DNA from: a virus
Reading direction: 5' to 3' (one strand)
UHGV virus genome: UHGV-0186543
Length of the DNA stretch: 46,602 nucleotides
Shown here: in pieces, positions 1 through 46,602 of the stretch
Position numbering within the stretch: the stretch's first letter is position 1
Layout: each line of letters begins with the position of its first letter
The notes under the pieces: generated by a model
Seen by the model: only the letters and a program-made list of their open reading frames with translations
What the model was told of the DNA's origin: nothing
The model's database searches: none
Made by a program: the position numbers and the translations under genes

Positions 1-32
1 ATAGAGTATAACCGCGCCAAACATTCAACCTG

Positions 33-821
33 TCAAAATGCTGAATCAGCAACGGATACAGCCGACTTTTCCCCCATTAGCATCAATTTATCCAGCGTCA
101 TACTTCGCAGGTTGTCGCTGTGGATCACCAGATACCCTGCCCGCTCAGCGATCTCTTTGAAAGCGTCAAAGGTCATCAGATGTTCGCCTTTGGCAACATG
201 GCGCATCCTGGTCACTTTTCCATTTTTGATAGTGGTGATAAAAGAAAAATCCGGAATGGTTGGCTGATTTTCATCGAGTAGCAGGCAGTGGATGTATTCA
301 ATCGCCTCTAACATTTGCGTCTGTGACAGTTGTTCTATGTGAGAGACGGCGAAACGTTGGTGAATCATGGTGTAGGCATCGGGATACATCATGCCTTTCT
401 TACCGACCAGCATATTAACGGCATCACGTAAGGGAGTACGGTCATCGGTAGTTGTACTCCGCCTCTCTGGGCGCTGGCTAAAATAACAATCTTCAAGCTT
501 TTCGAAAACTTCCCAAGCCTGTTCTGTTTCCAGCATTTTGGCATGGCGAGCTGCGCCGCGTTCTGTCCAGAGAATGAGGGATCGGGTATGTTTAGCAACT
601 GACTGACTATCTGTCAGTCTGTTTTTGAAGTCGCGTAATTCATTACCTTCCAGCTTAAAAAAATGCTTTCCTACGACAAATCTGGCGATGTTGCGCTTGA
701 AGTTTTGCTGGATACCATTTACTTCCGTGCCATACAAACTGGCAAGCAATTCAGTAGTGATGACGGGAAGTTGGTTATGATGTAGCGGAGAAAGGGATTC
801 CGCAGATATTTGGATTGTCAT
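33..821 (-). CDS. ant: antirepressor (ORF6N/Bro-N-like N-terminal domain plus KilA-C/Ant-like C-terminal domain)
   Basis: ORF 33..869. The N-terminal LPVITTELLASLYGTEVNGIQQNFKRNIARFVVGKHFFKLEGNELRDFK is typical of ORF6N antirepressors. Start placed at ATG 821 (GAGG 8 nt upstream); ATG 851 or TTG 869 are also possible. Confidence 0.75.
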   Translation of the reverse strand: MTIQISAESLSPLHHNQLPVITTELLASLYGTEVNGIQQNFKRNIARFVVGKHFFKLEGNELRDFKNRLTDSQSVAKHTRSLILWTERGAARHAKMLETEQAWEVFEKLEDCYFSQRPERRSTTTDDRTPLRDAVNMLVGKKGMMYPDAYTMIHQRFAVSHIEQLSQTQMLEAIEYIHCLLLDENQPTIPDFSFITTIKNGKVTRMRHVAKGEHLMTFDAFKEIAERAGYLVIHSDNLRSMTLDKLMLMGEKSAVSVADSAF

Positions 822-982
822 CGCAGTGGCCTCACTTAGTGTTTTTTTCATCACCACCAGCGACGCCAATCATCTGGTGGTGAACTGTGCAGGGTTGGCG
901 TAACCGGCTAAGTGAACCCGGCGCTTCCGCAGAAGCCCCCACACAGCCCACCATAATGCGAATGTGGCCGTGCCTAACACAT

Positions 983-1005
983 AAAAAAACCGCTAACGCG
1001 GCTAT
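983..1005 (-). terminator. intrinsic terminator upstream of ant
   Basis: On the minus strand, hairpin AGCCGC-gtta-GCGGTT is followed by TTTTTAT. It lies between the 73-aa ORF and ant. Confidence 0.55.
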
Positions 1006-1093
1006 GCGTCACTTAGATATCCGGGACGCCAATCCCGGCAACCGATTTTGCGGCTGCGCGGAAACTATAGCCCCGGGCTTTTTCTAAGTCAAT

Positions 1094-1315
1094 TCAATCA
1101 ACTTCAAACCTCCGGTGTTCACATTCCATACACTCAACGGGAACATCATCGCGATGCAAGTCCACATATCCGACCCGCTTATACAACTCAATAATGTCCG
1201 GTAACGTGACCAGATGTTTTTCCGGTTCCAACACCTCAGCCCTGGTTACTTTGTAATCTGAAATATAGAGCACTATCCGCCCGTTCCGTGGTAACTCCAG
1301 TTTATCGCCAAACAT
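1094..1315 (-). CDS. hypothetical small phage protein (73 aa)
   Basis: ATG-started ORF in the minus-strand early-right operon. No recognisable motif. Confidence 0.6.
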   Translation of the reverse strand: MFGDKLELPRNGRIVLYISDYKVTRAEVLEPEKHLVTLPDIIELYKRVGYVDLHRDDVPVECMECEHRRFEVD

Positions 1316-1389
1316 GTCCTTTCCCTCCGGGAAACCAATGATATTGACGATATTACACCCACAACGATTCGTTTTACGTCACTCCGCAA

Positions 1390-1506
1390 TCACCATACAT
1401 ACGTACCAATCCGTACATTCCCACCACAAAAATGGCATTCGGCGGGCACTGGTAATGGATTTTTAACGCGTGCTATTGCCTTGCGACGTATTTTCAACTC
1501 ACTCAT
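1390..1506 (-). CDS. 38-aa ORF, possibly a truncated zinc-ribbon protein
   Basis: The ATG overlaps the stop of the upstream gene (ATGA). Peptide MSELKIRRKAIARVKNPLPVPAECHFCGGNVRIGTYVW carries one CxxC and stops abruptly. It is below the ORF-track size cutoff. Confidence 0.3.
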   Translation of the reverse strand: MSELKIRRKAIARVKNPLPVPAECHFCGGNVRIGTYVW

Positions 1507-1727
1507 ACAGCCTCCCTGCTCTCAAATGGGCGAATATTGGTTGGTTCTCCACACGGAATAGCCCAACCCAGCCAGGTAAATATTTTCAGGTCACACATCG
1601 CGTCATACCGTTCGCCAGGATTCACATCCACCATGCTGCAGGCAATTTCATATTGTTCACCATTATCAGTCAGTGCGATCTGGTCATTAATAAACCGGGG
1701 CACAAATGCCAGAAAAAGTTCTTTCAT
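1503..1727 (-). CDS. hypothetical phage protein (74 aa)
   Basis: ATG start with a 4-nt overlap with the upstream gene, in operon. Confidence 0.65.
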   Translation of the reverse strand: MKELFLAFVPRFINDQIALTDNGEQYEIACSMVDVNPGERYDAMCDLKIFTWLGWAIPCGEPTNIRPFESREAV

Positions 1728-2035
1728 GAAATCCTCCGCTCAAAATAAACATACTGATTCACCGCACCGATCGACATTTCGAGTTTTTCCGCGATATCCT
1801 GGCGATTAATACCCGACTGATGTAATTCCCTTGCCAGCTCGATATCCTCCTGGCGGTATTTCACTGACTGGTGATAATTACCCCGCAGATACATACAGAT
1901 TTTCAACTCGCGCGCTTTTGTGCGTACCGCAGCACCGGTTCTTCCAATAAGCTGCCCTATACGTTCAACTGTCATGCTGCCCGCACATTGTTTGATGATT
2001 ACGACTTCCGCACGCACCCACCGTTTGTATTTCAT
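1724..2035 (-). CDS. small helix-turn-helix protein (103 aa)
   Basis: Two HTH-like segments (MTVERIGQLIGRTGAAVRTKAREL and INRQDIAEKLEMSIGAVNQYV). Overlapping start/stop with neighbours. Confidence 0.65.
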   Translation of the reverse strand: MKYKRWVRAEVVIIKQCAGSMTVERIGQLIGRTGAAVRTKARELKICMYLRGNYHQSVKYRQEDIELARELHQSGINRQDIAEKLEMSIGAVNQYVYFERRIS

Positions 2036-2268
2036 TGCTCCATCCCCCCTCTCCAGTAGTTCAGACGCTCTCTGAAAAATTCCCGGTACGTATCCGGCGT
2101 CATTCCGATTTGCTCAATCACGCTTCCCCTCGGAATACGTTTCTCAAAGAGTTGGCGGATCAGCGTCGCCGCTCGCATGTCGTAGTGCTCTTTAAGCAGG
2201 TATTCCTGAGGCCATTTGGCGCGGTTGTGTGGTAAGCCGGGCGGCAGGTAATCTGATTGCCCTGCCAT
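2032..2268 (-). CDS. hypothetical phage protein (78 aa)
   Basis: ATG start, tightly packed in the operon. Confidence 0.6.
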   Translation of the reverse strand: MAGQSDYLPPGLPHNRAKWPQEYLLKEHYDMRAATLIRQLFEKRIPRGSVIEQIGMTPDTYREFFRERLNYWRGGMEQ

Positions 2269-2269
2269 A

Positions 2270-2680
2270 TCACGTCCCTTTCTTTGCTATCGGAGTGATG
2301 GAACTCAGCAGCAGGCGACAGCGACCGGGCGCGCCAATGCGCTGTCCGGTTATCTTGTCGTAAGTTTCATGCGGTGAGGCACACCAGGTTGTCGCTGTTT
2401 CGTGGAGTTTCACTTGCCGCTCACCATTTCTGCGAATCGCGATCCCGATGTGCGTTTTACCCTTACATTTCACTGCTGGCGCTGCGGCTACGGATGCCTG
2501 ACGGGCAGGCTGAGCTGGTGTTGAAAAATTGCCTGCTTTGGGTCTTGGTACAAAAACCGCACGAGTGCGCGCACGTGGCCCGGCGTTCATATTCCACAAA
2601 ATGACGTCGAGATAGTTTTTACCGTCGTCTATGTGTCCTTTGTCCGACGGGTACTCTAATTTGCCTGAAATGGTGGTCAT
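2270..2680 (-). CDS. hypothetical phage protein (136 aa)
   Basis: The ATG is preceded by the recurrent leader CCGAGGAAAGACCA. Confidence 0.6.
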   Translation of the reverse strand: MTTISGKLEYPSDKGHIDDGKNYLDVILWNMNAGPRARTRAVFVPRPKAGNFSTPAQPARQASVAAAPAVKCKGKTHIGIAIRRNGERQVKLHETATTWCASPHETYDKITGQRIGAPGRCRLLLSSITPIAKKGT

Positions 2681-2718
2681 TGGTCTTTCCTCGGTTATTT
2701 CACGCTGGTCATGCGTGG

Positions 2719-4110
2719 TTAAAATGGGTCCGTATTAAAGTTTTTGTTTGAATACCGTTTTTCACGTTTTCTCGGTTGCTCTGCCTCCTTCTGGATGCGT
2801 AATTTTTCGCGTGCTACGTGTTGATCAATTGGCAGGAAATGCCCATTCCGGAATTCCTGATAAATAATTTCACCTGCCCCGCCAGAACGGTTTTTACCGA
2901 TAATCACCTCGGCGATACCCTTTGCAGGTGAATCAGGTGTGTAAACTTCATCGCGGTACAAAAACAAAATGCTGTCAGCGTCCTGCTCAACACTGCCGGA
3001 ATCGCGCAGGTCCGACATCACCGGGCGACGCTGGCCAGCAGGTCGAGAATCCACCTGGCGGGAAAGCTGGCTAAGAGCAAAAACAGGGGTATGCAGACGC
3101 ATGGCCATAGTCTTCATGTTGCGGGAGATATGCCCGACAGCGAGATCGTGGCGCTCGGCCTTCGGTTTTTTGATCAGGCCCATGTAATCAACACCAATCA
3201 ACTTCAGGTGCGGATAACGGCGTTTATGAGTCTCTGCAATGGCGCGGATCTGCTCAATCGTCAAATCAGTGGCATCAACAATCCAGATATCGCGATCCTG
3301 CATGATTGCAAGCGCGGCGGTTAATCTGGTCAAATCCTCATCGTCCATTTCTTTTGGATTACGCAGACGCGACGTGGACATATTCCCAGCCCCGGCAACG
3401 GTACGTTCAACAATCTGCTGAGCGCCCATTTCCATGCTGAAAAACAGTGCGCCGCCGCCATCTGCGGTAACGCCATCGATAATCTTCAGGGTAAATTCCG
3501 TTTTCCCCATGCCTGGACGACCGGCAACCACAACAAGGTCGGTCATGTTGATACCGCCCAGGGCGACATCCAGATCCTCGACTCCGGTTTTCAGCATCAT
3601 TTCCTGCGCGTCGCCAGACATCCGTTTATCAACGGTGTCAATGTAGAGCGGTAACAGCTCTTTGATGTGTACCGGCTGGACTGTGCCGGTAGCGGCGCTC
3701 ATATCCAGCACCTGAGCAACATGAGATTCAATAACCTCATCACGCTGACTCTGGTTTACAGCGTTACGGATACCATCCGCGCCAGATTGCAACAATGCCG
3801 CCATTTTGCGGCTCCGCCATGCCCGCACCATTTTCCCAGCATAGCCTTTCAGATTCGGTACCGTTGCCGGGATCCGGGATATTTGAGACAGATCCGCAAG
3901 GCTGGAACCGCCCAGCGCTTCGCTGATAAACAACATGTCGATCATGCCGTTCGCCAGTGCCTGCTTTTTGATTTCGCTGAAAGCGCGACGGTGAAACACG
4001 ATGCTGAAGGCTTCCTCCGGAGTAGTGGCAATCACATCAAACGCGTCAGGCGTCGCGCCACCGTTAATCAGACCAGCGAGAACGATCGCTTCCAGTTCTT
4101 CTGGATTCAT
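2719..4110 (-). CDS. dnaB: replicative DNA helicase, DnaB family
   Basis: 463 aa with Walker A GRPGMGKTEF, DnaB C-terminal motifs (ALSQLSRQVDSR, LRDSGSVEQDAD) and a DnaB-like N-terminal domain. Confidence 0.9.
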   Translation of the reverse strand: MNPEELEAIVLAGLINGGATPDAFDVIATTPEEAFSIVFHRRAFSEIKKQALANGMIDMLFISEALGGSSLADLSQISRIPATVPNLKGYAGKMVRAWRSRKMAALLQSGADGIRNAVNQSQRDEVIESHVAQVLDMSAATGTVQPVHIKELLPLYIDTVDKRMSGDAQEMMLKTGVEDLDVALGGINMTDLVVVAGRPGMGKTEFTLKIIDGVTADGGGALFFSMEMGAQQIVERTVAGAGNMSTSRLRNPKEMDDEDLTRLTAALAIMQDRDIWIVDATDLTIEQIRAIAETHKRRYPHLKLIGVDYMGLIKKPKAERHDLAVGHISRNMKTMAMRLHTPVFALSQLSRQVDSRPAGQRRPVMSDLRDSGSVEQDADSILFLYRDEVYTPDSPAKGIAEVIIGKNRSGGAGEIIYQEFRNGHFLPIDQHVAREKLRIQKEAEQPRKREKRYSNKNFNTDPF

Positions 4111-5171
4111 AATGCCCCTTCCCTGGTTTTACGCAGTGTTTCTGGCTTCATCAGGTAATCAAACCCTGCCCGCCAGCCGGTGCGATATTCGCCGCCGAAA
4201 TAGAAGTCTGGGGCGTTATCGCGGAATTTTTCGAAGTAGCCGATAAATGCGCCAAGAGTTTGCGTGCGCATATGTGCCAGCAGGCGCAGGATTGCCCGAC
4301 GGCGGTCAGTATCAATTTCAGCTATAGGTAGCAGGTCGCCCAGAATCTCGTTGTAGCCCTTCACAACTTCAGCAGGGTCAACGGCAGCCTCAGCAGTGGC
4401 CCACGTCTCAGCGTCAGCCAGGTATCCGTCAAACCGGTTTACGCGGCAAATGTTCGCAGGTTTCGGAACGCTTCCGCTACGACGGCGCCATGTCGCAATA
4501 ACCCAACGAATTACTAACTGAATCTCAGCCACGCTGTAACCAGCGCGGGTGGTGGTGGCAGTTAGCAGCATGACAAACGGTTTAACGTCGCGGCAGCGGG
4601 TACCGACTTTCTCGTTGTAGTAGTTCAGAGCTTTTTGAGCGTCAGCGAGAATGATTTCCTCGCCCTCCCCCTTTTGGGGGTAAGGGGGATCTTTTATCTC
4701 TGTAGTACTCTCTGTTGTATTCTCTGTAAGAGATTGGGTCATTTTGACCTTAGCGCATGGGTCAACTTGACCTGATGCTTGGGTCACATTGACCTCTTCG
4801 ATTGGGTCAACTTGACCTAATCGATTGGCCACAGGGAATGTTGTCTCTTCAATCTTACATAACTGGGCATAATTGATTGAATACCACTTGGTTTTATCCC
4901 AGGCATCACTGTTAAAGTTCCCAGTAAATACCACATTCAATTTTTCCAGATTGGCCAGCACGCGTTTTATTGTCGACTCGCTCCAGAACGGGAATTGTTC
5001 TTGCCAATCGGTCACACTGTTGTACACCCAGTGGCGATTTTCGAAGAAATTTTGAGATGAATTCAGCCAGTAGTGGATTTGCTGTAGAACGATGGCTTCA
5101 TTCAACCCTATAGTGCATGCCAACGTGGGCAGGACCTGAAGGGGGTTTTCGTTAATCAGCAAACGACTCAT
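4107..5171 (-). CDS. replication initiator / replisome organizer (lambda O analogue)
   Basis: Located directly upstream of dnaB with an ATGA overlap. Contains four internal iterons, like lambda O. Start moved to ATG 5171 (GGAG 9 nt upstream; the track start 5207 is TTG). Confidence 0.75.
   Translation of the reverse strand: MSRLLINENPLQVLPTLACTIGLNEAIVLQQIHYWLNSSQNFFENRHWVYNSVTDWQEQFPFWSESTIKRVLANLEKLNVVFTGNFNSDAWDKTKWYSINYAQLCKIEETTFPVANRLGQVDPIEEVNVTQASGQVDPCAKVKMTQSLTENTTESTTEIKDPPYPQKGEGEEIILADAQKALNYYNEKVGTRCRDVKPFVMLLTATTTRAGYSVAEIQLVIRWVIATWRRRSGSVPKPANICRVNRFDGYLADAETWATAEAAVDPAEVVKGYNEILGDLLPIAEIDTDRRRAILRLLAHMRTQTLGAFIGYFEKFRDNAPDFYFGGEYRTGWRAGFDYLMKPETLRKTREGAL
4735..4817. repeat. 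origin of replication iterons (4 x 15 bp)
   Basis: TGGGTCAttTTGACC (4735), TGGGTCAacTTGACC (4758), TGGGTCAcaTTGACC (4780) and TGGGTCAacTTGACC (4803). Spacing is 22-23 bp. Each has internal dyad symmetry GGTCA/TGACC. Confidence 0.8.
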
Positions 5172-5173
5172 AC

Positions 5174-5398
5174 TCAGATCTCCAGAGCTTCGGCTATCTG
5201 ACGACAACCGGCTTCATAGTCCGCATTGCTCAGCCCTTTGTCGCGCAACTCGACCTTCCTGGATTCATACTGCTCCCACACCGAAAGCGCGGCAGCCATA
5301 CGCCCATCAAAAATAGGTTGGATCTCTGCAACATGTGCCGGGCGTCCATTCAGGTGCCAGCCGTTACGCCAGGTAATGCGGTCAATATGTCTTAACAT
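5174..5398 (-). CDS. hypothetical phage protein (74 aa)
   Basis: The ATG is preceded by CCGAGGAAAGACCG. The stop lies 2 nt before the initiator gene ATG. Confidence 0.6.
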   Translation of the reverse strand: MLRHIDRITWRNGWHLNGRPAHVAEIQPIFDGRMAAALSVWEQYESRKVELRDKGLSNADYEAGCRQIAEALEI

Positions 5399-5437
5399 CG
5401 GTCTTTCCTCGGTATAAGTTAAACGCTGGTCAGGCGC

Positions 5438-5914
5438 TCATGCATGGTGGCCTTGCGCAGTGCTTATCACTGCCCCTCGCGTCGCTACCAGCGCCGCTAT
5501 TGCTTCGTCAATTTCCTGGATAGTTAACTCTGGCGCGAAGTGGAGATGTACAGCGTTAATCGCTTCCACCCCTTCTTTTGCCGCCAGCGTTGCCAGCAAA
5601 ACGGGATCGCCCGGCGACTCCAGACGCGCCCGCCGTTCTGCGGGTAGCACGGCTTTCATCACACTGGCCAGCACCTGAGTTTTTCGGCGCGCCGCCGTTG
5701 TCTCGCCACGTAACCAGCGAAAGATTTTCTGCCGGTTGTTGTTGATGGCTCTCCAGTCCACGTTACCGTCCGCGTCCTCAAATTCATGTAGTCTCAACTC
5801 ATCATTGCGTCCCTGACTGAACCAGGCCCGGCAGATTTCAATTGTGACGAGTTCCTGCCCTGCCCTTGCCGCCCAGGTCAAAATCTCTTTTTGTAATTCC
5901 TCTGGGTTTTCCAT
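5438..5914 (-). CDS. YdaT-family protein (CII-like regulator position)
   Basis: 158 aa immediately downstream of the cro-like gene. The segment KIFRWLRGETTAARRKTQVLASVMKAVLPAERRARL resembles my recollection of Rac YdaT (YHRWLKGETKTQREKIQKLIPAILAILPRELRHRL). Confidence 0.55.
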   Translation of the reverse strand: MENPEELQKEILTWAARAGQELVTIEICRAWFSQGRNDELRLHEFEDADGNVDWRAINNNRQKIFRWLRGETTAARRKTQVLASVMKAVLPAERRARLESPGDPVLLATLAAKEGVEAINAVHLHFAPELTIQEIDEAIAALVATRGAVISTAQGHHA

Positions 5915-5973
5915 AGCGTCTCCTGTCGCTAAAAATTGATTACGCTTAATCAGATGTAATAAGCCGCCCTTTG

Positions 5974-6171
5974 CTAAGCTTTTTCATGTTTTGGAACATC
6001 GTAAAAAGTCGGGTCATATTTCAGTGCTCCGTTAGTGATATGGTCGAGTCGAGCAGCTCGCTTTTCAGGAACTGTTGCCCCCCAACGAGTAACCGCCACT
6101 TGAGATATACCCAGCACCTTGGCTGTGGCTGTCTTTGAACCAAAAAAACTAATAACCGTCTCTGTTTTCAT
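5974..6171 (-). CDS. Cro/YdaS-like HTH regulator
   Basis: 65 aa with HTH KTATAKVLGISQVAVTRW. Divergent from the repressor gene. SD GGAGGG upstream of the ATG. Confidence 0.8.
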   Translation of the reverse strand: MKTETVISFFGSKTATAKVLGISQVAVTRWGATVPEKRAARLDHITNGALKYDPTFYDVPKHEKA

Positions 6172-6182
6172 AATCCCTCCAC

Positions 6183-6235
6183 GTAACTTTTGTTAGCAAC
6201 ATAAATACTAACGAAAGTTATGTCAAGTTAACTTA
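6183..6235. promoter_or_regulatory. immunity switch: PR promoter plus operators
   Basis: Minus strand: TTGACA (6221-6226), 17 nt, TATGTT (6198-6203). Operators of type CTAAC-N4-GTTA at 6184-6196 (reverse-complement reading) and 6208-6220. Palindrome AAGTTAACTT at 6225-6234. Confidence 0.7.
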
Positions 6236-6239
6236 TATT

Positions 6240-6653
6240 ATGAGGATGAAGAATTTGATGCTTAGCGACCGTTTATCTCAAAGACGCAAACAGCTTGGTC
6301 TAACCCAACAACAGCTTGCTGATATGGTTGGAAGATCGAGTGTGAGCGTTTTTAAATGGGAAAGCGGACAAAATGAACCAAAGGGTCAGAACTTGCTGGC
6401 TTTGGCCAATGCACTTAAGTGTTCTGCCACATGGCTGCTTTTTGGTGACGAAGACCAGGCACCAACTCCGGTAGACGAATTACCAACAGAGCTGGATTCA
6501 CGTCAAAAAAGATTGTTAGAGTTATTTGATTCATTACCCGAGTCAGAAAAAGAAAAGCAACTAATTGAATTAGAAGATAAAGTTGAAAACTTTAATCGTT
6601 TATTTGAAGAGTTACTGGTTACCAGAAAGAAACTAACCCCCACCAAAAAATAA
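6240..6653 (+). CDS. CI-type repressor, XRE-family HTH, no S24 peptidase domain
   Basis: 137 aa. HTH LTQQQLADMVGRSSVSVFKWESG. Acidic, coiled-coil-like C-terminus. Too short for, and lacking, a LexA/CI autocleavage domain. Start could be 6240 (nearly leaderless) or ATG 6258. Confidence 0.85.
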   Translation: MRMKNLMLSDRLSQRRKQLGLTQQQLADMVGRSSVSVFKWESGQNEPKGQNLLALANALKCSATWLLFGDEDQAPTPVDELPTELDSRQKRLLELFDSLPESEKEKQLIELEDKVENFNRLFEELLVTRKKLTPTKK

Positions 6654-6656
6654 AAT

Positions 6657-6692
6657 AAAGGCAATGTTTTCAATGCATTGCCTTTATTTTTA
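6657..6692 (+). terminator. intrinsic terminator after the repressor gene
   Basis: AAAGGCAATG ... CATTGCCTTT stem (6657-6666 / 6676-6685) followed by ATTTTTA. Confidence 0.75.
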
Positions 6693-6701
6693 CCCCAAAT
6701 A

Positions 6702-6752
6702 CTAACCTTTGTTATAAAACGCCTTGCACATAAAATTACCTTTAGTTATATT
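6702..6752 (+). promoter_or_regulatory. candidate PL promoter with operator-like sites
   Basis: TTGCAC (6724-6729), 17 nt, TATATT (6747-6752). CTAACctttGTTA at 6702-6714 matches the PR operators. A weaker TTACctttaGTTA at 6737-6749 has an N5 spacer. Confidence 0.55.
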
Positions 6753-6800
6753 CATTCCATCAACAACGCTTACCCAGCGGCAGTTGTTCAGAAACAAGTT

Positions 6801-6823
6801 CTGACAGCCGGAAAGACGGCACC
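6801..6823 (+). repeat. 23-bp direct repeat, copy 1
   Basis: ctgacagccggaaagacggcacc, identical to 7254-7276. Confidence 0.9.
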
Positions 6824-7108
6824 AAATTTTGCGCGTCGGCGCCAACACGATGACAGAGGGAAAGACTTCACCGGCATATGGCACATGTGTCGAAGCGGTC
6901 TGGATGGAAGCGGAGCCTTAACGCGTTGTCTCCATAGCAGGTAGCCGGAATGTGCAAGCCACAGCCAGGTATGAGCGATTGATTCACCATCAAGGCGATA
7001 CGGTGTGACCACCAGGGAAGAGTCCTGGCTACAACACGAGAGCGCACTTCATCGACTCAACTTTGAGCTTTGTCGTTAAATTTTGAAATGGCGGAGTGCG
7101 CTCCCGGT

Positions 7109-7173
7109 TGTGGTGAACAGGTGTTTAACGGGAACTCCCTGCCCGTTACCCGGTTCGATTCCGGGCGCTACAC
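7109..7173 (+). ncRNA. tRNA-like element (T-arm plus acceptor-like stem), not a canonical tRNA
   Basis: CCCGG-TTCGATT-CCGGG T-arm at 7149-7165. 7166-7172 CGCTACA can pair with 7109-7115 TGTGGTG (two G-U pairs). The interior is only 33 nt, with no D-arm and a 9-nt central loop. Confidence 0.3.
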
Positions 7174-7253
7174 CGTAATTATTGGGACCCTCTGGTGAAA
7201 GCCAGAGCCTCTCGCAGAGAGGCGCAACGAGGAAAGACCGGGCATGACCAGCC

Positions 7254-7276
7254 CTGACAGCCGGAAAGACGGCACC
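7254..7276 (+). repeat. 23-bp direct repeat, copy 2
   Basis: ctgacagccggaaagacggcacc, identical to 6801-6823 and 453 bp downstream of it. Confidence 0.9.
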
Positions 7277-7430
7277 CTTTAGATGGCAAAAGACCCGCAC
7301 AAGGCGGGCCAGTTACCCCGAACGGCGACCAAACCATTCGGATATGGTGCAAGGGACCAACCTTACACCGAGGAAAGACCAACGACAGAGCCGCTGATCG
7401 GTTCTGAGTATACCCCACCAAGGAGTCGCT

Positions 7431-7751
7431 ATGGAAGCGCGCACCATCCCAGTAACACTCTTTATTAATTATGCAACTTCAACTTTCAGCCACGAAAAGC
7501 TGCTTGTTGCGACTGTTGATATGTCAAAAAATTTTCCAGACAGGTACATCCTTCTGGAAAGCCGCGAAATTGAAATTACCGTCAACCAGCCCCAGCCAAT
7601 CGACATCATCGGTTTACAGGTCGAGCAACTGCGTGAACAAAAACAGAAAACAGTCGCCGAAGCCCAACAGCGTATTGCTGCTATCGATGACAAAATCCAG
7701 CAGTTACTTTGCATCGAATACACGCCAGATACTGATGAAATCCCCTACTAA
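7431..7751 (+). CDS. hypothetical early-left protein (106 aa)
   Basis: ATG with AAGGAG 7 nt upstream. C-terminal coiled-coil-like segment. First gene after the long leader. Confidence 0.6.
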   Translation: MEARTIPVTLFINYATSTFSHEKLLVATVDMSKNFPDRYILLESREIEITVNQPQPIDIIGLQVEQLREQKQKTVAEAQQRIAAIDDKIQQLLCIEYTPDTDEIPY

Positions 7752-7781
7752 AGACCACTGACCTGTAATGAGGAAAGACCA

Positions 7782-9995
7782 ATGACCATTTTTAACGGCT
7801 TGTTAGAAGCGAAAAAAGGCGCGCTCAAAAACGGCGCGATCCCGGCGCTGGCCATCGCCATCGACGCCCCTAACAAAAAAGTTGCCGAGAACATCATCAT
7901 CGGCAAATTGTGGGAAGCCTACCCTGACCACGGCGACAACTATTTCAAACCTAAAATCTGGGAAGATGCCCCGGGCCAACCGCGCCCAGGCGTTGGTGAG
8001 TTTGATGAGACGTTCGCCACAGAACACAGTTTTGATGGCGAAAAATGGGTAGTTAACACCCCCGTTGTAGATAGCGGTTCAGCAGATATCGCACAGGTTA
8101 ACGACCTGATGAAACTGCCGGCTCGTGAACGATTCGCCGCCGTTCTGCTGTTCAGCCACGACGCCAACGAAGTCGACAGTGAATTGCTTGCGCAGACGCG
8201 TGAATACCTGGAGATGCTCGACAACAGTGATACTGACAGTGAGGATGAGGTTGACGCATTTAACCGCATCGTTCTTGATGCCATGGTGGCGTGTAAGCCC
8301 ATCGAGTACATGCATATTGCTGGATTGAATAATCTGGTACATGCAATTTTGGCAAGTTGCGATACCCAGGAACAAAACCCGACCAGTTGGACTATCTCCA
8401 AATTTATAAAAAAATGGGTAGAGAATCCCGGTAAACGCGATGAAATGCTGCCGGAGGTAAAACCAGAAACAGCATCCGCACGTCCTTACCAACAGACTCA
8501 CGCCACACTGGATCGTGAAATTGCCTGCGCCCTGTTACCCGTTGGCCCGGAAAAAATCACCCCCAGCGTCCTGAAAGCGGCAGACGAAATAATCAGCCAG
8601 GATCGGGAGGATTTTAAACGCTGGTCAATGGCCTTGCGCACAACGGATCAGATCCTTGCCTATGACCGCGCATCAGTATTCGGTGTTATTCAGAGCGCCC
8701 CCGCAAAAGACACGTACCACTTCCCACAATCCCTGCGCAGTCACATCGACAACTGGCTGCAAGCTAACGGGCAGCGTGATGCAAATGCTGTTGAAGAGAA
8801 GCCAAAGGAAGCAGCACCAAAGGATGATGTAAAAGTCACCAACCACGGCGGCGGACGATTCTCAATTGATGGGATGATGTCAGAAACACCCTCAAATCAT
8901 GGCGAAAAAAGCGAAGCTGCAAATGCTGGAGAACGTAGTTTGCAGCAGTTGCGTGAGCGGTTTGTCACGCCTCGCCATGTGTATGACGTACCTGAAAATA
9001 ACGCCGTCTCACAGAGGGAACCTACAGCTATTACCCCGGCAGAAGAGACTCCTCCACAAGAAAAACTTAGCGAGCAGGTAAAGGATCTGGTGCAGAACGT
9101 TGACGCGCTGGTTGAGCGGATCCATACCGAAGAGCACAAGCGGCAGAATGCAATCTCAGCTATCGAAACGGAGTTAAAGGACTCCGACGACACAGATAAC
9201 CTGGCATTGTGGAAGAACGTATTCAAAACCGATGAGCGCTTCACCAGTGCTTTCTCTCAGAACGGCGGCGGCACATCCATCAACGGCACTTATATAGCGA
9301 TGAAAGCGACTCGCGAATTTGGGCCGTTTGGTATTGGCTGGGGTGTAGAGGTGGTGGAAGAGCGTTTTGATAAAGGCGCACCGATAGTTCGCAAAAAACA
9401 GGTTGGTGAAAAAATAGAATGGGATCTGATTCAAGACGGTGTTGGCGGGTACCTATGTGAAATGCACCACACCATGAAAGTTAGAGTCTGGTACATATTG
9501 AATGGAGTGCGCGGTGAGTCCGAGGCTTACGGATGCACACCTTATATCTACGACACTAAATACGGACCAACAAGCGACGGCGAAGCGCCGAAGAAATCCT
9601 GGACGGATGCTGTTAAGAAAGCGCTATCCCCTCTCGGATTCAGCGCCGATATTTTCATGGGCCTGTACGACAATCCGGAATACCGCCAGAGGAATAAAGC
9701 TGAGTTTGATATCAAGAATGCCAGCGAGAATGCGGAAGATGCTACCCGTCTGCGTAAGGAACTGGATGAGAAGCTTATCAACGTTGCCAATACGCTGGCC
9801 TCCGCGGTAACCACTAACGAAGTAAACAAGGTATTTGGCCTCATCGCCCGCGAAGTGGATGTACACCGAAAAGCAGCAGAAGCCAAAGGCGATAAAGAAT
9901 ATTCATCGTATCTGGGATCGCGCCTGCGCCGTATCACCGACATCAAAACTGAACGCCTCGCCGCCCTCACCGCTGCACAGGAGCAAACCGCATGA
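7782..9995 (+). CDS. large protein with a C-terminal Rad52/Sak-type single-strand annealing domain
   Basis: 737 aa. The C-terminal part, YIAMKATREFGPFGIGWGVEV ... APKKSWTDAVKKALSPLGFSADIFMGLYDNPEY, follows the Rad52 pattern (YIEG..VI..AN..FG..GW ... KEAVTDGLKRALRSFG). The roughly 470-aa acidic N-terminal region is unassigned. Confidence 0.6.
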   Translation: MTIFNGLLEAKKGALKNGAIPALAIAIDAPNKKVAENIIIGKLWEAYPDHGDNYFKPKIWEDAPGQPRPGVGEFDETFATEHSFDGEKWVVNTPVVDSGSADIAQVNDLMKLPARERFAAVLLFSHDANEVDSELLAQTREYLEMLDNSDTDSEDEVDAFNRIVLDAMVACKPIEYMHIAGLNNLVHAILASCDTQEQNPTSWTISKFIKKWVENPGKRDEMLPEVKPETASARPYQQTHATLDREIACALLPVGPEKITPSVLKAADEIISQDREDFKRWSMALRTTDQILAYDRASVFGVIQSAPAKDTYHFPQSLRSHIDNWLQANGQRDANAVEEKPKEAAPKDDVKVTNHGGGRFSIDGMMSETPSNHGEKSEAANAGERSLQQLRERFVTPRHVYDVPENNAVSQREPTAITPAEETPPQEKLSEQVKDLVQNVDALVERIHTEEHKRQNAISAIETELKDSDDTDNLALWKNVFKTDERFTSAFSQNGGGTSINGTYIAMKATREFGPFGIGWGVEVVEERFDKGAPIVRKKQVGEKIEWDLIQDGVGGYLCEMHHTMKVRVWYILNGVRGESEAYGCTPYIYDTKYGPTSDGEAPKKSWTDAVKKALSPLGFSADIFMGLYDNPEYRQRNKAEFDIKNASENAEDATRLRKELDEKLINVANTLASAVTTNEVNKVFGLIAREVDVHRKAAEAKGDKEYSSYLGSRLRRITDIKTERLAALTAAQEQTA

Positions 9996-10561
9996 GCACC
10001 GCTATCGCTATTGCAAAAGAATATGCCAGCCTGATTGACCTGCTGGAAACCTCCGACGAACTGACGCCAGAGATGATCGCCGACACGCTTGAAGGTATGG
10101 AAGGAGAACTGGGAGACAAACTGGACGCCATGATGGTCATCTGCCGCAATTTACAGGGCAATGCCAATACCTGCGCTGAAGAAATGTCTCGCCTGGCTAC
10201 CCGTAAGACGTCCTTTGAAGACAAGGAAAAAGCAATCCGAAAGCATATGCTCGCCTGCATGCAAGCTGCTGGCCTGGATAAACTGAAAACCGCAAAAAAC
10301 ACATTTACTGATGCACAGGGGGCTATCTGGGTAATTATCGATAGCAAAGATAAGATCCCGGATGAGTATGAAGGCGTGTCACTTGTTGATGTAGAAACGG
10401 TTATTACACCAAACAAGCGAGCCATTAAAGAAGTGATTGAATCTGCGGAGGCGGTTGCCGCCGAAATACTGGCGCGTGGAGAAACACCACCAGCCGAGTT
10501 ATTAAACCCGGTACCAGGCGCACATCTGGAACGCGGCGAACGTTCACTGAGGGTACGCTAA
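9992..10561 (+). CDS. Gp157-family protein (Sipho_Gp157-like)
   Basis: 189 aa. The N-terminal YASLIDLLETSDELTPEMIADTLEGMEGELGDKLDAM and later IPDEY pattern are typical of this family. Overlaps the upstream stop. Confidence 0.6.
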   Translation: MSTAIAIAKEYASLIDLLETSDELTPEMIADTLEGMEGELGDKLDAMMVICRNLQGNANTCAEEMSRLATRKTSFEDKEKAIRKHMLACMQAAGLDKLKTAKNTFTDAQGAIWVIIDSKDKIPDEYEGVSLVDVETVITPNKRAIKEVIESAEAVAAEILARGETPPAELLNPVPGAHLERGERSLRVR

Positions 10562-10743
10562 TGCTTAAACTCACATTAAAGCGTGGTGACGCGGTTCACC
10601 TGGTACTTGCCGATGGAACCAACGGCATTATTGAAGCACGGAGCCGCTGCGAACTTGGGCTACACCTGCCAGAAAACATTAAGGTCACTCGGGAGAAATC
10701 GGCATTCCCCCCACCAGAACTGATTACGCCTAATCAGAAATAA
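10561..10743 (+). CDS. CsrA-like small RNA-binding protein (candidate)
   Basis: 60 aa. Ungapped alignment to E. coli CsrA as I recall it: ML.LT...G at the N-terminus and G...P...V.RE at positions 33-45, including the equivalent of the RNA-binding Arg44. TAATG start/stop coupling with the upstream gene. Confidence 0.45.
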   Translation: MLKLTLKRGDAVHLVLADGTNGIIEARSRCELGLHLPENIKVTREKSAFPPPELITPNQK

Positions 10744-10792
10744 AAACTCACCATCGCTAGCATTGCGATTCACCAGTAACCGGAGGATCACA

Positions 10793-11017
10793 ATGCTGCG
10801 ATGGCAACCGGGAGCAACTCTGCTCTCCGCATTTGATATCAAAATTGGCCGACTGTCGGCCAGCGTCAGGAAACAGGCTGTGACCGAGTCTGATATTGCC
10901 CGTGCCTGCAAGGCGGCAGATGACGCAATAAGCTACATAATGAGGAAAGACCATGAGAAGCGATCACGACATAATCACCAGAGAAGAAATGGTCGAGCTG
11001 ACGGGAAGCCCACTTAA
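10793..11017 (+). CDS. hypothetical protein (74 aa)
   Basis: ATG with GGAGG 7 nt upstream. The 3' end overlaps the xis-like ORF by 65 nt in another frame. Confidence 0.45.
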   Translation: MLRWQPGATLLSAFDIKIGRLSASVRKQAVTESDIARACKAADDAISYIMRKDHEKRSRHNHQRRNGRADGKPT

Positions 11018-11216
11018 ATCAAAGCAATGTGAGGCTCTTCGCCGGGCTGGAATTTTCTTCATGGAAAGGGCTGACGGGCACCCAAAAACAACCTGGGGCC
11101 ATTTCATGAACCCAATAAAATTTCGCAATTTACAGGAGGTGACGACGCGAAAAGATGATGAACCTGATTTTGGAGCAATATTTAATGGCCGGAAAGAGAA
11201 AGAACCCAGCAGATAA
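10953..11216 (+). CDS. excisionase-like protein (DUF4224-type)
   Basis: 87 aa. ITREEMVELTGSPLKSKQCEALRRAGIFFMERADGHP matches the DUF4224 pattern usually found just upstream of phage integrases. Leader TGAGGAAAGACC abuts the ATG. Confidence 0.65.
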   Translation: MRSDHDIITREEMVELTGSPLKSKQCEALRRAGIFFMERADGHPKTTWGHFMNPIKFRNLQEVTTRKDDEPDFGAIFNGRKEKEPSR

Positions 11217-12201
11217 CTGGATGCCGCCTCGTGTTTACCAGGGCAAAGCGGCCTACGAATTCAGGAATAAAGATAACAAAGCGATACGCCTGTGCGCATT
11301 GGATGCGCCACGATCAGCCGTATGGCTGGCATATGAAAAAGCGGTCGGTGACGAAAAAGAAAGAAATACTTTTCAGGCGCTCGCGGAACAATTCATGACC
11401 TCCCCTGATTTTATGGATTTGGCAGTCGAAACCAGGAAAGACTACACAAAATATTCCGGAAAAGTTCTGCCTGTCTTCGGGAAGATCGACCCGGATAAAA
11501 TCAAACCTGAACATATTCGGCGCTATATGGATCAACGCGGTTTATCAAGCCGAACTCAGGCAAACAGGGAAAAAAGCTTTATGTCCAGGGTATTCCGTTG
11601 GGGTTATGAACGAGGTTATGTCCAGAGGAATCCTTGTCAGGGAGTTAAGCAGTTTAAAGAGACAGCACGCGAACGTTATATTACGGATGAAGAATATCAG
11701 GCCGTTTATGAAGTATCTCCTGATGTTGTTCGCGTGGCAATGGAGATTGCCTACTTATGCGTGGCCAGACAGAGTGATGTACTTTCATTGCAGAAAGACC
11801 AGCTGTTCGATTCCGGGATCTACATTCGTCAGGGAAAAACCGGCGTTAAGCAAATCAAAGCCTGGTCGCCTCGTCTGCAGAAAGCGATAGCTCTGGCTCG
11901 TTCTCTGCCATTAAAACCGGGAATCAGTAGCCTGTTTGTGATTCATCAAACTACCGGAGGCAAGTACACCCGTGATGGTTTTAACTCTCGTTGGCGTGAT
12001 GTCAAAGCGGCAGCACAGGAAAAATATCCTCATCTGCAAATAGACTTCACATTTCATGATCTGAAAGCAAAAGGTATCTCTGATCTGGAAGGCAGCCTGG
12101 AAGAGAAGCAAGCAATTTCCGGGCATAAGAACCCACGACAGACAGCAGCATATGACCGAAAAGTTAAAGTAGTGCCCGTAGTTGGTGGCCAGAGAAAATG
12201 A
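11185..12201 (+). CDS. int: tyrosine site-specific integrase
   Basis: Start at ATG 11185 (MAGKRKNPADNWMPPRVYQGK). Catalytic-domain motifs ARQSDVLSL, HDLKAKG and GHKNPRQTAAYDR. Adjacent to the tRNA-derived att core. Confidence 0.9.
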   Translation: MAGKRKNPADNWMPPRVYQGKAAYEFRNKDNKAIRLCALDAPRSAVWLAYEKAVGDEKERNTFQALAEQFMTSPDFMDLAVETRKDYTKYSGKVLPVFGKIDPDKIKPEHIRRYMDQRGLSSRTQANREKSFMSRVFRWGYERGYVQRNPCQGVKQFKETARERYITDEEYQAVYEVSPDVVRVAMEIAYLCVARQSDVLSLQKDQLFDSGIYIRQGKTGVKQIKAWSPRLQKAIALARSLPLKPGISSLFVIHQTTGGKYTRDGFNSRWRDVKAAAQEKYPHLQIDFTFHDLKAKGISDLEGSLEEKQAISGHKNPRQTAAYDRKVKVVPVVGGQRK

Positions 12202-12261
12202 ATGATGATGCGTCCAGAGAAAAATCATCTTCGGACGCATCTTCGGAAATGAAAAAGAAGA

Positions 12262-12290
12262 TACAAAAAAACCACCCGAAGGTGGTTTCA
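12262..12290 (-). terminator. intrinsic terminator downstream of the tRNA-derived segment
   Basis: Minus strand: ACCACC-ttcg-GGTGGT followed by TTTTTTTG. Would terminate a tRNA gene reconstituted upon integration. Confidence 0.65.
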
Positions 12291-12331
12291 CGACACTGCT
12301 TATTGCTTTGATTTTATTCTTATCTTTCCCA

Positions 12332-12387
12332 TGGTACCCGGAGCGGGACTTGAACCCGCACAGCGCGAACGCCGAGGGATTTTAAAT
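12332..12387 (-). other. att core: 3'-terminal 56 nt of tRNA-Leu(UAA) (leuZ-type), partial tRNA only
   Basis: The reverse complement reads TTTAAAATCCCTCGGCGTTCGCGCTGTGCGGGTTCAAGTCCCGCTCCGGGTACCA. This is the anticodon loop through CCA of enterobacterial tRNA-Leu(UAA) as I recall it. The 5' half of the tRNA is absent. Confidence 0.8.
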
Positions 12388-12608
12388 TGTTCGTTTTGTG
12401 CAATAAATTCAAATGATTATGGTAAATTATCCGGACATAATGGTGCGTGTGAATATCAAATAATCATATAGTTATGACACGTCTTACTCATCATCTTCTG
12501 AAGGTTTTTGGCAAAAAATGGTGATGTTTTGCGCCTTGATGTGACCAAACAGTCAGGAGCAAAGTGAGGTAAAGGGGTATGAGAAAAACTCACATACCCC
12601 AACACAAA

Positions 12609-13028
12609 TTAAAACGCAGTTGGGTGAATGCCATATTCACCGTTTGATCCATACCCTATGCGATACATCAAAGTACGATCTGTTGTCACCTTGCCCGCCT
12701 GCTCACTCATACCACCGCCACATACCCCTTTAGGCCACGCGCTGAAGACATGATCACCAATCGTTGGGTATACAACGACTTTCTGAGCTGTACCTAAATC
12801 TGCCACCTCTTTACCATCAACATAAACACGGGAAAAGCACGCGCTTCCAAAGAACCCCGAGTCACGCTTGATGATCACCTCTCCCGTACCGTCTCGTTTT
12901 TCGAGTAACACGGTACTGATAATTTGTTTTTCAGGAACAGGAGTGGCTTGTTCATTTGAGACAGGTTTTGTAGCACAACCGACAAGAGCAAGCATAATCC
13001 CACAGGCAAGAGCATTTTTAACGACCAT
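12609..13028 (-). CDS. lipoprotein moron (139 aa)
   Basis: Signal peptide plus lipobox LALVGC. Lies between the last tail gene and att, with its own upstream spacer of about 165 bp. Confidence 0.75.
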   Translation of the reverse strand: MVVKNALACGIMLALVGCATKPVSNEQATPVPEKQIISTVLLEKRDGTGEVIIKRDSGFFGSACFSRVYVDGKEVADLGTAQKVVVYPTIGDHVFSAWPKGVCGGGMSEQAGKVTTDRTLMYRIGYGSNGEYGIHPTAF

Positions 13029-13194
13029 GTTTGAAAACTCCCAATATTAAAAAATGTCAGCATCTAACGATAACAACGTTCAGCACCAGAGACTCTTCGT
13101 TCTCCGGCTTACGCCTAAAAATATCGCAGGAGCCGTTTGCAGTCGACAGTCGTTAATACTAAATTCATACCCGCCACCGGCTCGCCGAGCCAAT

Positions 13195-14238
13195 TTACTC
13201 CAGAGACAGCCGAACCGAAAAGCCGTTTTCAGCAAGCGTCAGGCTCAGCGTGTTGATAGTCCAGTCCCGGTCCTCCTCGGTCCCGAATCCTTGAGTTGTG
13301 ACTTTGCATTCTGCTGTCAGCGACACTAAATCGAGCGTCGCTGGCGTCGTGTACGTCATAGAGAACTCTTTTTTAGCTGCACCGCCCTTAAGCCCTGGTG
13401 CAGCTTCTTTCGCTGCGTCGAGCGACGGCTCCACTGCTGGCCACTCGATTACAGGATCGCCGCCACTGCCTGTACGCAATTCTTTAATCTGCCCTGTTGC
13501 CGTATCGTGGTATTTGATCAGATACGTCGGCTCCGGATTTTCGCCACCGCCGCCACTATCACCGCTTTGTCCATTTCTCGAATAGCCCCAGCTGGAGTTA
13601 TCACGACGAGTTAGCGTGTAGTGCTGGAGCGGAGCACCGCTAACTGATTCGCCCGCGCCGCGCGGCAGAAATATCCAGTACCCTCCTGCGGGTTTGCTCA
13701 CCGCATCGAATCGTGTTGCTAGTCTCGACATCAGGTGCATATCTGACTCACCGACTTGATCGAGCTGCGTGATAATGTTGTCTGCAAACCGCTTTGATAC
13801 GCGAGGTTTTAGCCCGTTATCGCTCGCTATTGTTGCAACGATATTGCTGACAGTGACGTCGCTCCAGGAGCGAGTTTTTTTGCTCTGAACTGTCGGAGAG
13901 CCTTTTGATGCGTTCATCGGAGCTGCTTTTGCTGTGAAATCAACTACCCGGGGTTCACCGCCACTGCTCGCACCATCAACGATGTATACACCCTTATCAA
14001 TTATCTGATTACCGAAACCGAGCCCAATACTGATTTTTACTCCGCGGGCCGGAATTTTCAGAGTTTCAGAAACGATTGCTACGCGTAATTCGTCTGTCTG
14101 TTTACTCGAACCACCATAATCTGTGAGCGTGATATTGATCAAACCTTTTCTTATTTTATCCGTGATGTTTTCATTATCAGCAGATATATAAAAATTGGGC
14201 TTCCATGCTTCCACGCCAGTATTTACGTAATCACTCAT
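13195..14238 (-). CDS. tail protein D (P2 gpD / late control D family)
   Basis: 347 aa, last gene of the P2-like tail block after gpU and gpX. Call rests on size, position and general family resemblance. Confidence 0.7.
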   Translation of the reverse strand: MSDYVNTGVEAWKPNFYISADNENITDKIRKGLINITLTDYGGSSKQTDELRVAIVSETLKIPARGVKISIGLGFGNQIIDKGVYIVDGASSGGEPRVVDFTAKAAPMNASKGSPTVQSKKTRSWSDVTVSNIVATIASDNGLKPRVSKRFADNIITQLDQVGESDMHLMSRLATRFDAVSKPAGGYWIFLPRGAGESVSGAPLQHYTLTRRDNSSWGYSRNGQSGDSGGGGENPEPTYLIKYHDTATGQIKELRTGSGGDPVIEWPAVEPSLDAAKEAAPGLKGGAAKKEFSMTYTTPATLDLVSLTAECKVTTQGFGTEEDRDWTINTLSLTLAENGFSVRLSLE

Positions 14239-14241
14239 TCA

Positions 14242-14466
14242 TCAATCCCATAATTGCGTTTCTTTTTTAACCGGTTCGGGGTCGATTTCTGGTAAAACAA
14301 TTTTTTCTCCTGCACGAAACACGGCATACATATCCGTTACGCCGTAATTTAAAACCTGATATAACACGGTTTCTGTCGTTTTTGCTGTTCTCCCGTAGAC
14401 AGCAAGGCAGATCTGATCGAGACGGTCACCGTCCCGTGTAGTGTATGTAATCATTTGGGGCCCCAT
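14242..14466 (-). CDS. tail protein X (P2 gpX-like)
   Basis: 74 aa. ITYTTRDGDRLDQICLAVYG matches the gpX N-terminal pattern. Confidence 0.7.
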   Translation of the reverse strand: MGPQMITYTTRDGDRLDQICLAVYGRTAKTTETVLYQVLNYGVTDMYAVFRAGEKIVLPEIDPEPVKKETQLWD

Positions 14467-14485
14467 TAATTAAAAGGATTTCATA

Positions 14486-14620
14486 ATGAGAATTAATTTT
14501 AGTAGTCGGAGAGGTATTAGTATTTCGGCATCAAAAAAAATACCATCAGGTTGTTTTACATTTATGCTCGTAGTTTTTTTTATTATTTTTATACTTGTTA
14601 AGTGCTCTGATAGCGCTTGA
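14486..14620 (+). CDS. 44-aa hydrophobic peptide ORF, antisense to the tail operon (candidate)
   Basis: MRINFSSRRGISISASKKIPSGCFTFMLVVFFIIFILVKCSDSA. AAGGA 7 nt upstream of the ATG. Lies wholly in a 160-bp AT-rich spacer between gpU and gpX. Below the ORF-track cutoff. Confidence 0.35.
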   Translation: MRINFSSRRGISISASKKIPSGCFTFMLVVFFIIFILVKCSDSA

Positions 14621-14627
14621 TTTTGTA

Positions 14628-15056
14628 TTAATCTAGCGAAGCTCCATAATATTCGAGCGTGAGTGAAAAGTCCTGCGATTTTGGGGTTCCGCCCATCAGA
14701 AAACTGTTTTGCGTTTCTGTTAACTCCCTGATAACCCAGTACCCCTTCACCTCCCCGGTCCCCAGCACCAGTTGCTGGGGTTCTCCCGAGTTCCCCAGTG
14801 CCCGCAAATCTGTTAACAAGCCAATGCCACACCCATCAAGGAATAACGCGTTTATTTTCCCATCGATCGTGATTGTGGGGTTCGGTCGTCCGGTTATCTG
14901 CAATGCGTCGTTTTTCCCGAATCGTGTTTGCTGAGCCCAGCGCCAGGCGTCACTACGTTGCAGTTTGTTGTACGCTACTGTTGATATAGCAAAAATGAAA
15001 TCACCCACGCCCAGCATGATATCCTCAGCACCGTTTATCGCATCACTCATTGTCAC
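14628..15056 (-). CDS. tail protein U (P2 gpU-like)
   Basis: 142 aa. The C-terminal GGTPKSQDFSLTLEYYG resembles the P2 gpU end (DGTPRKIDFTLTLKRVDE). Follows the tape measure gene. Confidence 0.75.
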   Translation of the reverse strand: MTMSDAINGAEDIMLGVGDFIFAISTVAYNKLQRSDAWRWAQQTRFGKNDALQITGRPNPTITIDGKINALFLDGCGIGLLTDLRALGNSGEPQQLVLGTGEVKGYWVIRELTETQNSFLMGGTPKSQDFSLTLEYYGASLD

Positions 15057-16693
15057 CCCGCCGCCGCTGGTTTATCAAACATCGCACCACGGTTGTACGA
15101 ACTCGCAACTTGTCTCAGCCCGTCGAGCACACCTGATGCAGCAGCCTGCTGTGTTGATTGTGGATCTGCCGCTCCGATAATATTGATTTCAATTTTATTG
15201 TTTTGCTCTGGCGCTGGAGTTGCGACTGCCTGTCTCAGCGCTTCAATATTCAACGTTGCTGAGTTTTGTGATTCAGGCGTTGAGTCTTTATTTATTAATC
15301 CAGTAAACGGGTTAGCAAATGAGAGCATTGATTCAGCCTGTGATTTTGCAGGCGCAAGACGCTCAGGGTGTCGCATATTATCTACGGCTTCGTCGGCTTT
15401 TGCTTTTGCTACATTATCTGCTGCCAGTCCTGGATTCGGTGAATATTTACCACCACTATCCATGAATTCCTGATACGCTTTATTATATTCTTCGTTATAT
15501 ACGCGCTGTTCCTCGTCTGTTTTCTCGTCCGGAATTAACCACTCAAGTTTTTTTGCTACTGCCCAAATTATTTTTCCGAATTTAACGCAAGCTTCGCCAA
15601 AACTGACTATCCCCTCCCACATTTTTTTCATGCTTTCGGGCTTTACCCACTCAGTAATTGTGTTGACAAATCCGCCCTGATTGTCCTTAAACCATGCTGT
15701 AAATGTTTCGCGTACTGAGTCAAACGTCGGCGCGAGTTCCCCCCCGATTTTACCGAGTGTATCTGCAAGCCCCGACGTAATAGAGCCCCACAGATTTGTC
15801 ACTGATACATGCGCACGCGCCGCTCCTTCCGCACCCTCTTTTGTTAACAGATTCGATTTTTGCGCGTCGGCCATTGTCTGTTCCCAACTTTTACCAGTGG
15901 CCTTCATATACGTCATGATTTTATTAGCTTCGCCCCCCATGAGCTGGTCAGCAAGACTCGCCGCTTGCTTCTCATCTTTCATTTCAGAGATGCGACGCAT
16001 AACCTCATTAAACTGTTTTTCCCGATCCCAGCCAGCCATTCGTTTTTTCGTCAGGCCGATTTGAAACAACATGGGATTCAGGTTTTTTTCGTTTCCGATT
16101 TCGCCGATTTTATTTGTAAGTTCTTCTGACAAATCCCCGATATTTTCGCCGTTAAGCCCGGCTGCTTTACCGATATTGTCCCACGCAGCGTATTTTTCGA
16201 CGCCAACCCCGTAGGACTTCGCCAGACCGAGTTTTTCTGACGTCTCTGCATTCATTGCCAGCGCACCAGCAGCAGCACCGCCGATGAGCCCCGCCGCGCC
16301 AAGTGTCCCCCATTTGATGCCTTTTCCTGTTGCCTTTATCGTTCTTGCAGTCGCTCCACCGCCCCATTTTGCAGCCCCTTTTGCGCGACCCGTCCACTTC
16401 TCCAGCCGTTGTTTTTTAGCAAGCTGAGTATTCAGCGCCTCCTGGTCCTGCGTTGTCGCTTTTATTCGACGGTCCAGCTTTTGATACTGAGCAGATAAAT
16501 CAGAAACGTCTTTACCTGCCAGTTTCATTGCTGCGATTTTGTCTTTTAATTTATCCTGACTTTTCGTTAATTTCCCGACAGTAGACGACGTCTGCCGAAT
16601 CGCATCATTGAGTTCTGTTGTACCGCGACGAAACGACGGGTCTATTCGCCCACCGAATACAACCTGCGTTTTAAAGTTTTGAGAAATAGCCAT
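15053..16693 (-). CDS. tail tape measure protein
   Basis: 546 aa, Ala/Gly/Lys-rich with coiled-coil character. Positioned between the chaperone and gpU. Confidence 0.85.
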   Translation of the reverse strand: MAISQNFKTQVVFGGRIDPSFRRGTTELNDAIRQTSSTVGKLTKSQDKLKDKIAAMKLAGKDVSDLSAQYQKLDRRIKATTQDQEALNTQLAKKQRLEKWTGRAKGAAKWGGGATARTIKATGKGIKWGTLGAAGLIGGAAAGALAMNAETSEKLGLAKSYGVGVEKYAAWDNIGKAAGLNGENIGDLSEELTNKIGEIGNEKNLNPMLFQIGLTKKRMAGWDREKQFNEVMRRISEMKDEKQAASLADQLMGGEANKIMTYMKATGKSWEQTMADAQKSNLLTKEGAEGAARAHVSVTNLWGSITSGLADTLGKIGGELAPTFDSVRETFTAWFKDNQGGFVNTITEWVKPESMKKMWEGIVSFGEACVKFGKIIWAVAKKLEWLIPDEKTDEEQRVYNEEYNKAYQEFMDSGGKYSPNPGLAADNVAKAKADEAVDNMRHPERLAPAKSQAESMLSFANPFTGLINKDSTPESQNSATLNIEALRQAVATPAPEQNNKIEINIIGAADPQSTQQAAASGVLDGLRQVASSYNRGAMFDKPAAAG

Positions 16694-17083
16694 CGATTTT
16701 CATGACCTCGTTTACATAGAAATTAAAAACCCGGTACGGCAGGTCCATTTGCGTATCGGGCGGGATGGCAAGTTTTTTCGCAATAAACGGAATCAGAATA
16801 ACTATATCTGATGTCTGTCTTTCGGGGGCTTTACCAGTTCGTTAAACGCAGCCTCCATTTGATCGTAATCGCACGCAGGCAGTGCATATAAATCCTCTCG
16901 ATCCAGATTTGCCAGGCGCGCCAGCATTGTCGCTGTCCGCTCTTCAAGACCACTTTTATCGTTACTGAACATAATGCGGTCGCGTAATTTTGGTTCGCGA
17001 ATAGTAATTGTATCGCGGCTCTCGCCCTTAATAATAAATGGTCGAGAGAGCGTAATAGTCATACTGTCTAATAATGATTCCAT
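16671..17083 (-). CDS. -1 frameshift-extended tail chaperone (gpE+E' / G-T analogue)
   Basis: The -1 frame is open from 16840 to a TAA at 16671-16673. Candidate slip site G GTA AAG at 16829-16835 (lambda uses G GGA AAG). The 108-bp apparent gap before the tape measure gene is filled by this frame. Confidence 0.45.
16802..17083 (-). CDS. tail assembly chaperone (gpE / lambda G analogue)
   Basis: 93 aa, between the tube and tape measure genes. Confidence 0.7.
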   Translation of the reverse strand: MESLLDSMTITLSRPFIIKGESRDTITIREPKLRDRIMFSNDKSGLEERTATMLARLANLDREDLYALPACDYDQMEAAFNELVKPPKDRHQI

Positions 17084-17095
17084 TTTATTTGCCTT

Positions 17096-17608
17096 TTAAT
17101 ATACATGGAGGATTCGAGCAACGCCCGCAAGGACGTCAACACCATTAATTACTCGTTTCATTTTTGCTGGATGAATCTCGTAAATAATTTTTCCATTTTG
17201 AACTCGTTTATAATAACTCGGCGCAATCGTTACTGATTGCCCAACTGCTGATTTTGAATCAGTCCCCTGAGCGTCATCAGTGATTGCCGTAATAAGACCC
17301 TCGTAGGTATCAATACGCTCAAAATTTATTCCATAGGAGTCTGTGTACGCACTACGAATTTCAAACCGCGTCCTGACTCCCGGTATTAACCCGAAATAGC
17401 TCATAACACCAGAATCAGAACCAGAAACTTTAAAACTGGCTGACATTTTCTCCATCCCCCCATCCAGTGTTATGGCTGTATCCATCGAGCCTGTTTTAAA
17501 CTCGTCCTCAATTATTTTCATATCAACAGGAGTATATTCAGTACAATTTAAAACCCGTTCACCTTGCACGAATAGCGCAAACGCGCGGTAAGCGTTGCTA
17601 TCTGACAT
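17096..17608 (-). CDS. tail tube protein
   Basis: 170 aa, immediately after the sheath gene. P2 FII-like size and position. Confidence 0.8.
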   Translation of the reverse strand: MSDSNAYRAFALFVQGERVLNCTEYTPVDMKIIEDEFKTGSMDTAITLDGGMEKMSASFKVSGSDSGVMSYFGLIPGVRTRFEIRSAYTDSYGINFERIDTYEGLITAITDDAQGTDSKSAVGQSVTIAPSYYKRVQNGKIIYEIHPAKMKRVINGVDVLAGVARILHVY

Positions 17609-17625
17609 ATTTACTCTCCGAATTA

Positions 17626-19125
17626 TCAGGCTGTTTCTTTAAAAAGTGAGGCCAGTGCTTCAACTGTATAGTCATTATTAATGCGGTACATTAACGTAAT
17701 TGTTTGTGCCGGAGATTTCGGACCAAAATCAACATTAATATAAAGATTACCAGCGGCCAGACTTTCTTTTGTATTCAGCTCACCGTCTAACCACGCACGC
17801 CCTCCGTTAATCGCGCCCTGCTCCTCTAATTTGTGCAGATATGCGTTTATCGACTCGACAACGTCTGTTCCGAGGTGCAGGTCTATCGGACGATCAATAA
17901 AATCGGTCATCATTGCCCGGGCTATAGAATCCTCAATTACGTCAGCTGTTCGACGAACGCATTCAAAGGACCATTGGGGACTGAGGCTACACAGATAGTT
18001 ACCCCAGTGCCGGAACCCGTCATAGCGAATAATTGTGCTGACCTGACTGGCGTTCAACAGGTTCGCTGTGCAGTTTGTCTCACCAATAATAAAATCGTCG
18101 ACTTGTTCAAGCCCCGTAACTCCGTAGATGTTTTGGTTCGATTTACTCCACCAGAATCCTTTTTCATTATCAATTCTGGCTCGTAAACCAGCAGCGATAG
18201 CTGAATACGGACGAGATAACCCACTAACATCGCTCGTAGAATAAACACGAGGGCGCAGAATTTCCATTCTGCCGCCGTACCTCTGACGACGATTCACAAC
18301 GTCAGCAGGCGTAGCGCCTCGCGGTGAATCGATATACCCAACACCTCGTAATTTATTTGTCACCACTTCAAGTTGTTCAGCGATATAATCGTTAGCACTA
18401 TAATCTGGAGCAATTAAAATTCTCGGAGTCACTTGATTTATTTGTGCAGACGTCAACAATGCGTTAATCCCGTTAACGACGTTCTGCCTCATTTTTGTTT
18501 CGTCGTTGTCTTCTTCAACGCGGACAACAACAATAATAGCGTCATCCTGATTTAGTATTTCAGATACAGCGGGAGGAAGGGTGCCAGACCCACCGAGCAA
18601 TCCAGCTTTTTTCTGACTGCCTGCAATTACCGTCGGAATATTATATTTGAACGATTCGTCTTTGCCACCTGATAAATTTGTTGGAGGAAGAGCGAACACA
18701 GTCCCCGTTCCTGCGTGATCACCACCGAATGTGACATTAATATATTCCCCGATTTGTAGCCCTTCTTTATACTGCTGGTTCTGATCATACATTTTTGACG
18801 GAGTCATCGCGCCGTCTGTAAGCATTGTCAATTTTCTCGATCCGTCAGGCAGTGTACTATATCCTGGAGTTGCTACATTCCCGTTAATACCGAGATTGAC
18901 GATTTCGACAATCCAGTTGTTTCCGTCGGCCCCTGGCGTGACAGTTGAAAACTGAACAAGATTATCTGCGAGTTCAGATCCCCATAGTAGTGATGCGCAT
19001 GTTGGGGCGCTCGCATCCGGGGCCGTGCCGACGATACCGATAACGGAAATATCGACCGTGCTGATCTCTTTTGTTCCGTCGTCGTATTCGAGCGTGCGTG
19101 GGCCGTGCAAAAAATTAGTGCTCAT
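17626..19125 (-). CDS. contractile tail sheath protein
   Basis: 499 aa. The N-terminal FLHGPRTLEYDDGTKEISTVDISVIGIVGTAPDA is typical of sheath proteins. Confidence 0.85.
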   Translation of the reverse strand: MSTNFLHGPRTLEYDDGTKEISTVDISVIGIVGTAPDASAPTCASLLWGSELADNLVQFSTVTPGADGNNWIVEIVNLGINGNVATPGYSTLPDGSRKLTMLTDGAMTPSKMYDQNQQYKEGLQIGEYINVTFGGDHAGTGTVFALPPTNLSGGKDESFKYNIPTVIAGSQKKAGLLGGSGTLPPAVSEILNQDDAIIVVVRVEEDNDETKMRQNVVNGINALLTSAQINQVTPRILIAPDYSANDYIAEQLEVVTNKLRGVGYIDSPRGATPADVVNRRQRYGGRMEILRPRVYSTSDVSGLSRPYSAIAAGLRARIDNEKGFWWSKSNQNIYGVTGLEQVDDFIIGETNCTANLLNASQVSTIIRYDGFRHWGNYLCSLSPQWSFECVRRTADVIEDSIARAMMTDFIDRPIDLHLGTDVVESINAYLHKLEEQGAINGGRAWLDGELNTKESLAAGNLYINVDFGPKSPAQTITLMYRINNDYTVEALASLFKETA

Positions 19126-19130
19126 TTATT

Positions 19131-19364
19131 TTACTCTCCTGATTCGATTATAATTGGAGCCACATATTCAGCAACATCACCAAATTCACCGGCCACAGCT
19201 CGCCCGTATAGATTTCTACCGTATAATGTGGAATCGGTTTTAGATGCGGTAAATAAAATATCACTACCGATACCTCTGATATCACAATTAATATCAATAC
19301 TATTGCCTGATGTGCTAGAATAACGCGGTAATTTTATATTTGAAAAATCATCATCTTTAAACAT
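19131..19364 (-). CDS. hypothetical protein downstream of the tail fibre gene (77 aa)
   Basis: Occupies the position of a fibre chaperone or accessory gene but is much shorter. No motif recognised. Confidence 0.5.
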   Translation of the reverse strand: MFKDDDFSNIKLPRYSSTSGNSIDINCDIRGIGSDILFTASKTDSTLYGRNLYGRAVAGEFGDVAEYVAPIIIESGE

Positions 19365-19369
19365 TTTAT

Positions 19370-20314
19370 TTAGGCCACTCTAATGAAATTTGTTGCAAAA
19401 CTCGCTGTAAAAATATCTTCGGCATTACCGTCTGTCGGTTCGGAACTCGACGGCATATACCCTGAGAGCGCCCACAGGCCAGGCAGGGATTCTGCTGAAA
19501 ATCCTATACTAATAATAACGTCGCTAATTAACTGCGCATTTCGTCTATATGTATACGCAGGAAAAATCAATGAACCTGCAATAGTATCCCCGGGTTTATA
19601 GTGCATAACAGTCTCGTTACTAAATCCAAATCCTGCATAAACAACTGAGCCGACAGCTGCAAACGCAGGCACCACCGGTGCAGGGTCATCGTTAGCATCA
19701 ATTAAATTGTCAATGTCTTCTTTGGTGTAATAATCATCAAGATTGACGCCGATATTTTCCCGCGCCGTTTTTTGCGCCGCCGCGCCTTTATCTTTGATTT
19801 CAGATAAATTTTTGCTTATCTGCAAATAACGCTTATCTGCATCTGTCTGACTAATTCCACTACTATTATCAATAATAACGTTAACAGTAGACGTGCTGGA
19901 CACCGCGAGTGTGTATTTATACGTGATTGAAATCAACGCACCGTTACTGTCCGTCGGTTTCAAAATATCCGGTGAACGTGCAACTGAGTACAGCTCCCCT
20001 TTATCTGTTAATATCCCCACCTCGCGGATGGTATAACCGCCGGTTTCCGGCGGTACGTACAGTGTAAAAATGACCTGATTACCGCTATTTTCTGACGATT
20101 TAATATCTCCGCGATACGTCTCGTGAATTAATGCTGTTCGGGCCGGGTCTGGCGTCACGTCGCCGTTTCCGTTTGCGTCACCAATAACGAATTTATTCAG
20201 CACCACGGGTACACCCGATGCCAGCGCAGCGGCTTCAAGTTGCGCCCCCCGGTCTGTCAGCACCGCATAAACCTGGCTCGCGCTCACTTTCAGATTTGAT
20301 TTTAATTTAGCCAT
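19370..20314 (-). CDS. tail fibre protein (tail-collar N-terminal domain)
   Basis: Start at ATG 20314 (MAKLKSNLKVSASQVYAVLTDRGAQLEAAA..., VLNKFVIGDANG). P2 gpH-like conserved N-terminus with a short divergent C-terminus. Confidence 0.75.
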   Translation of the reverse strand: MAKLKSNLKVSASQVYAVLTDRGAQLEAAALASGVPVVLNKFVIGDANGNGDVTPDPARTALIHETYRGDIKSSENSGNQVIFTLYVPPETGGYTIREVGILTDKGELYSVARSPDILKPTDSNGALISITYKYTLAVSSTSTVNVIIDNSSGISQTDADKRYLQISKNLSEIKDKGAAAQKTARENIGVNLDDYYTKEDIDNLIDANDDPAPVVPAFAAVGSVVYAGFGFSNETVMHYKPGDTIAGSLIFPAYTYRRNAQLISDVIISIGFSAESLPGLWALSGYMPSSSEPTDGNAEDIFTASFATNFIRVA

Positions 20315-20933
20315 TAGGTCCAATCTCCACTAACAGACTCACAATTGGTGAGCCTGATATATATAATCCGCCATTTAATTTCACGCCACCATCACCATCG
20401 GCTGGTATATCAACATCCAATTTTGCGTAAGGACTTCCGGCAATAAAAAACTCACCGTCAACACCTGTTTCGAAATTTATTTCCTTTAATAATGAACGAC
20501 AATTTTTTGCATCAAATATTTGTGCAATAAATGTATTCAATAGCTCTAAATCTAACCCCATACTTTTTAGCAGATATATTTTAATTGCGAATGTATACGG
20601 GTCGTCCCTGGGTGTGGCTTCAAACCACTCTCTCATTTTGCTCTCAAATCCAACTGTTAATAACGCTCGTTCAACAGCTCCACGCGTTCCGCGGTGCTTG
20701 TTCTGCCACGCAGCTGCTTTAATAATTTCGCGTTTTTGCTGCTCGCTCCAGTCGGGGTTCCAGTAGGTGACGGCGTATTCCCACGCCAACCACGGCAACA
20801 GATTTGCAGGACACAAATCGGGATTTTTAATAATTCGAATATCGCCAGGCAGATCGCCAACGTGAGATAAAACAGATTCCAGCGCTCTCTCGGGGGTTAT
20901 TGCGTTCGGAGGCAGTACGCTTTGACTTGTCAT
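20307..20933 (-). CDS. baseplate/tail protein I (P2 gpI-like)
   Basis: LLPWLAWEYAVTYWNPDWSEQQKREIIKAAAWQNKHRGTRGAV matches the gpI signature. Confidence 0.8.
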   Translation of the reverse strand: MTSQSVLPPNAITPERALESVLSHVGDLPGDIRIIKNPDLCPANLLPWLAWEYAVTYWNPDWSEQQKREIIKAAAWQNKHRGTRGAVERALLTVGFESKMREWFEATPRDDPYTFAIKIYLLKSMGLDLELLNTFIAQIFDAKNCRSLLKEINFETGVDGEFFIAGSPYAKLDVDIPADGDGGVKLNGGLYISGSPIVSLLVEIGPNG

Positions 20934-20935
20934 GG

Positions 20936-21856
20936 CTACCCCATTTGCACGCTGAGTTTGATTTCTGTGCAGTGCGGGGCCTGTCCGACGCCAGCGATCA
21001 CATCCTCTGTTGGCGATATCAGAATCACACGCTCAGTGCCGTCACGGTGTATCGCATCGTAAATTCCCGACAGGGCTGCTGTCGCCCCGATTTTATGTTG
21101 TGTAGCCACGTATATAGCTAAATCGCTTTGTGCACCGTTGAGCAACACGTTCTGATCGGGACCGAGCCCCGCTACGATAACGGCTTCAACCCGGTAATTC
21201 AGGTTCGACGCAGGTTTTACTGTCACGAAATCAGTTAGTGGCCGAGTGTCGTCAGGAGACAGGGCCGCGTTCACTGTATTCAGTAGTGATTGTGGCGGAG
21301 TGCCGTCGCCGGTTCGCGACAGGACATACATATCGACGTATCCAGGCTGGGTCACGGGGGGGCCGTATGCCTGAGCAGACAAAACGTCTGGATCACTCGA
21401 TAGCGCGAAATAGTTATAGGCGTTCGTACTGCCGGCAGTATTCCGCGCGTACCACGATAGCTGTATGCGATGACGATACTCGTCGTCACTCTCGTAAACC
21501 GCCTCAGTCGGGGGAATTACATCGGGATTAGCTGGCGTTATCAACAGCCGCAGGCAGTCAAAATTAACGCCAATCTGGTCGAGGTCACTCCCTTTTGCAA
21601 ACGCGAGCAATACAGCGAGCATCCCCTGATTTACCCGGGCTGTAATAATGATTTCTCTGTATGCAACTATTTCCAGCAGTTTAACGGCCGGGTCTGACTC
21701 CAGGAGTGCGTTAAATTGTGGATATAATATCTGCAGCTCTGACAGTAGATTAGATTTAACATCTGAAAATAACGGGGTTTTAACGAATGCTGGCGGCGGC
21801 AGCAGACTCATATCAATAGTTTTCACTATCGAACTCTGAACTGTTGATGTTATCAA
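20936..21856 (-). CDS. baseplate protein J (P2 gpJ-like)
   Basis: 306 aa, between the gpW and gpI analogues. Confidence 0.8.
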   Translation of the reverse strand: MITSTVQSSIVKTIDMSLLPPPAFVKTPLFSDVKSNLLSELQILYPQFNALLESDPAVKLLEIVAYREIIITARVNQGMLAVLLAFAKGSDLDQIGVNFDCLRLLITPANPDVIPPTEAVYESDDEYRHRIQLSWYARNTAGSTNAYNYFALSSDPDVLSAQAYGPPVTQPGYVDMYVLSRTGDGTPPQSLLNTVNAALSPDDTRPLTDFVTVKPASNLNYRVEAVIVAGLGPDQNVLLNGAQSDLAIYVATQHKIGATAALSGIYDAIHRDGTERVILISPTEDVIAGVGQAPHCTEIKLSVQMG

Positions 21857-22194
21857 AATATCAGCTCCATATTATTAAACTCTAATCGCTGTTGTGTTTC
21901 GATATCTGTTGCGATAATTAATATTGTTATTTTCCCGATATCCACTGCTAACACATTTATTCTGTCAATTCTGACGCGTGGTTCCCAGCGTGCTATTGCT
22001 CCTGCACTTTCCATTATTATTCTCATAGCAAGCGACGGATCAGTGGGATTATCAACGAGGTCAAATAATTTGCAGCCGTATTCCGGCAACATTACACGGG
22101 TTCCCAGCGGGGTCGTTAAAATATCAACGATAGACTGACAAATGTGATCAGTCCCCGATAAAGACTTACCAGTGTTACGGTCCATTCCAAGCAT
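21853..22194 (-). CDS. baseplate protein W (GPW/gp25 family)
   Basis: 113 aa. GTDHICQSIVDILTTPLGTRVMLPEYGCKL is a gp25-like motif. Confidence 0.8.
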   Translation of the reverse strand: MLGMDRNTGKSLSGTDHICQSIVDILTTPLGTRVMLPEYGCKLFDLVDNPTDPSLAMRIIMESAGAIARWEPRVRIDRINVLAVDIGKITILIIATDIETQQRLEFNNMELIF

Positions 22195-22196
22195 AT

Positions 22197-23099
22197 TTAC
22201 GCCATTGGTTGATTTGGTTTATCTGTTTCTCCGTCAGGGCATATGTGCGTATGCCCGTTATATGTAATACGCATCTCATTCATTGTGCCTTGTCGGTCCT
22301 GTACCTCTTGCCCTGCTAACACACTACCGCGAGTTGTGATATTACCGGTTCCACCGTTATCTCCAGTGACAGAAATATCGTTACGGAATATCGCTAATTT
22401 ATCTACTACTAATGTCTCGGTAATATGAGTTGGACCAGCTAGTGTTATCCCACCCGGAGCCCACGCACTGATTGTTTGAGCTGTCAGCGATATTTTGTTC
22501 GCAGCAGTAATACTAACAGAACTCGTTGCTATAACGTTCACTAAATCAGCATGTGCGTTAATTGTGTCTGTTGCTGTCACATTAATAATATCAGCGTCTG
22601 CGTTAATTAATTTTCCACCGTGAATATTGACAACATTTTCGCTATTAATAGTAACGTCTGCACGTCCGAATATTTCTATTTCAGACTCACCGAGTATTTT
22701 TACTACGCCGTCCGGTACGCCCTGCCATGTCAGAGTGTGATTTTTTGTGTTATACGTCATCGTAGCCCCATCACAGTATGCAGTGACATGATCATGGGGG
22801 TCATTGCTTGGCGGAGCTTTGTCGTCAATGTGCAGCCCGAGCATAACTACACCATTACGCGTGTCCCCACCCTCAGAAACAACAGTAACGGGATCGCCCA
22901 CTGATGGTGCGCTCCAGTCGACGCGTTCTGAGGTGGCGTGAGTAAACCACTGCAGCCAGCCTGACTGGTGTTCACCACCAAATGAGACTCGGCAGCGGGG
23001 AGGATTCATTTTAACTGCAGCTATCGTGCCGCGTTTAACTGCGTCACGCAGCCTGCGCGCGTTCTCCGCTGCAGCATATTCATCGTCCGATTGGGCCAT
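22197..23099 (-). CDS. baseplate central spike (P2 gpV-like)
   Basis: Start at ATG 23099 (GAGGG 8 nt upstream). PRCRVSFGGEHQSGWLQW resembles P2 gpV GRCRVQTGGMCTDWLQW. Confidence 0.75.
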   Translation of the reverse strand: MAQSDDEYAAAENARRLRDAVKRGTIAAVKMNPPRCRVSFGGEHQSGWLQWFTHATSERVDWSAPSVGDPVTVVSEGGDTRNGVVMLGLHIDDKAPPSNDPHDHVTAYCDGATMTYNTKNHTLTWQGVPDGVVKILGESEIEIFGRADVTINSENVVNIHGGKLINADADIINVTATDTINAHADLVNVIATSSVSITAANKISLTAQTISAWAPGGITLAGPTHITETLVVDKLAIFRNDISVTGDNGGTGNITTRGSVLAGQEVQDRQGTMNEMRITYNGHTHICPDGETDKPNQPMA

Positions 23100-23616
23100 A
23101 ATAGTCGCCCTCATGTTCTGCGCCGATATCTGGCGCTATTCCGACATATAAATTTTTCAGGGTTCCCTGTGATGGGTAATCGAAAATATCTGGACCAACG
23201 CCTACAACCTGCGTGAACGACACGCACTGAACTGAATGCGAACCGACTGACTGCCCGTTTTTAATCCAGTCGCACGGTTCCGCGTCGCTGAATTTTGCCG
23301 GTTTAGTTCCGGGACCGAACATTCGCCCATTGATCCAGCTCGTCATATAGAGCGCTGCATTCTGCGATTTCAGTCCGTACTGATCAGCTGCAAACTCCCG
23401 CAGCAAATACAAATTACACGACAGCTCGACTGACTGAATTGAGCCTGGAACCGATTCGTCACTCTGTGACCAGTTGCTGATTTCCATGAACAGAGCTGGC
23501 GTTTCAAATCCTGCCGGAATTTCTGGATAAATGCCGAATGTTTTGATGAACGGTATTTGTAAAACCGCGCCTTTAACGCGATCAAGATATTCGTCAAATG
23601 CATCCAGTCCGCTCAT
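23080..23616 (-). CDS. neck/tail completion protein (unassigned, 178 aa)
   Basis: Call rests on position between the head-tail joining genes and the baseplate block. Confidence 0.5.
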   Translation of the reverse strand: MSGLDAFDEYLDRVKGAVLQIPFIKTFGIYPEIPAGFETPALFMEISNWSQSDESVPGSIQSVELSCNLYLLREFAADQYGLKSQNAALYMTSWINGRMFGPGTKPAKFSDAEPCDWIKNGQSVGSHSVQCVSFTQVVGVGPDIFDYPSQGTLKNLYVGIAPDIGAEHEGDYYGPIGR

Positions 23617-24293
23617 AATCGTTTCCCTGTTTTTGGGTCTACGTGGACATTACCTTTCACGCGACCACGCAAGTCCTGTTCAAAAAAACCTATGAACACG
23701 GTGCCAATGTTTTCAAAAATATAATCATCGATAGCATCCTCCAGCGCTTCGTGCACCGGTACGCGAGCCTCTTCGATTCCTCCGCGAGCCAGTCGAATCC
23801 AGACACTTTTCGCACCGTAGCGTTTCGCTACGAATGAATCGGGCCAGCTCATCATCGCCAGCCCCGCGCTCCTGGGGGTAAACGTTGCGCCGCGAGCGCC
23901 TTTTTTTGTTTTCAAAAACAGACCGGTCTCAGGATCGCGAGGCTGTTTTTGCCTCCGTGGATTTTGTAATCGCCCCTTTAGCTCAGATACCCGGAAATCA
24001 TTCAGACCGTACCAGAGCTTGGCGCTGCTCAGGTCTCCTGCAGTTTCTTTTGATATGTTCCGGATTTTGACGAACGGTTTTACGCGTTTTTCTGCGGCCT
24101 TACGCCCTTTAACCGCCAGCGATTCGATGATCATTCCCACCGAGACCCGGTGCATATGTTTTGCAGTTCGGTTCAGTGCCCTGTTGTATGCCATTAACAT
24201 TTGATGTTGCGTCGCGCTGATTTCGACTCTGAGCTGCTCCAGCGCCGAAACATCGATATCGAACATCTGCGCGTTACTACGTAAATCAGCCAC
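23613..24293 (-). CDS. neck/virion morphogenesis protein (unassigned)
   Basis: Start set at GTG 24293 behind SD AGGGGGG. The ORF track extends to GTG 24317. Confidence 0.5.
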   Translation of the reverse strand: MADLRSNAQMFDIDVSALEQLRVEISATQHQMLMAYNRALNRTAKHMHRVSVGMIIESLAVKGRKAAEKRVKPFVKIRNISKETAGDLSSAKLWYGLNDFRVSELKGRLQNPRRQKQPRDPETGLFLKTKKGARGATFTPRSAGLAMMSWPDSFVAKRYGAKSVWIRLARGGIEEARVPVHEALEDAIDDYIFENIGTVFIGFFEQDLRGRVKGNVHVDPKTGKRL

Positions 24294-24304
24294 GGTTCCC
24301 CCCT

Positions 24305-24328
24305 TAAGTGGGACCACGGTCCCACTTA
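24305..24328. repeat. 24-bp near-perfect palindrome at a gene junction
   Basis: TAAGTGGGACC-ac-GGTCCCACTTA. Includes the stop codon of the upstream FII-like gene and abuts the SD of the next gene. Confidence 0.85.
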
Positions 24329-24706
24329 GTATTTTGAATACTCGCTGTTTTCGCTGGACGTATGAGGCTCTAAAAAAATATTCGTGAGCCCGACGCCGTC
24401 TGCTTGTGGCTCTTTAACTACGTAATCGGTCCAGCCAGACCAGGTAACAGAGCCGTCAGCAGCGATACTGCGCTGCTTTGGGACCTGGACAACGTCACGC
24501 GCAACAACGCCAGCGACGTCGTCTGAGAGCGCCGTCAGGCTCGTTACTGTACCGGTAATAAAACCGGCATGAGGAACGTCAACGCGCGCGTAAGGCTCGT
24601 TAAAAATAGCGATAACGGGGTCGGTTTTACCGCCTAATTTGATTGGCCGTCCCCACTCACGAATCATCTCTTCGTCGCCAGCCCGGAGGTCATCGTAGTA
24701 GCTCAT
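24326..24706 (-). CDS. head-tail joining protein (lambda FII-like)
   Basis: 126 aa. Follows the FI-like gene as in lambda, with a loosely similar sequence pattern. Confidence 0.55.
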   Translation of the reverse strand: MSYYDDLRAGDEEMIREWGRPIKLGGKTDPVIAIFNEPYARVDVPHAGFITGTVTSLTALSDDVAGVVARDVVQVPKQRSIAADGSVTWSGWTDYVVKEPQADGVGLTNIFLEPHTSSENSEYSKY

Positions 24707-25122
24707 AGAGCGTAAACGTGACCAGCTGCGATGAGGTCTGCGACTTCAGGCGAATCGACAATAATTTCACGGCCTTCGGCAACAATCTCGCGAACACGAC
24801 GCCCGTTCACGTAGTGATAAATATCCAGTGTGTTACGCAGCTTTACGCGACGCGTAATTAATGCGATTTTCTGCTCTTGTGACTGTGAAACGATGGTGCT
24901 CGTAATTGATTGAGCGAGATCGCTATCAGTCCCGGGCGCAGTATTCACCGCGATCTCGATGCCTCCCGCGTCACCAGATTGCTCATTCAGAATATCGAGC
25001 TCTGACTCAGCACCGGCGACGATTGATTCAAGTTCCGCAGTAGTCCCGCTACGCGGTAATTCGCGACCGAGCTGTGCGCTCAGATCGTCGATTCTCGCCA
25101 GCAATTCTGTTTTTGTGCTCAT
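24703..25122 (-). CDS. DNA packaging/head accessory protein (lambda FI-like)
   Basis: MSTKTELLARIDDLSAQLGRELPRSGTTAELESIV resembles lambda FI MTKDELIARLRSLGEQLNRDVSLTGTKEELALRV. Confidence 0.6.
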   Translation of the reverse strand: MSTKTELLARIDDLSAQLGRELPRSGTTAELESIVAGAESELDILNEQSGDAGGIEIAVNTAPGTDSDLAQSITSTIVSQSQEQKIALITRRVKLRNTLDIYHYVNGRRVREIVAEGREIIVDSPEVADLIAAGHVYAL

Positions 25123-25132
25123 GTTGATTCCT

Positions 25133-25158
25133 TAACAAAAAAGAGCCTTTCGGCTCTT
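25133..25158 (-). terminator. intrinsic terminator after the major capsid gene
   Basis: Minus strand: AAGAGCC-gaaa-GGCTCTT followed by TTTTTGTT. Confidence 0.7.
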
Positions 25159-26191
25159 ACGCGATTTTTACGACAACGAACGCGTCGGCATCCGTGAGGA
25201 CCATTGCTGGCGCGGATTGCGTCATTGTTTGCGTCACTGCCGGATCACCGGTAGTGGTCCAGACTTTTGGATAGCGCGTCGCTTCGCAAATACCCTCTTT
25301 CAAAGCGTCTTCGTCCTGGATTGCGCCATAAGTGCGGAGTCCGCGATTTTTTGTGTTGCCCAAAATCATCGTGCTATCCGGCATATAACGCTTTTCAGTG
25401 CCTGTCTCTGGATCGATGTATTGTCCTTTGTAGACAAACAACGCTGTGTCGCCGTAATAGCCCTTAAAGCTAACGACGTCGCCCAGGTTTTTCAGCGCGA
25501 CTTCGAGCTGGCTGTTTGAGCCACGGCGCGTATCCAGTGCCGTCCAGAACTTTTTAAAACGCTTCAACTGCTTCCAGGCTTTACCATCCATAATGATGAC
25601 GTTAACAGCACCGGATGCAAGGTCCGCATAAGATTCGATATCGTCGCTCGGGTCATACGTTTCCGCATCCTGAGTCGACCAAGCTGTCGAACCGGACTGA
25701 GTGACGTTATTCGTCGCGCTGCGGCTCATGTCGATCTCATAGGTCTCGATATTGCTGCCGGAAACTGTGTATTTACCGTACAGAACAGCCTGTACCGCCT
25801 GATATTCTTCGAGCTGGCTGATGCTCAGTTCCTCATCGAGCAGGTTCTGCATGATGAGTTTGGCGCGACGAATTACGGGAGTTAATGGCTCACTAATCGG
25901 CTCTCCGCCGGCGCGCTTGATGCTCATATTCGGATTGATCGTGTGTTTCGGCTTCGTGTAACCCGGTTTGAAATGGTTCGTTGAATAGCCGCGAGTGCGG
26001 TCAACTTTGCCGGTGATCATCGGCGCGCAGTACACAGCCATATTCACTTTTCCCGGGATTTTATCCAGAAAAACCTCTTCGCTCGTAAACGTGTATGTCT
26101 CACGGAAAAAAAGTCTTAAAAATAACGGATTGAACTTAAATACCTGCTGTGTCGCGGTAATGAGTTCTGACGTAGTAAACGAATCGCTCAT
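25157..26191 (-). CDS. major capsid protein (lambda gpE family)
   Basis: 344 aa. FKFNPLFLRLFFRETYTFTSEEVFLDKIPGKVNMAVY closely parallels lambda gpE FKFDPLFLRLFFRESYPFTTEKVYLSQIPGLVNMALY. Confidence 0.95.
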   Translation of the reverse strand: MSDSFTTSELITATQQVFKFNPLFLRLFFRETYTFTSEEVFLDKIPGKVNMAVYCAPMITGKVDRTRGYSTNHFKPGYTKPKHTINPNMSIKRAGGEPISEPLTPVIRRAKLIMQNLLDEELSISQLEEYQAVQAVLYGKYTVSGSNIETYEIDMSRSATNNVTQSGSTAWSTQDAETYDPSDDIESYADLASGAVNVIIMDGKAWKQLKRFKKFWTALDTRRGSNSQLEVALKNLGDVVSFKGYYGDTALFVYKGQYIDPETGTEKRYMPDSTMILGNTKNRGLRTYGAIQDEDALKEGICEATRYPKVWTTTGDPAVTQTMTQSAPAMVLTDADAFVVVKIA

Positions 26192-26204
26192 TTATATATC
26201 CTGT

Positions 26205-26230
26205 ATAAAAAAACCGCCCGGAGGCGGCTT
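26205..26230 (-). terminator. hairpin terminator between the decoration and capsid genes
   Basis: CCGCC-cgga-GGCGG (26214-26227) flanked by an A-run and a T-run (U-tract on either strand). Confidence 0.6.
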
Positions 26231-26250
26231 GTTTTGAGTTTTTTTTGCTA

Positions 26251-26580
26251 TCAGCCGACGCTGACTGGCGTACCCGCAAACGCTGATTTGCGTTTAGCTA
26301 CGTCGGTAACAGTACCCCAGTTAATCGCCGTATAACGGAACGAGCCTGATTTGTAGTACGAGCAGTCTGCAGAACTTGCACCAGTGTTTACCGCTGTTGC
26401 CGTCAACCCAATGGCCTTTCCTACTGAACCATCCCAGACCTTGAGCGTCCCAACGCTTGTATCGAGCATAATCGGAGTCAATCGTGGAACGTTGATCCCA
26501 CCCTGAAAATGGCCAATAGTCGTAACAACAAGATCTGGACCCAGAATAAAATCGTCCGGACTGTATGTTTCAGTTGTCAT
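26251..26580 (-). CDS. head decoration protein (lambda gpD family)
   Basis: LTPIMLDTSVGTLKVWDG ... YYKSGSFRY ... KRKSAFAGTPVSV parallels lambda gpD. Confidence 0.9.
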   Translation of the reverse strand: MTTETYSPDDFILGPDLVVTTIGHFQGGINVPRLTPIMLDTSVGTLKVWDGSVGKAIGLTATAVNTGASSADCSYYKSGSFRYTAINWGTVTDVAKRKSAFAGTPVSVG

Positions 26581-27890
26581 TATTCATCCCCTAAAATTGA
26601 ACGCCCTGCCGCGACGAGCATCGAGACGTTTGCGGTTGTTCCTATTACCGTCGTGCTGCCGGCATCCTGAATAGTCGCCGGTGATTCAGTGCTCATTAGT
26701 GTATCGAGCGCCGTTTCTGTCCGCGCCTGCGCCGTTTGCGGTGCTGCCGCAAGGACCACCTGTGCCTGTTCGACGGTCATCCCGGGGACGCCGGCGAGCG
26801 CTTTTGCCTGCGCCTCGCGCCCGACCGCTTCGGGACAATTGATGATGGCCATCACGCGCGCCAGTTCGCTCGATGCGGCGTCCGCGCGAATCTGCTCCGT
26901 GTTGAACTCAACCGGCGCGTCCGTAGTCGTGGTCGCGGTTTGTTCTGTGGTCGTGGTCTCCGCCGTGGTTTCTGTTGTACCTGGCATAAATCGCTCCATT
27001 TTTGGTTTCAGTGCGTCGGCCATAACTGCGATAGCGTCCGCGTAATTAACGAGTTGATCAGCGAGACCAGATTTAATCGCGTCCGCGCCGATAAATACTG
27101 CAGCTTCCGTGGCCAGCACCCTGGATTTTTTCAGCCCGGTATAATCCGAGACTTTTTGCGCGAACTGCTCGCGCGTGCTGTTAATACTCAGCTGGAATTC
27201 GTCGCGAACGTCGTCGGGCAGCTGGGAATACGGGTTCCCGTCGACTTTGTGCGCGCCGGCGTAAATCAGCGTCACGTCAACGCCGGCAATCTCCAGCGCC
27301 TTTTCGACGCAGCGGTGAGCCATCAGGACACCAATTGAACCAACCGTGCCGGTCTGCGTTATCAGCCGGCGCGAACACGCTGACGCCAGCAAATATGCGG
27401 CGCTGCAGGCCGTATCGCTGGCCAGCGCCCACACCGGTTTTTGCTCTCGCGCCCGGGCGATTAAATCAGCGGTATCAAACGCGCCGGCGACCTCACCACC
27501 TGGGGAGTCAATATCCAGCAAAATCCCCTTAACATCGGGATCAGAAATCGCCTGCTGCAGGCGTTTTACGATTCCGTCGTAACCGCTCATACCGCTAACC
27601 GGATTGATATAACCCAATTTATGAACCAGTGTCCCGGTAACCGGCAGAACAGCTATACCACGCTCCACGCGGTACGATTTCTGACGTGTTCGCTCGCTGC
27701 TGTCCCACCCCATCGCGAGGGCGTTCATTTCGTCGCTGTTCATTACCTCTCCAGACGCTGTATCAATCAGTCGCCCGGTACCGAACCGGTCGCTCAGCGC
27801 AGAAAAAAATACCCGCGCGTAGGCGGGCTCCAGCAAAAGCGGTTGATTGAACGCCCTGGCGGCGAGGTGCGGAAAATTGTTCCACGGCAT
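26580..27890 (-). CDS. head maturation protease / scaffold (lambda gpC, S49 ClpP-type)
   Basis: 436 aa. S49 peptidase core (GILLDIDSPGGEVAG, ACSAAYLLASA). Positioned between portal and decoration genes. Confidence 0.9.
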   Translation of the reverse strand: MPWNNFPHLAARAFNQPLLLEPAYARVFFSALSDRFGTGRLIDTASGEVMNSDEMNALAMGWDSSERTRQKSYRVERGIAVLPVTGTLVHKLGYINPVSGMSGYDGIVKRLQQAISDPDVKGILLDIDSPGGEVAGAFDTADLIARAREQKPVWALASDTACSAAYLLASACSRRLITQTGTVGSIGVLMAHRCVEKALEIAGVDVTLIYAGAHKVDGNPYSQLPDDVRDEFQLSINSTREQFAQKVSDYTGLKKSRVLATEAAVFIGADAIKSGLADQLVNYADAIAVMADALKPKMERFMPGTTETTAETTTTEQTATTTTDAPVEFNTEQIRADAASSELARVMAIINCPEAVGREAQAKALAGVPGMTVEQAQVVLAAAPQTAQARTETALDTLMSTESPATIQDAGSTTVIGTTANVSMLVAAGRSILGDE

Positions 27891-29464
27891 CAGTTACCTC
27901 CCCAGCCGTTATCGTTGGTATTTGAGGGGTGAGATACAGACCATGACGGTTCGCTCAGCCCCATTTCACGCCGGCGCTGAATTTCGTATTCCTGTTGCTC
28001 CATAACCTCTTCGTAGTCCTGCCCCTGCAGCGCTAGTTCGTTCTGATACGTACTGAGGCCGGTTGTGATTCGCATGGCACTCTCCTGGACCTCTTTCAGC
28101 CCATCGATAGCCATACGGCCAGCGCCGATCCAGAGAGAGTTAGTCCAAGAGTTCCGCGCCTCGTAAAACGACCGAACCGCGGAGCGGGGCAGAGTGATAA
28201 TCCCGCGCGCCAGCGCCTCCTCAAACCAGCAGCAAAACATCAGTGACGCCTGGCGCGCAGCGATAAAACGTCGACGCCCCATAAAAAATCGCCAGCTCAC
28301 GTTCGCGCTAGCGCGTGCGCTGGAGTAACTGACCTGACTGTAGTCCCGGCTCAGTTCCTCATATGACGCTCCGACGCCGGCAGCAACGTAACGCAGGAGT
28401 GATTTTTCCAGTGAACTAAAACCAGCGTCAGCGTTCTGAGCGGTCTGTAAACTGAGTTTGTCGCCAGGGTGCAGGTGAGGAACTTTCACGCCACCGAGCT
28501 TGATATTTGCGCCGTTGTAGTACGTCACGTAACTCTGAATAAACGAATTCAGCGGGTTCGAGTCGATATCAGTACCCGCGCCGGCGATATATTCAAACGC
28601 CTGCTGGCTGTCGAGCTCTGATTCGATTGTCGCGGCATACATCGCCTTCACAATGGCGCTCTGCAGTTGTGTTTGCTGCAGCGTGTCGAGCATTTTCAGA
28701 CGCTCCATCACGCTGTAGAAAATGTTGTCGCCTCGGGTTTGCCCATCCTCGAGCGGCTCGAATATGTGAATGAATGCGTGTCTGCCGCTGCTGAGCTGCG
28801 CTGGTATACGCCGGCACTTGCCGACTCCACCGAGTGGATAGGTGTCCTCGGCTATCCAGTAGCCCACTGCGGCTCCATTTTTATCAATATCAACACCGGC
28901 GCGGCGAAATTGAGTGTCAGCTGCGTAACCGGGGTTTCGAATTCGTTTCGGTGAGATCATTTTGAATCGCGTCCGAAAAACGCTGCCAGCACTGCTTTCC
29001 CAGACCGGTTGTACGCAGGTTTCACCATTAAACGCGTGAGTTGCCACGCCCTCGCGGATCATCATTGTGAACGTCCGTTTCCGCTCGATATCAATCGTGC
29101 AGTGAGGGTCCTCAGCGTATTCAGTCCACGCTACTTCGACGTCACGCGCCAGCGCCCTGGCGTCCTCGCGGGATATCCCGAGGTAACGCCAGTTAGGGCG
29201 ATAACTCAACTTAAACAGATTGCCGACGATATGATCCTGGTGCAGCTGCACGGCGTTCGATGCAACGCCGTTATTGCGAACGAGATCGTCTGCTCGCGCG
29301 TTACCGCGATAAAAATTTGGCAGCAGTGCTGCGTCGGCGCTCTGCTGTGGTGCGTTCCAGTCAATCAGCTGGCCACCGAAACCGGGACCGCCGCCGTTAT
29401 ACCCCGCGTAACGGCGTAGTGGCGTTTTACCGTCAGGCCCGAGCAGCTGCTGCTGAGCAGTCAT
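27890..29464 (-). CDS. portal protein (lambda gpB family)
   Basis: 524 aa, following gpW and terminase in lambda order. Confidence 0.9.
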   Translation of the reverse strand: MTAQQQLLGPDGKTPLRRYAGYNGGGPGFGGQLIDWNAPQQSADAALLPNFYRGNARADDLVRNNGVASNAVQLHQDHIVGNLFKLSYRPNWRYLGISREDARALARDVEVAWTEYAEDPHCTIDIERKRTFTMMIREGVATHAFNGETCVQPVWESSAGSVFRTRFKMISPKRIRNPGYAADTQFRRAGVDIDKNGAAVGYWIAEDTYPLGGVGKCRRIPAQLSSGRHAFIHIFEPLEDGQTRGDNIFYSVMERLKMLDTLQQTQLQSAIVKAMYAATIESELDSQQAFEYIAGAGTDIDSNPLNSFIQSYVTYYNGANIKLGGVKVPHLHPGDKLSLQTAQNADAGFSSLEKSLLRYVAAGVGASYEELSRDYSQVSYSSARASANVSWRFFMGRRRFIAARQASLMFCCWFEEALARGIITLPRSAVRSFYEARNSWTNSLWIGAGRMAIDGLKEVQESAMRITTGLSTYQNELALQGQDYEEVMEQQEYEIQRRREMGLSEPSWSVSHPSNTNDNGWGGN

Positions 29465-29694
29465 AATCGAACTCCCACGGGACGGCGGCGTCCCGTACTC
29501 AGACCGAGCTGTGATTTCAGCTCGATGATGTACGTTCGGAGCTGCTCAATACTCGACTGGGAGTACTGATAGCTCCGGTTATTTCCTGCTGAATCGCCGT
29601 GAGACAGCGACACGGTCGATTTACCCGTTAATAATTTGTGCAGAGCGATTTCCGCTTCCAGCAGTCGTTCCGTTAAAACCTCGCGCGACGTCAT
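29461..29694 (-). CDS. head-tail joining protein W (lambda gpW-like)
   Basis: 77 aa. LLEAEIALHKLLTGKSTVSL ... IEQLRTYIIELKSQLG parallels lambda gpW. Confidence 0.8.
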   Translation of the reverse strand: MTSREVLTERLLEAEIALHKLLTGKSTVSLSHGDSAGNNRSYQYSQSSIEQLRTYIIELKSQLGLSTGRRRPVGVRL

Positions 29695-31655
29695 TAGCTC
29701 CCTCCGAGCATTCTCGCCATCTCCTCGAGAGACAGTTTGTTTTGTGATTTTTTCCGTTGCTCAGCGAGCGTCTCGAGATTGAGCTGGAAACGAATTTTAC
29801 TGATACGCAGCGCTGCCAGCCCGTACACCCAACAGTCGAGCGCCTCATTTCGCCGGCCCTGGTTGTCCCAGCGATAAACGACGCGACCGTTAATGAGTTT
29901 CGGGATCAGTACCTCGGAGACGAGCTGCTTTGCTTCTGTCGTGCCGAATATTTCGTCGTCGTTGGGAAAATGAATCGCACCTGGTGTCGCCGATTTAGAG
30001 TCAGGTTCCAGCTGCAGGCGCATCGCGAGCAAATCTTTTGCCGTGTCAGTACCGATTAACGATAAATAAACTTTATTCGCGTTACGGGTACGCGGCATAT
30101 TTACGACCGGCTGGCCGTATGAGCTCGCGCCTTTGATCGGAATGACCCACAGCGGACCGAGTTTCAGCGAGCGGTTATAAACGACCTGCGCGTCTATACC
30201 ACCGGTATCCCACGCCCAGCGACTGACACCGATTGTGGTCCCGTCGCTGCGCCGGTATTGTTTGCGAATGACACCGTCGACGCGCTGCAGCGTGTCCTCC
30301 TCGTCGTAGCGACCGAGGACGATTGTTTTATCAATCAACCAGCACTCTTCCTCGGCTCCCCAGCCCCATACGTAACACTCGTAGCGCCCGGACGTCTGAG
30401 AGTCGATGCCACCGGTCAGATAAACAACACCGTCAGGAACCTGGCTGGCGTATTTTTCCCGGCGATTAACGAGAATATCGTGCTCCAGCTGCTCGCTGGC
30501 TACGTCGCTCCAGAGTTCGCCGAGCGTCGTGTTATGAAACGTCTTCTCCTTGAGCGGGTCACCTTTCGCTTTCAGCCACTCGCTGACAATCTCGCCCCAG
30601 CCGTCGAGATTCAGTGAATACAGGGCGTTTATCACGATCGCCGCGTGTTTCGGCGCGCGAACGACGCCACCGTCGTGATCAAAAAAATGAATGCCGTCCC
30701 GCGTCCAGGTGCAGTCCTCTGCTATCCAGCGCCCCGCGAGCTCCATTTTTTCGAGATCGCGATAGTAAAAATGCTCAGGACAGTGGCAGCACTGGTAATA
30801 CGCGGACGACGATTTCGCCTCATTGGTCTGTAAGCTGTTATCCCATTTGAGGCCGTATTCGATACCGTCGAAACCAAATACCAGGACCTGCTCCTCGCCA
30901 CAATGAGGGCATTTCAGGTAAAAACGAAACGTCAGATCGGCGGCATCCTCCAGCATTTCGATATGACTTTTGCCGGTAACGGTCGGCGTCGAACCAAAAA
31001 TCGCCTTCGGGTACGCTGCCCCTTTAATTCGAACGAGCGCCATTTCGATGGGCGAGCCCTCGCCTTTGCCTTTTTTGGCAACTTCCAGCGGCCAGCCGTC
31101 AACTTCGTCACCCTCGACAACCTGTTTCGTTAGTCGCCGGAAATTTCCTGGTGCACTCGCGCCGCGAAAATCAAGAATCGCGCCGCTCATTTCTTTACGC
31201 TGGAGATTGTTACGCTCGTTGCTTTTATCCCAGTCGGGGAAAATTTTCTGAATCACCGGCATTTCGGCGATAGCGGGGTCAACCTCGTCGGCGACAAACC
31301 CATCCGATTCGTCATCGATAGGCTGATAGACCACGGCACTACGTTTTTTGTGCTCAGCGAAATAGAGCAGCGCCGCGACGAGTATTTTTGTATAACCGAG
31401 ACGAGCTGATTTGCGAACAGACACGATTTTTATCACGTCGTTAGTCATCATATTGAGCATCACTACCTGGACCGGCTGAGTCGTCCAGTGGCCAGCGATG
31501 TGGCTGGAGCCCTCAGGGAGATAAAAATGTTTATCAGCCCACTCAACCCCCGTCATCGGTATCGTCACGCGCAAGGGATTCAACCCTGTCGAGATCGCGT
31601 TCGATATCGCTGACATCGTAATCGCTGAAGTCGACTCGTATGTCTGCCAGTTCAT
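29694..31655 (-). CDS. terL: terminase large subunit (lambda gpA family)
   Basis: 653 aa. GVEWADKHFYLPEGS, CPHCGEEQVLVFG, TFHNTTLGELW and RNEALDCWVYGLAALRIS match lambda gpA blocks. Confidence 0.95.
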   Translation of the reverse strand: MNWQTYESTSAITMSAISNAISTGLNPLRVTIPMTGVEWADKHFYLPEGSSHIAGHWTTQPVQVVMLNMMTNDVIKIVSVRKSARLGYTKILVAALLYFAEHKKRSAVVYQPIDDESDGFVADEVDPAIAEMPVIQKIFPDWDKSNERNNLQRKEMSGAILDFRGASAPGNFRRLTKQVVEGDEVDGWPLEVAKKGKGEGSPIEMALVRIKGAAYPKAIFGSTPTVTGKSHIEMLEDAADLTFRFYLKCPHCGEEQVLVFGFDGIEYGLKWDNSLQTNEAKSSSAYYQCCHCPEHFYYRDLEKMELAGRWIAEDCTWTRDGIHFFDHDGGVVRAPKHAAIVINALYSLNLDGWGEIVSEWLKAKGDPLKEKTFHNTTLGELWSDVASEQLEHDILVNRREKYASQVPDGVVYLTGGIDSQTSGRYECYVWGWGAEEECWLIDKTIVLGRYDEEDTLQRVDGVIRKQYRRSDGTTIGVSRWAWDTGGIDAQVVYNRSLKLGPLWVIPIKGASSYGQPVVNMPRTRNANKVYLSLIGTDTAKDLLAMRLQLEPDSKSATPGAIHFPNDDEIFGTTEAKQLVSEVLIPKLINGRVVYRWDNQGRRNEALDCWVYGLAALRISKIRFQLNLETLAEQRKKSQNKLSLEEMARMLGGS

Positions 31656-32109
31656 TCAGGGCTATCGCCAGCTCCTCTCGTAATACACTGCTCGCCTCCT
31701 GCGGCATTTCAGGCCACACCTTTTTCAATCGTGGTGGCCACGACTCGACGCGGGTACGTAATTCAACGGCGACGCGAGATACAGCGACGCTAATTAATTC
31801 AATTGGCGCGTAGCGTTTAGCGAGAATGCGGCGTTTTACTCGTGCCATCAGGATTCGCTCCTGTCGTTCCTCATTTTTCAGCCACTGCTCGCGATTTTTT
31901 TCGGGAGAATTGTCCCCCGCTTCCGGTTCGTCTGTACCAATTGTGTCGCGTCTATTGCTCCGGAGATAATGAATATAAAAATGGCGCCAGGCATCAAGGT
32001 CCCAATCGCCACGTCCTTGGGGGACTGGAGCTCCCGGAAGTTTTGCGAGATCGCGCAGACGACGATCAGATAGCAGTAAATGTGCTGCAACCTCAGCCTG
32101 ACTTGCCAT
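31543..32109 (-). CDS. terS: terminase small subunit (Nu1-like)
   Basis: 188 aa with an N-terminal HTH-like segment. Lies upstream of, and overlaps, the large subunit gene, next to the cos-like sequence. Confidence 0.75.
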   Translation of the reverse strand: MASQAEVAAHLLLSDRRLRDLAKLPGAPVPQGRGDWDLDAWRHFYIHYLRSNRRDTIGTDEPEAGDNSPEKNREQWLKNEERQERILMARVKRRILAKRYAPIELISVAVSRVAVELRTRVESWPPRLKKVWPEMPQEASSVLREELAIALNELADIRVDFSDYDVSDIERDLDRVESLARDDTDDGG

Positions 32110-32204
32110 TAAAAATCCTCACCGGAACCGGAAACACCCAAAATGAAAAAATACTAAAAACGAGCGAGTTTTTGCGCGTCTACCGACCCTCGGTGTTTTG
32201 GATT

Positions 32205-32245
32205 TCGGAAAGGACCCGCGACCAGGGGGGCTATCTCCCTTTCAG
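32205..32245 (-). other. putative cos (cohesive end) region
   Basis: The minus strand reads CCCCCCTGGTCGCGGGTCCTTTCCG. TCGCGGGT matches lambda left-end CCTCGCGGGTTTTCG, and GGGTCCTTTCCG equals a 12-mer near the lambda right end as I recall it. Lies about 100 bp upstream of the Nu1-like gene. Confidence 0.35.
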
Positions 32246-32481
32246 GACAGGAATCGGGGGCTCTCATCAGGTTCATCAAACTCGACTGTAGCCTCGCGGC
32301 GTACTTGTTTGCATACATCAGCTTTGTGTATCTGATTATCAGCGTAAGCTTTCACTTTGGCTGCGAGCCATCCTTTTGCGCTGTATCGATAGACTACCGA
32401 ACAATGTTTTCCCTATGTGTATATATCTTGAAATTATTGATATTCTTACAGAAAAGCAACAACCATGAGCACACAAAAAAA

Positions 32482-32727
32482 ATGAACAAAGAAAAAATCG
32501 AAGCCTTAATGAGCGTAATATTAAAAGAAGCTGACCCCAAAAAATTTCCTGAGAAGTTATCAGAGGACGCCATCGTATCTTTTTATCGTGCGAACTCCTC
32601 TTACCTACATTGTCCAACTTTAAGAGAATGGTTAAGCGGCGAAGCAGAGCCTTCAGATGAGATACTTGAGGAGATTATGATTCAGAACAACTGGCGCGCA
32701 ACTAAATGGTCAAATCGGTTACCTTAA
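32482..32727 (+). CDS. hypothetical moron protein (81 aa)
   Basis: Start at ATG 32482 (MNKEKIEALMSVILKE...). AT-rich and on the opposite strand to the flanking late genes. Confidence 0.5.
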   Translation: MNKEKIEALMSVILKEADPKKFPEKLSEDAIVSFYRANSSYLHCPTLREWLSGEAEPSDEILEEIMIQNNWRATKWSNRLP

Positions 32728-32995
32728 CCTGTTGAATGTGTGCCGCCTTAAAACTAAAAGGCGGCCTCTCGTTTAAGTAAAGCGTCTCTTTCATCAGCCA
32801 CCAGCTCTTTGGCACATTGCGCAGTTGTTTTTTATACGTCGGCGAGCTGTTGCGAAGCTCAGTCCCTGCGCGTCACACCATTCTTTCGGTGATATACATG
32901 ATTTGACGTACTCGGACAGGAATCGCTTCTGAAGCTCAAGCCCAGTCCCGGTTTGCTCATGTAATTAAATCCTACTGTATTCTCATGGTGCCCAG

Positions 32996-33337
32996 ATGTC
33001 GTCTATGCTTTTAACTCGAACATTCAATGAAGAGAAATGCTCTATGGTTATTGGTATGCAGGAATCAAAAAATTGCCCTGTATGCGGCTCTGATGCCACA
33101 TGGACAAATCACGATACGTGCTGGAAAATTCATTGCAGTGGTTTTTGCGGTGATTTTTTAATCACAACCACTACAATAAATTATCTGAAGGGCGATGCAC
33201 TAAGGCGTCTTGATGCCAACGATCTCTTAAGAGAGCCAACAACACTCAAGACACCTTTAACAAACAAAATCCTTGCTGAATATGCTCGTACAAAACATCC
33301 CGTGCACATCTTTGAAGGTCACTATCCGGGCTATTAG
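32996..33337 (+). CDS. hypothetical zinc-ribbon-like protein (113 aa)
   Basis: CPVCGS ... CWKIHCSGFCG cysteine cluster. Opposite strand to the late genes. Confidence 0.5.
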   Translation: MSSMLLTRTFNEEKCSMVIGMQESKNCPVCGSDATWTNHDTCWKIHCSGFCGDFLITTTTINYLKGDALRRLDANDLLREPTTLKTPLTNKILAEYARTKHPVHIFEGHYPGY

Positions 33338-33612
33338 TCAGTGCTAGTAACTTTCGAAATAGGAGAAATTTTAGATGTGTGATAATTCATCTCGTCGATA
33401 GTCTGAGGAATTAACTCACTCGCGCCATTTGCAACTGCAACGCGATAATGCGGTCCATTCCATCGACTAAAATCGGAGCGCTCATAAATTACTACCTCAT
33501 CCCCCACAGAAACCCTTAACTCCGTGCTACCTACGGGTTCAATAGCGGAATTAGAATAAATGTCTTCAACACGACCGTGAAAAGGCCCTCCAACGAACAA
33601 AAACTGTGACAT
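33334..33612 (-). CDS. hypothetical protein (92 aa)
   Basis: ATG start. Convergent with, and overlapping by 4 nt, the 113-aa ORF. Confidence 0.5.
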   Translation of the reverse strand: MSQFLFVGGPFHGRVEDIYSNSAIEPVGSTELRVSVGDEVVIYERSDFSRWNGPHYRVAVANGASELIPQTIDEMNYHTSKISPISKVTSTD

Positions 33613-33750
33613 ATAATTTCCTATTAAAAAATAACCAGTTAAATCGGCATTTAAAAATATGTCATATTTATGATTCTGTCTTTAGCACCTTTGTGTGGTC
33701 AGGTTGCCTGGGCCAAATGACCAATCATCAATTCATTAAGATAAATTACC

Positions 33751-33945
33751 CTATTTTCCAACGGGGCATGAAGCCACTGCCCCGGTAGAATCAATACAAC
33801 CACCGTCCGCAGTGGTAATTTTCGTACCCGGCGTGATCATCACGTGTTTAATACTGCTGCCGTCAGCGCGAGTCGCTTCGGTGTATGTCGAATGTGTGCA
33901 GCCTGCCATCGTGAAGAACGCGACAGCTAAGGGAAGTTTTTTCAC
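33751..33945 (-). CDS. small lipoprotein downstream of the endolysin (possible o-spanin analogue)
   Basis: 64 aa with signal peptide plus lipobox FTMAGC. Occupies the position of Rz/Rz1 but is not proline-rich, and no i-spanin partner is seen. Confidence 0.55.
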   Translation of the reverse strand: MKKLPLAVAFFTMAGCTHSTYTEATRADGSSIKHVMITPGTKITTADGGCIDSTGAVASCPVGK

Positions 33946-33952
33946 GTTTTAC

Positions 33953-34432
33953 CTACGCTTCTGAGATAGATTTCTCAGCATTCACCAATGGAAGTGATTG
34001 TGGAACATCCGTTTGACCTGCTGGCCAGCGATAGCCAGTAACGCGTGAGCTCGGAAACGCTTTGATATTCACTGCGTCTGCCTGGTTGCCACCCAAAATC
34101 ATTAAATCCCCGGCGGCATTTTTCCCGACAACAAAACCAACGTGGCCACCGCCAGACCGAGACAGAATAGCAATGCATCCATAGGCGGGCTCCTTCAGTT
34201 CATTACCCCAATCGAGATAAGAATTCGCAGACTCAAAACGCGTTGAGCGAATACCTACACGTTCCAGCATTGCTCCGGTGAAGGCAGCGCACCACGGGGT
34301 TTCATCATTCATAATGCCGCCGCGTTTGATATCTTTCCAGTACTGCACAATTTCTGCAGCATGTTGCTTCCCTTTCATTTCCCGAATGCCGAGGTTTTTT
34401 CGAGCCTCAATTAGCCATTTAGGATCCGTCAT
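33953..34432 (-). CDS. endolysin, NlpC/P60-CHAP-like cysteine peptidase (TIGR02594-type)
   Basis: 159 aa. Candidate catalytic Cys in ETPWCAAF and His in GGGHVGFVVG. Directly downstream of two holin-like genes. Confidence 0.7.
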   Translation of the reverse strand: MTDPKWLIEARKNLGIREMKGKQHAAEIVQYWKDIKRGGIMNDETPWCAAFTGAMLERVGIRSTRFESANSYLDWGNELKEPAYGCIAILSRSGGGHVGFVVGKNAAGDLMILGGNQADAVNIKAFPSSRVTGYRWPAGQTDVPQSLPLVNAEKSISEA

Positions 34433-34704
34433 TACCTGTCTCTTGTTATTTTTGAAATATTCCCTCGTGCCCGCCAGACAGCAATACAGATGGTGAGGTT
34501 GAGAAAGAACTCTGCGGGATCAACCTGCGTATATTTCCCGTAAAAAATTCGTAGGGCTATCCACGCAGCAGACAGAATCGCGAGGTAAGCAGTTAGTGAG
34601 ATAAAAAAACGATAGCGGCCTGTTTTTTGAAAAAACATCAACCGTAGTGCCAGCATCAGACAGATAATTGCATTGGCATTAATGAGGACAGAGTGCAGGG
34701 TCAT
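34432..34704 (-). CDS. holin/antiholin-like membrane protein (90 aa)
   Basis: Three hydrophobic segments with a charged C-terminus. ATGA overlaps with neighbours. Confidence 0.65.
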   Translation of the reverse strand: MTLHSVLINANAIICLMLALRLMFFQKTGRYRFFISLTAYLAILSAAWIALRIFYGKYTQVDPAEFFLNLTICIAVWRARGNISKITRDR

Positions 34705-35087
34705 TATTTCATCCCCTTATCTGATTTCCATAAACGAGCTTGTGACATGATCCGCAACAGTGATGTAACGCTGATTACTGATGCAACCAGTGCACCAATG
34801 GCGGGAGAGACTTTTACTGTTACGGGAGGGTTCAGGTGACTCAGCACCGCGTTCAGAATACCGGTAATGATTGCTGACGCTGTCTCAGCGCAATACACAC
34901 CGCCAACAAACGAAATGAGTGCGAAAATAACCTGCTTCCAGAATCGATGCTGCCCGGATGACAACACATAGAGAGCTGCGCCTGCCAGCGCACAGATCAT
35001 CACTGCAGGTGTTGCCTCAGGAAATAACGCAGCAAACGTCACCCCCGCCGAGCCAGCAGCAACGCCAGCGGTTAGAGGTTCAGACAT
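34704..35087 (-). CDS. holin-like membrane protein (127 aa)
   Basis: Three to four predicted TM helices with a basic C-terminal tail. First gene of the late operon. Confidence 0.65.
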   Translation of the reverse strand: MSEPLTAGVAAGSAGVTFAALFPEATPAVMICALAGAALYVLSSGQHRFWKQVIFALISFVGGVYCAETASAIITGILNAVLSHLNPPVTVKVSPAIGALVASVISVTSLLRIMSQARLWKSDKGMK

Positions 35088-35104
35088 GATTTTTCCTGAT
35101 TCAG

Positions 35105-35131
35105 AAACGACAAAACCCCGCCGTGGCGAGG
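35105..35131 (-). terminator. tR'-type terminator between putative Q and the lysis genes
   Basis: Minus strand: CCTCGC-cacg-GCGGGG followed by TTTTGTCGTTTC. Located 20 nt upstream of the holin ATG and about 70 nt downstream of the Q stop. Confidence 0.7.
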
Positions 35132-35199
35132 TTCTTAGAAATTTGGCAATATACCAAATTAGCGTTAAATATGGCCTATTTTGTTCGGTTTTGCAAGCA

Positions 35200-35871
35200 T
35201 TATACGCAAACGTCGTCTAAATGGTTTTGATAATGATGCAAAGTTGCAAGAAGTGCCACTTCATCAAGTGCTCTCACCGCCTCTTTCATTCCTGCCCAGT
35301 GCGGGGAGTATGTTTCGCACCAGGTGGAACGAGAAACAGACAACATTCCAGCTAGCGCAGATCCGGCCATCTCCTTAAAATCCTCGCGTTTATTTGATGC
35401 TGCGACCGCCTGCACGGACAACCACACCAACGAAAGCAGGCGCTTAACTACTTTTCTCTGAGTTGACGAGGGGATGTGTCCTTTATAGCGACTCCAGACA
35501 GCCTCACAAATAGCTGTTTGGTGTTTGAATGCCAGGTTACCACCGTAGCAATAACGCAACCACGCTTGCTGACTTGCATCCAGCGAGTTCACAGAACGCC
35601 GCCAGGATGAATCAGCAAATTCAAAATCACTCATCGGCGGCGCGGGGCGACGTCTGCTGAAACTTTCCAGAGCGTAAACTGGCGTAACCAGAGCATCAAC
35701 GGTCCGGTCCTCCAGCTGCACACGGTGAATATGTTTGCGTGGGTATGCGTTTTTGTCTGCCGGTGGGTGCTCACACAATGCTTCCAGTTGCCCCTTAGAA
35801 CCACCAGACAAATCCCGCAATGCAGCGCGCAGTTTTATGCGGGTATATTCCAATAAATACTCGTTACTCAT
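35200..35871 (-). CDS. putative late-gene antiterminator (Q analogue)
   Basis: 223 aa, placed immediately upstream of the terminator-containing spacer and lysis cassette. Assignment is mainly positional. Confidence 0.55.
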   Translation of the reverse strand: MSNEYLLEYTRIKLRAALRDLSGGSKGQLEALCEHPPADKNAYPRKHIHRVQLEDRTVDALVTPVYALESFSRRRPAPPMSDFEFADSSWRRSVNSLDASQQAWLRYCYGGNLAFKHQTAICEAVWSRYKGHIPSSTQRKVVKRLLSLVWLSVQAVAASNKREDFKEMAGSALAGMLSVSRSTWCETYSPHWAGMKEAVRALDEVALLATLHHYQNHLDDVCV

Positions 35872-36164
35872 CAGATAAACTCCTCATCGCGCCAGATAGC
35901 CAGTGTTCTGAAAACTCCCTCAGCGTGCATCAACAGCAATGAGTCGTGCTCGTAATCCGTTTTTGTACGTCCGTCGATAGCATCGTGACACGCACTACAG
36001 GCGATAGCGCCCTGCATATCGTGAGGTTTGATGGCTGTGCCGCACGTTCCGGCGAGACGATAATGAGCCAGTACGCTGGTTTCAGGATTGTGATTGCACA
36101 CACCGGGGATACGCACAGTACAAGCGCGACCACGTGCAGCTTTTCTCAGGTCGATTTTTTTCAT
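35871..36164 (-). CDS. YbcO-like protein (DUF1364)
   Basis: DLRKAARGRACTVRIPGVCNHNPETSVLAHYRLAGTCGTAIKPHD ... IACSACHD closely resembles my recollection of DLP12 YbcO. Confidence 0.7.
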   Translation of the reverse strand: MKKIDLRKAARGRACTVRIPGVCNHNPETSVLAHYRLAGTCGTAIKPHDMQGAIACSACHDAIDGRTKTDYEHDSLLLMHAEGVFRTLAIWRDEEFI

Positions 36165-36757
36165 GATGTGTAATCCAGCAGCTGCGCGGCAGCATTTTCA
36201 GCGGCCTCCTGAGAGGCAAACGTGCGGAACAAAATATAATTCCACAGCACATCTAAAACGGCTGAATACAGTTGACCGAACTCAAGATCGTCCATCGCAG
36301 CAAACGAGATTGAACGAGGTACGCGCATCAAACTGCCGTCTGGCATCTGATGAACGTCATAAAGCCCAGCTTCCATAATCGCCCATGCGCGAAACGCCTC
36401 GAACGACTTCACAGCACTGATATTCCCCGCGCGCTTTTCCGACTCATCGAGAAGATACTGATCAGCCAGCTCTGCCATGACATCACCGTGTCCACCGTAA
36501 TACGCCAGTAACTTAACGTAGCCATGGACCAGTTCGCGCTCCGCAGGAGAAATAGCCCCTCCGGACGGATGCCAGTAATCAAAGCCCAGGTTTAGAAGTG
36601 AGAAAAATTTACGATGAAACGCGGGATTACGCGCCTGTTTGAAATCTGCATACACAACAGCACCTGGTTTGACTCGTTCAGTCAACCAGCGTTGCGTGTC
36701 TGGTGTCGCGGGTATTAGCGAACCGCCGGATACCCTGATAAATGAATGCTGCGCCAT
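36161..36757 (-). CDS. conserved nin-region protein (DUF1367-like, 198 aa)
   Basis: Size and position are typical of conserved ~200-aa lambdoid nin proteins. The family name is from memory only. Confidence 0.5.
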   Translation of the reverse strand: MAQHSFIRVSGGSLIPATPDTQRWLTERVKPGAVVYADFKQARNPAFHRKFFSLLNLGFDYWHPSGGAISPAERELVHGYVKLLAYYGGHGDVMAELADQYLLDESEKRAGNISAVKSFEAFRAWAIMEAGLYDVHQMPDGSLMRVPRSISFAAMDDLEFGQLYSAVLDVLWNYILFRTFASQEAAENAAAQLLDYTS

Positions 36758-36833
36758 GGTTAACTCCAGGTGGCGCGGCAGTGTTCAGAAGTGGTGCTGG
36801 GTGTTCAATCCAGCACCAGTATTATACCGTGTT

Positions 36834-37013
36834 TTACGCTTCAGGGGGTGTAATAGTATATCCAGCTATTTCTGCCAACTCGAGAAACGCCATCAGGCTG
36901 GCAATCCGTTCATCATCAGTCAGAACACGCACACCAACGATGTGTCCGTCCTTACGCTTGATAACAGCCCGGCATGTTTCCGGTAGTTCGCCTATAGATT
37001 CTTGAATATTCAT
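36834..37013 (-). CDS. 59-aa ORF behind a LexA-controlled promoter (candidate small antirepressor)
   Basis: MNIQESIGELPETCRAVIKRKDGHIVGVRVLTDDERIASLMAFLELAEIAGYTITPPEA. SD GGGGGA upstream. Below the ORF-track cutoff. Confidence 0.55.
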   Translation of the reverse strand: MNIQESIGELPETCRAVIKRKDGHIVGVRVLTDDERIASLMAFLELAEIAGYTITPPEA

Positions 37014-37032
37014 GTCTTCCCCCTAACGCCAT

Positions 37033-37070
37033 TGCCTGTACATTTATACAGTATTTTATGGCATTTGTCA
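37033..37070 (-). promoter_or_regulatory. SOS box overlapping a sigma70 promoter
   Basis: gcCTGTacatttatACAGta at 37033-37052 matches CTGT-N8-ACAG and 16/20 of the LexA consensus. Minus-strand promoter ATGACA (37065-37070), 17 nt, TATAAA (37042-47). The box covers the -10. Confidence 0.75.
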
Positions 37071-37164
37071 TAACGCCAGATACAATGAGGGAATAATGAA
37101 CAATTATATTCACGTCGTGAATTTTATTAAATGGTTTTATAGGGGATTAAACCGTTTATGGTCA

Positions 37165-37806
37165 TTATTTATCACTCCTGTAAATTGAAATTAACCATTC
37201 TCTAATCGTCGACGCTGCAGGTGGGTCAGAGTATTTCGCCACAAAAATACCGGATATGTATTGCACACCACGCGATAATGGCGCTGTCGGGTTTTCAGTA
37301 AAAAAACGATCAGCCAGTTCAATGGCTTCGCTTTTTAATCTGTGCTGTGGCCGTCCTCCGCCCTTAGTGCCAAGGTAACGCGCCAGTTGTTTGAAACGGT
37401 AGGCGATGATTAACGGTCGCATCATCATATTGAAAAAATCGCGGGCATCGTTGTCAGCGCCTTGCGCTATCAACAGTGCAAAAAACAGATACGGGATTGT
37501 GTACACTTCAGGAGATATACGAACCCGTTCACAAGTTGGTGGAGCCAATTTAATAAGTAAGTCAGCCTGCGAATTCCCCTTTTCTCCACGTTTGTAATAG
37601 CGATACAGCGGCCCGATATCAAGTTCACTCGCGTCGATTTCAGGATGCCCGGCAACGGCTGTACGTATCTCTTCTGCCAGAGCGTCAAATATTGCTCCGG
37701 TCCGCTCAAGATAGAGCCTCCGGGTCGAACCGCGATCATCCAACGCCCGTAACATATCTAACCGGCTAACGAAAGTTTCAGGCCAGCCCTCATAGAAGGT
37801 TTTCAT
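37165..37806 (-). CDS. hypothetical protein (213 aa)
   Basis: ATG start. First minus-strand gene left of the accessory island. No motif recognised. Confidence 0.6.
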   Translation of the reverse strand: MKTFYEGWPETFVSRLDMLRALDDRGSTRRLYLERTGAIFDALAEEIRTAVAGHPEIDASELDIGPLYRYYKRGEKGNSQADLLIKLAPPTCERVRISPEVYTIPYLFFALLIAQGADNDARDFFNMMMRPLIIAYRFKQLARYLGTKGGGRPQHRLKSEAIELADRFFTENPTAPLSRGVQYISGIFVAKYSDPPAASTIREWLISIYRSDK

Positions 37807-37871
37807 AATTACCTCGAATAAAAAAATTGCATTATTTGCACAATTTATTATTCGTTTTCACATCGCGAAGT

Positions 37872-37902
37872 CTATAAAAAAGAAGACCCGCCGAAGCGGG
37901 TT
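37872..37902 (-). terminator. intrinsic terminator at the left edge of the accessory island
   Basis: Minus strand: AACCCGC-ttcg-GCGGGTC followed by TTCTTTTTTAT. Confidence 0.65.
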
Positions 37903-38119
37903 AGTAAATCATTTGTGCCAAATTATAAGACCACACCGTAAGCTTTTATATGCGTCCTATGGTTATAGCTCATATTATATGCTTCAAAAATATCTATTCT
38001 TTTGTTCTAACGTCAACACCTACCCTTAAAAGATTAATTCTCTAAGAATGAGAGAATGTTGTGTGTATTAGATAAGATATGAGCTGACACATCTATGGCG
38101 TGAAGACAAATTTAATCTG

Positions 38120-38200
38120 ACAGTCCACTTTTTTGCCAGAGCGGATATCGCAAGCGTTAAGTCAGATATTTGAAAACGCATCGTTATCCTGGTTGGGATA
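38120..38200 (+). repeat. R0, degenerate copy of the R repeat
   Basis: TCCACTtttttgccaGAGCGGA hairpin (38124-38146) aligns with the R3 hairpin. ggttgggatac aligns with the G(T/G)GGGAAC block. Confidence 0.5.
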
Positions 38201-38315
38201 CTTGCACTACTTTTAGGCGTACTGCTATCTTGCACAGTTATTCAAAGGTAATTTTTTCTTTATTAGTAGCCTACTTCCAGGGGCTTGTACAACTGACAAA
38301 ACGAGGGAGATCCCC

Positions 38316-39095
38316 ATGAGCAACAAAGATTTTTCACTTTTTTATTTTGCAACCATTGATCGGTCTTACTTCCTCGACAAACACAATTTTTATGTTGCTG
38401 AAGCCAGAAAGCGTCTATTTTCGCAGTTTAGCGATTCTGATCTTGAAGCTGATGCCAGGCAGAGAGAACAAGATTACTATGAGGCCGCCGGTAAGCGTTT
38501 TGACCCCGATTATGACGACGAAGGGGCTATCTGTGAACAGGCTCATGATGAAGGAATTTCACATTGGATTGCTCTCAGTGATATGAAAAATACGGTTTCA
38601 CTTGCTCTGACAGCAGGAATGTTTCATCAGTTCGACAAGGAACTTCGAGAGAAGTGTATCAGAGAATTCAGCCATTGGCTCGACGCTAAATCCGTAACAT
38701 CGATGATCTGGGACATTAGCTTCCCAAGGCTAATTGAAATTCTAGAATGGATTGGGATGGATATCACCAGCAAGGCTTATTACGAAAAAATCGATGCCTG
38801 TCGCCAAGTGGTTAATGTTTATAAGCACGGTGATGGCCATGCCCATCGGGTGCTTTCCGTCGCGCATCCTGAGTATTATCAGGATATCAATATTCCAAGA
38901 GGCTACAGATTTAGTCTACGTCATGAGCAACTTGAGGTTACAGAAACACAGTTTATAGAGTTTGCAGATGCGATTACAGCTTTCTGGAATGATATCCCAA
39001 CATACTGTATGCGCTCAGCTATTCGGGAAGAACCTGAATGGATAAATGGCGAATATAAAAAACATGAGAAGAAAGTTAAAATGCTTCAGGACTAA
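38316..39095 (+). CDS. orphan protein A (259 aa), function unknown
   Basis: ATG with GAGGGAG upstream. About 41% GC by eye. Flanked by R0 and R1. No confident domain (a RQVVNVYKHGDGH segment is only weakly HEPN-like). Confidence 0.7.
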   Translation: MSNKDFSLFYFATIDRSYFLDKHNFYVAEARKRLFSQFSDSDLEADARQREQDYYEAAGKRFDPDYDDEGAICEQAHDEGISHWIALSDMKNTVSLALTAGMFHQFDKELREKCIREFSHWLDAKSVTSMIWDISFPRLIEILEWIGMDITSKAYYEKIDACRQVVNVYKHGDGHAHRVLSVAHPEYYQDINIPRGYRFSLRHEQLEVTETQFIEFADAITAFWNDIPTYCMRSAIREEPEWINGEYKKHEKKVKMLQD

Positions 39096-39180
39096 AATTC
39101 TTGATAATAGCAAGTGTATCCTACATGTAGACATTTGCCTGCCGTGTCTTTTAGCTACCCTAGCTGCGAGAACAATTACG

Positions 39181-39286
39181 AACTTCCGCTCCTCGCTCAC
39201 AGCGAACTTTCAACTCAGTTAGCTTGCCCGCTTCGTACCAAAAGCGGGCATTGCTAACATCTATCTCCATCAATCTGTGGGAACAG
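39181..39286 (+). repeat. R1 structured repeat
   Basis: aacttccgctcctcgctcacagcg block, then an extended hairpin GTTAGC-tt-GCCCGCTT ... AAGCGGGC-att-GCTAAC (39218-39258), ending in gtgggaacag. Confidence 0.85.
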
Positions 39287-39573
39287 CTCGCCGTAATAGC
39301 ACATTGAATTCTATGTCTAAAAGCAGATGATCTGGTTTGCCGGGAAATTTACAAAATGACGGCGTCTCTTGTTAGAGATTCTCCCTGCTTCACACTGCTG
39401 ATTCTTCATGGATTTTAGTATAATTAGTGAAAAAAAATTTTTTGGTTGTTATCATATACATGAGGACTTCTTCAGAGGAACTGAGAAAAATTCGGGGATC
39501 ACTGAACACAATGACAATTAAGAAGATTAACTGTCTGGTAAGTGATTATTTTATTCATTAAAAAACAAACATC

Positions 39574-40236
39574 ATGATAATTGACTTTATAAAAAGCAAG
39601 GAAGCCTTGCTAATATTGGCAATAACTGTTCTATCTTATATGTCTGCAATTTCATTTGAATATGGCTATGCATATCATTTTGATTATCCTATGGAGTTTA
39701 TAACGTTAGATTCTAAATTTTTATTCGTGGGTATGTCATATTTATTTTTTAATATAATTTGTGTTATGTTGATGTTTTTTACTCCATGGCCTGAAAGTAA
39801 AGTAAAAGCAGTTAAAGTTACTGCAGTTACAGTTTTTATCATGATTGTTTTTATTGTTCAGTCTTATAGACATAAGACTGAATATGGTGGTTTTTTCGTT
39901 TTAAGTTTATCGATAGCAACAGTTACTTATATTATATACAAAATTGTTAAAAATCATAAACGTAATCCAAGTTATTTAATTTGGTCTGCAACCCTTCCCC
40001 TTATTGCCATAATGACATTTAGTTTCTTAATTGGTTTACAACAAGCGTCATTAAAAAAAGAATTTAGTTACTTTCATGATCAATCTAAAGACTACGTGAT
40101 TATTAGGTTGTATGACGGTAACCTTGTCGCTAAAGAAGTGAATATAAAAGAGCGCAAGCTAGGGAGTGAGATATTATATATACCTAGCTATAACCCAGCC
40201 CCTATAACGTTAAATAAAATTAAAATAGAACAATAG
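39574..40236 (+). CDS. orphan membrane protein B (220 aa)
   Basis: Very AT-rich. Four to five hydrophobic helices, then a roughly 70-aa soluble C-terminal region. Flanked by R1 and R2. Confidence 0.7.
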   Translation: MIIDFIKSKEALLILAITVLSYMSAISFEYGYAYHFDYPMEFITLDSKFLFVGMSYLFFNIICVMLMFFTPWPESKVKAVKVTAVTVFIMIVFIVQSYRHKTEYGGFFVLSLSIATVTYIIYKIVKNHKRNPSYLIWSATLPLIAIMTFSFLIGLQQASLKKEFSYFHDQSKDYVIIRLYDGNLVAKEVNIKERKLGSEILYIPSYNPAPITLNKIKIEQ

Positions 40237-40379
40237 ATTCATATAGTGGCCTTATGAAAAATAGGTCACTATCGTTGATATTTCATATGAATTTTTAACG
40301 ACCTTGGTAGTAAAATTATCGTAAATCCCCTACATAACAAGACCATTTACTATAGATCTGTTTTACTCTCAATAAAATC

Positions 40380-40480
40380 AACTTCCGCTCCTCGCTCACA
40401 GCGGACCTTCAGTTTTTTGTCCGCTTCGTGTCAGAAGCGGAAGTAGCTAACAACAGCCTATGTTGATTCAAGGGGAACAG
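40380..40480 (+). repeat. R2 structured repeat
   Basis: The first 24 nt are identical to R1. Hairpin TCCGCTTC-gtgtca-GAAGCGGA, then gctaac and aggggaacag. Confidence 0.85.
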
Positions 40481-40572
40481 GTCACTGGGTTAATCTAATT
40501 ATGTCCCTTTAGAACCATCTTTCTTAAGTGAATATATTTTCACTTTATTTTCTACTGCCTCAGTCATAAGGT

Positions 40573-41940
40573 TTATTTTTTGGCTTTTGACATCATGAGA
40601 AGGAAATATGAAGGGTGGCTCTTTATTTCTGAAGAATGGCTTGTAATATTAAAGACATCTTTTAGAATCGTAAAAGCTCCTGTAGCCAACGACACTGGAT
40701 TTGGTGCACCAATAAAACCTATCAATGAAGGCACACTGTTAAGAAAAAGTTCTTTTTTACTCTTCCGCTTATAGGCTTGTATTTTTTGCTCAATATCTGT
40801 CAATCCTTCATCCCACACCCGCTCGACAAAATGTTGATTTATTAGTTGTCTCTTATATGGATCACTTTCTGCTTCTATATCATACGCAGCTTCACGTAGT
40901 ACAGAGCGGAAAGAATTAAAACTCGGCTCGTAGTCAGTTCTAATTTTGTAGAGTTCACTTGGAGTCAGTCCCTCTAAGAATGGAACGTCTATAGAGAGTT
41001 TAACCCTCTGAACTTCATTCTTTTGATCAAGTTTACGAAGAATCTCTCCATGAAACGGGCAATATGCACCCAGGGATGCTCTACATGAATGCGCTTGGTT
41101 AAGGTCAGTAATAAGGTTTTTATAATGAAAGAGAACCGTACGGTTTTTTGCTCCCTGCACCCACCGTTCATAACTTTTTTTTCCGCTATGATTTCCCATG
41201 ACAAGCTCCATAGATATGGAGCCATCATCATTATCAATGGCATTTTTTATATGTTGATACATATATCCATTTGTATATAAACTTTCACAGTCTTTAATTT
41301 CCAACATAATTTCATTCGATAAAACATTTTTGTTTAATAACCGAATTTTATTTGTGTTACCTAGACGTTCTATATTCTTTACGGATAGTCTATTTTCATA
41401 AAGACGGGCAATGTTAGGAGGGAGATATCGATATATAAAATTAGCATCAGAGTTATCGTCTAAAATTCCATTGGCCCTCTCCGAATCTTTAATAGAAGAT
41501 TCGCTTCGTACAAAAACGATAAACTCACCACGGATAAGATCAAAGTTTTCTTTAGCAAACCTGATAAATCTAGCAATTTCCTTCCTGAGATGTTCAACCT
41601 TCTCTTTTCTATCGCTTACAATAATTTTTTCAAATGCATTTTCTGTTAGACTCACTCTGTATCGTAGGCTCAATGAATACAGAACATCATCAAGAATGAC
41701 TCTGTCCATTGAAAACAGTCCACTCTTATACCTTTCAATATTACGATTTCCCGCCATGTAAACATTTAGCCGAGACTCCTGTACAGAATTTGCTTGCTCG
41801 ATAATCAGTGAATCTATTCTTTTATTATATTCATCTAACTCAATTAGCAATTCATTCAATCCAATATTTTCATATTCCTGATCTAAAAGTCGATCAACCC
41901 AGAAAAGGCTTTCTGTGAGGGCATAGAGGTTGTTGTACAT
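40573..41940 (-). CDS. orphan protein C (455 aa), function unknown
   Basis: AT-rich. Own extended -10 promoter (TGTTATAAT, plus-strand coordinates 42028-42036). C-terminal hydrophobic segment LFLNSVPSLIGFIGAPNPVSLATGAFTIL. Flanked by R2 and R3. Confidence 0.75.
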   Translation of the reverse strand: MYNNLYALTESLFWVDRLLDQEYENIGLNELLIELDEYNKRIDSLIIEQANSVQESRLNVYMAGNRNIERYKSGLFSMDRVILDDVLYSLSLRYRVSLTENAFEKIIVSDRKEKVEHLRKEIARFIRFAKENFDLIRGEFIVFVRSESSIKDSERANGILDDNSDANFIYRYLPPNIARLYENRLSVKNIERLGNTNKIRLLNKNVLSNEIMLEIKDCESLYTNGYMYQHIKNAIDNDDGSISMELVMGNHSGKKSYERWVQGAKNRTVLFHYKNLITDLNQAHSCRASLGAYCPFHGEILRKLDQKNEVQRVKLSIDVPFLEGLTPSELYKIRTDYEPSFNSFRSVLREAAYDIEAESDPYKRQLINQHFVERVWDEGLTDIEQKIQAYKRKSKKELFLNSVPSLIGFIGAPNPVSLATGAFTILKDVFNITSHSSEIKSHPSYFLLMMSKAKK

Positions 41941-42092
41941 ATCAGTTCCTTTTTACCAGGCTTCAGTCAGAGTACACTATCATTTTACATTTAAATGTAC
42001 TTCCAAGCATCATGCTGTTAGTGCTGGATTATAACACTTGGCACCCGTATGTTTGGATAACAAACTGCGTATAATCCTTGTGAGTTGTGATG

Positions 42093-42198
42093 TCTGTTTC
42101 TCGCTCACAGCGGGTCTTCAGTTGTTCGTCCACTCTGTGCCAGGAGCGGACATTGATTATTCCTCACTGTAAAAATCTTAATGCTAACTAGTGGGAAC
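42093..42198 (+). repeat. R3 structured repeat
   Basis: Contains ctcgctcacagcg, hairpin GTCCACTC-tgtgcca-GAGCGGAC, gctaac and gtgggaac. TATAAT at 42070-42075 lies just upstream, so R3 would be the 5' leader of the nuclease operon. Confidence 0.8.
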
Positions 42199-42220
42199 TA
42201 TAAGTTGTCAATTGACATGA

Positions 42221-43072
<852 letters not shown>

Positions 43073-43152
43073 CCAATATATGGCAGTAATGAATATTTCG
43101 GGGATCGTGTTTGCCGCGGTCACGGTTACCATTATTAGTGTGCTGAACTGAA

Positions 43153-44388
43153 ATGACTAAGCGAAATAAAACCCCAAAATTTAACTTGGACAAAGCTCGC
43201 AAAAAAGAGATTCGCGCAGCCTTAACCAGCGTGGGTATGACCCCTCAACATGATGGCTGGGCGGATTTGTTTATGTACGCTTATACAGATGGCAGCAATT
43301 TAAACGGTTTGCAATTGGCCAAAGCCTTATCAGTGCATCCAACGCTGATAAATGGTTTATCGCGCGGCATCAAATTAAAACCAGAGAAAGCGCTCTCCAA
43401 AAAACGACCATCAAAACCTACGCTGGCCGATAAACGCCGCGAGGCCAAACAGAAGGTCAATATGGGCTGGGAAGCGCTGATTCGCACTATGCCTATGCAA
43501 AAGCCAGGCGCACGCAAAAACCCTGAAACAGAAGCCCTTTGGGAGAATGCCCGTCGCCGTGGCACGTCCCAGGCCAGCACGCCAGCATTTACGCCGACAA
43601 TCATCCCGCGCAAGGTTTCCGCTCAAATCAACACCGAATTACCAGGCCTGCAATCAACGCAGATGGAAACACCGAAACGGTATGATTCTGTGAGCATGAC
43701 ATCAAAAGTTACGACAAAGCTGGATAATCGCGTCCTACAGGATTTTCTGGCAAAACACATTCCACCCAGCCAGCGTCGTGATGTTGAGCTTTATATCCAC
43801 AAACACCAGCATGAAGCCACCACGACCATTGAACTGGTACAGCGGTACCTGGATGATCAGGAAGAAAAGCAAATCATCCGAGAAGCCGAGAAGCTGGCCG
43901 ATGTTGTTCCGGAACTGGTAGCCGATGATCGAATCATCATGTCGCAGGAAGTAGTGGTCGTCGTGGAGGAAGAGAAACCCGCGCCCGCGCTTGGCCAACC
44001 TGTCAAACTCCACAGTACCCGAACCGCGCAGCGCATCGTTGAGCAGCGCGACGCGACGGCGCATATGCAGTTTGTTGAATGGGTATGGAATAATTTTGCT
44101 GGCCGTTGCGCGGTGACTGGCTGGCAGAACGGCGAACGATTGCAAGCGGCGCACATTGAGCCAGCTACCTCAGGCAATTTTAGCGCTGATAATGGCCTGT
44201 TGTTGACTCCAACGATACACGACTTACTAGACGCAGAGCTGATGGCCGTCAACCCTGAAACAATGACCGTACATTTTGCCCCAGGTATTGAGCTCGGCGC
44301 GATGTTTGAAGGCAAAGTGATTGAGCCTAAATTATGGCCGCTGAACATGGCCGCGTTGGTTAAACGCTGGAAAGAACGGAAATTCTGA
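43153..44388 (+). CDS. protein with a C-terminal HNH (HNH_2-type) nuclease domain
   Basis: 411 aa. GRCAVTGWQNGERLQAAHIEPATSGNFSADNGLLLTPTIHDLLDAELMAV fits the HNH_2 pattern (C.vTG ... L.AAHI.P ... NGLLL ... H.lfD). The ~300-aa basic, low-complexity N-terminal region is unassigned. Confidence 0.75.
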   Translation: MTKRNKTPKFNLDKARKKEIRAALTSVGMTPQHDGWADLFMYAYTDGSNLNGLQLAKALSVHPTLINGLSRGIKLKPEKALSKKRPSKPTLADKRREAKQKVNMGWEALIRTMPMQKPGARKNPETEALWENARRRGTSQASTPAFTPTIIPRKVSAQINTELPGLQSTQMETPKRYDSVSMTSKVTTKLDNRVLQDFLAKHIPPSQRRDVELYIHKHQHEATTTIELVQRYLDDQEEKQIIREAEKLADVVPELVADDRIIMSQEVVVVVEEEKPAPALGQPVKLHSTRTAQRIVEQRDATAHMQFVEWVWNNFAGRCAVTGWQNGERLQAAHIEPATSGNFSADNGLLLTPTIHDLLDAELMAVNPETMTVHFAPGIELGAMFEGKVIEPKLWPLNMAALVKRWKERKF

Positions 44389-44519
44389 TTAAATATTTTA
44401 ATCACCATCGTGCTGGCTGCCATCGCCTATATGGCGTTGCCTCATCACTCGAATCCGAATGCATAATCTTATCCGAGTGGGGAAAGTGCACCACCAAAAC
44501 ATCGAAACAGGAATAGAAA

Positions 44520-45080
44520 ATGAACGGAATATCAAAAATCATCTTAGCACTGACCGCTGGATTTACGCTGTCCGGATGTGTAAGCCATACCCAAAAAAAT
44601 TCACAACCAGATCCGGCTGCAATCGAGGCGGCAAAACTTGCGCAGTACACCGATTCACAGCTTTGCCAGGCAGAAGATAATATAGAGCCATTGCTCAACC
44701 TTAATCCATCATCTCATCCTGAATTTAATGAAAATTATCGCCGCGCCCAGGCTATTAAAAAGGTGATCGCCTCTCGTAATTTAAGCTGCTACCGCCTGAA
44801 AATGGAGAGGGCAGAACAGGCCACACCAGCACGCCCGTTAAGCCCACGACAAAAACAAGCGAGGGCATCCGCTGTTTGCCAGGCTTACGCCCAGCGTACC
44901 CGATTTGCGGATCCGACAGTCACATTTCAGATGTGCGGGAAAGGATTCCAGTCTACTTCGGCAAAATGTAAGGAAGATTTGGCGAGTTTTGAACGTGAGT
45001 CTCAGAAACTTAGAGGTACGGCCAGAGCGGAATATGTTGAAATTAGCAGTGCATTTCGGGCAGGCTGTGCTTTAAAATAA
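44520..45080 (+). CDS. lipoprotein (186 aa)
   Basis: Signal peptide plus lipobox FTLSGC. Several Cys residues. No other motif recognised. Confidence 0.7.
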   Translation: MNGISKIILALTAGFTLSGCVSHTQKNSQPDPAAIEAAKLAQYTDSQLCQAEDNIEPLLNLNPSSHPEFNENYRRAQAIKKVIASRNLSCYRLKMERAEQATPARPLSPRQKQARASAVCQAYAQRTRFADPTVTFQMCGKGFQSTSAKCKEDLASFERESQKLRGTARAEYVEISSAFRAGCALK

Positions 45081-45533
45081 AAAATGAAGTAATATTAATA
45101 ACGCAATTGAATTTAAAAAAAATCAATGCCTACTCGGTGCCATATACAGCCATGGTTATTAACAGCAGGGAATAATTCCACACTGAAATTAAATGTCTGC
45201 CTTTTACAGTAGAAATAGTTTCTCCAGGACACTATCCATTGCCGGGCACAATCACTCGGGGTATAACGATATAAAATATGTTCATGATAGTGCAGGTTCG
45301 TATATTAAGTTCAGCAGCGAAAACATGCCTTACAGGTTTCCGGTTTTGGGAGCGTCGTTACAGGATCCTGCGCATACCGTTCCCATCTGTTGAATTAAAG
45401 GTTTCACAGCCTTTGCCGATATCGCCTTTTACCTTGCCTGTGATGCGTTCAGTGCTCAGCGTTGTTTACTGTAGCTCTCGGGACTGATTACAGACCGCGT
45501 CTTAAAAACCAATCCTTACTCTAAAGGGAATTC

Positions 45534-46457
45534 ATGAGATTAAAATACTCAGTACTCTTACTCGCCATTGCCCTTACAGGCTGTGATAACAAAAAAGATG
45601 AGATCGGTTGTTCTTCGGAAATAACCCAGTCAGCTCTCATGGATTTATTAAAAAAATCTGCTTATGAAGGACTCTCTGAACAGGTCGATAAATACCCTGA
45701 TGTCACTAATCAGACCAAACGAAGCACATTGGACAAGATCAAACTAGCCATCTCTGAGATCTCCACAACATCAAGTGACACGGGCAGCACAATGAAAACT
45801 TGTGAAGGGACCGTGACGATGACTCTATCTGCGAACGAGTACGTCCAGCTTTCAGATGCTTACAGAAAGAATTTTAATCGTAATCTCGACAAGCAAATGG
45901 AAAGCCTGTTTTTGGAGAACAACGCAAACGCCTTTTCCAAACGTATCACCTACACCGTGCAGGCGACCGACGATCAGAAAAACGTTTTTGTAAAAACCTC
46001 TTCTGATAATCCGATATCAGTGGGCGCCGCTTTACTGACATCACTTTCTATTATCAACCCGATCGTTGAGCAGCAGAAAATCCAGCAGGCTAAGGATGCC
46101 CAACAGAGCCAAATTGAAGCGGAACAACAGGTGCAACTCAGGGCGCAGGAACAGGCTAAGTATGAGGCGGAGAAGCAAATAGAGAGACAGGCACAACTTC
46201 AGCCACAAAAAGCTGACAGCCTTGATCAGTCCCGAATGGCATTTGCGAATGCCGACTCTGATTTGAGTACCGTCTGGAGCAAGTTAACCCCGGCGAAGAA
46301 AAAAGATTTGCTGCCTTCTCAGCGTCAGTGGATCAAAACTAAGGATGCTATGTGCGGTAAAGTTTCAATGCAGGGAACAGATGCTGAAGTCAAGAAAATG
46401 CTCGACTGCCAGACGCAAATGACCCTTTCAAGAATCGCTTTCCTCAGAAACCAATAA
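45534..46457 (+). CDS. lipoprotein with a C-terminal DUF1311/LprI-like domain
   Basis: Lipobox IALTGC. A Gln/Glu-rich coiled coil. The C-terminal LPSQRQWIKTKDAMCGK ... MLDCQTQMTLSRIAFL fits the QR.W...RD..C ... C....T..R...L pattern. Confidence 0.75.
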   Translation: MRLKYSVLLLAIALTGCDNKKDEIGCSSEITQSALMDLLKKSAYEGLSEQVDKYPDVTNQTKRSTLDKIKLAISEISTTSSDTGSTMKTCEGTVTMTLSANEYVQLSDAYRKNFNRNLDKQMESLFLENNANAFSKRITYTVQATDDQKNVFVKTSSDNPISVGAALLTSLSIINPIVEQQKIQQAKDAQQSQIEAEQQVQLRAQEQAKYEAEKQIERQAQLQPQKADSLDQSRMAFANADSDLSTVWSKLTPAKKKDLLPSQRQWIKTKDAMCGKVSMQGTDAEVKKMLDCQTQMTLSRIAFLRNQ

Positions 46458-46602
46458 CTGAAGTTTCCTTCAAGCTGGCGCCTGGTGTTAACCTGGTGCC
46501 AGCTTAGTCATCAAGTACATACGTTACAGTTTTACATGGGCGGTACTTTGACAGAGTATTCGGCCTCGTGCTGGTTGTGACTAAATACCTTTTTAAGCGC
46601 AA

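Follow-up and report, generated by a model that had tools for sequence, protein, structure and literature searches.

In UHGV virus genome UHGV-0186543, a non-coding gap (12202-12608) lies between the stop codons of a plus-strand ORF (11155-12201) and a minus-strand ORF (12609-13028). The gap contains part of a host tRNA gene; this raises the question of why a virus carries such a fragment between its integrase and tail genes, and of which form of the genome the record represents. The window referred to below is the entire stretch of DNA analysed, 46,602 nt in length. The gap is very probably the attP of a temperate E. coli myovirus which integrates at leuZ, and the window one complete genome in unintegrated order. 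The site is textbook: an ordinary, well-formed attP of the tRNA-targeting kind. For annotation, this places the integration site at leuZ, on the yecA side of the glyW-cysT-leuZ operon, and supplies a 125-nt att block, the approximate extent of functional attP and the genome topology. With these, the 440 related prophages of complete E. coli genomes, a large number of them from ST131-type strains, can be delimited to the base.

The leuZ segment and its neighbours

The minus-strand reading of 12332-12387, ATTTAAAATCCCTCGGCGTTCGCGCTGTGCGGGTTCAAGTCCCGCTCCGGGTACCA, begins ATTTAAAATCCC and ends GGGTACCA. The original prediction took it for the anticodon loop through CCA of tRNA-Leu(UAA), with the 5' half missing and a terminator behind it, and proposed alignment to the host leuZ as a check. 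The alignment bears this out in each respect. All 56 nt are identical to leuZ of E. coli K-12 MG1655, where they correspond to linear positions 32-87 of the 87-nt tRNA-Leu(UAA) gene; the first 31 nt of the tRNA are missing from the window. The fragment opens with the base that closes the 5' anticodon-stem strand, followed by the loop TTTAAAA, the variable and T arms, the 3' strand of the acceptor and CCA. Identity opens one base ahead of the anticodon loop, at A31.

Identity to MG1655 extends past CCA and covers 125 of 125 nt (12263-12387). The predicted length of 56 nt is exact for the tRNA part, but the block of identity is more than twice as long. The extra 69 nt beyond CCA are the complete 67-nt 3'ETS-leuZ sRNA (b4759) followed by GT; this copy is identical to the MG1655 annotation at 67 of 67 positions and retains the ARN-rich stretch and the terminator. 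A promoter and terminator scan places a terminator-like hairpin with a T-run at 12289-12268 on the minus strand. Since identity continues through 3'ETS-leuZ, the terminator which follows the fragment is the host operon's own, copied into the phage. A perfect 125-nt match to a host gene excludes a chance origin.

No tRNA is called by ARAGORN or by Rfam (gathering thresholds) anywhere in the 46,602-nt window; this is consistent with a fragment lacking its 5' part and is no evidence against a tRNA fragment. No 14-mer of the 125-nt block has a second copy elsewhere in the window. In the free phage, the block has neither the tRNA 5' half nor the operon promoter. The scan finds one promoter-like site (12453-12426, minus strand, directed towards the fragment), fewer than the 2.3 in shuffled sequences; the match is not significant. 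When folded together, the fragment and the 3'ETS are no more stable than shuffled sequences (z=-0.8); the only robust hairpins are the terminator and the T-arm.

Int and xis had been predicted on one side of the fragment and the end of the tail operon on the other. Profile matches confirm this arrangement, over 10953-12201 on the plus strand and 12609-14238 on the minus strand (Table 1). Int scores 34.1 bits against PF00589 (cutoff 27.1) and 33.2 against PF22022 (cutoff 27), and aligns to lambda Int structures in the PDB (E=1e-8). Its start is likely to be ATG 11185, which gives 338 aa; this start is favoured because the Ints of phages mEp390, Fostie and ZF40 begin at the equivalent of residue 11 of the ORF, and because RefSeq has 338 aa in a lysogen. 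The int stop codon lies 61 nt from the 125-nt block, with the xis-like gene upstream of int.

Equivalents of lambda Int R212, K235 and H308 align in the window Int. GHK and AAY in its C-terminal segment presumably hold the equivalents of H333 and Y342; the printed alignment ends at residue 328. At the position of the lambda catalytic Arg311 there is a lysine (FHDLK) near residue 300 of the 348-aa ORF, in a part of the pairwise alignment which is of moderate confidence. This second arginine is as a rule near-invariant in tyrosine recombinases. The window Int shares its HDLKAKG motif, with lysine at the R311 position, with the Ints of mEp390, Fostie and ZF40. Despite this lysine the clade is evidently active, given its abundant lysogens and the viable phages mEp390 and ZF40.

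On the late-gene side, the lipoprotein-like ORF has no match in Pfam, NCBIfam or PADLOC; in the lysogen E. coli Z0117EC0036, no further prophage gene separates its homologue from yecA. Int, Xis and the lipoprotein ORF receive no specific name from NCBIfam. RefSeq names homologues of the gpD-like protein 'late control D / VgrG-Pvc8 family'. Directly past the stop codon of the lipoprotein-like ORF there is a hairpin with an 11-bp stem (GGGGTATGAGA/TCACATACCCC, 12574-12600) and a weak T tract. If this hairpin terminates poorly, late or moron transcription would enter the tRNA fragment and the 3'ETS copy and end at the leuZ terminator.

Table 1. Features at and around the attachment site (window coordinates)
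Feature	Position	Strand	Evidence and remarks
Excisionase-like gene (DUF4224), overlapping the start of int	10953-11216	+	Pfam DUF4224, E=1.1e-14; PHROG 1266 excisionase, E=9e-35
Tyrosine integrase gene, 338 aa from likely ATG 11185	11185-12201 (ORF opens at 11155)	+	Pfam Phage_integrase and Phage_int_M; PHROG 1, E=4e-51
P' arm, phage-specific, from int stop to block	12202-12262		Two exact tandem CATCTTCGGA copies; imperfect inverted repeat 12204-12244
3'ETS-leuZ copy	12263-12331 (sRNA 12265-12331; glyW-cysT-leuZ terminator hairpin 12268-12289; 2 further identical bases)	-	100% identical to b4759
tRNA-Leu(UAA) leuZ 3' 56 nt, A31 through CCA; tRNA part of attP/attB block	12332-12387	-	56/56; completes leuZ at attL in lysogens
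Anticodon-loop heptamer TTTAAAA, putative overlap (strand-exchange) region	12380-12386	-	Same leuZ start base in 4 phages; 29-nt crossover interval
P arm, phage-specific, non-coding, AT-rich (37% GC)	12388-12608		Candidate sites at offsets -114 and about -50; hairpin 12574-12600
Lipoprotein-like gene, possibly a moron; last ORF before attP on the late-gene side	12609-13028	-	PHROG 890 'lipoprotein', E=4e-52
P2 gpD-like tail gene, end of contractile-tail operon	13195-14238	-	PHROG 52 tail protein, E=3e-92; weak Pfam Phage_GPD match

Both arms contain candidate arm-type Int sites. The tandem copies of CATCTTCGGA in the P' arm (12226-12235 and 12238-12247) are the only exact matches in the window; when up to one mismatch is allowed there are five matches, three of which fall inside the 407-bp interval 12202-12608. 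The P arm holds a further candidate, CATCTTCTGA (12492-12501), at offset -114, and a degenerate inverted copy, TCCGGACATA (12430-12439), which agrees at 7 of 10 positions and lies at about -50. Each of four phages with homologous Ints has its own tandem direct repeat of about 10 nt just past the terminator: TCCGAAGATG twice in the window, TTCGCCAT four times in mEp390, (C/T)TTCATAAT twice in Fostie and TTCCTAATAT twice in ZF40. In all four, the tandem repeats lie at about +138/+140 and +149/+152 from the block start. The window, mEp390 and ZF40 each have a direct copy at -114/-113; mEp390 and ZF40 also have an inverted one at -49/-51, where the window has its degenerate copy. Conserved position combined with phage-specific, co-varying sequence is the pattern expected of arm-type Int sites, for which these repeats are candidates. 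If they are such sites, the functional attP would span about 12226-12501.

Lysogen junctions and integration at leuZ

When 11100-13100 is searched by megablast against 5426 complete E. coli genomes, the matches end exactly at window position 12387. They take in int, xis and an annotated intact tRNA-Leu, and a tRNA-Leu lies under the match in all 25 best matches listed. Int is present at 95% nucleotide identity or more in 440 of the 5426 genomes, in every case on the chromosome.

E. coli Z0117EC0036 carries a related prophage in the interval from leuZ to yecA. The order runs from int and xis, next to glyW-cysT-leuZ, through the early, late and tail genes to the lipoprotein ORF, after which comes yecA; identity to the window is 97-99.9% on the int side and about 90% on the tail side. 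Int and the tail genes had been expected at opposite ends of an integrated prophage. This is the case here: int lies beside leuZ, with the tail genes about 43 kb distant at the far end of the prophage.

A search for attL and attR copies of the fragment elsewhere in the source genome had also been proposed; in the related lysogen Z0117EC0036 such copies are found as a perfect 125-nt direct repeat flanking the prophage (1350-1474 and 45006-45130 of the extracted region L002, 43,656 bp apart). In a four-way alignment, attL consists of the host leuZ 5' part, the block and the int arm of the window, and an intact tRNA-Leu is annotated there; attR consists of the tail arm of the window, the block and host sequence from the yecA side. 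As read from this alignment, the two junctions are the reciprocal Campbell products of the window attP and the K-12 attB. The predicted attP thus has the recombinants expected of it.

The crossover can be placed more closely in another lysogen. In E. coli 2017C-4173W12 (NZ_CP030768.1), leuZ is occupied by a prophage whose Int resembles that of mEp390; attL has a T-stem pair of the phage type (tggg/ccca) together with a variant 3'ETS, and attR is of the K-12 type. With attL phage-type and attR host-type, the crossover falls within 29 nt, from A31 to the T-stem. This interval comes from a related lysogen of the mEp390 Int type; in the window phage, attP and attB are identical across the whole block. 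By analogy with the anticodon-loop sublocation class of tRNA att sites, reportedly defined by Williams in 2002, strand exchange most likely occurs in the TTTAAAA loop, which is flanked by the symmetric anticodon stem; the overlap is presumably exactly 7 bp.

These features make the following route very probable. The phage integrates at leuZ, the gene which closes the glyW-cysT-leuZ tRNA operon. Its tyrosine integrase would bind core sites around the anticodon stem-loop and arm-type CATCTTCGGA-like repeats around -114 and -50 and at +140 and +152 relative to the core, and strand exchange would take place at the anticodon loop or immediately 3' of it. By integration leuZ is split; the phage block provides a new leuZ 3' half, 3'ETS and terminator beside int (attL), and the displaced host copy of the block comes to lie beyond the tail genes, beside yecA (attR). 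Excision, aided by the DUF4224 excisionase, would restore the arrangement seen in the window.

Replacement of the block may also concern a regulatory RNA. 3'ETS-leuZ is a sponge for the sRNAs RyhB and RybB, located downstream of the tRNA (bioRxiv 10.1101/2021.04.25.441314; PMC13501541), and the features of the window copy fit the description in the first of these reports (10.1101/2021.04.25.441314). A functional sponge of this kind is transcribed behind its tRNA, freed by RNase E and paired with RyhB and RybB. In the literature searched, no paper links a prophage att block to the whole 3'ETS-leuZ sponge; searches combining leuZ with attP or integrase mostly returned author-name noise.

Prophages at leuZ would decide which 3'ETS-leuZ allele the lysogen expresses, since that allele is derived from the phage. 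The window copy is identical to that of K-12, so integration of the window phage is sequence-neutral. It is a doubtful proposition that phages of this Int clade, which carry a full sponge copy, use variant copies to rewrite the sRNA buffering of the host, a form of lysogenic conversion through non-coding RNA. If it holds, the sponge expressed after integration is the phage copy, and the variant prophage in 2017C-4173W12 is an example. The displaced copy at attR, which is co-oriented and lies just downstream of the late operon and the lipoprotein ORF, could be a second, phage-controlled source of sponge; for the window phage, integration would remain neutral as long as neither the attR nor the attP copy is expressed.

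In 2017C-4173W12, a lysogen of a siphovirus with an mEp390-like Int, the operon copy of leuZ has the phage-derived T-stem pair, and the 3'ETS-leuZ behind it is a variant: it has lost 2 nt and has substitutions within the ARN-rich, Hfq-binding stretch, with one further change in the terminator loop. The K-12-type leuZ copy is displaced to attR beside yecA (region L008, 48860-49130 and 6000-6500).

Phage type and form of the genome

By its gene content, the phage is lambdoid in the early genes and head and P2-like, with a contractile tail, in the tail genes. The window has an HTH repressor-like gene (6240-6653) and a lambda-type gpA terminase. Its tail genes are of the P2 type and include gpU (PF06995, E=4e-32), sheath (PF04984, PF17482) and the gpD-like gene; a 546-aa ORF in the tape-measure position between gpU and sheath matches PHROG 3654. 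No lambda-type non-contractile tail is found among them. In the prophage of Z0117EC0036, PGAP annotates Cro/CI, a DnaB-type helicase, Q, holins, gpW, portal, S49 protease, major capsid and FI, and the tail includes baseplate V/W/J/I. The early, Q/lysis and head regions of the window are 93-99% identical to this prophage. Q is a pseudogene with an internal stop in the prophage; the window is 97% identical there. The expectation that the two halves of the window together form one lambdoid gene set therefore holds for the single unit and for the lambda-type early, head and terminase genes, and fails for the tail.

Three overlapping direct repeats of 22-23 nt (TTGACCCAA...GGTCAA-like) lie in the gene upstream of the DnaB-type helicase in the Z0117EC0036 prophage (L002 9076-9165). 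The homologous region of the window is within about 4107-5207. These repeats may be origin iterons.

In BLAST comparison, the window is a simple rotation of the Z0117EC0036 prophage; 45133-46602 and 26-7168 map to adjacent prophage segments. The last 150 and the first 150 nt of the window align to the prophage continuously, with no gap and no terminal overlap. Because its last and first bases are contiguous in the related prophage, the window is, on this alignment, exactly one circularly permuted unit genome. With int, attP and the end of the tail operon adjoining one another and the window ends joining, the whole genome is in unintegrated (circular or circularly permuted) order. The opening lies in the accessory region, between an LprI-like gene and an ORF6N gene and away from cos and the terminase gene. 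The original prediction of a circularly permuted genome opened in an accessory island is thereby substantiated.

The accessory region contains further features. The stretch of about 38000-45100, which has no counterpart in the Z0117EC0036 prophage, holds an ORF (42221-43072, plus strand) matching the anti-phage defence system PD-T4-3 (PADLOC E=7e-138; Pfam LEM-3-like GIY-YIG), a 411-aa HNH_2 protein and unassigned ORFs of 259, 220, 455 and 186 aa. On the other side of the opening, Rfam identifies a C4 antisense RNA (873-958), isrK (983-1057) and a c4 a1/b1 target element (1018-1070) on the minus strand. This region (873-1070) lies directly upstream of the ORF6N-domain, antirepressor-like gene (ORF 33-869, minus strand). 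The set resembles a c4-ant secondary immunity module of the P1/P7 type, here in a phage whose early genes are lambda-like.

Records containing both arms of attP were sought in several collections. The megablast search of 11100-13100 finds none among phages (INPHARED), plasmids (PLSDB) or complete E. coli genomes. The junction itself was scanned for as a pattern of int arm, N125 and tail arm, in strict and relaxed form, which recovered the window itself as a control; there are 0 matches to the exact attP junction in IMG/VR, GTDB representative genomes and JGI metagenome contigs. Two IMG/VR contigs hold the P arm; both end inside the block, so neither can be assigned to a form. The free form is consequently without independent corroboration in the other public sequence searched.

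This absence bears on how the junction arose. An assembler or extraction tool could have joined the ends of an integrated prophage through a collapsed attL/attR repeat, giving a circle whose junction was never physical. Flanking repeats of 125 nt and 100% identity are long enough to form a cycle in a short-read assembly graph, and the product would be indistinguishable from a true attP; the record is moreover opened at an arbitrary point, away from cos and the terminase gene. Such a joint would nevertheless be the excision product, so that the nature of the site is unchanged. The phage also looks intact (int, xis, terminase, head, tail and lysis genes are present), the window contains no host DNA, and spontaneous prophage excision is common in lysogen cultures. 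A false circle is on balance distinctly improbable.

As the original prediction allowed, the int-att-tail junction could also be the internal, attP-like joint of two head-to-tail prophages. Such a joint is a real feature of tandem lysogens, and the window sequence alone is compatible with it. However, the window is exactly one unit, its ends abut to the base and it includes no host sequence, which would be a coincidence for a cut chromosome. Furthermore, int is present in 440 of 5426 complete E. coli genomes, and among the matches listed from the search of these genomes none has both arms around one block, so that no tandem lysogen with an internal attP is seen there. A tandem-lysogen origin is very improbable indeed and was rejected on the exact unit length and the absence of an attP junction from the E. 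coli genomes searched. On the same two grounds, the sequence comparisons favour a free or circular phage genome, and the source molecule was presumably in that state.

The chance that the fragment is a decayed phage tRNA gene or a random capture of host DNA, unrelated to integration, is negligible: phages often carry tRNA genes and pseudogenes and ARAGORN finds no intact tRNA in the window, but this origin is contradicted by the attL and attR structures, with lysogen junctions exactly at the block edges, by the position of the block beside int and xis, by the identical cut point in four phages with homologous Ints and by the annotation of the mEp390 equivalent as attP in GenBank.

Comparison with known attachment systems

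An attP directed at leuZ has close counterparts among known phages. The Ints of mEp390, Fostie and ZF40 are 61-64% identical to the window Int, and the xis-int-attP layout is common to all. Identity to leuZ starts at the same base in all four phages; each carries a 3'ETS-like spacer and a terminator.

In mEp390 (NC_019721), the site is annotated as a misc_feature, 'putative prophage insertion site (attP)', at 21481-21601, with the leuZ 3' fragment on the strand opposite to int. Its Int is 63% identical to that of the window, and its tandem repeats likewise lie just past the terminator, with more copies at -114 and -49. Unlike the window phage, mEp390 belongs to the siphoviruses (Hendrixvirinae); it has DinI and UmuD-like genes, and a tail-fibre gene adjoins its attP. 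Identity of the mEp390 block to E. coli leuZ/3'ETS is no higher than about 89%, the T-stem shows a compensatory change, and the repeat motif is TTCGCCAT where the window has TCCGAAGATG.

The T-stem change (cggg/cccg to tggg/ccca relative to E. coli) is found in the leuZ fragments of both mEp390 and Fostie, with an additional acceptor-strand change in Fostie. These differences suggest that another enterobacterial host was either the source of the mEp390 and Fostie blocks or the setting in which they evolved.

Pectobacterium phage ZF40 (NC_019522) has the closest phage Int in the collection (64%). The order of exonuclease, Gam-like gene, xis and int is the same, the leuZ-type 3' fragment has the same start point, and repeats lie at -113, -51, +140 and +152. 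ZF40 differs in host genus, in the diverged spacer after CCA and in its motif, TTCCTAATAT.

leuZ is a documented prophage site in E. coli, occupied by Sp13 in strain Sakai (PMC8190617) and by prophages in O121:H19 (PMC8767318). Peduoviridae phage 520873 (NC_049344) has the same 125-nt segment beside yecA. It differs from the window phage in belonging to the Peduoviridae, and the sole integrase beside its block consists of two short annotated fragments facing the other way. These prophages share the chromosomal locus of the window phage but are of different phage types.

The RefSeq record of 520873 opens with the host gene yecA. In the vB_EcoM records ON470596/604/624/627 (vB_EcoM-569R10 etc., about 20-27 kb), the match to the window is limited to a stretch which starts at the block and enters the tail genes; about 792 nt precede the block. 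These 'phage genomes' appear to be prophage-derived records in the attR form which include host DNA.

As in lambda, the integrase is a tyrosine recombinase, presumably with separate core and arm recognition, and candidate arm sites lie on both sides of a putative short overlap. The excisionase gene is upstream of int, and int adjoins attP between the early and late regions. Lambda differs in its target, which is intergenic (gal-bio) and shares a 15-bp common core with the phage, compared with 125 nt of a tRNA operon in the window phage. In addition, the P' sites of lambda lie about 55-85 bp from the crossover, compared with about 140-160 bp for the candidate sites in the window phage, and lambda has R311 where the window Int has lysine.

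tRNA genes are said to have been described as attachment sites by Reiter et al. in 1989 and Williams in 2002. Examples include P4 at leuX, P22 at thrW and HP1 at a tRNA-Leu gene. The window site resembles tRNA att sites generally: the block runs from a putative anticodon-loop crossover through the tRNA 3' end, the gene is regenerated, and int lies beside the tRNA 3' end. There is no difference in principle; the window block also spans a characterised regulatory RNA, 3'ETS-leuZ.

Follow-up and report, generated by a model that had tools for sequence, protein, structure and literature searches.

The closest described systems are the small antirepressors of the Gifsy prophages and their relatives. 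Antirepressor function has been tested experimentally for GfoA, GftA and FsoA (PMC3121763), and Rem acts on DicA (Ragunathan et al. 2023, PMC10448788). Tum of coliphage 186 is a protein of 146 aa whose second half is DinI-like (PMC3121763). Mitomycin C leaves the Rem-DicA system unaffected in Escherichia coli K-12, a strain for which an SOS-controlled antirepressor of the Gifsy type is not described.

Here we analyse the window, that is, the whole 46,602-nt stretch of UHGV virus genome UHGV-0186543, around a gene of 59 codons. Of 5,426 complete E. coli genomes, 445 (~8%) carry this prophage region, and a literature search returned no work on its induction and no LexA-binding, expression, genetic or interaction data. 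We propose, at a probability of about 75%, that this locus serves as SOS sensor in a lysis–lysogeny switch of the DicA/Gifsy type, operating through a LexA-controlled antirepressor. The mechanism is already known; the new part is a dinI-less member of the Gifsy-type kind.

A predicted LexA box overlaps the promoter of a small gene

The elements of the locus are as follows.

37034-37053 (read 37053 to 37034), minus strand: LexA (SOS) box TACTGTATAAATGTACAGGC, from pattern match and PWM
37043-37071, minus strand: sigma-70-type promoter; -35 ATGACA at 37071-37066, 17-nt spacer, -10 TATAAA at 37048-37043
37016-37024, minus strand: Shine-Dalgarno sequence AGGGGGAAG, its end 2 nt from the start codon (ATG at 37013)
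36834-37013, minus strand: 59-aa ORF (PHROG 340), predicted to encode a small, SOS-induced member of the GfoA/FsoA/Rem antirepressor family

A preliminary description had reported a CTGT-N8-ACAG core at 37035-37050. The core is indeed present, although its coordinates were one base off, the true position being 37036-37051. The same description had counted 16 matches to the 20-nt LexA consensus, and we obtain the same count when TACTGTATAAATGTACAGGC is compared with TACTGTATATATATACAGTA. It had also suggested scoring the site with a LexA PWM. With a matrix derived from ~25 SOS boxes of E. coli, the box scores 19.97 bits, and the training sites themselves span 13-26 bits. The runner-up in the 46.6-kb window reaches 13.1 bits, leaving 37034-37053 as the sole strong site. 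With a score inside the range of known sites, 37034-37053 is a predicted member of the E. coli LexA regulon.

Promoter regions are AT-rich, and CTGT-N8-ACAG occurs twice in the window against 0.46 expected by chance, with at least two matches in 9 of 100 shuffles. Both points would suit a LexA-like sequence that is merely a chance AT-rich palindrome without regulatory role, a reading that we consider extremely improbable. The full 20-mer outscores the best site in every one of 200 shuffles (mean 12.2 bits, sd 2.3, max 19.0). Moreover, in an alignment of diverged E. coli alleles the CTGT and ACAG arms are invariant while the spacer and flanks vary, and one allele carries a box near consensus, TACTGTATATATATACAGT. 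An equivalent box also precedes distant homologues: in a search of IMG/VR for related loci, run with a 7-sequence sub-alignment, a LexA box of 20.3-27.8 bits preceded the beginning of the small-gene match by 18-46 nt at 70 of 70 distinct loci.

The minus-strand promoter described earlier, ATGACA-17-TATAAA with its -10 inside the LexA box, can be read directly from the sequence; it is absent from the output of a consensus scanner because the scanner accepts only -10 hexamers that end in T. The -35 ATGACA is invariant among the aligned E. coli alleles, the GGGGGA of the Shine-Dalgarno sequence is retained in them, and at related loci, too, the LexA box either overlaps a -10 or lies right next to one. 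A second promoter-like site, TTAATA-16-TATAAT at 37130-37103, lies upstream of the LexA box, and no clear terminator separates the promoter from the 213-aa gene upstream of it; control may therefore be leakier than simple occlusion would make it. A palindrome in the same region, ATTCACGaCGTGAAT (37108-37122), has no second copy in the window.

The 59-aa protein resembles experimentally tested antirepressors

The 59-aa ORF is a real coding sequence. Against alleles 75-76% identical to it, its pN/pS is 0.22-0.24, as expected under purifying selection. As described before, it has a strong Shine-Dalgarno sequence and is the first gene downstream of the promoter, but it is not unannotated, since RefSeq holds it as 'hypothetical protein' WP_001025459.1.

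BLASTP matches the protein to a GfoA-type protein of Salmonella phage SEN34 (E 6e-10, 33% identical across 52 aa) and to FsoA (E 3e-8, 41% identical across 39 aa). The former alignment takes in a GY-x-(V/I)-TPP tail that primer le163 also encodes. FsoA was identified as Fels-1 STM0898.2n via primers le154 and le162; the gfoA primer gave 0 matches in an exact-match scan of IMG/VR and led to SEN34 and mEp237 by megablast against phage records. A family HMM, built from 71 homologues and the ORF itself, scores FsoA at 60.6 bits, Rem at 23.4 bits and GftA at a marginal 7.3 bits. These similarities support the assignment of the 59-aa ORF to the GfoA/GfhA/GftA/FsoA/Rem family of small antirepressors.

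That the ORF encodes an antirepressor had been suggested by analogy; homology to FsoA, GfoA-like proteins and Rem now adds its support to this prediction. Of the precedents offered at the time, Tum of phage 186 is a functional analogue only, the true relatives being GfoA, FsoA and Rem.

The family is visible only because an exhaustive profile search was used: 89 clusters (50% identity) match the ORF at E <= 0.001, nearly all of them homologues, whereas a single-sequence, word-indexed protein search returned only 7 near-identical E. coli proteins. The ORF falls into phrog_340 (E 2.5e-20), which is labelled 'unknown function', and all 120 homologues listed of 247 are unnamed. The Pfam models searched, PF27490 not among them, gave no family for the ORF, FsoA, Rem or GftA. 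One homologue carries a precomputed PF27490 match.

The ORF encodes a small single-domain protein (below ~100 aa) in which Pfam found no DNA-binding domain. It is without the N-terminal ORF6N, Bro-N, KilA-N or Rha domain of large Ant proteins and equals only their C-terminal module. Its AlphaFold2 model (pLDDT 86) runs from a short helix through a beta-hairpin into a long helix; a Foldseek search of the PDB with this model gave nothing better than E = 1, and thus neither a similar solved structure nor a hint at mechanism.

The prophage repressor is predicted to be non-cleavable

The presumed target and the divergent early genes lie near the other end of the window.

6240-6653, plus strand: prophage repressor, 135-137 aa, HTH_3 only, DicA/GtgR class; predicted antirepressor target
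5974-6171, minus strand: ORF, Cro/YdaS-like gene, divergent early-right (RefSeq names in E24377A)
5438-5914, minus strand: YdaT/CII-like gene (YdaT_toxin in Pfam, CII-like phrog_163), divergent early-right

RefSeq starts the repressor at 6246. It is 52% identical to DicA (full length, E 2e-48), 31% to GtgR and 56% to the repressor of Stenotrophomonas phage BUCT708 (name as deposited). The earlier reading of a 137-aa repressor without an S24 domain holds: Pfam finds HTH_3 alone, and tblastn of all frames of the window with LexA, UmuD and lambda CI detected no S24 domain (best E 0.23). This supports a repressor of the short, non-cleavable GtgR/DicA class. Proteolytic induction of the ImmA/IrrE type was also considered; some relatives carry an M78 peptidase, and none was found in this window.

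E24377A has an antirepressor 98% identical and a repressor 99% identical to those of the window. The ETEC1738 repressor shares only 31% identity with that of the window, and the ETEC1738 antirepressor 75%, its differences lying in the N-terminal two thirds. The antirepressor allele thus co-varies with the repressor type, which lends indirect support to a pairing of the two, on a comparison of two allele classes only.

The locus is a dinI-less variant of the Gifsy operon

The 59-aa ORF is located outside the immunity region, directly upstream of an irsA/DUF1367 homologue. The genes and signals that follow it are these.

36821-36826, minus strand: TATAAT, candidate -10 of the DUF1367-YbcO-Q operon, from conservation
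36793-36817, minus strand: stem-loop GGTGCTGG-ATTGAACAC-CCAGCACC, no U tract; stem covaries, loop yyTGAACAC conserved
36161-36757, minus strand: DUF1367/NinB-like, irsA homologue (Pfam, PHROG 319, RefSeq)
35871-36164, minus strand: YbcO/DUF1364 (Pfam, RefSeq)
35200-35871, minus strand: antiterminator Q (Pfam, RefSeq)

The preliminary description had placed nin/Q genes downstream of the ORF, and Pfam indeed identifies DUF1367, YbcO/DUF1364 and Q. The arrangement is conserved. A DUF1367 gene lies ~70 nt downstream of the small gene at 68 of the 70 IMG/VR loci, and the antirepressor gene stands directly upstream of DUF1367 in the window, Gifsy-2, SEN34, mEp237 and BUCT708; the last of these has the same layout, with a small protein 38% identical to the ORF. 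In Gifsy-2, SEN34 and mEp237 the order is LexA box, dinI, antirepressor, hairpin, DUF1367, and equivalents of the LexA box are present at the antirepressor operons of Gifsy-2 and SEN34 too. The window has no dinI-like ORF because the gap from box to ATG is only 20 nt. Judged by gene order, the locus is a dinI-less variant of the Gifsy operon. Deletion of dinI has no significant effect on the induction of Gifsy-1 or Gifsy-3 (PMC3121763), so we do not treat dinI as defining the mechanism.

Could the LexA-controlled promoter mainly serve DUF1367-YbcO-Q, that is, late or recombination genes, with the ORF as an accessory leader gene? The stretch from ORF to Q lacks an intrinsic terminator, the hairpin in it being without a U tract; an 8.5-kb island with opposite-strand genes parts the early-right operon from Q; and according to Lemire et al. 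(PMC3121763) dinI, the antirepressor gene and irsA form a single LexA-regulated operon. We nevertheless hold this alternative to be highly unlikely. Expression of gftA alone suffices for Gifsy-2 induction (PMC3121763), and the small protein belongs to the antirepressor family and shows purifying selection. A TATAAT conserved downstream of its gene also appears to coincide with the mapped Gifsy-1 antQ start (PMC4825925), which makes a separate promoter for the Q operon probable.

This TATAAT is found in the window and in 46 of 47 distinct IMG/VR intergenic sequences (the exception has TATAGT), and its counterparts are CATAAT (Gifsy-2) and GATAAT (SEN34). In Gifsy-1, transcription of antQ has been mapped to begin 1,600 nt upstream of the gene (PMC4825925); by analogy, this position would fit that of the TATAAT counterparts of Gifsy-2 and SEN34.

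The stem-loop folds with -15.9 kcal/mol (z -3.45). Covariation in its stem scores 0.435, a value that none of 500 shuffles attains (0.193 in shuffles), and drops to at most 0.10 once the partner is slid; stem pairs 7-23 and 8-22 alternate between CG and UA. The element likewise follows gftA, the gfoA-like gene and rem. The conserved -10 and the covarying stem-loop probably mark the start of the Q operon, for which transcription would be expected to begin near 36814, at the hairpin; for the SOS promoter the expected start is near 37036. As a terminator the hairpin is ruled out by its missing U tract; a repressor operator was rejected as well, for its arms are unlike the inverted repeat at 6184-6220 in the immunity region and the loop, not the arms, is invariant. 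There is a loose resemblance, and only that, to lambda boxB.

Two further copies of the antirepressor domain

A six-frame scan with the family HMM gives three family domains in the window in all. The two besides the 59-aa ORF, and the RNAs next to one of them, are listed here.

1094-1315, minus strand: 73-aa stand-alone paralogue in the early-right operon; family HMM 45.3 bits, E 2e-13
33-869, minus strand: ORF6N-domain 'Ant' (Pfam ORF6N; phrog_4792 anti-repressor)
873-1070, minus strand: P1 immI-type RNAs (a1b1 targets, isrK, C4 antisense RNA), directly upstream of ant

The third family copy is formed by the C-terminal residues 211-255 of Ant (window 105-239; 58.4 bits, BLASTP E 2e-5), with a phrog_340 match on residues 213-254. 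At 873-1070 Rfam reports RF01695 (74.5 bits), RF01394 (80.4) and RF03163 (52.9), all above their gathering scores. A window-wide PWM scan found no SOS box near the 73-aa paralogue.

Either the 73-aa ORF or the ORF6N-Ant could be an antirepressor acting on the phage's own repressor, and FsoA illustrates that a family member need not target the repressor of its own phage (PMC3121763). Thus, the 59-aa gene might be SOS-induced and yet act mainly in trans, for example on Qin DicA, or reinforce induction, while the 73-aa protein or Ant inactivates the resident repressor. The presence of three family domains in one window speaks for such a division of labour, as does the position of Ant behind P1 immI-type C4/IsrK RNA; in Gifsy-1 the anti-repressor-like AnrP, which stands behind IsrK, boosts transcription of the antQ operon (PMC4825925). 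However, the other two copies belong to the early-right operon, downstream of a repressor-controlled promoter and with no SOS box, and, being under the repressor, they cannot start induction of a repressed prophage unless something else comes first. Only the 59-aa gene has a repressor-independent input, and it is the 59-aa allele that co-varies with repressor type. We therefore regard action mainly in trans as distinctly unlikely.

Proposed mechanism and wider meaning

Our preferred reading remains that the LexA-controlled 59-aa protein is the SOS trigger of its own prophage. In the lysogen, host LexA on 37034-37053 would block the promoter and keep the 59-aa gene silent. Upon DNA damage, active RecA would stimulate LexA self-cleavage, the promoter would fire, and the strongly translated 59-aa protein would build up. 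By analogy with the tested relatives, this protein, a minimal member of their family, would bind the dimeric 135-aa HTH repressor and strip it from its operators without cleavage; Lemire et al. report an A2B2 complex. The early operons would then be freed: rightward, Cro, YdaT/CII-like, O and DnaB; leftward, the recombination and integrase genes. As there is no terminator after the 59-aa gene, the SOS transcript may extend into DUF1367-YbcO-Q. We infer that LexA binds the site in vivo, that the protein interacts specifically with the repressor, and that this is the main route of induction.

The three family domains also suggest a speculative extension that we think rather unlikely: a relay of antirepressors in three tiers, all drawn from a single domain family, that may also inactivate Qin DicA in trans. 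Its first tier would be the SOS-gated 59-aa trigger, its second the 73-aa copy, made only with the repressor off, and its third the ORF6N-Ant copy, gated by C4/IsrK antisense RNA. Since the resident repressor is 52% identical to DicA and the region is present in ~8% of E. coli genomes, the trigger or the later copies could inactivate Qin DicA. If so, the dicBF cell-division inhibitors would come under DNA-damage control in strains carrying this prophage.

Beyond this relay, the analysis proposes, via GfoA, FsoA and Rem, a function for a family called hypothetical in every database searched (PHROG 340). Gifsy-type induction would extend to a myovirus-type E. coli prophage and to many related viral contigs, with a conserved module of LexA box, antirepressor, Q-operon promoter and DUF1367. 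Non-cleavable E. coli prophage repressors could then be matched with candidate antirepressors from their sequences, and prophages inducible by DNA-damaging antibiotics could be predicted. Cross-talk between prophages, with DicA/dicBF as one instance, also gains a testable route.

Comparison with known systems

The locus resembles that of the Gifsy prophages. The two have in common the protein family, a LexA box on the promoter, a place outside the immunity region with DUF1367/irsA and Q directly downstream, a short HTH-only, non-cleavable repressor and the same hairpin after the antirepressor gene. In contrast to Gifsy, the window has no dinI homologue, and the antirepressor gene is the first after the box; it starts with ATG behind a strong Shine-Dalgarno sequence, not with GTG or TTG. 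The encoded protein has 59 aa rather than ~73-80 and is without the extra N-terminal beta-hairpin. The repressor is nearer to DicA (52%) than to GtgR (31%), and, rather than a lambda-like siphovirus, the virion is a myovirus whose tail is P2-like.

By profile score (60.6 bits), FsoA of Fels-1 is the closest tested relative. It shares with the ORF the motif GR-V-L-x-I-ENG-x-V-x-x-R-x-L-x-DDEH-I-x-x-L-x-x-F-I-E-M-A-x-x-AG. Unlike the ORF, FsoA is encoded in the left early operon, where the Fels-1 repressor rather than LexA controls it. It targets the foreign repressor GtgR, and the CI of Fels-1 itself is cleavable. In this respect the 73-aa paralogue of the window is a better match for FsoA than the 59-aa gene is.

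The Rem-DicA pair of Qin in E. coli K-12 is also similar: Rem is a family member encoded, at the position that the ORF has here, upstream of the Q region, and rem is followed by a hairpin of the same type with CTGAAC in its loop. Rem differs from the ORF in having 83 aa with an insertion, and Qin is a cryptic, defective prophage.

Tum of coliphage 186 and AntC of N15 are LexA-repressed antirepressors acting against non-cleavable repressors. They are analogues of the present protein in regulatory logic, and with only 59 aa the ORF has no room for the DinI-like half of Tum.

Finally, the P1 immI region (c4-icd-ant) and Gifsy-1 isrK-orf45-anrP have their counterpart at 873-1070/33-869 of the window, where matches to the C4, isrK and a1b1 models lie upstream of an Ant-like gene. 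Unlike the 59-aa gene, this immI-type module is separate and under antisense RNA rather than LexA. It differs from both P1 immI and Gifsy-1 in that the C-terminus of the window's Ant is a paralogue of the predicted SOS-controlled small antirepressor.

A LexA box overlaps the promoter of the 59-aa gene

The preliminary description placed a LexA box over a minus-strand promoter driving a 59-aa ORF (36834-37013), and this arrangement holds. The 20-mer TACTGTATAAATGTACAGGC (37034-37053) does match the LexA consensus at 16 of 20 positions; a pattern match puts its CTGT-N8-ACAG core at 37036-37051, one base away from the 37035-37050 given earlier. The -10 TATAAA (37048-37043) lies inside the box with the -35 ATGACA 17 nt upstream, and a Shine-Dalgarno sequence, AGGGGGAAG, stands just before the ATG at 37013. 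An approximate LexA position weight matrix, trained on ~25 E. coli SOS boxes, scores the box at 19.97 bits, mid-range for real sites. This is above the best site of each of 200 whole-window shuffles (mean 12.2, maximum 19.0 bits), and the runner-up in the window reaches 13.1 bits. No other site in the phage is thus credible as an SOS box, and it is very unlikely that a LexA-like site arose here by chance.

About 50 nt upstream of the box is a further promoter-like site, TTAATA-16-TATAAT (37103-37130, minus, 10/12 matches), whose spacer holds the unique palindrome ATTCACGaCGTGAAT (37108-37122); in diverged alleles the arms are conserved and the centre is variable. This could serve a different regulator as operator, or give rise to transcription independent of LexA.

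Genomic setting

The window is the complete, circularly permuted genome of a temperate E. coli phage: the genes at its two ends (ORF6N, 33-869; LprI, 45534-46457) are neighbours in E. coli E24377A. A 601-bp segment around the LexA box and ORF matches 445 of 5,426 complete E. coli genomes, always in the chromosome and at ≥95% identity in 440 of the 445, and phage vB_EcoM-705R4 carries the region at 96.7%.

Gene order of the window, as read on the minus strand
6240-6653, plus: repressor, divergent from the Cro/YdaS-like gene
5974-6171, minus-strand reading: Cro/YdaS-like gene
5438-5914: YdaT/CII-like gene, after the Cro/YdaS-like gene
Next: O-like replication gene and DnaB
Next: several small genes, then the ORF6N 'Ant' gene (33-869, minus)
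After Ant: 8.5-kb island, genes mostly on the opposite strand (LprI, HNH, GIY-YIG, others)
Between island and LexA box: 213-aa gene
Directly after the 59-aa ORF: DUF1367, YbcO/DUF1364 and Q, the nin/Q genes described earlier
After Q: lysis, terminase, lambda-like head, P2-like contractile tail
11155-12201: integrase

A cargo island of ~8.5-9 kb (37165-46457) separates the early-right operon from the nin/Q region. It carries LprI-like, HNH and GIY-YIG genes and the 213-aa gene, mostly on the opposite strand, and encodes proteins of 455, 220 and 259 aa whose function is unknown. At this position related prophages have other cargo (ImmA/IrrE peptidase, GmrSD/DUF262, or an OLD-like ATPase with RloB); lying just upstream of the SOS promoter, the island resembles a variable hotspot for defence genes or morons.

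The operator is conserved in related loci

Three diverged E. coli alleles all keep the -35 and both arms of the box, CTGT and ACAG, and differ in its flanks; one of these boxes, TACTGTATATATATACAGT, is near-consensus. A sub-alignment of distant homologues, including the small protein of phage vB_SmeS_BUCT708 (38% identical to the 59-aa ORF), retrieved 80 IMG/VR loci with 71 distinct upstream sequences, 70 of them with upstream DNA to examine. All 70 contain a LexA box of 20.3-27.8 bits, 18-46 nt upstream of where the small-gene match begins, and in 68 a DUF1367 gene 65-70% identical to that of the window follows ~70 nt downstream. A -10 hexamer overlaps or adjoins the box in these loci, and likewise in Gifsy-2 and SEN34.

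BUCT708 shares this module, and the general arrangement of its early genes, with the window. It was deposited as a Stenotrophomonas phage, yet its CTGT-N8-ACAG box is of the E. coli type; either the LexA of its host recognises such a box, or its host assignment should be re-examined.

The 59-aa protein is related to tested antirepressors

The ORF evolves as a coding sequence (pN/pS 0.22-0.24 against alleles 75-76% identical) and has a large family of homologues. It is not unannotated, as first stated, since RefSeq lists it as a hypothetical protein. No Pfam model matches the protein; its PHROG is phrog_340 (E 2.5e-20; 'unknown function'), which also matches the C-terminus of the window's ORF6N 'anti-repressor' (BLASTP with the 59-aa ORF, E 2e-5). 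When 1.84 billion representative proteins were searched with a profile, 89 clusters matched, most of them stand-alone proteins of 55-80 aa. In some, the family forms a C-terminal domain behind N-termini that, judged by eye, resemble Rha, Bro-N, KilA-N or ORF6N. These domains are typical of Ant proteins.

For comparison with tested antirepressors, FsoA (Fels-1 STM0898.2n) and the ends of GfoA were identified through the Table S1 primers of Lemire et al. (PMC3121763), and the primer for the GfoA C-terminus in turn located genes of this type in phages SEN34 and mEp237; the Rem sequence came from the MG1655 record. The 59-aa protein aligns by BLASTP with the GfoA-like protein (33% over 52 aa, E 6e-10) and FsoA (41% over 39 aa, E 3e-8). 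Against an HMM of the ORF and 71 small homologues, FsoA reaches 60.6 bits, Rem 23.4 and, marginally, GftA 7.3. The common motif is G-R-x-(V/L)-(I/L)-x5-G-x-(V/I)-x3-R-x-L-x-DDE-x7-F-x7-G-Y-x-(V/I)-T-P-P. GfoA, GftA and Rem have an extra N-terminal beta-hairpin-like segment or insertion, whereas the 59-aa protein is a minimal form; its AlphaFold2 model (short helix, beta-hairpin, long helix; pLDDT 86) resembles no solved structure. The homology to GfoA-like proteins, FsoA and Rem thus supports the proposed antirepressor role.

A DicA-like repressor as the probable target

HTH_3 is the sole Pfam domain of the repressor, and the reported lack of an S24 cleavage domain extends to every frame of the window. 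The protein is 52% identical to DicA over its full length, 56% to the BUCT708 repressor and 31% to GtgR. Rem antagonises DicA (Ragunathan et al. 2023, PMC10448788). With a DicA-like repressor and a Rem-related ORF, the window therefore holds relatives of both partners of a tested pair. A 13-bp inverted repeat, TAACTTTTGTTAG-N11-CTAACGAAAGTTA (6184-6220), between the divergent Cro-like and repressor genes is a candidate operator.

Alleles of the two genes may also travel together. In E24377A the antirepressor and repressor are 98% and 99% identical to those of the window; in ETEC1738, where flanking genes are closely similar, the values are 75% and only 31%, and the antirepressor differences cluster in the N-terminal two thirds. 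Because there are only two classes, this pairing of antirepressor allele with repressor type is suggestive and no proof. A mosaic boundary lies inside the antirepressor gene (window 36900-37013 against related loci L006 and L098): the alleles diverge strongly over the first ~115 nt and hardly at all over the last 60 nt and the DNA that follows, and the diverged allele accompanies the repressor that is only 31% identical. This fits a role of the N-terminal part in setting repressor specificity.

We propose, with a probability of roughly 75%, that LexA would occlude the promoter of the 59-aa gene in the lysogen, that DNA damage would remove LexA, and that the 59-aa protein then made would bind the DicA-like repressor and release it from DNA. 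The main rival is that a different family member acts on the phage's own repressor, for a six-frame HMM scan found three family domains in the window: the 59-aa ORF (83.5 bits), the Ant C-terminus (residues 211-255; 58.4 bits) and a second stand-alone member, the 73-aa ORF MFGDKLELPRNGRIVLYISDYKVTRAEVLEPEKHLVTLPDIIELYKRVGYVDLHRDDVPVECMECEHRRFEVD (1094-1315, minus; 45.3 bits, E 2e-13). However, the latter two belong to the early-right operon, have no SOS box and cannot fire first from a repressed prophage, and we consider this rival unlikely. The 73-aa ORF resembles the situation of FsoA, and we read it and Ant as probable reinforcement or cross-talk functions, like FsoA. The tail of the 73-aa ORF is Cys/His-rich. 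Directly upstream of Ant, Rfam-significant matches to C4 antisense RNA, isrK and a1b1 C4 targets (873-1070, minus) form an arrangement like P1 immI and Gifsy-1 isrK-anrP.

A probable Q-operon promoter follows the 59-aa gene

Since no terminator intervenes, the SOS promoter might instead chiefly drive DUF1367-YbcO-Q, to which we give little credence. Between the small gene and DUF1367, all but one of 47 distinct IMG/VR intergenic sequences contain TATAAT, often extended to TGnTATAAT, 4-8 nt upstream of a stem-loop.

TATAAT and stem-loop between antirepressor gene and DUF1367
36793-36826, minus: window
11706-11738: related locus L003
~2533-2566: related locus L015
~6618-6640: related locus L013
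Also present: related loci L017-L096

Covariation supports the stem, with two pairs that switch between CG and UA and none left unpaired; the 9-nt loop yyTGAACAC is conserved, and the element also follows gftA, gfoA-like genes and rem. Gifsy-1 antQ transcription starts 1,600 nt upstream of antQ (Hershko-Shalev et al., PMC4825925). In Gifsy-2 and SEN34 the conserved -10 is at a matching distance from Q (~1,600 nt upstream), so the element is probably a promoter of the Q operon whose transcript carries a 5' stem-loop.

Relation to the Gifsy module

The promoter with its LexA box is real, and the interpretation first placed on it is supported. A large 'hypothetical' family thereby gains a name, the mechanism would extend to a myovirus-type prophage that is common in E. 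coli, and testable ideas of antirepressor cross-talk and relay are raised. The mechanism itself is already known. Gifsy-2, SEN34 and mEp237 share the order terminator, promoter with LexA box, dinI, antirepressor, hairpin, DUF1367 (irsA) and on to Q, and the window has this order minus dinI. Lemire et al. (PMC3121763) saw no significant effect of dinI deletion on induction in Gifsy-1 and Gifsy-3, and we therefore regard the locus as the same module in a dinI-less variant; the 59-aa gene is predicted to add a new, minimal antirepressor to the known LexA-controlled Gifsy-type class.

Follow-up and report, generated by a model that had tools for sequence, protein, structure and literature searches.

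Paired 24-bp sites that appear to separate swappable accessory genes in enterobacterial phages and genomic islands

The ~100-110-bp repeats in viral genome UHGV-0186543 probably serve a small, uncharacterized tyrosine recombinase as its recombination sites. In the window, which is the whole 46,602-nt stretch of DNA analyzed here, they appear to form an integron-like cassette array that lacks a local recombinase and would depend on presumed recombinase activity. They belong to a family, widespread in enterobacterial phages and genomic islands, of paired 24-bp sites that, judged from sequence, lie between exchangeable accessory genes, and many of these genes are anti-phage. On balance, we think it likely that the repeats are the junctions of a mobile gene-cassette array with two site types, served in trans by a tyrosine recombinase of ~200 amino acids.

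Three full copies of the repeat (R1, R2 and R3) are present in the window (Table 1). Each consists of a site A, a spacer of 12-18 nt, a site B and a tail of ~45 nt (module C), which contains the GCTAAC and G(T/G)GGGAAC blocks that had been seen after every copy. The family forms of both sites are 24 bp long: GTCCGCT-CCTCGCTCAC-AGCGGAC for A and GTCCGCT-CTGTGCCAGA-AGCGGAC for B. They share 7-bp inverted arms (GTCCGCT/AGCGGAC), but their asymmetric 10-bp cores differ. As first described, a 24-nt block, AACTTCCGCTCCTCGCTCACAGCG, is identical in R1 (39181-39204) and R2 (40380-40403). The window has exactly three occurrences of the sequence CTCGCTCACAGCG (39192, 40391 and 42100), always on the + strand.

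A preliminary description of this DNA counted four copies of the repeat. It located R1, R2 and R3 correctly, but R0 is not the degenerate full copy it was taken for. It is a B half-site (38123-38146) that follows a boundary motif of ~65 nt, X, common to unrelated mobile elements. There is also a fifth copy, a decayed B+C, at 45128-45180. The array therefore extends beyond 42200 and takes in the 'nuclease operon' that had been placed outside the last repeat; the GIY-YIG gene of this operon is PD-T4-3. The bracketed DNA is AT-rich, as had been noted, with 34-36% G+C versus 45-55% for the remainder of the window. The gene in cassette 3 is 91% identical to a copy in CP4-like islands of O157:H7.

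Table 1. Array features in the window
Feature	Position	Strand	Description	Basis
Boundary motif X	38057..38122	+	…TGAGCTGACACATCTATGGC…TTTAATCTGACA; left edge of array	Aligns with P2-like Z/fun left edge (L001) and EC958 prophage (L149)
Site B0	38123..38146	+	Half-site of R0; GTCCACT-TTTTTGCCAG-AGCGGAT, decayed spacer	Sequence; aligns with B of L001 and L149
Cassette 1 gene	38316..39095	+	259 aa; no Pfam or PADLOC match	
Site A1	39184..39207	+	TTCCGCT-CCTCGCTCAC-AGCGAAC	
Site B1	39226..39249	+	GCCCGCT-TCGTACCAAA-AGCGGGC; 18 nt downstream of A1	
Module C1	39250..39290	+	ATTGCTAAC…TGTGGGAACAGC	
Cassette 2 gene	39574..40236	+	220 aa, hydrophobic; only a weak, sub-threshold 7TMR-DISM_7TM match	
Site A2	40383..40406	+	TTCCGCT-CCTCGCTCAC-AGCGGAC	
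Site B2	40419..40442	+	GTCCGCT-TCGTGTCAGA-AGCGGAA; 12 nt downstream of A2	
Module C2	40443..40487	+	GTAGCTAACAACAG…GGGGAACAGGTCAC	
Cassette 3 gene	40573..41940	-	455 aa, inverted; no family match	
Site A3	42092..42115	+	GTCTGTT-TCTCGCTCAC-AGCGGGT; decayed arms	
Site B3	42128..42151	+	GTCCACT-CTGTGCCAGG-AGCGGAC	
Module C3	42152..42200	+	~30 nt inserted upstream of GCTAAC…GTGGGAAC	
Cassette 4	42266..45080	+	Three genes; no closing A site	
Cassette 4, gene 1	42266-43072	+	PD-T4-3 GIY-YIG defense gene	
Cassette 4, gene 2	43153-44388	+	HNH_2 protein	
Cassette 4, gene 3	44520-45080	+	186-aa ORF	
Site B4 + C tail	45128..45180	+	Decayed; GCCTACT-CGGTGCCATA-TACAGCC	
Last cassette seen	45534..46457	+	LprI-family gene, common to sister prophages W284 and EC958	

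The same grammar, [X+B] cassette [A-B] cassette … [A+Y], is found in P2-like phages, lambdoid and Stx prophages, E. coli islands and many Enterobacterales. Within arrays the order of sites is B … A-B … A-B … A (49 loci with at least two units; 97 genome loci), and those found elsewhere also begin with a lone B. All units within one array point the same way, and each cassette has B at its left and A at its right regardless of gene direction; genes are free to run with the units (50 cases) or against them (35 cases). Cargo almost never repeats, with 85 ORFs between units falling into 79 clusters. It often consists of defense genes, including ThsB, SduA, PD-T7-1, PD-T7-5, TmtA and MkoA in the family and PD-T4-3 in the window. 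Members of the family are present in 792 of 5,426 E. coli genomes, at one to four places in each and always in variable regions, which is not the behavior of a high-copy host repeat of the REP/ERIC type. Database matches to the repeat family carried no annotation, and no coincidental overlap with an annotated feature was noticed.

Consensus arms occur at a spacing of 10 nt in 239 sites, compared to 50-69 at spacings of 8, 9, 11 or 12 nt. The 10-nt cores are the most conserved part of the sites and are of only two kinds across the family, while one arm consensus is kept across Enterobacterales and Alteromonadales. The two kinds of core and the constant spacer point to sites recognized by protein rather than to an RNA or to an element defined by structure alone.

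In sister prophages W284 and EC958, both flanks match those of the window but the genes between them are different. This difference, together with the unrelated cargo found in many elements, supports the earlier suggestion of a cassette array or exchange hotspot. Homology between the window and either prophage begins or ends at a unit. For W284 it starts inside B4, and for EC958 it starts just upstream of B4 and, on the left side, ends in B0. O157 homology for cassette 3 stops at A3. Site anatomy, array grammar, cargo turnover and these breaks in homology are direct observations, as is the clade-specific association of the sites with a candidate recombinase gene described below. Some details count against the favored reading, however. 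Breakpoints fall near or inside the sites rather than at one fixed nucleotide, and homologous recombination predicts this same pattern. Cassette 3 and a neighboring gene are fused in O157, where no unit lies between them. The lack of a closing A site in cassette 4 likewise fits poorly.

The candidate enzyme is encoded by a gene found in 961 of the 5,426 E. coli genomes. Its product of ~200 amino acids matches Pfam Phage_integrase and has the LRG, HSMRR, LGH and RY motifs. It is almost devoid of an N-terminal DNA-binding domain and a search for a characterized relative found none, both of which weigh against the favored reading. Nine copies of the gene, intact or frameshifted, lie between A and B within arrays, at seven genome loci (from Phytobacter, Rahnella, Erwinia, Yersinia and others) and in E. 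coli ATCC 25922 and NIPH17_0020. In these cases the gene occupies the A-B interval that is a short spacer in the window. A B half-site follows the recombinase stop codon in every context examined, including marine sequences and Idiomarina.

Sites and recombinase gene co-occur in a clade-specific way. When 26 loci were chosen solely by a recombinase of at least 80% identity and then scored for further canonical sites, 22 had them (51 sites in 313 kb). The yield was none in 220 kb of background DNA and one in 74 kb of loci from the recombinase clade below 80% identity. This more distant clade (55-62% identity) is flanked by inverted repeats of its own. In the reverse direction, among 120 loci chosen by their sites, 11 have the gene or a remnant of it within 8 kb, so most arrays would have to rely on an enzyme that is distant or absent. 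Neither the window nor any of the loci initially gathered via the repeat from phages and E. coli (L001-L149) has the gene, which also argues against the favored reading. So does the divergence of the half-sites that flank the gene itself, with arms AAGGGAC and AGCAGCC. The recombinase gene could simply be one more passenger. Without such a gene, the array in the window resembles an integron-less attC cluster.

If the repeats are recombination sites, each junction would hold two different 24-bp targets, A and B, and the most likely enzyme would be the ~200-aa tyrosine recombinase supplied in trans. Like sites would recombine (A x A and B x B) when they lie on two molecules, or when a circle meets an array, such that single cassettes may be swapped, added or removed. 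This proposed exchange would resemble that of an integron, or recombinase-mediated cassette exchange (RMCE) with two incompatible sites. That the recombinase cuts the sites, where strands would be exchanged and which segment would move are inferred from comparisons of related loci. Should the scheme be correct, phages, satellites and islands could trade defense and other accessory genes.

Some of these patterns might arise if the ~110-bp units were only conserved linkers for homologous recombination, ordinary or relaxed, by host RecA or phage Red/RecT-type recombinases. Crossover between elements at the units would swap cassettes, and excision between two units would yield a circle able to re-enter at any unit. 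The palindromes would serve other purposes, such as cassette insulation or protein binding, and the small recombinase would be cargo. Units do share identity blocks of 20-30 nt, for example the R1/R2 24-mer, and this explanation accommodates breakpoints that are not at a single nucleotide, arrays with no recombinase nearby and the cassette junctions that lack a unit. We nevertheless regard it as unlikely, because it leaves unexplained the exact 10-nt spacer, two core kinds and single arm consensus across Enterobacterales and Alteromonadales, the half-site array ends (B at one, A at the other), and the clade-specific co-occurrence of a recombinase gene placed precisely between A and B. Alternatively, the unit itself could be mobile. 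A-recombinase-B would then be an IS-like element with imperfect inverted repeats (GTCCGCTyCTsGCwCA…), A-spacer-B its miniature non-autonomous copies inserting between genes in AT-rich variable regions, and 'cassettes' whatever falls between insertions. The left end (the first arm and core of A) matches the reverse complement of the right end (the core and second arm of B) at ~17 of 20 positions, the clade at 55-62% identity likewise has flanking inverted repeats, and gene fragments adjoining B sites suggest decay of full elements. Erwinia and E. coli copies of the recombinase gene are 90-95% identical in DNA sequence, a sign of recent spread. However, array ends in which a lone B or lone A half-site is attached to boundary motif X or Y are not expected from insertion of whole units. 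The sister prophages are distinguished by whole cassettes, broken at sites, and not by the presence or absence of units in otherwise identical DNA, and no target-site duplication was seen; we consider a mobile unit distinctly improbable.

The repeat had initially been called structured, with hairpin arms that change together between copies. Folding of the units does beat that of shuffled sequences on either strand (z -2.0 to -5.2), and A and B can pair together to give one long imperfect hairpin resembling attC. Such properties would suit a structured RNA (a terminator, insulator, processing site or small RNA) or a folded single-stranded DNA site recognized by shape. The claim for the arms holds only weakly in the window, where a single compensated pair (GCCCGCT/AGCGGGC in R1) and a single mismatch (in R3) occur among the three copies; the three 8-mers originally compared mostly represent the same conserved palindrome read in different registers. 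Covariation is not supported by 95 B sites picked blind to their arms, in which 75.7% of cells are paired versus 73.8% after shuffling. Pairing and covariation scores slightly exceed those of shuffles (1/500 and 8/500) and the B site of Stx phages has doubly compensated arms, but count-based covariation measures over the 95 sites are not significant and uncompensated arm changes outnumber compensated ones by ~10 to 1. Across the family, conserved sequence accounts for the pairing of the arms, and any surplus of compensation is slight at most. G·T and A·C mismatches in the arms are about equal, so neither strand is favored. A search of the units against Rfam gave no match even at E ≤ 10, and the units lack the attC R''/R' consensus. 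No T-run follows the hairpins and no terminator-like or promoter-like calls fall within the units, in keeping with the original view that these are not plain terminators. Unit orientation is constant whichever way genes run, and the unpaired 'loops', of two kinds only, are the most conserved part of the site, as fits protein recognition. A folded element is a very remote prospect.

The closest known relatives are in phage P2. Nilsson, Karlsson and Haggård-Ljungquist reportedly described in 2004 the left and right inverted repeats of its 'Z-region' (Z/fun locus; GenBank AJ512676-AJ512680). In the AJ512680 annotation, the left inverted repeat (3-115) corresponds to X+B and the right (3166-3256) to A+Y. 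These repeats belong to the same sequence family, R0 of the window aligns with the left one, and they flank variable AT-rich 'lysogenic conversion' genes. In the accounts found they are described only as a single outer pair in P2-like phages, whereas the window, from a lambdoid-type prophage, has internal A-B junctions and five arrayed cassettes. One review reports that the P2 Z-locus repeats enable site-specific recombination (PMC8987985), which counts in favor of the present reading. The two-site anatomy, array grammar, spread in Enterobacterales and candidate recombinase are absent from the P2 annotation and from the literature found.

Integrons and CALINs (integrase-less attC clusters) similarly have cassettes of mostly one or two genes split by imperfect palindromes of ~60-140 bp, extreme cargo turnover, a presumed tyrosine recombinase driver and arrays that often lack the enzyme. 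In contrast, the present arrays lack an IntI-type integrase and attI, and their sites have no R''/R' (RYYYAAC/GTTRRRY) boxes and conserve sequence, while attC conserves only structure. Two different sites make up each of their junctions, their genes may point either way, their arrays end in half-sites, and the candidate recombinase gene is inside a junction instead of at the array head. The pdif (dif) modules of Acinetobacter plasmids use 28-bp dif-like sites (11-6-11) and host XerCD (XerC/XerD). They too are small gene modules on mobile elements, bounded by short sites of the tyrosine-recombinase core type in alternating forms along the array, and the gene for the enzyme lies elsewhere. The sites studied here are 24 bp (7-10-7), with another sequence, in other taxa, and with a dedicated 200-aa candidate recombinase.

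Engineered RMCE with heterospecific lox or FRT employs 13-8-13 sites and the well-characterized Cre or Flp. There, a cassette is also flanked by two sites with shared arms and differing spacers, and like recombines with like, but the two sites of a cassette not with one another, to yield a double-crossover swap. RMCE is artificial, however, and incompatibility of the A and B cores would follow here from their sequences alone. Finally, REP/BIME and ERIC elements are also short intergenic imperfect palindromes, but they number tens to hundreds of copies across core chromosomes. The present family has another consensus and is confined to variable regions of mobile elements; 15% of E. coli genomes have it, at one to four places each.

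The repeats that bracket AT-rich genes in the window are built from two 24-bp sites with palindromic arms, A and B, and a tail, C. Site A consists of a 7-bp arm, the 10-nt core CCTCGCTCAC and the inverted arm. Site B has the same arms (GTCCGCT/AGCGGAC) around a different core, CTGTGCCAGA. In full copies, a spacer of 12-18 nt separates A from B, and B is followed by the approximately 45-nt C tail (GTTGCTAAC … GGGGAACAGGTCA). The repeats reported in the preliminary description are present in the window. The 24-mer AACTTCCGCTCCTCGCTCACAGCG is the same in repeat copies R1 and R2, and within the 46.6 kb CTCGCTCACAGCG has exactly three occurrences, each on the plus strand. Copy R0, which had been taken for a degenerate full repeat, is actually a lone B site that follows a boundary motif, X, of about 65 nt.

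A decayed B+C copy indicates that the array holds at least five cassettes and that these include the GIY-YIG and HNH genes. The 'nuclease operon' of the preliminary description lies inside the array. Overall, the window array comprises four or five junctions in a lambdoid-type prophage, and its cassette 3 is inverted. PADLOC identifies the GIY-YIG gene as the listed anti-phage system PD-T4-3 (E = 6e-138). The 411-aa HNH_2 protein beside it has only a weak match in defence libraries, and the remaining window cargo gave no informative match.

Positions of features in the window and in compared loci
Sequence	Position	Strand	Feature	Remark
Window	873-1070	-	Antisense immunity module	
Window	873-958	-	C4 antisense RNA	
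Window	983-1057	-	isrK	
Window	1018-1070	-	c4-a1b1 target element	
Window	36161-37806		DUF1367/Q side	AT-rich cargo lies between this and the replication side (34-36% G+C vs 45-55% elsewhere)
Window	37800-42300		Variable region	
Window	38057-38146		X+B	
Window	38095-38122		Inner X	AGATCyAAACCTAATCTGACAGTCC
Window	38123-38146		Lone B site	R0
Window	39224-39255		CRISPR-DR28 match	23 bits vs gathering score 35
Window	42266-44388		GIY-YIG gene and neighbouring HNH_2 gene	
Window	45128-45180		Decayed B+C copy	
L002, E24377A prophage copy	8894-10860		ISEc62 in portal gene	
L280, AJ512680, P2-EC46	1580-1680		Internal unit	Decayed A, B, C
L142	6553-6620		Subterminal hairpin region of IS481-like element	
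L348, Stx2c phage LC727878	5046-6898		X+B, ORF, decayed A	
L127, O157:H7 17B6-2	7181-9720		Cassette 3 homologue	
L003	5707-5776		Hybrid core	CCGT-GC-GAGG
L126	~7179	-	Hybrid core	CTGA-GC-CAGT

The window is a temperate prophage that combines lambdoid-type regulation with P2-type tail genes, and its phage genes are on the minus strand. Its variable region, the stretch compared, is 99.4-99.5% identical to E24377A, SE11 and four further complete E. coli genomes. The prophage copy in E24377A is probably defective, because the IS21-like element ISEc62 interrupts its portal gene. At the far end of the window prophage, the C4 antisense RNA, isrK and c4-a1b1 elements, which all score above Rfam gathering thresholds, make up an antisense immunity module of the P1/P7 type.

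Units similar to R2 are found by blastn in 792 of 5,426 complete E. coli genomes, at one to four places per genome (median 1), and none of them overlaps an annotated feature. Every E. coli context examined is a prophage or an island; the islands are CP4-like ones, a tRNA-Leu island that contains restriction genes and one that carries a gene for a large DEAD-box helicase. The Z/fun hotspot, which lies between tail genes G and FI, is where the units reside in P2-like phages. A pattern scan of IMG/VR combined with an HMM recovered 72 viral contigs with units, 49 of which carry two or more. Genome scans also detect the A site in Erwinia, Pantoea, Rahnella, Klebsiella, Citrobacter, Enterobacter, Yersinia, Serratia, Morganella and Pectobacterium, as well as in Alteromonas and Idiomarina; as many as ten sites occur within 8 kb. 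Phage loci share no conserved neighbour gene, and island and phage integrases vary by locus.

The grammar of these loci is constant: [X+B] cassette [A-spacer-B-C] cassette … [A+Y], where Y, the motif at the right end of arrays, is the inverse of X. A scan for an 'empty site', with X joined straight to Y, returned only one unrelated hairpin and the subterminal hairpin of an IS481-like element. The inner part of X is near-identical to this subterminal hairpin region (TGTAGAAGATCAAACCTAATCTGACAGTCCCCCG…CTGTCAGATTA), a likeness that may be due to chance or to common origin. The element is seen in loci L128-L147, and its transposase has HTH_29 and rve domains. In Stx1a- and Stx2c-converting phages, X+B is accompanied by a single 517-aa ORF, a decayed A and an adjoining integrase. 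Relative to the consensus, the B arms of these phages (GTCTACT/AGTAGAT) show double compensation.

Cargo genes are highly diverse. The 85 ORFs located between units fall into 79 clusters at 40% identity. PADLOC matches among them include ThsB, SduA, PD-T7-1, PD-T7-5, PDC-S35, PDC-S39, PDC-S51, TmtA, MkoA and nuclease effectors, and cargo in the chromosomes of environmental Enterobacterales includes LysR regulators, short-chain dehydrogenases and transporters. The sister prophages W284 and EC958 (ST131) have the left flank gene and the LprI/ORF6N right flank in common with the window, and the genes between these flanks differ from those of the window. The cargo turnover that the preliminary description had proposed to look for does occur between the same repeats and flanks, and the repeats neither belong to a scattered host family nor enclose a constant set of three genes.

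Homology between these prophages breaks at the sites. On the right, similarity to the window begins at 45130 in W284 and at 45122 in EC958, at or inside site B4, and upstream of this point the A site in each sister genome is either a different one or absent. On the left, EC958 shares the X+B block of the window and diverges from in or just after site B0. Islands of O157:H7 contain cassette 3 at 91% identity, beside a type I R-M/DarTG cluster, and this homology stops at site A3. In O157:H7 17B6-2, a CP4-like island carries the cassette 3 homologue beside a type I R-M system with an embedded DarTG; here it forms a fusion with the 172-aa gene upstream, and no unit separates the two.

It is unlikely that the repeats are RNA elements or elements recognized by shape only. 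The units do fold better than shuffled sequences on both strands, and A and B can pair together into one long attC-like hairpin. However, the hairpin arms, which had been thought to change together between copies, are conserved instead, and our own counts and a pair-count tool reveal at most a marginal excess of compensation. Each possible pairing of 29 curated A-B units has 3-6 compensated pairs versus roughly at least 40 uncompensated ones. Shuffling the right arms gave p = 0.36-0.6 for strict sets and 0.007-0.03 for loose sets, and at the one polymorphic arm position a contingency test reached significance for none of the four ways in which the arms could pair. For 95 B sites picked solely by core and distance from an A core, 75.7% of pairing cells are occupied by pairs versus 73.8% after shuffling (1/500) and the covariation score is 0.175 versus 0.150 (8/500); count-based covariation measures on this set are not significant. 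Mismatches of the G·T and A·C kinds occur about equally often, which favours neither strand.

Searches for known elements also argue against this explanation. Rfam reports nothing at gathering score on the window units, so a known RNA family was set aside, and the one match at E ≤ 10 that touches a unit, to CRISPR-DR28, is taken to be chance. No tRNAs were detected. Neither terminators nor promoters are called within the units and no T-run follows the hairpin, in agreement with the earlier view that these are not plain terminators. Consensus arms are exactly 10 nt apart at 239 sites, compared with 50-69 sites at other spacings, and there are just two kinds of core. Conserved arms, fixed spacing, two core kinds and the lack of RNA or terminator matches together give the profile of protein-recognized sites.

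Each site has a 7-10-7 layout, or 8-8-8 if one base per side is counted with the arm, in which two short inverted arms enclose an asymmetric spacer whose length is fixed. This is the layout of tyrosine recombinase core sites such as lox, FRT, dif and the λ core sites. Two hybrid cores have the form expected for the product of an A/B inversion crossing at the shared central GC. They were set aside as crossover footprints, since two are too few to argue for crossover at this point.

A candidate for the protein emerged from clustering all ORFs in the genome loci. One family, found in eight loci of different genera, is a protein of about 200 aa that matches Pfam Phage_integrase and has LRG, HSMRR, LGH and RY motifs. 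In seven of seven copies examined closely, its gene lies between A and B in place of the usual spacer. The parts follow in the order a1-coreA-AAGGGAC, a leader of 33 nt, the gene, its stop codon, a hairpin and GTGCCAGG-AGCGGAC. The B half-site after the stop codon is also present in marine, Providencia and Idiomarina contexts and in IMG/VR contigs. Two E. coli arrays, in the CP4-like island of ATCC 25922 and the Rac-like prophage of NIPH17_0020, read B, cassette, A, [gene], B, cassette, A, and on. The window lacks the gene, and no integrase gene is found in or beside its array.

The gene is present in 961 of 5,426 E. coli genomes, and its DNA is 90-95% identical to an Erwinia copy, which points to recent spread. 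The protein has no solved or named relative, and matches only Xer proteins, integron integrases and invertases at sub-threshold scores. When 26 loci were picked only for encoding a recombinase at least 80% identical, 22 proved to have further canonical sites (51 in 313 kb), compared to none in 220 kb of background DNA. Loci of a clade with 55-66% identity contain one canonical site in 74 kb and have inverted repeats of their own. Given this co-location and clade-specific co-occurrence with a Phage_integrase-family gene, the candidate recombinase may bind and cut the A and B sites.

The main rival explanation is homology-driven exchange through the conserved linkers. Papers on phage hotspots propose homologous recombination or recombination at cos ends, with no mention of these repeats. 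As a variant, A-gene-B might be an IS-like element and A-spacer-B its miniature copies. The ends of A-gene-B do resemble inverted repeats by eye, being alike at approximately 17 of 20 positions. Local alignment of the two flanks of the gene scores no better than shuffles in the enterobacterial clade, and an unsystematic look revealed neither target-site duplications nor indels of a unit only.

Our best reading is that the window holds an array that lacks its recombinase and belongs to a cassette system with two heterospecific sites in its junctions. The comparisons show the site anatomy, the grammar, the cargo turnover, the breaks at the sites and the association of gene and sites; catalysis, the point of exchange and the segment that moves are inferred. 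Cassettes would be swapped, gained or lost when like sites recombine. With confidence that falls slightly short of even, we propose that this is an undescribed integron-like gene-capture system of Gammaproteobacteria. A dedicated tyrosine recombinase of about 200 aa, encoded between two heterospecific 24-bp sites, would exchange cassettes one at a time among P2-like phages, lambdoid and Stx prophages, CP4-type islands and chromosomal arrays. In E. coli its cargo would be anti-phage genes, and in environmental Enterobacterales it would consist of regulators and small metabolic genes.

According to recent surveys of the defence hotspots of P2-like phages, P4-like satellites and islands, intact systems are swapped very fast, by a mechanism that the surveys leave open. 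If our proposal is true, it would supply the missing mechanism for this rapid, pseudogene-free exchange, and a defined site pair with a candidate enzyme makes it experimentally testable. Much as integron cassettes are mined by way of attC sites, the grammar B … A-B … A offers a search handle for cassettes, and therefore for new defence or accessory genes, across thousands of genomes. If the A and B cores are incompatible, the system would be a natural cassette exchanger built like engineered heterospecific lox/FRT pairs. The very small recombinase could itself be a useful tool.

A close known counterpart is the P2 Z region, where X+B and A+Y are annotated as left and right inverted repeats in the GenBank records of Nilsson et al. 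2004. The X+B segment of the window aligns with X+B of locus L001 and AJ512680, and the window A sites match the core CTCGCTCAAAGCAGAC of the P2 right repeat. Both sets of repeats flank variable AT-rich accessory genes, and cargo differs between sister prophages. However, the P2 pair is located between tail genes G and FI, whereas the window repeats lie between DUF1367/Q-side and replication genes. AJ512680 also has an unannotated internal unit between ORF1 and ORF2, which implies that multi-cassette arrays exist at the P2 Z locus too. Prior knowledge of the repeats, as represented in the sources retrieved, consists of GenBank annotation and one review sentence (PMC8987985), which reports that they enable site-specific recombination. 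In the literature searched, where the 2004 paper is represented by its GenBank annotation, neither internal A-B junctions nor arrays outside P2 are described, and there is no description of the recombinase.

Host repeats of the REP/ERIC/BIME type are present in high copy in the core chromosome, whereas this family occupies one to four places per genome in prophages and islands; a REP/ERIC-like identity was rejected because of this low copy number and restriction to mobile elements. Integrons have an IntI-type integrase gene and attI at the array head, in contrast to the window array, which has no integrase gene. The R''/R' boxes of attC sites (RYYYAAC … GTTRRRY) are absent here by inspection. 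Furthermore, attC sites conserve structure while varying in sequence, whereas these arms and cores are conserved in sequence and covariation is weak. Integron cassette genes are co-oriented with the array, but here 50 ORFs share the orientation of the unit and 35 oppose it. We rate the system as a site-specific cassette array, its outer repeats noticed twenty years ago, that is akin to integrons and pdif modules.

Follow-up and report, generated by a model that had tools for sequence, protein, structure and literature searches.

Positions 38316–41940 of a 46,602-nt viral genome (UHGV-0186543; the whole stretch is called the window here) harbor three genes, A, B and C, which would represent three separately acquired single-gene cassettes joined at copies of a palindromic element of about 72 nt, each of them apparently bringing promoter-like sequence of its own. 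We give a probability of about 0.55 to the reading in which most or all of A, B and C defend the lysogen against other phages, as separate cassettes within a hotspot. The evidence for such a defence or exclusion role consists of genomic association and protein fold.

The window is an E. coli prophage of 47.7% GC that combines lambda-like head and early genes with a P2-like tail, and the A-B-C segment is located between the nin/Q region on one side and the replication genes on the other. Backbone sequence 36161–37900 was found in 474 of 5,426 complete E. coli genomes and the A-B-C arrangement in only six. In related prophages, an ImmA/IrrE pair, an AAA-ATPase pair or IS1 occupies the same slot, and an LprI-family gene is also present there. 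Clearly, the nin/Q-to-replication slot is a variable accessory ('moron' or defence) hotspot. Its left edge is marked by a terminator-like hairpin (37886..37901, minus strand), at which homology to the related prophages and to phage vB_EcoM-705R4 stops. On the other side, C is adjoined by the known defence gene PD-T4-3, encoding a GIY-YIG protein (42266..43072, plus strand, with the start as in RefSeq; PADLOC PDLC04031 at 6.9e-138 and Pfam LEM-3_GIY-YIG at 7e-13), and the same hotspot contains a gene for a 411-aa HNH endonuclease-domain protein (43153..44388, plus strand; Pfam HNH_2 at 2.3e-8 and a weak PADLOC HNH match).

The original prediction had described three AT-rich open reading frames of horizontally acquired, single-gene cargo that lack an assignable motif, sit between repeat copies and are oriented against or independently of the phage operons. 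All three open reading frames, A (38316..39095, plus strand, 259 aa), B (39574..40236, plus strand, 220 aa) and C (40573..41940, minus strand, 455 aa), exist, with GC contents of 41.9, 29.0 and 35.7%, respectively, compared to 47.7% for the window, and their GC3 values of 0.39, 0.24 and 0.30 contrast with 0.45–0.54 for backbone genes. Judging from their clusters of homologues, they are real and conserved genes. None has a match in Pfam, NCBIfam or PADLOC, and searches of Pfam, NCBIfam, PDB sequences and BFVD gave nothing significant; comparison of the profiles A1, A2 and A3 with PDB sequences likewise yielded nothing meaningful. Regarding orientation, A and B do oppose the early-right and late operons, which are on the minus strand, whereas C runs in the same direction as these operons. 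The proposal of horizontally acquired single-gene cargo is well supported by the separate distributions of the genes (A in 18, B in 6 and C in 57 of the 5,426 complete E. coli genomes), by the recurrence of each gene singly in unrelated mobile elements, and by the alternative genes found in the slot of related prophages. Features of morons seen for A-B-C are presence or absence among collinear phages, a GC content of 29–42% versus 47.7%, and putative promoter elements.

Three homology blocks (38134–39199, 39341–40380 and 40513–42113) delimit the cassettes and each of them ends at a repeat. The A cassette, 38134..39199, is the extent common to another E. coli context (L031, 7818–8884; 94.5% identity), in which A is bounded by two repeat copies. 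A full copy precedes A in L031, and the right half of this copy aligns with a remnant, GTCCACTTTTTTGCCAGAGCGGATATCG, located upstream of A in the window (38120..38150, plus strand). The B cassette, 39341..40380, includes about 230 nt upstream of the gene and shares 80% identity with Klebsiella P4-like satellites (L004, 7774–8797), a homology that ends exactly where repeat copy 2 begins. The C cassette, 40513..42113, is 89% identical to E. coli islands (L002 and L028) and 82% identical to a Serratia sequence (L010); its right breakpoint lies inside repeat copy 3, and homology between the window and Serratia stops exactly at the stop codon of C. As had been proposed, the genes sit between repeat copies. 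Besides the right-half remnant there are three copies in the same orientation, all on the plus strand: copy 1 (39181..39252, 72 nt), which has two palindromic half-sites and starts 86 nt past the A stop codon, copy 2 (40380..40445, 66 nt), which separates the 3' ends of the convergent genes B and C, and copy 3 (42089..42154, 66 nt), which separates the 5' ends of the divergent genes C and PD-T4-3. By these sequence comparisons and the separate distributions, the A, B and C cassettes are shown to move independently.

The repeat, with the consensus AAC-GTCCGCT-CCTCGCTCAC-AGCGGAC-(18 nt)-GTCCGCT-yCGTGCCAGr-AGCGGAC-GTT, is carried by 32% of E. coli genomes and extends across Enterobacterales; arrays of 2–4 same-strand copies were encountered at three further loci (L062, L109 and L124). 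Like the attC sites of integrons and CALIN arrays, it consists of same-orientation imperfect palindromes of 64–76 nt that separate single genes, and its consensus also starts with AAC and ends with GTT. In contrast to attC, however, the other positions of the R''/R' core sites (RYYYAAC ... GTTRRRY) are not matched, breakpoints fall at differing positions inside the repeat, and covariation does not support a folded strand; in contrast to integron cassettes, the genes occur in both orientations and have their own putative promoters. Folding of the repeat as RNA or DNA, either into two local hairpins or into one long hairpin, was rejected, with pairing and covariation among 44 copies no better than in shuffled controls (pairing of 83.8% versus 83.4% and of 82.5% versus 83.1%). 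The sole Rfam match in the region, a snoRNA, was spurious, and a search of the literature by RefSeq protein accession and by repeat sequence retrieved no paper. It is conceivable, though rather doubtful, that the repeat is a dedicated cassette-junction sequence, that is, a recombination substrate or a protein-binding site for the swapping of single genes, including those of new defence families such as the C family, between prophages, P4 satellites, genomic islands and plasmids of Enterobacterales. If so, it would constitute an exchange system of low copy number that resembles an integron but does without one, and would provide a mechanism for the exchange of defence genes between unrelated mobile elements, a passage that a recent study leaves unexplained (PMC13586616). 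Whatever the functions of the genes, the conserved junction repeat offers a testable handle on cargo movement between unrelated elements.

The product of gene A is a predicted soluble, all-alpha protein. Its structure model is confident (pLDDT 93) and displays the four-helix up-down bundle by which a HEPN fold is recognized; the best structural matches were HEPN toxins that are members of HEPN-MNT pairs. A belongs to phrog_19541 (function unknown) and has homologues in 86 clusters across Proteobacteria. Neither A nor 50 of its homologues produced a Pfam hit, HEPN families included, beyond scattered sub-threshold matches. An R16-x6-H23 arrangement is found in the N-terminal helix, with H23 kept in 49 of 50 homologues and the arginine in 30–35 of them. 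No canonical, well-conserved Rx4-6H motif is found in the most conserved segment of A, whose motif N-V-Y-K-H-G-x-G is without an arginine at the expected spacing; in the invariant block N167-V-Y-K-H171-G, position −5 is a valine, not an arginine. A resembles the HEPN proteins of abortive infection and toxin systems (HEPN-MNT toxins, AbiU2, AbiJ, RnlA/LsoA, Csm6) in its HEPN-like fold, but differs from them in the lack of a Pfam HEPN match and in its length of 259 aa, about twice that of a HEPN domain. Conceivably, A acts as a HEPN-fold abortive-infection effector, with RNase or RNA-binding activity, that is triggered by infection.

Gene B encodes a predicted inner-membrane protein that is polytopic with a small soluble tail, as initially claimed: five transmembrane helices (residues 10–30, 47–72, 75–98, 106–125 and 134–156) are predicted, followed by a C-terminal tail of 60 aa. 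The hydrophobic segments reach Kyte-Doolittle values of 1.85–2.36 and the cytoplasmic loops are positively charged; by the positive-inside rule, the tail is probably periplasmic. Homologues of B form only 4 clusters (75–100% identity). Pfam matches were sub-threshold only, the best being 7TMR-DISM_7TM with 19.7 bits versus a cutoff of 29 bits, and another concerning the membrane toxin family Cpta_toxin (E 0.071); B matched no PHROG, NCBIfam or PADLOC entry, and comparison with PDB sequences gave nothing meaningful. Known superinfection-exclusion membrane proteins include P22 SieA, T4 Imm and HK97 gp15. B is likewise small, polytopic, predicted to reside in the inner membrane and prophage-encoded; further, it is very AT-rich, is oriented against the phage operons and has its own promoter-like sequence (a TATAAT read at 39419–39424). 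In contrast to Sie/Imm proteins, B is not related by sequence to an annotated family in PHROG, Pfam (above the cutoff), NCBIfam or the PDB. In the style of superinfection exclusion, the small C-terminal domain of B in the periplasm might block genome entry. Relatives of B occur in Klebsiella P4-like satellites between the primase gene and the end of the element, the primase-att slot, and they also adjoin SIR2_2 and HerA genes as well as MqsA. A neighboring 261-aa protein in Klebsiella is unrelated to A or B.

Homologues of C in Morganella P2-like prophages lie between gpA and the portal gene, with a PD-T4-6/mad6-like kinase gene 66 nt after the C homologue, and in both Morganella and Serratia a 534-aa kinase that matches the PD-T4-6, mad6 and Stk2 models co-directionally follows the C homologue. 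In this pairing the C homologues of Morganella and Serratia resemble the setting of PD-T4-6/Stk2-type kinases, whereas C is without a kinase gene both in the window and in its other E. coli contexts, and C itself has no kinase features. In an island of E. coli O157, the C homologue adjoins a weak AbiU2-like HEPN gene, a type I restriction-modification system and DarT/DarG; a 172-aa neighbor there is unrelated to A or B. On plasmid islands of Yersinia and Pantoea, PDC-S32/AbiJ-like, Abi_2, HEPN and ParDE genes are nearby.

The slots between gpA and portal in P2, and between psu and int or primase and att in P4, are established defence hotspots (Rousset et al., 2022, PMC9122126; Moura de Sousa et al., 2026, PMC13586616), the first being the main hotspot of P2 and the primase-att slot a minor one of P4 with 7% of systems (PMC13586616). 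The slot studied here is likewise fixed between core genes and filled with rapidly swapped, low-GC cargo, and in both cases the cargo often consists of single genes of unknown function beside known systems. It is precisely in these slots of P4 and P2 that homologues of B and C occur. In contrast to the P2/P4 hotspots, however, the present slot lies between the nin/Q and replication genes of a prophage whose early region is lambda-like, and A, B and C are not recognized systems. The three are plausible as anti-phage genes because their relatives occur in other known defence hotspots. For the original suggestion of exclusion or defence cargo, the outcome was mixed, with the adjacent PD-T4-3, the hotspot location of B and C relatives and the HEPN-like fold of A in favor, and the lack of any PADLOC match against it: at E ≤ 0.1, no family of PADLOC-DB v2 matched A, B or C, whereas PD-T4-3, the control in the same scan, was detected at 6.9e-138. 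If A, B and C do protect against phages, three uncharacterized families would be added to the defence repertoire, and, like the slots of P2 and P4, the lambda-type nin/Q-to-replication slot would become a site to mine for such genes. The C family, with 31 close clusters and at least 444 clusters (50% identity) retrieved by profile search, has no entry in Pfam or PADLOC and is found repeatedly in the P2 hotspot.

Alternatively, A, B and C might be generic cargo ('morons') with roles in host fitness rather than in phage defence (for example in the envelope, stress or metabolism), brought in by repeat-mediated cassette exchange. Such roles are compatible with the lack of any defence-model match for the three genes and with the LprI-family gene in the same slot. 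Moreover, same-orientation repeat arrays in other Enterobacterales bound cassettes for LysE, an alpha/beta-hydrolase, APH(6), an AAA_33 kinase, GNAT and a SAM-methyltransferase, and because the repeat also bounds such metabolic- or resistance-like cassettes, cassette status alone does not imply defence. We consider generic cargo unlikely, however, in view of the specific recurrence of B and C homologues in the P4 primase-att and P2 gpA-portal defence hotspots, their location beside SIR2-HerA, restriction-modification/DarTG and Abi genes, the HEPN-like fold of A and the adjacent PD-T4-3.

Two narrower explanations appear improbable to us. A could be a counter-defence or establishment gene of incoming plasmid or phage DNA that neutralizes host systems, as a homologue with 59% identity is located on a Pantoea ananatis plasmid between DUF905/ParB/PsiB/PsiA and ArdA/DUF1380/anti-restriction genes, and this type of leading-region arrangement around A recurs on metagenome contigs. 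However, the Pantoea homologue is on the strand opposite to all of the leading-region genes, in E. coli A is found at the ends of prophages or satellites and in the present hotspot, and a HEPN-like fold is typical of toxins and effectors. Equally, at least one gene might encode the toxic component of a module, of the addiction or toxin-antitoxin-like kind, that stabilizes the prophage, with any anti-phage effect being secondary; A would then be a HEPN toxin and B or C a membrane toxin. The HEPN-MNT toxins among the structural matches of A, the Cpta_toxin match of B and the proximity of C homologues to ParDE and MqsA-type modules argue for such a module, but within the shared homology blocks none of the three genes has an MNT- or antitoxin-like partner open reading frame, A is twice as large as the HEPN toxins of toxin-antitoxin pairs, and the Cpta_toxin match is far under the cutoff.

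Gene C had been predicted to have an extended −10 promoter of its own and to end in a hydrophobic helix. The −10 element, TGTTATAAT, is indeed present on the minus strand (42036–42028 in the direction of transcription), some 90 nt before the start codon of C, as read from the sequence; a simple promoter scan omits it because there is no good −35. As to the helix, residues 404–432 do form a Gly/Ala-rich, moderately hydrophobic segment, but its maximal Kyte-Doolittle value of 1.18 is below the transmembrane cut-off of 1.6. Across the family, hydrophobicity is highest in the last 75 aa of the protein, with a median of 1.58, and 27 of 60 members reach 1.6. Among 60 diverse family members, none matched a PADLOC model (E ≤ 0.01) and family scans gave scattered sub-threshold matches only, for example two to DUF6236 at E 0.0013; for C itself, Foldseek against BFVD returned nothing at E ≤ 0.001 and tblastn against 50,697 phage records no match. 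The predicted architecture of C, a member of a large uncharacterized family of proteins of about 450 aa, comprises an alpha/beta N-domain, a beta middle part and a helical C-domain with the hydrophobic segment. C may reside in the cytoplasm and combine a Rossmann-like N-domain with a conserved hydrophobic hairpin, rich in Gly and Ala, at its C-terminal end; once activated, the protein would insert into and damage the membrane, leading to abortive infection. It would act alone here and elsewhere be paired with a Ser/Thr kinase or a 361-aa partner. In the window, a 1-bp homopolymer insertion alters the last five residues of C, which has 455 aa compared to 459 aa in RefSeq.

Genes A (38316-39095, plus strand, 259 aa), B (39574-40236, plus strand, 220 aa) and C (40573-41940, minus strand, 455 aa) exist as originally described and are AT-rich, with GC contents of 41.9, 29.0 and 35.7%, respectively, when compared to 47.7% for the window, and with GC3 values of 0.39, 0.24 and 0.30 when compared to 0.45-0.54 for backbone genes. 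All three are kept elsewhere as full-length proteins and are therefore genes and not chance ORFs. They have separate distributions among E. coli genomes (A in 18, B in 6 and C in 57), and the homology block of A (38134-39199) is common to another E. coli locus (L031), that of B (39341-40380) to Klebsiella P4-like satellites, and that of C (40513-42113) to an E. coli island and Serratia. By these sequence comparisons, A, B and C are each an individual cassette.

Six complete E. coli genomes, among them E24377A, SE11 and TUM13936, carry a chromosomal prophage that matches this region of the window with 99.5-99.6% identity. According to RefSeq annotation, this prophage combines lambda-like head, lysis and Q/nin genes with a P2-like tail and, for replication, a DnaB-type module; in the annotation of the window, the Q, lysis, late and replication genes are all on the minus strand. 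The slot holding A, B and C is bordered on one side by nin-type genes, namely a DUF1367 gene (36161-36757), a DUF1364 gene and a gene encoding 213 aa (37165-37806), and on the replication side by an ORF6N gene followed by a helicase gene. The backbone segment 36161-37900 is present in 474 of 5426 E. coli genomes, the A-B-C combination in only 6. In AR_451 and GF131, the equivalent slot contains an ImmA/IrrE pair, an AAA-ATPase pair, IS1 and further hypothetical genes, and phage vB_EcoM-705R4 diverges from the window immediately past 37903. With a variable slot and separate cassettes, the interpretation of the three genes as cargo is well supported. Prophage hotspot cargo is a known kind of feature, and the families found here are uncharacterised. 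Directly adjoining gene C, a PD-T4-3 gene (GIY-YIG; 42266-43072; PADLOC 6.9e-138) was detected and thus a recognised defence gene is already in the slot, which continues with a gene for a 411-aa HNH-domain protein (43153-44388). Neither gene had been named in the original prediction. A defence or exclusion role is plausible for all three genes, the case being strongest for C, followed by B and then A; the evidence for it is guilt by association plus a single fold assignment, and the mechanisms proposed are inferred.

For gene C, the associations are found in several elements. In Morganella P2-like prophages a C homologue occupies the hotspot between P2 gpA and portal genes, and in Morganella (L011-L013, 8001-11033) as well as in Serratia marcescens (L010, 8001-11038) a gene for a 534-aa Ser/Thr kinase matching the PD-T4-6, mad6 and Stk2 models lies 66 nt downstream of the C homologue. 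C homologue and kinase could form one two-gene system or be two single-gene systems side by side; on a Serratia fonticola plasmid the C homologue occurs alone. In a CP4-like island of E. coli (L028-L030), C lies beside a weak AbiU2-like HEPN gene, a type I R-M system and DarTG. O157 has an intact island copy of C, but in other E. coli it is often decayed: in many of them IS3 has truncated it, or it is annotated as several short ORFs, with the adjoining 172-aa AbiU2-like gene still intact. A C subfamily with 40% identity was found on plasmid islands of Yersinia and Pantoea (L014-L016, 6896-9365; L025-L027), with AbiJ-like, Abi_2, HEPN and ParDE genes nearby and always with a gene for 361-363 aa upstream at a gap of 10-14 nt. 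The product of this upstream gene shows a weak N-terminal DUF6364 match, and next to the pair there is a conserved, divergently oriented module that encodes a 257-aa tyrosine recombinase and contains two further genes, of 234 and 145 aa. Among 50,697 deposited phage genomes, no gene C was found.

Gene C has 31 close clusters, in Enterobacterales, and when 1.84 billion representatives were searched with a profile, the family grew to 444 clusters (E <= 0.001), nearly all of about 450 aa and aligning end to end, with Y38, D85 and W260 invariant. Neither gene A nor the C family matched any Pfam or PADLOC family. The predicted structure of C (pLDDT 74.5) comprises an alpha/beta N-domain, a beta-rich middle and a helical C-domain. 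The C-terminal hydrophobic helix proposed originally is partly borne out: in the window protein, the hydrophobicity of segment 404-432 (VPSLIGFIGAPNPVSLATGAFTILKDVF) is no more than moderate (KD 1.18), but across 60 family members hydrophobicity is highest in the last 75 residues (median maximum 1.58; 27 of 60 reach 1.6). The predicted extended -10 sequence, TGTTATAAT, is present upstream of C. When compared to E24377A, the window shows two 1-bp homopolymer length differences, at about 40413 and about 40575, the latter at the 3' end of C and altering its last five residues (455 aa versus 459 aa in RefSeq); these may be sequencing artefacts or real variation.

Gene B encodes a membrane protein with a tail, as predicted, having five hydrophobic segments and a tail of 60 aa, which is probably periplasmic according to the K/R-rich loops 69-82 and 125-136 and the positive-inside rule. 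With homologues in just four clusters (75-100% identity), B is a true near-orphan. In P4-like satellites of Klebsiella pneumoniae (Psu, Delta, AlpA, Ash, DUF5375, primase), it comes directly after the primase and is always accompanied (L004-L009, 8001-9625) by a convergent gene for a 261-aa protein, for which no family match was obtained, and then by variable cargo, which in L009 is Hp1-3, a candidate system in PADLOC, with a PDDEXK domain of GAPS4 type. The primase-att interval has been described as a minor hotspot for defence in P4, with 7% of systems (PMC13586616). In a third context, B adjoins SIR2_2 plus HerA and an MqsA-like gene.

Gene A matched no NCBIfam model either, its sole family match being phrog_19541, of function not known. 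Its homologues form 86 clusters in Gamma-, Beta- and Alphaproteobacteria and share the invariant residues H104, K108, R111, W132 and N167-V-Y-K-H171-G-x-G174. The structural model suggests a HEPN-like fold. Across 50 homologues, clear conservation of the canonical Rx4-6H motif was not found (in R16-x6-H23, H23 occurs in 49 and the Arg in 30-35), and A is therefore called HEPN-like by fold, membership of the catalytic HEPN family being unproven. Outside the window, gene A is located at a prophage end adjoining a satellite-like integrase in E. coli, antisense in a plasmid leading region between PsiB/ParB and ArdA in Pantoea, and in an integrative element in Accumulibacter.

The most unexpected feature, worth a separate follow-up, is the palindromic element at the cassette junctions. 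Copies of 66-72 nt lie at 39181-39252, 40380-40445 and 42089-42154, with a remnant at about 38120-38150, and follow the consensus AAC-GTCCGCT-CCTCGCTCAC-AGCGGAC, an 18-nt linker and GTCCGCT-yCGTGCCAGr-AGCGGAC-GTT. For all three cassettes, homology breaks at or inside these copies. In L031, gene A lies between two copies; in the window, a right-half remnant alone is found upstream of A. Also, on a viral contig the element flanks a C-family member of only 19% identity (hhalign E 1e-96) and has the same orientation relative to it. Of 5426 E. coli genomes, 1730 (32%) contain the element, with 1-5 copies each and almost always in intergenic positions; many genera of Enterobacterales and 23 viral contigs contain it as well. 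By our calculation, about 70 chance occurrences of a 17-mer are expected in 596 Gb, and only Enterobacterales hits with the whole element were counted as real copies. Besides the window, loci L031, L004-L009, L010, L028, L033, L062, L109, L124 and L169 contain it. Conserved and about 72 nt long, it marks the junctions of cassettes in many Enterobacterales, be it in prophages, P4 satellites, islands or chromosomal arrays. Within one array, copies have a single orientation regardless of gene orientation, and such arrays flank LysE, hydrolase, APH, kinase, GNAT and methyltransferase genes in other genomes. As non-defence genes are flanked as well, the element is a boundary of cassettes in general rather than a marker of defence. 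How defence genes travel between unrelated elements is unclear (PMC13586616).

No Rfam family matched the element, and a literature search found no paper with its sequence. For either plausible fold, base pairing was no better than in shuffled controls, and covariation gave no support for a folded strand; the palindromic sequence itself is conserved, which would fit a role at the DNA level, for example in protein binding or recombination. A non-coding segment of 160 nt (37986-38145), whose 3' end is the repeat remnant, is 87% identical to a stretch that related prophages carry at another place in the hotspot (L033, 14514-14674; L034, 13826-13986) and looks like the leftover of an earlier cassette exchange.
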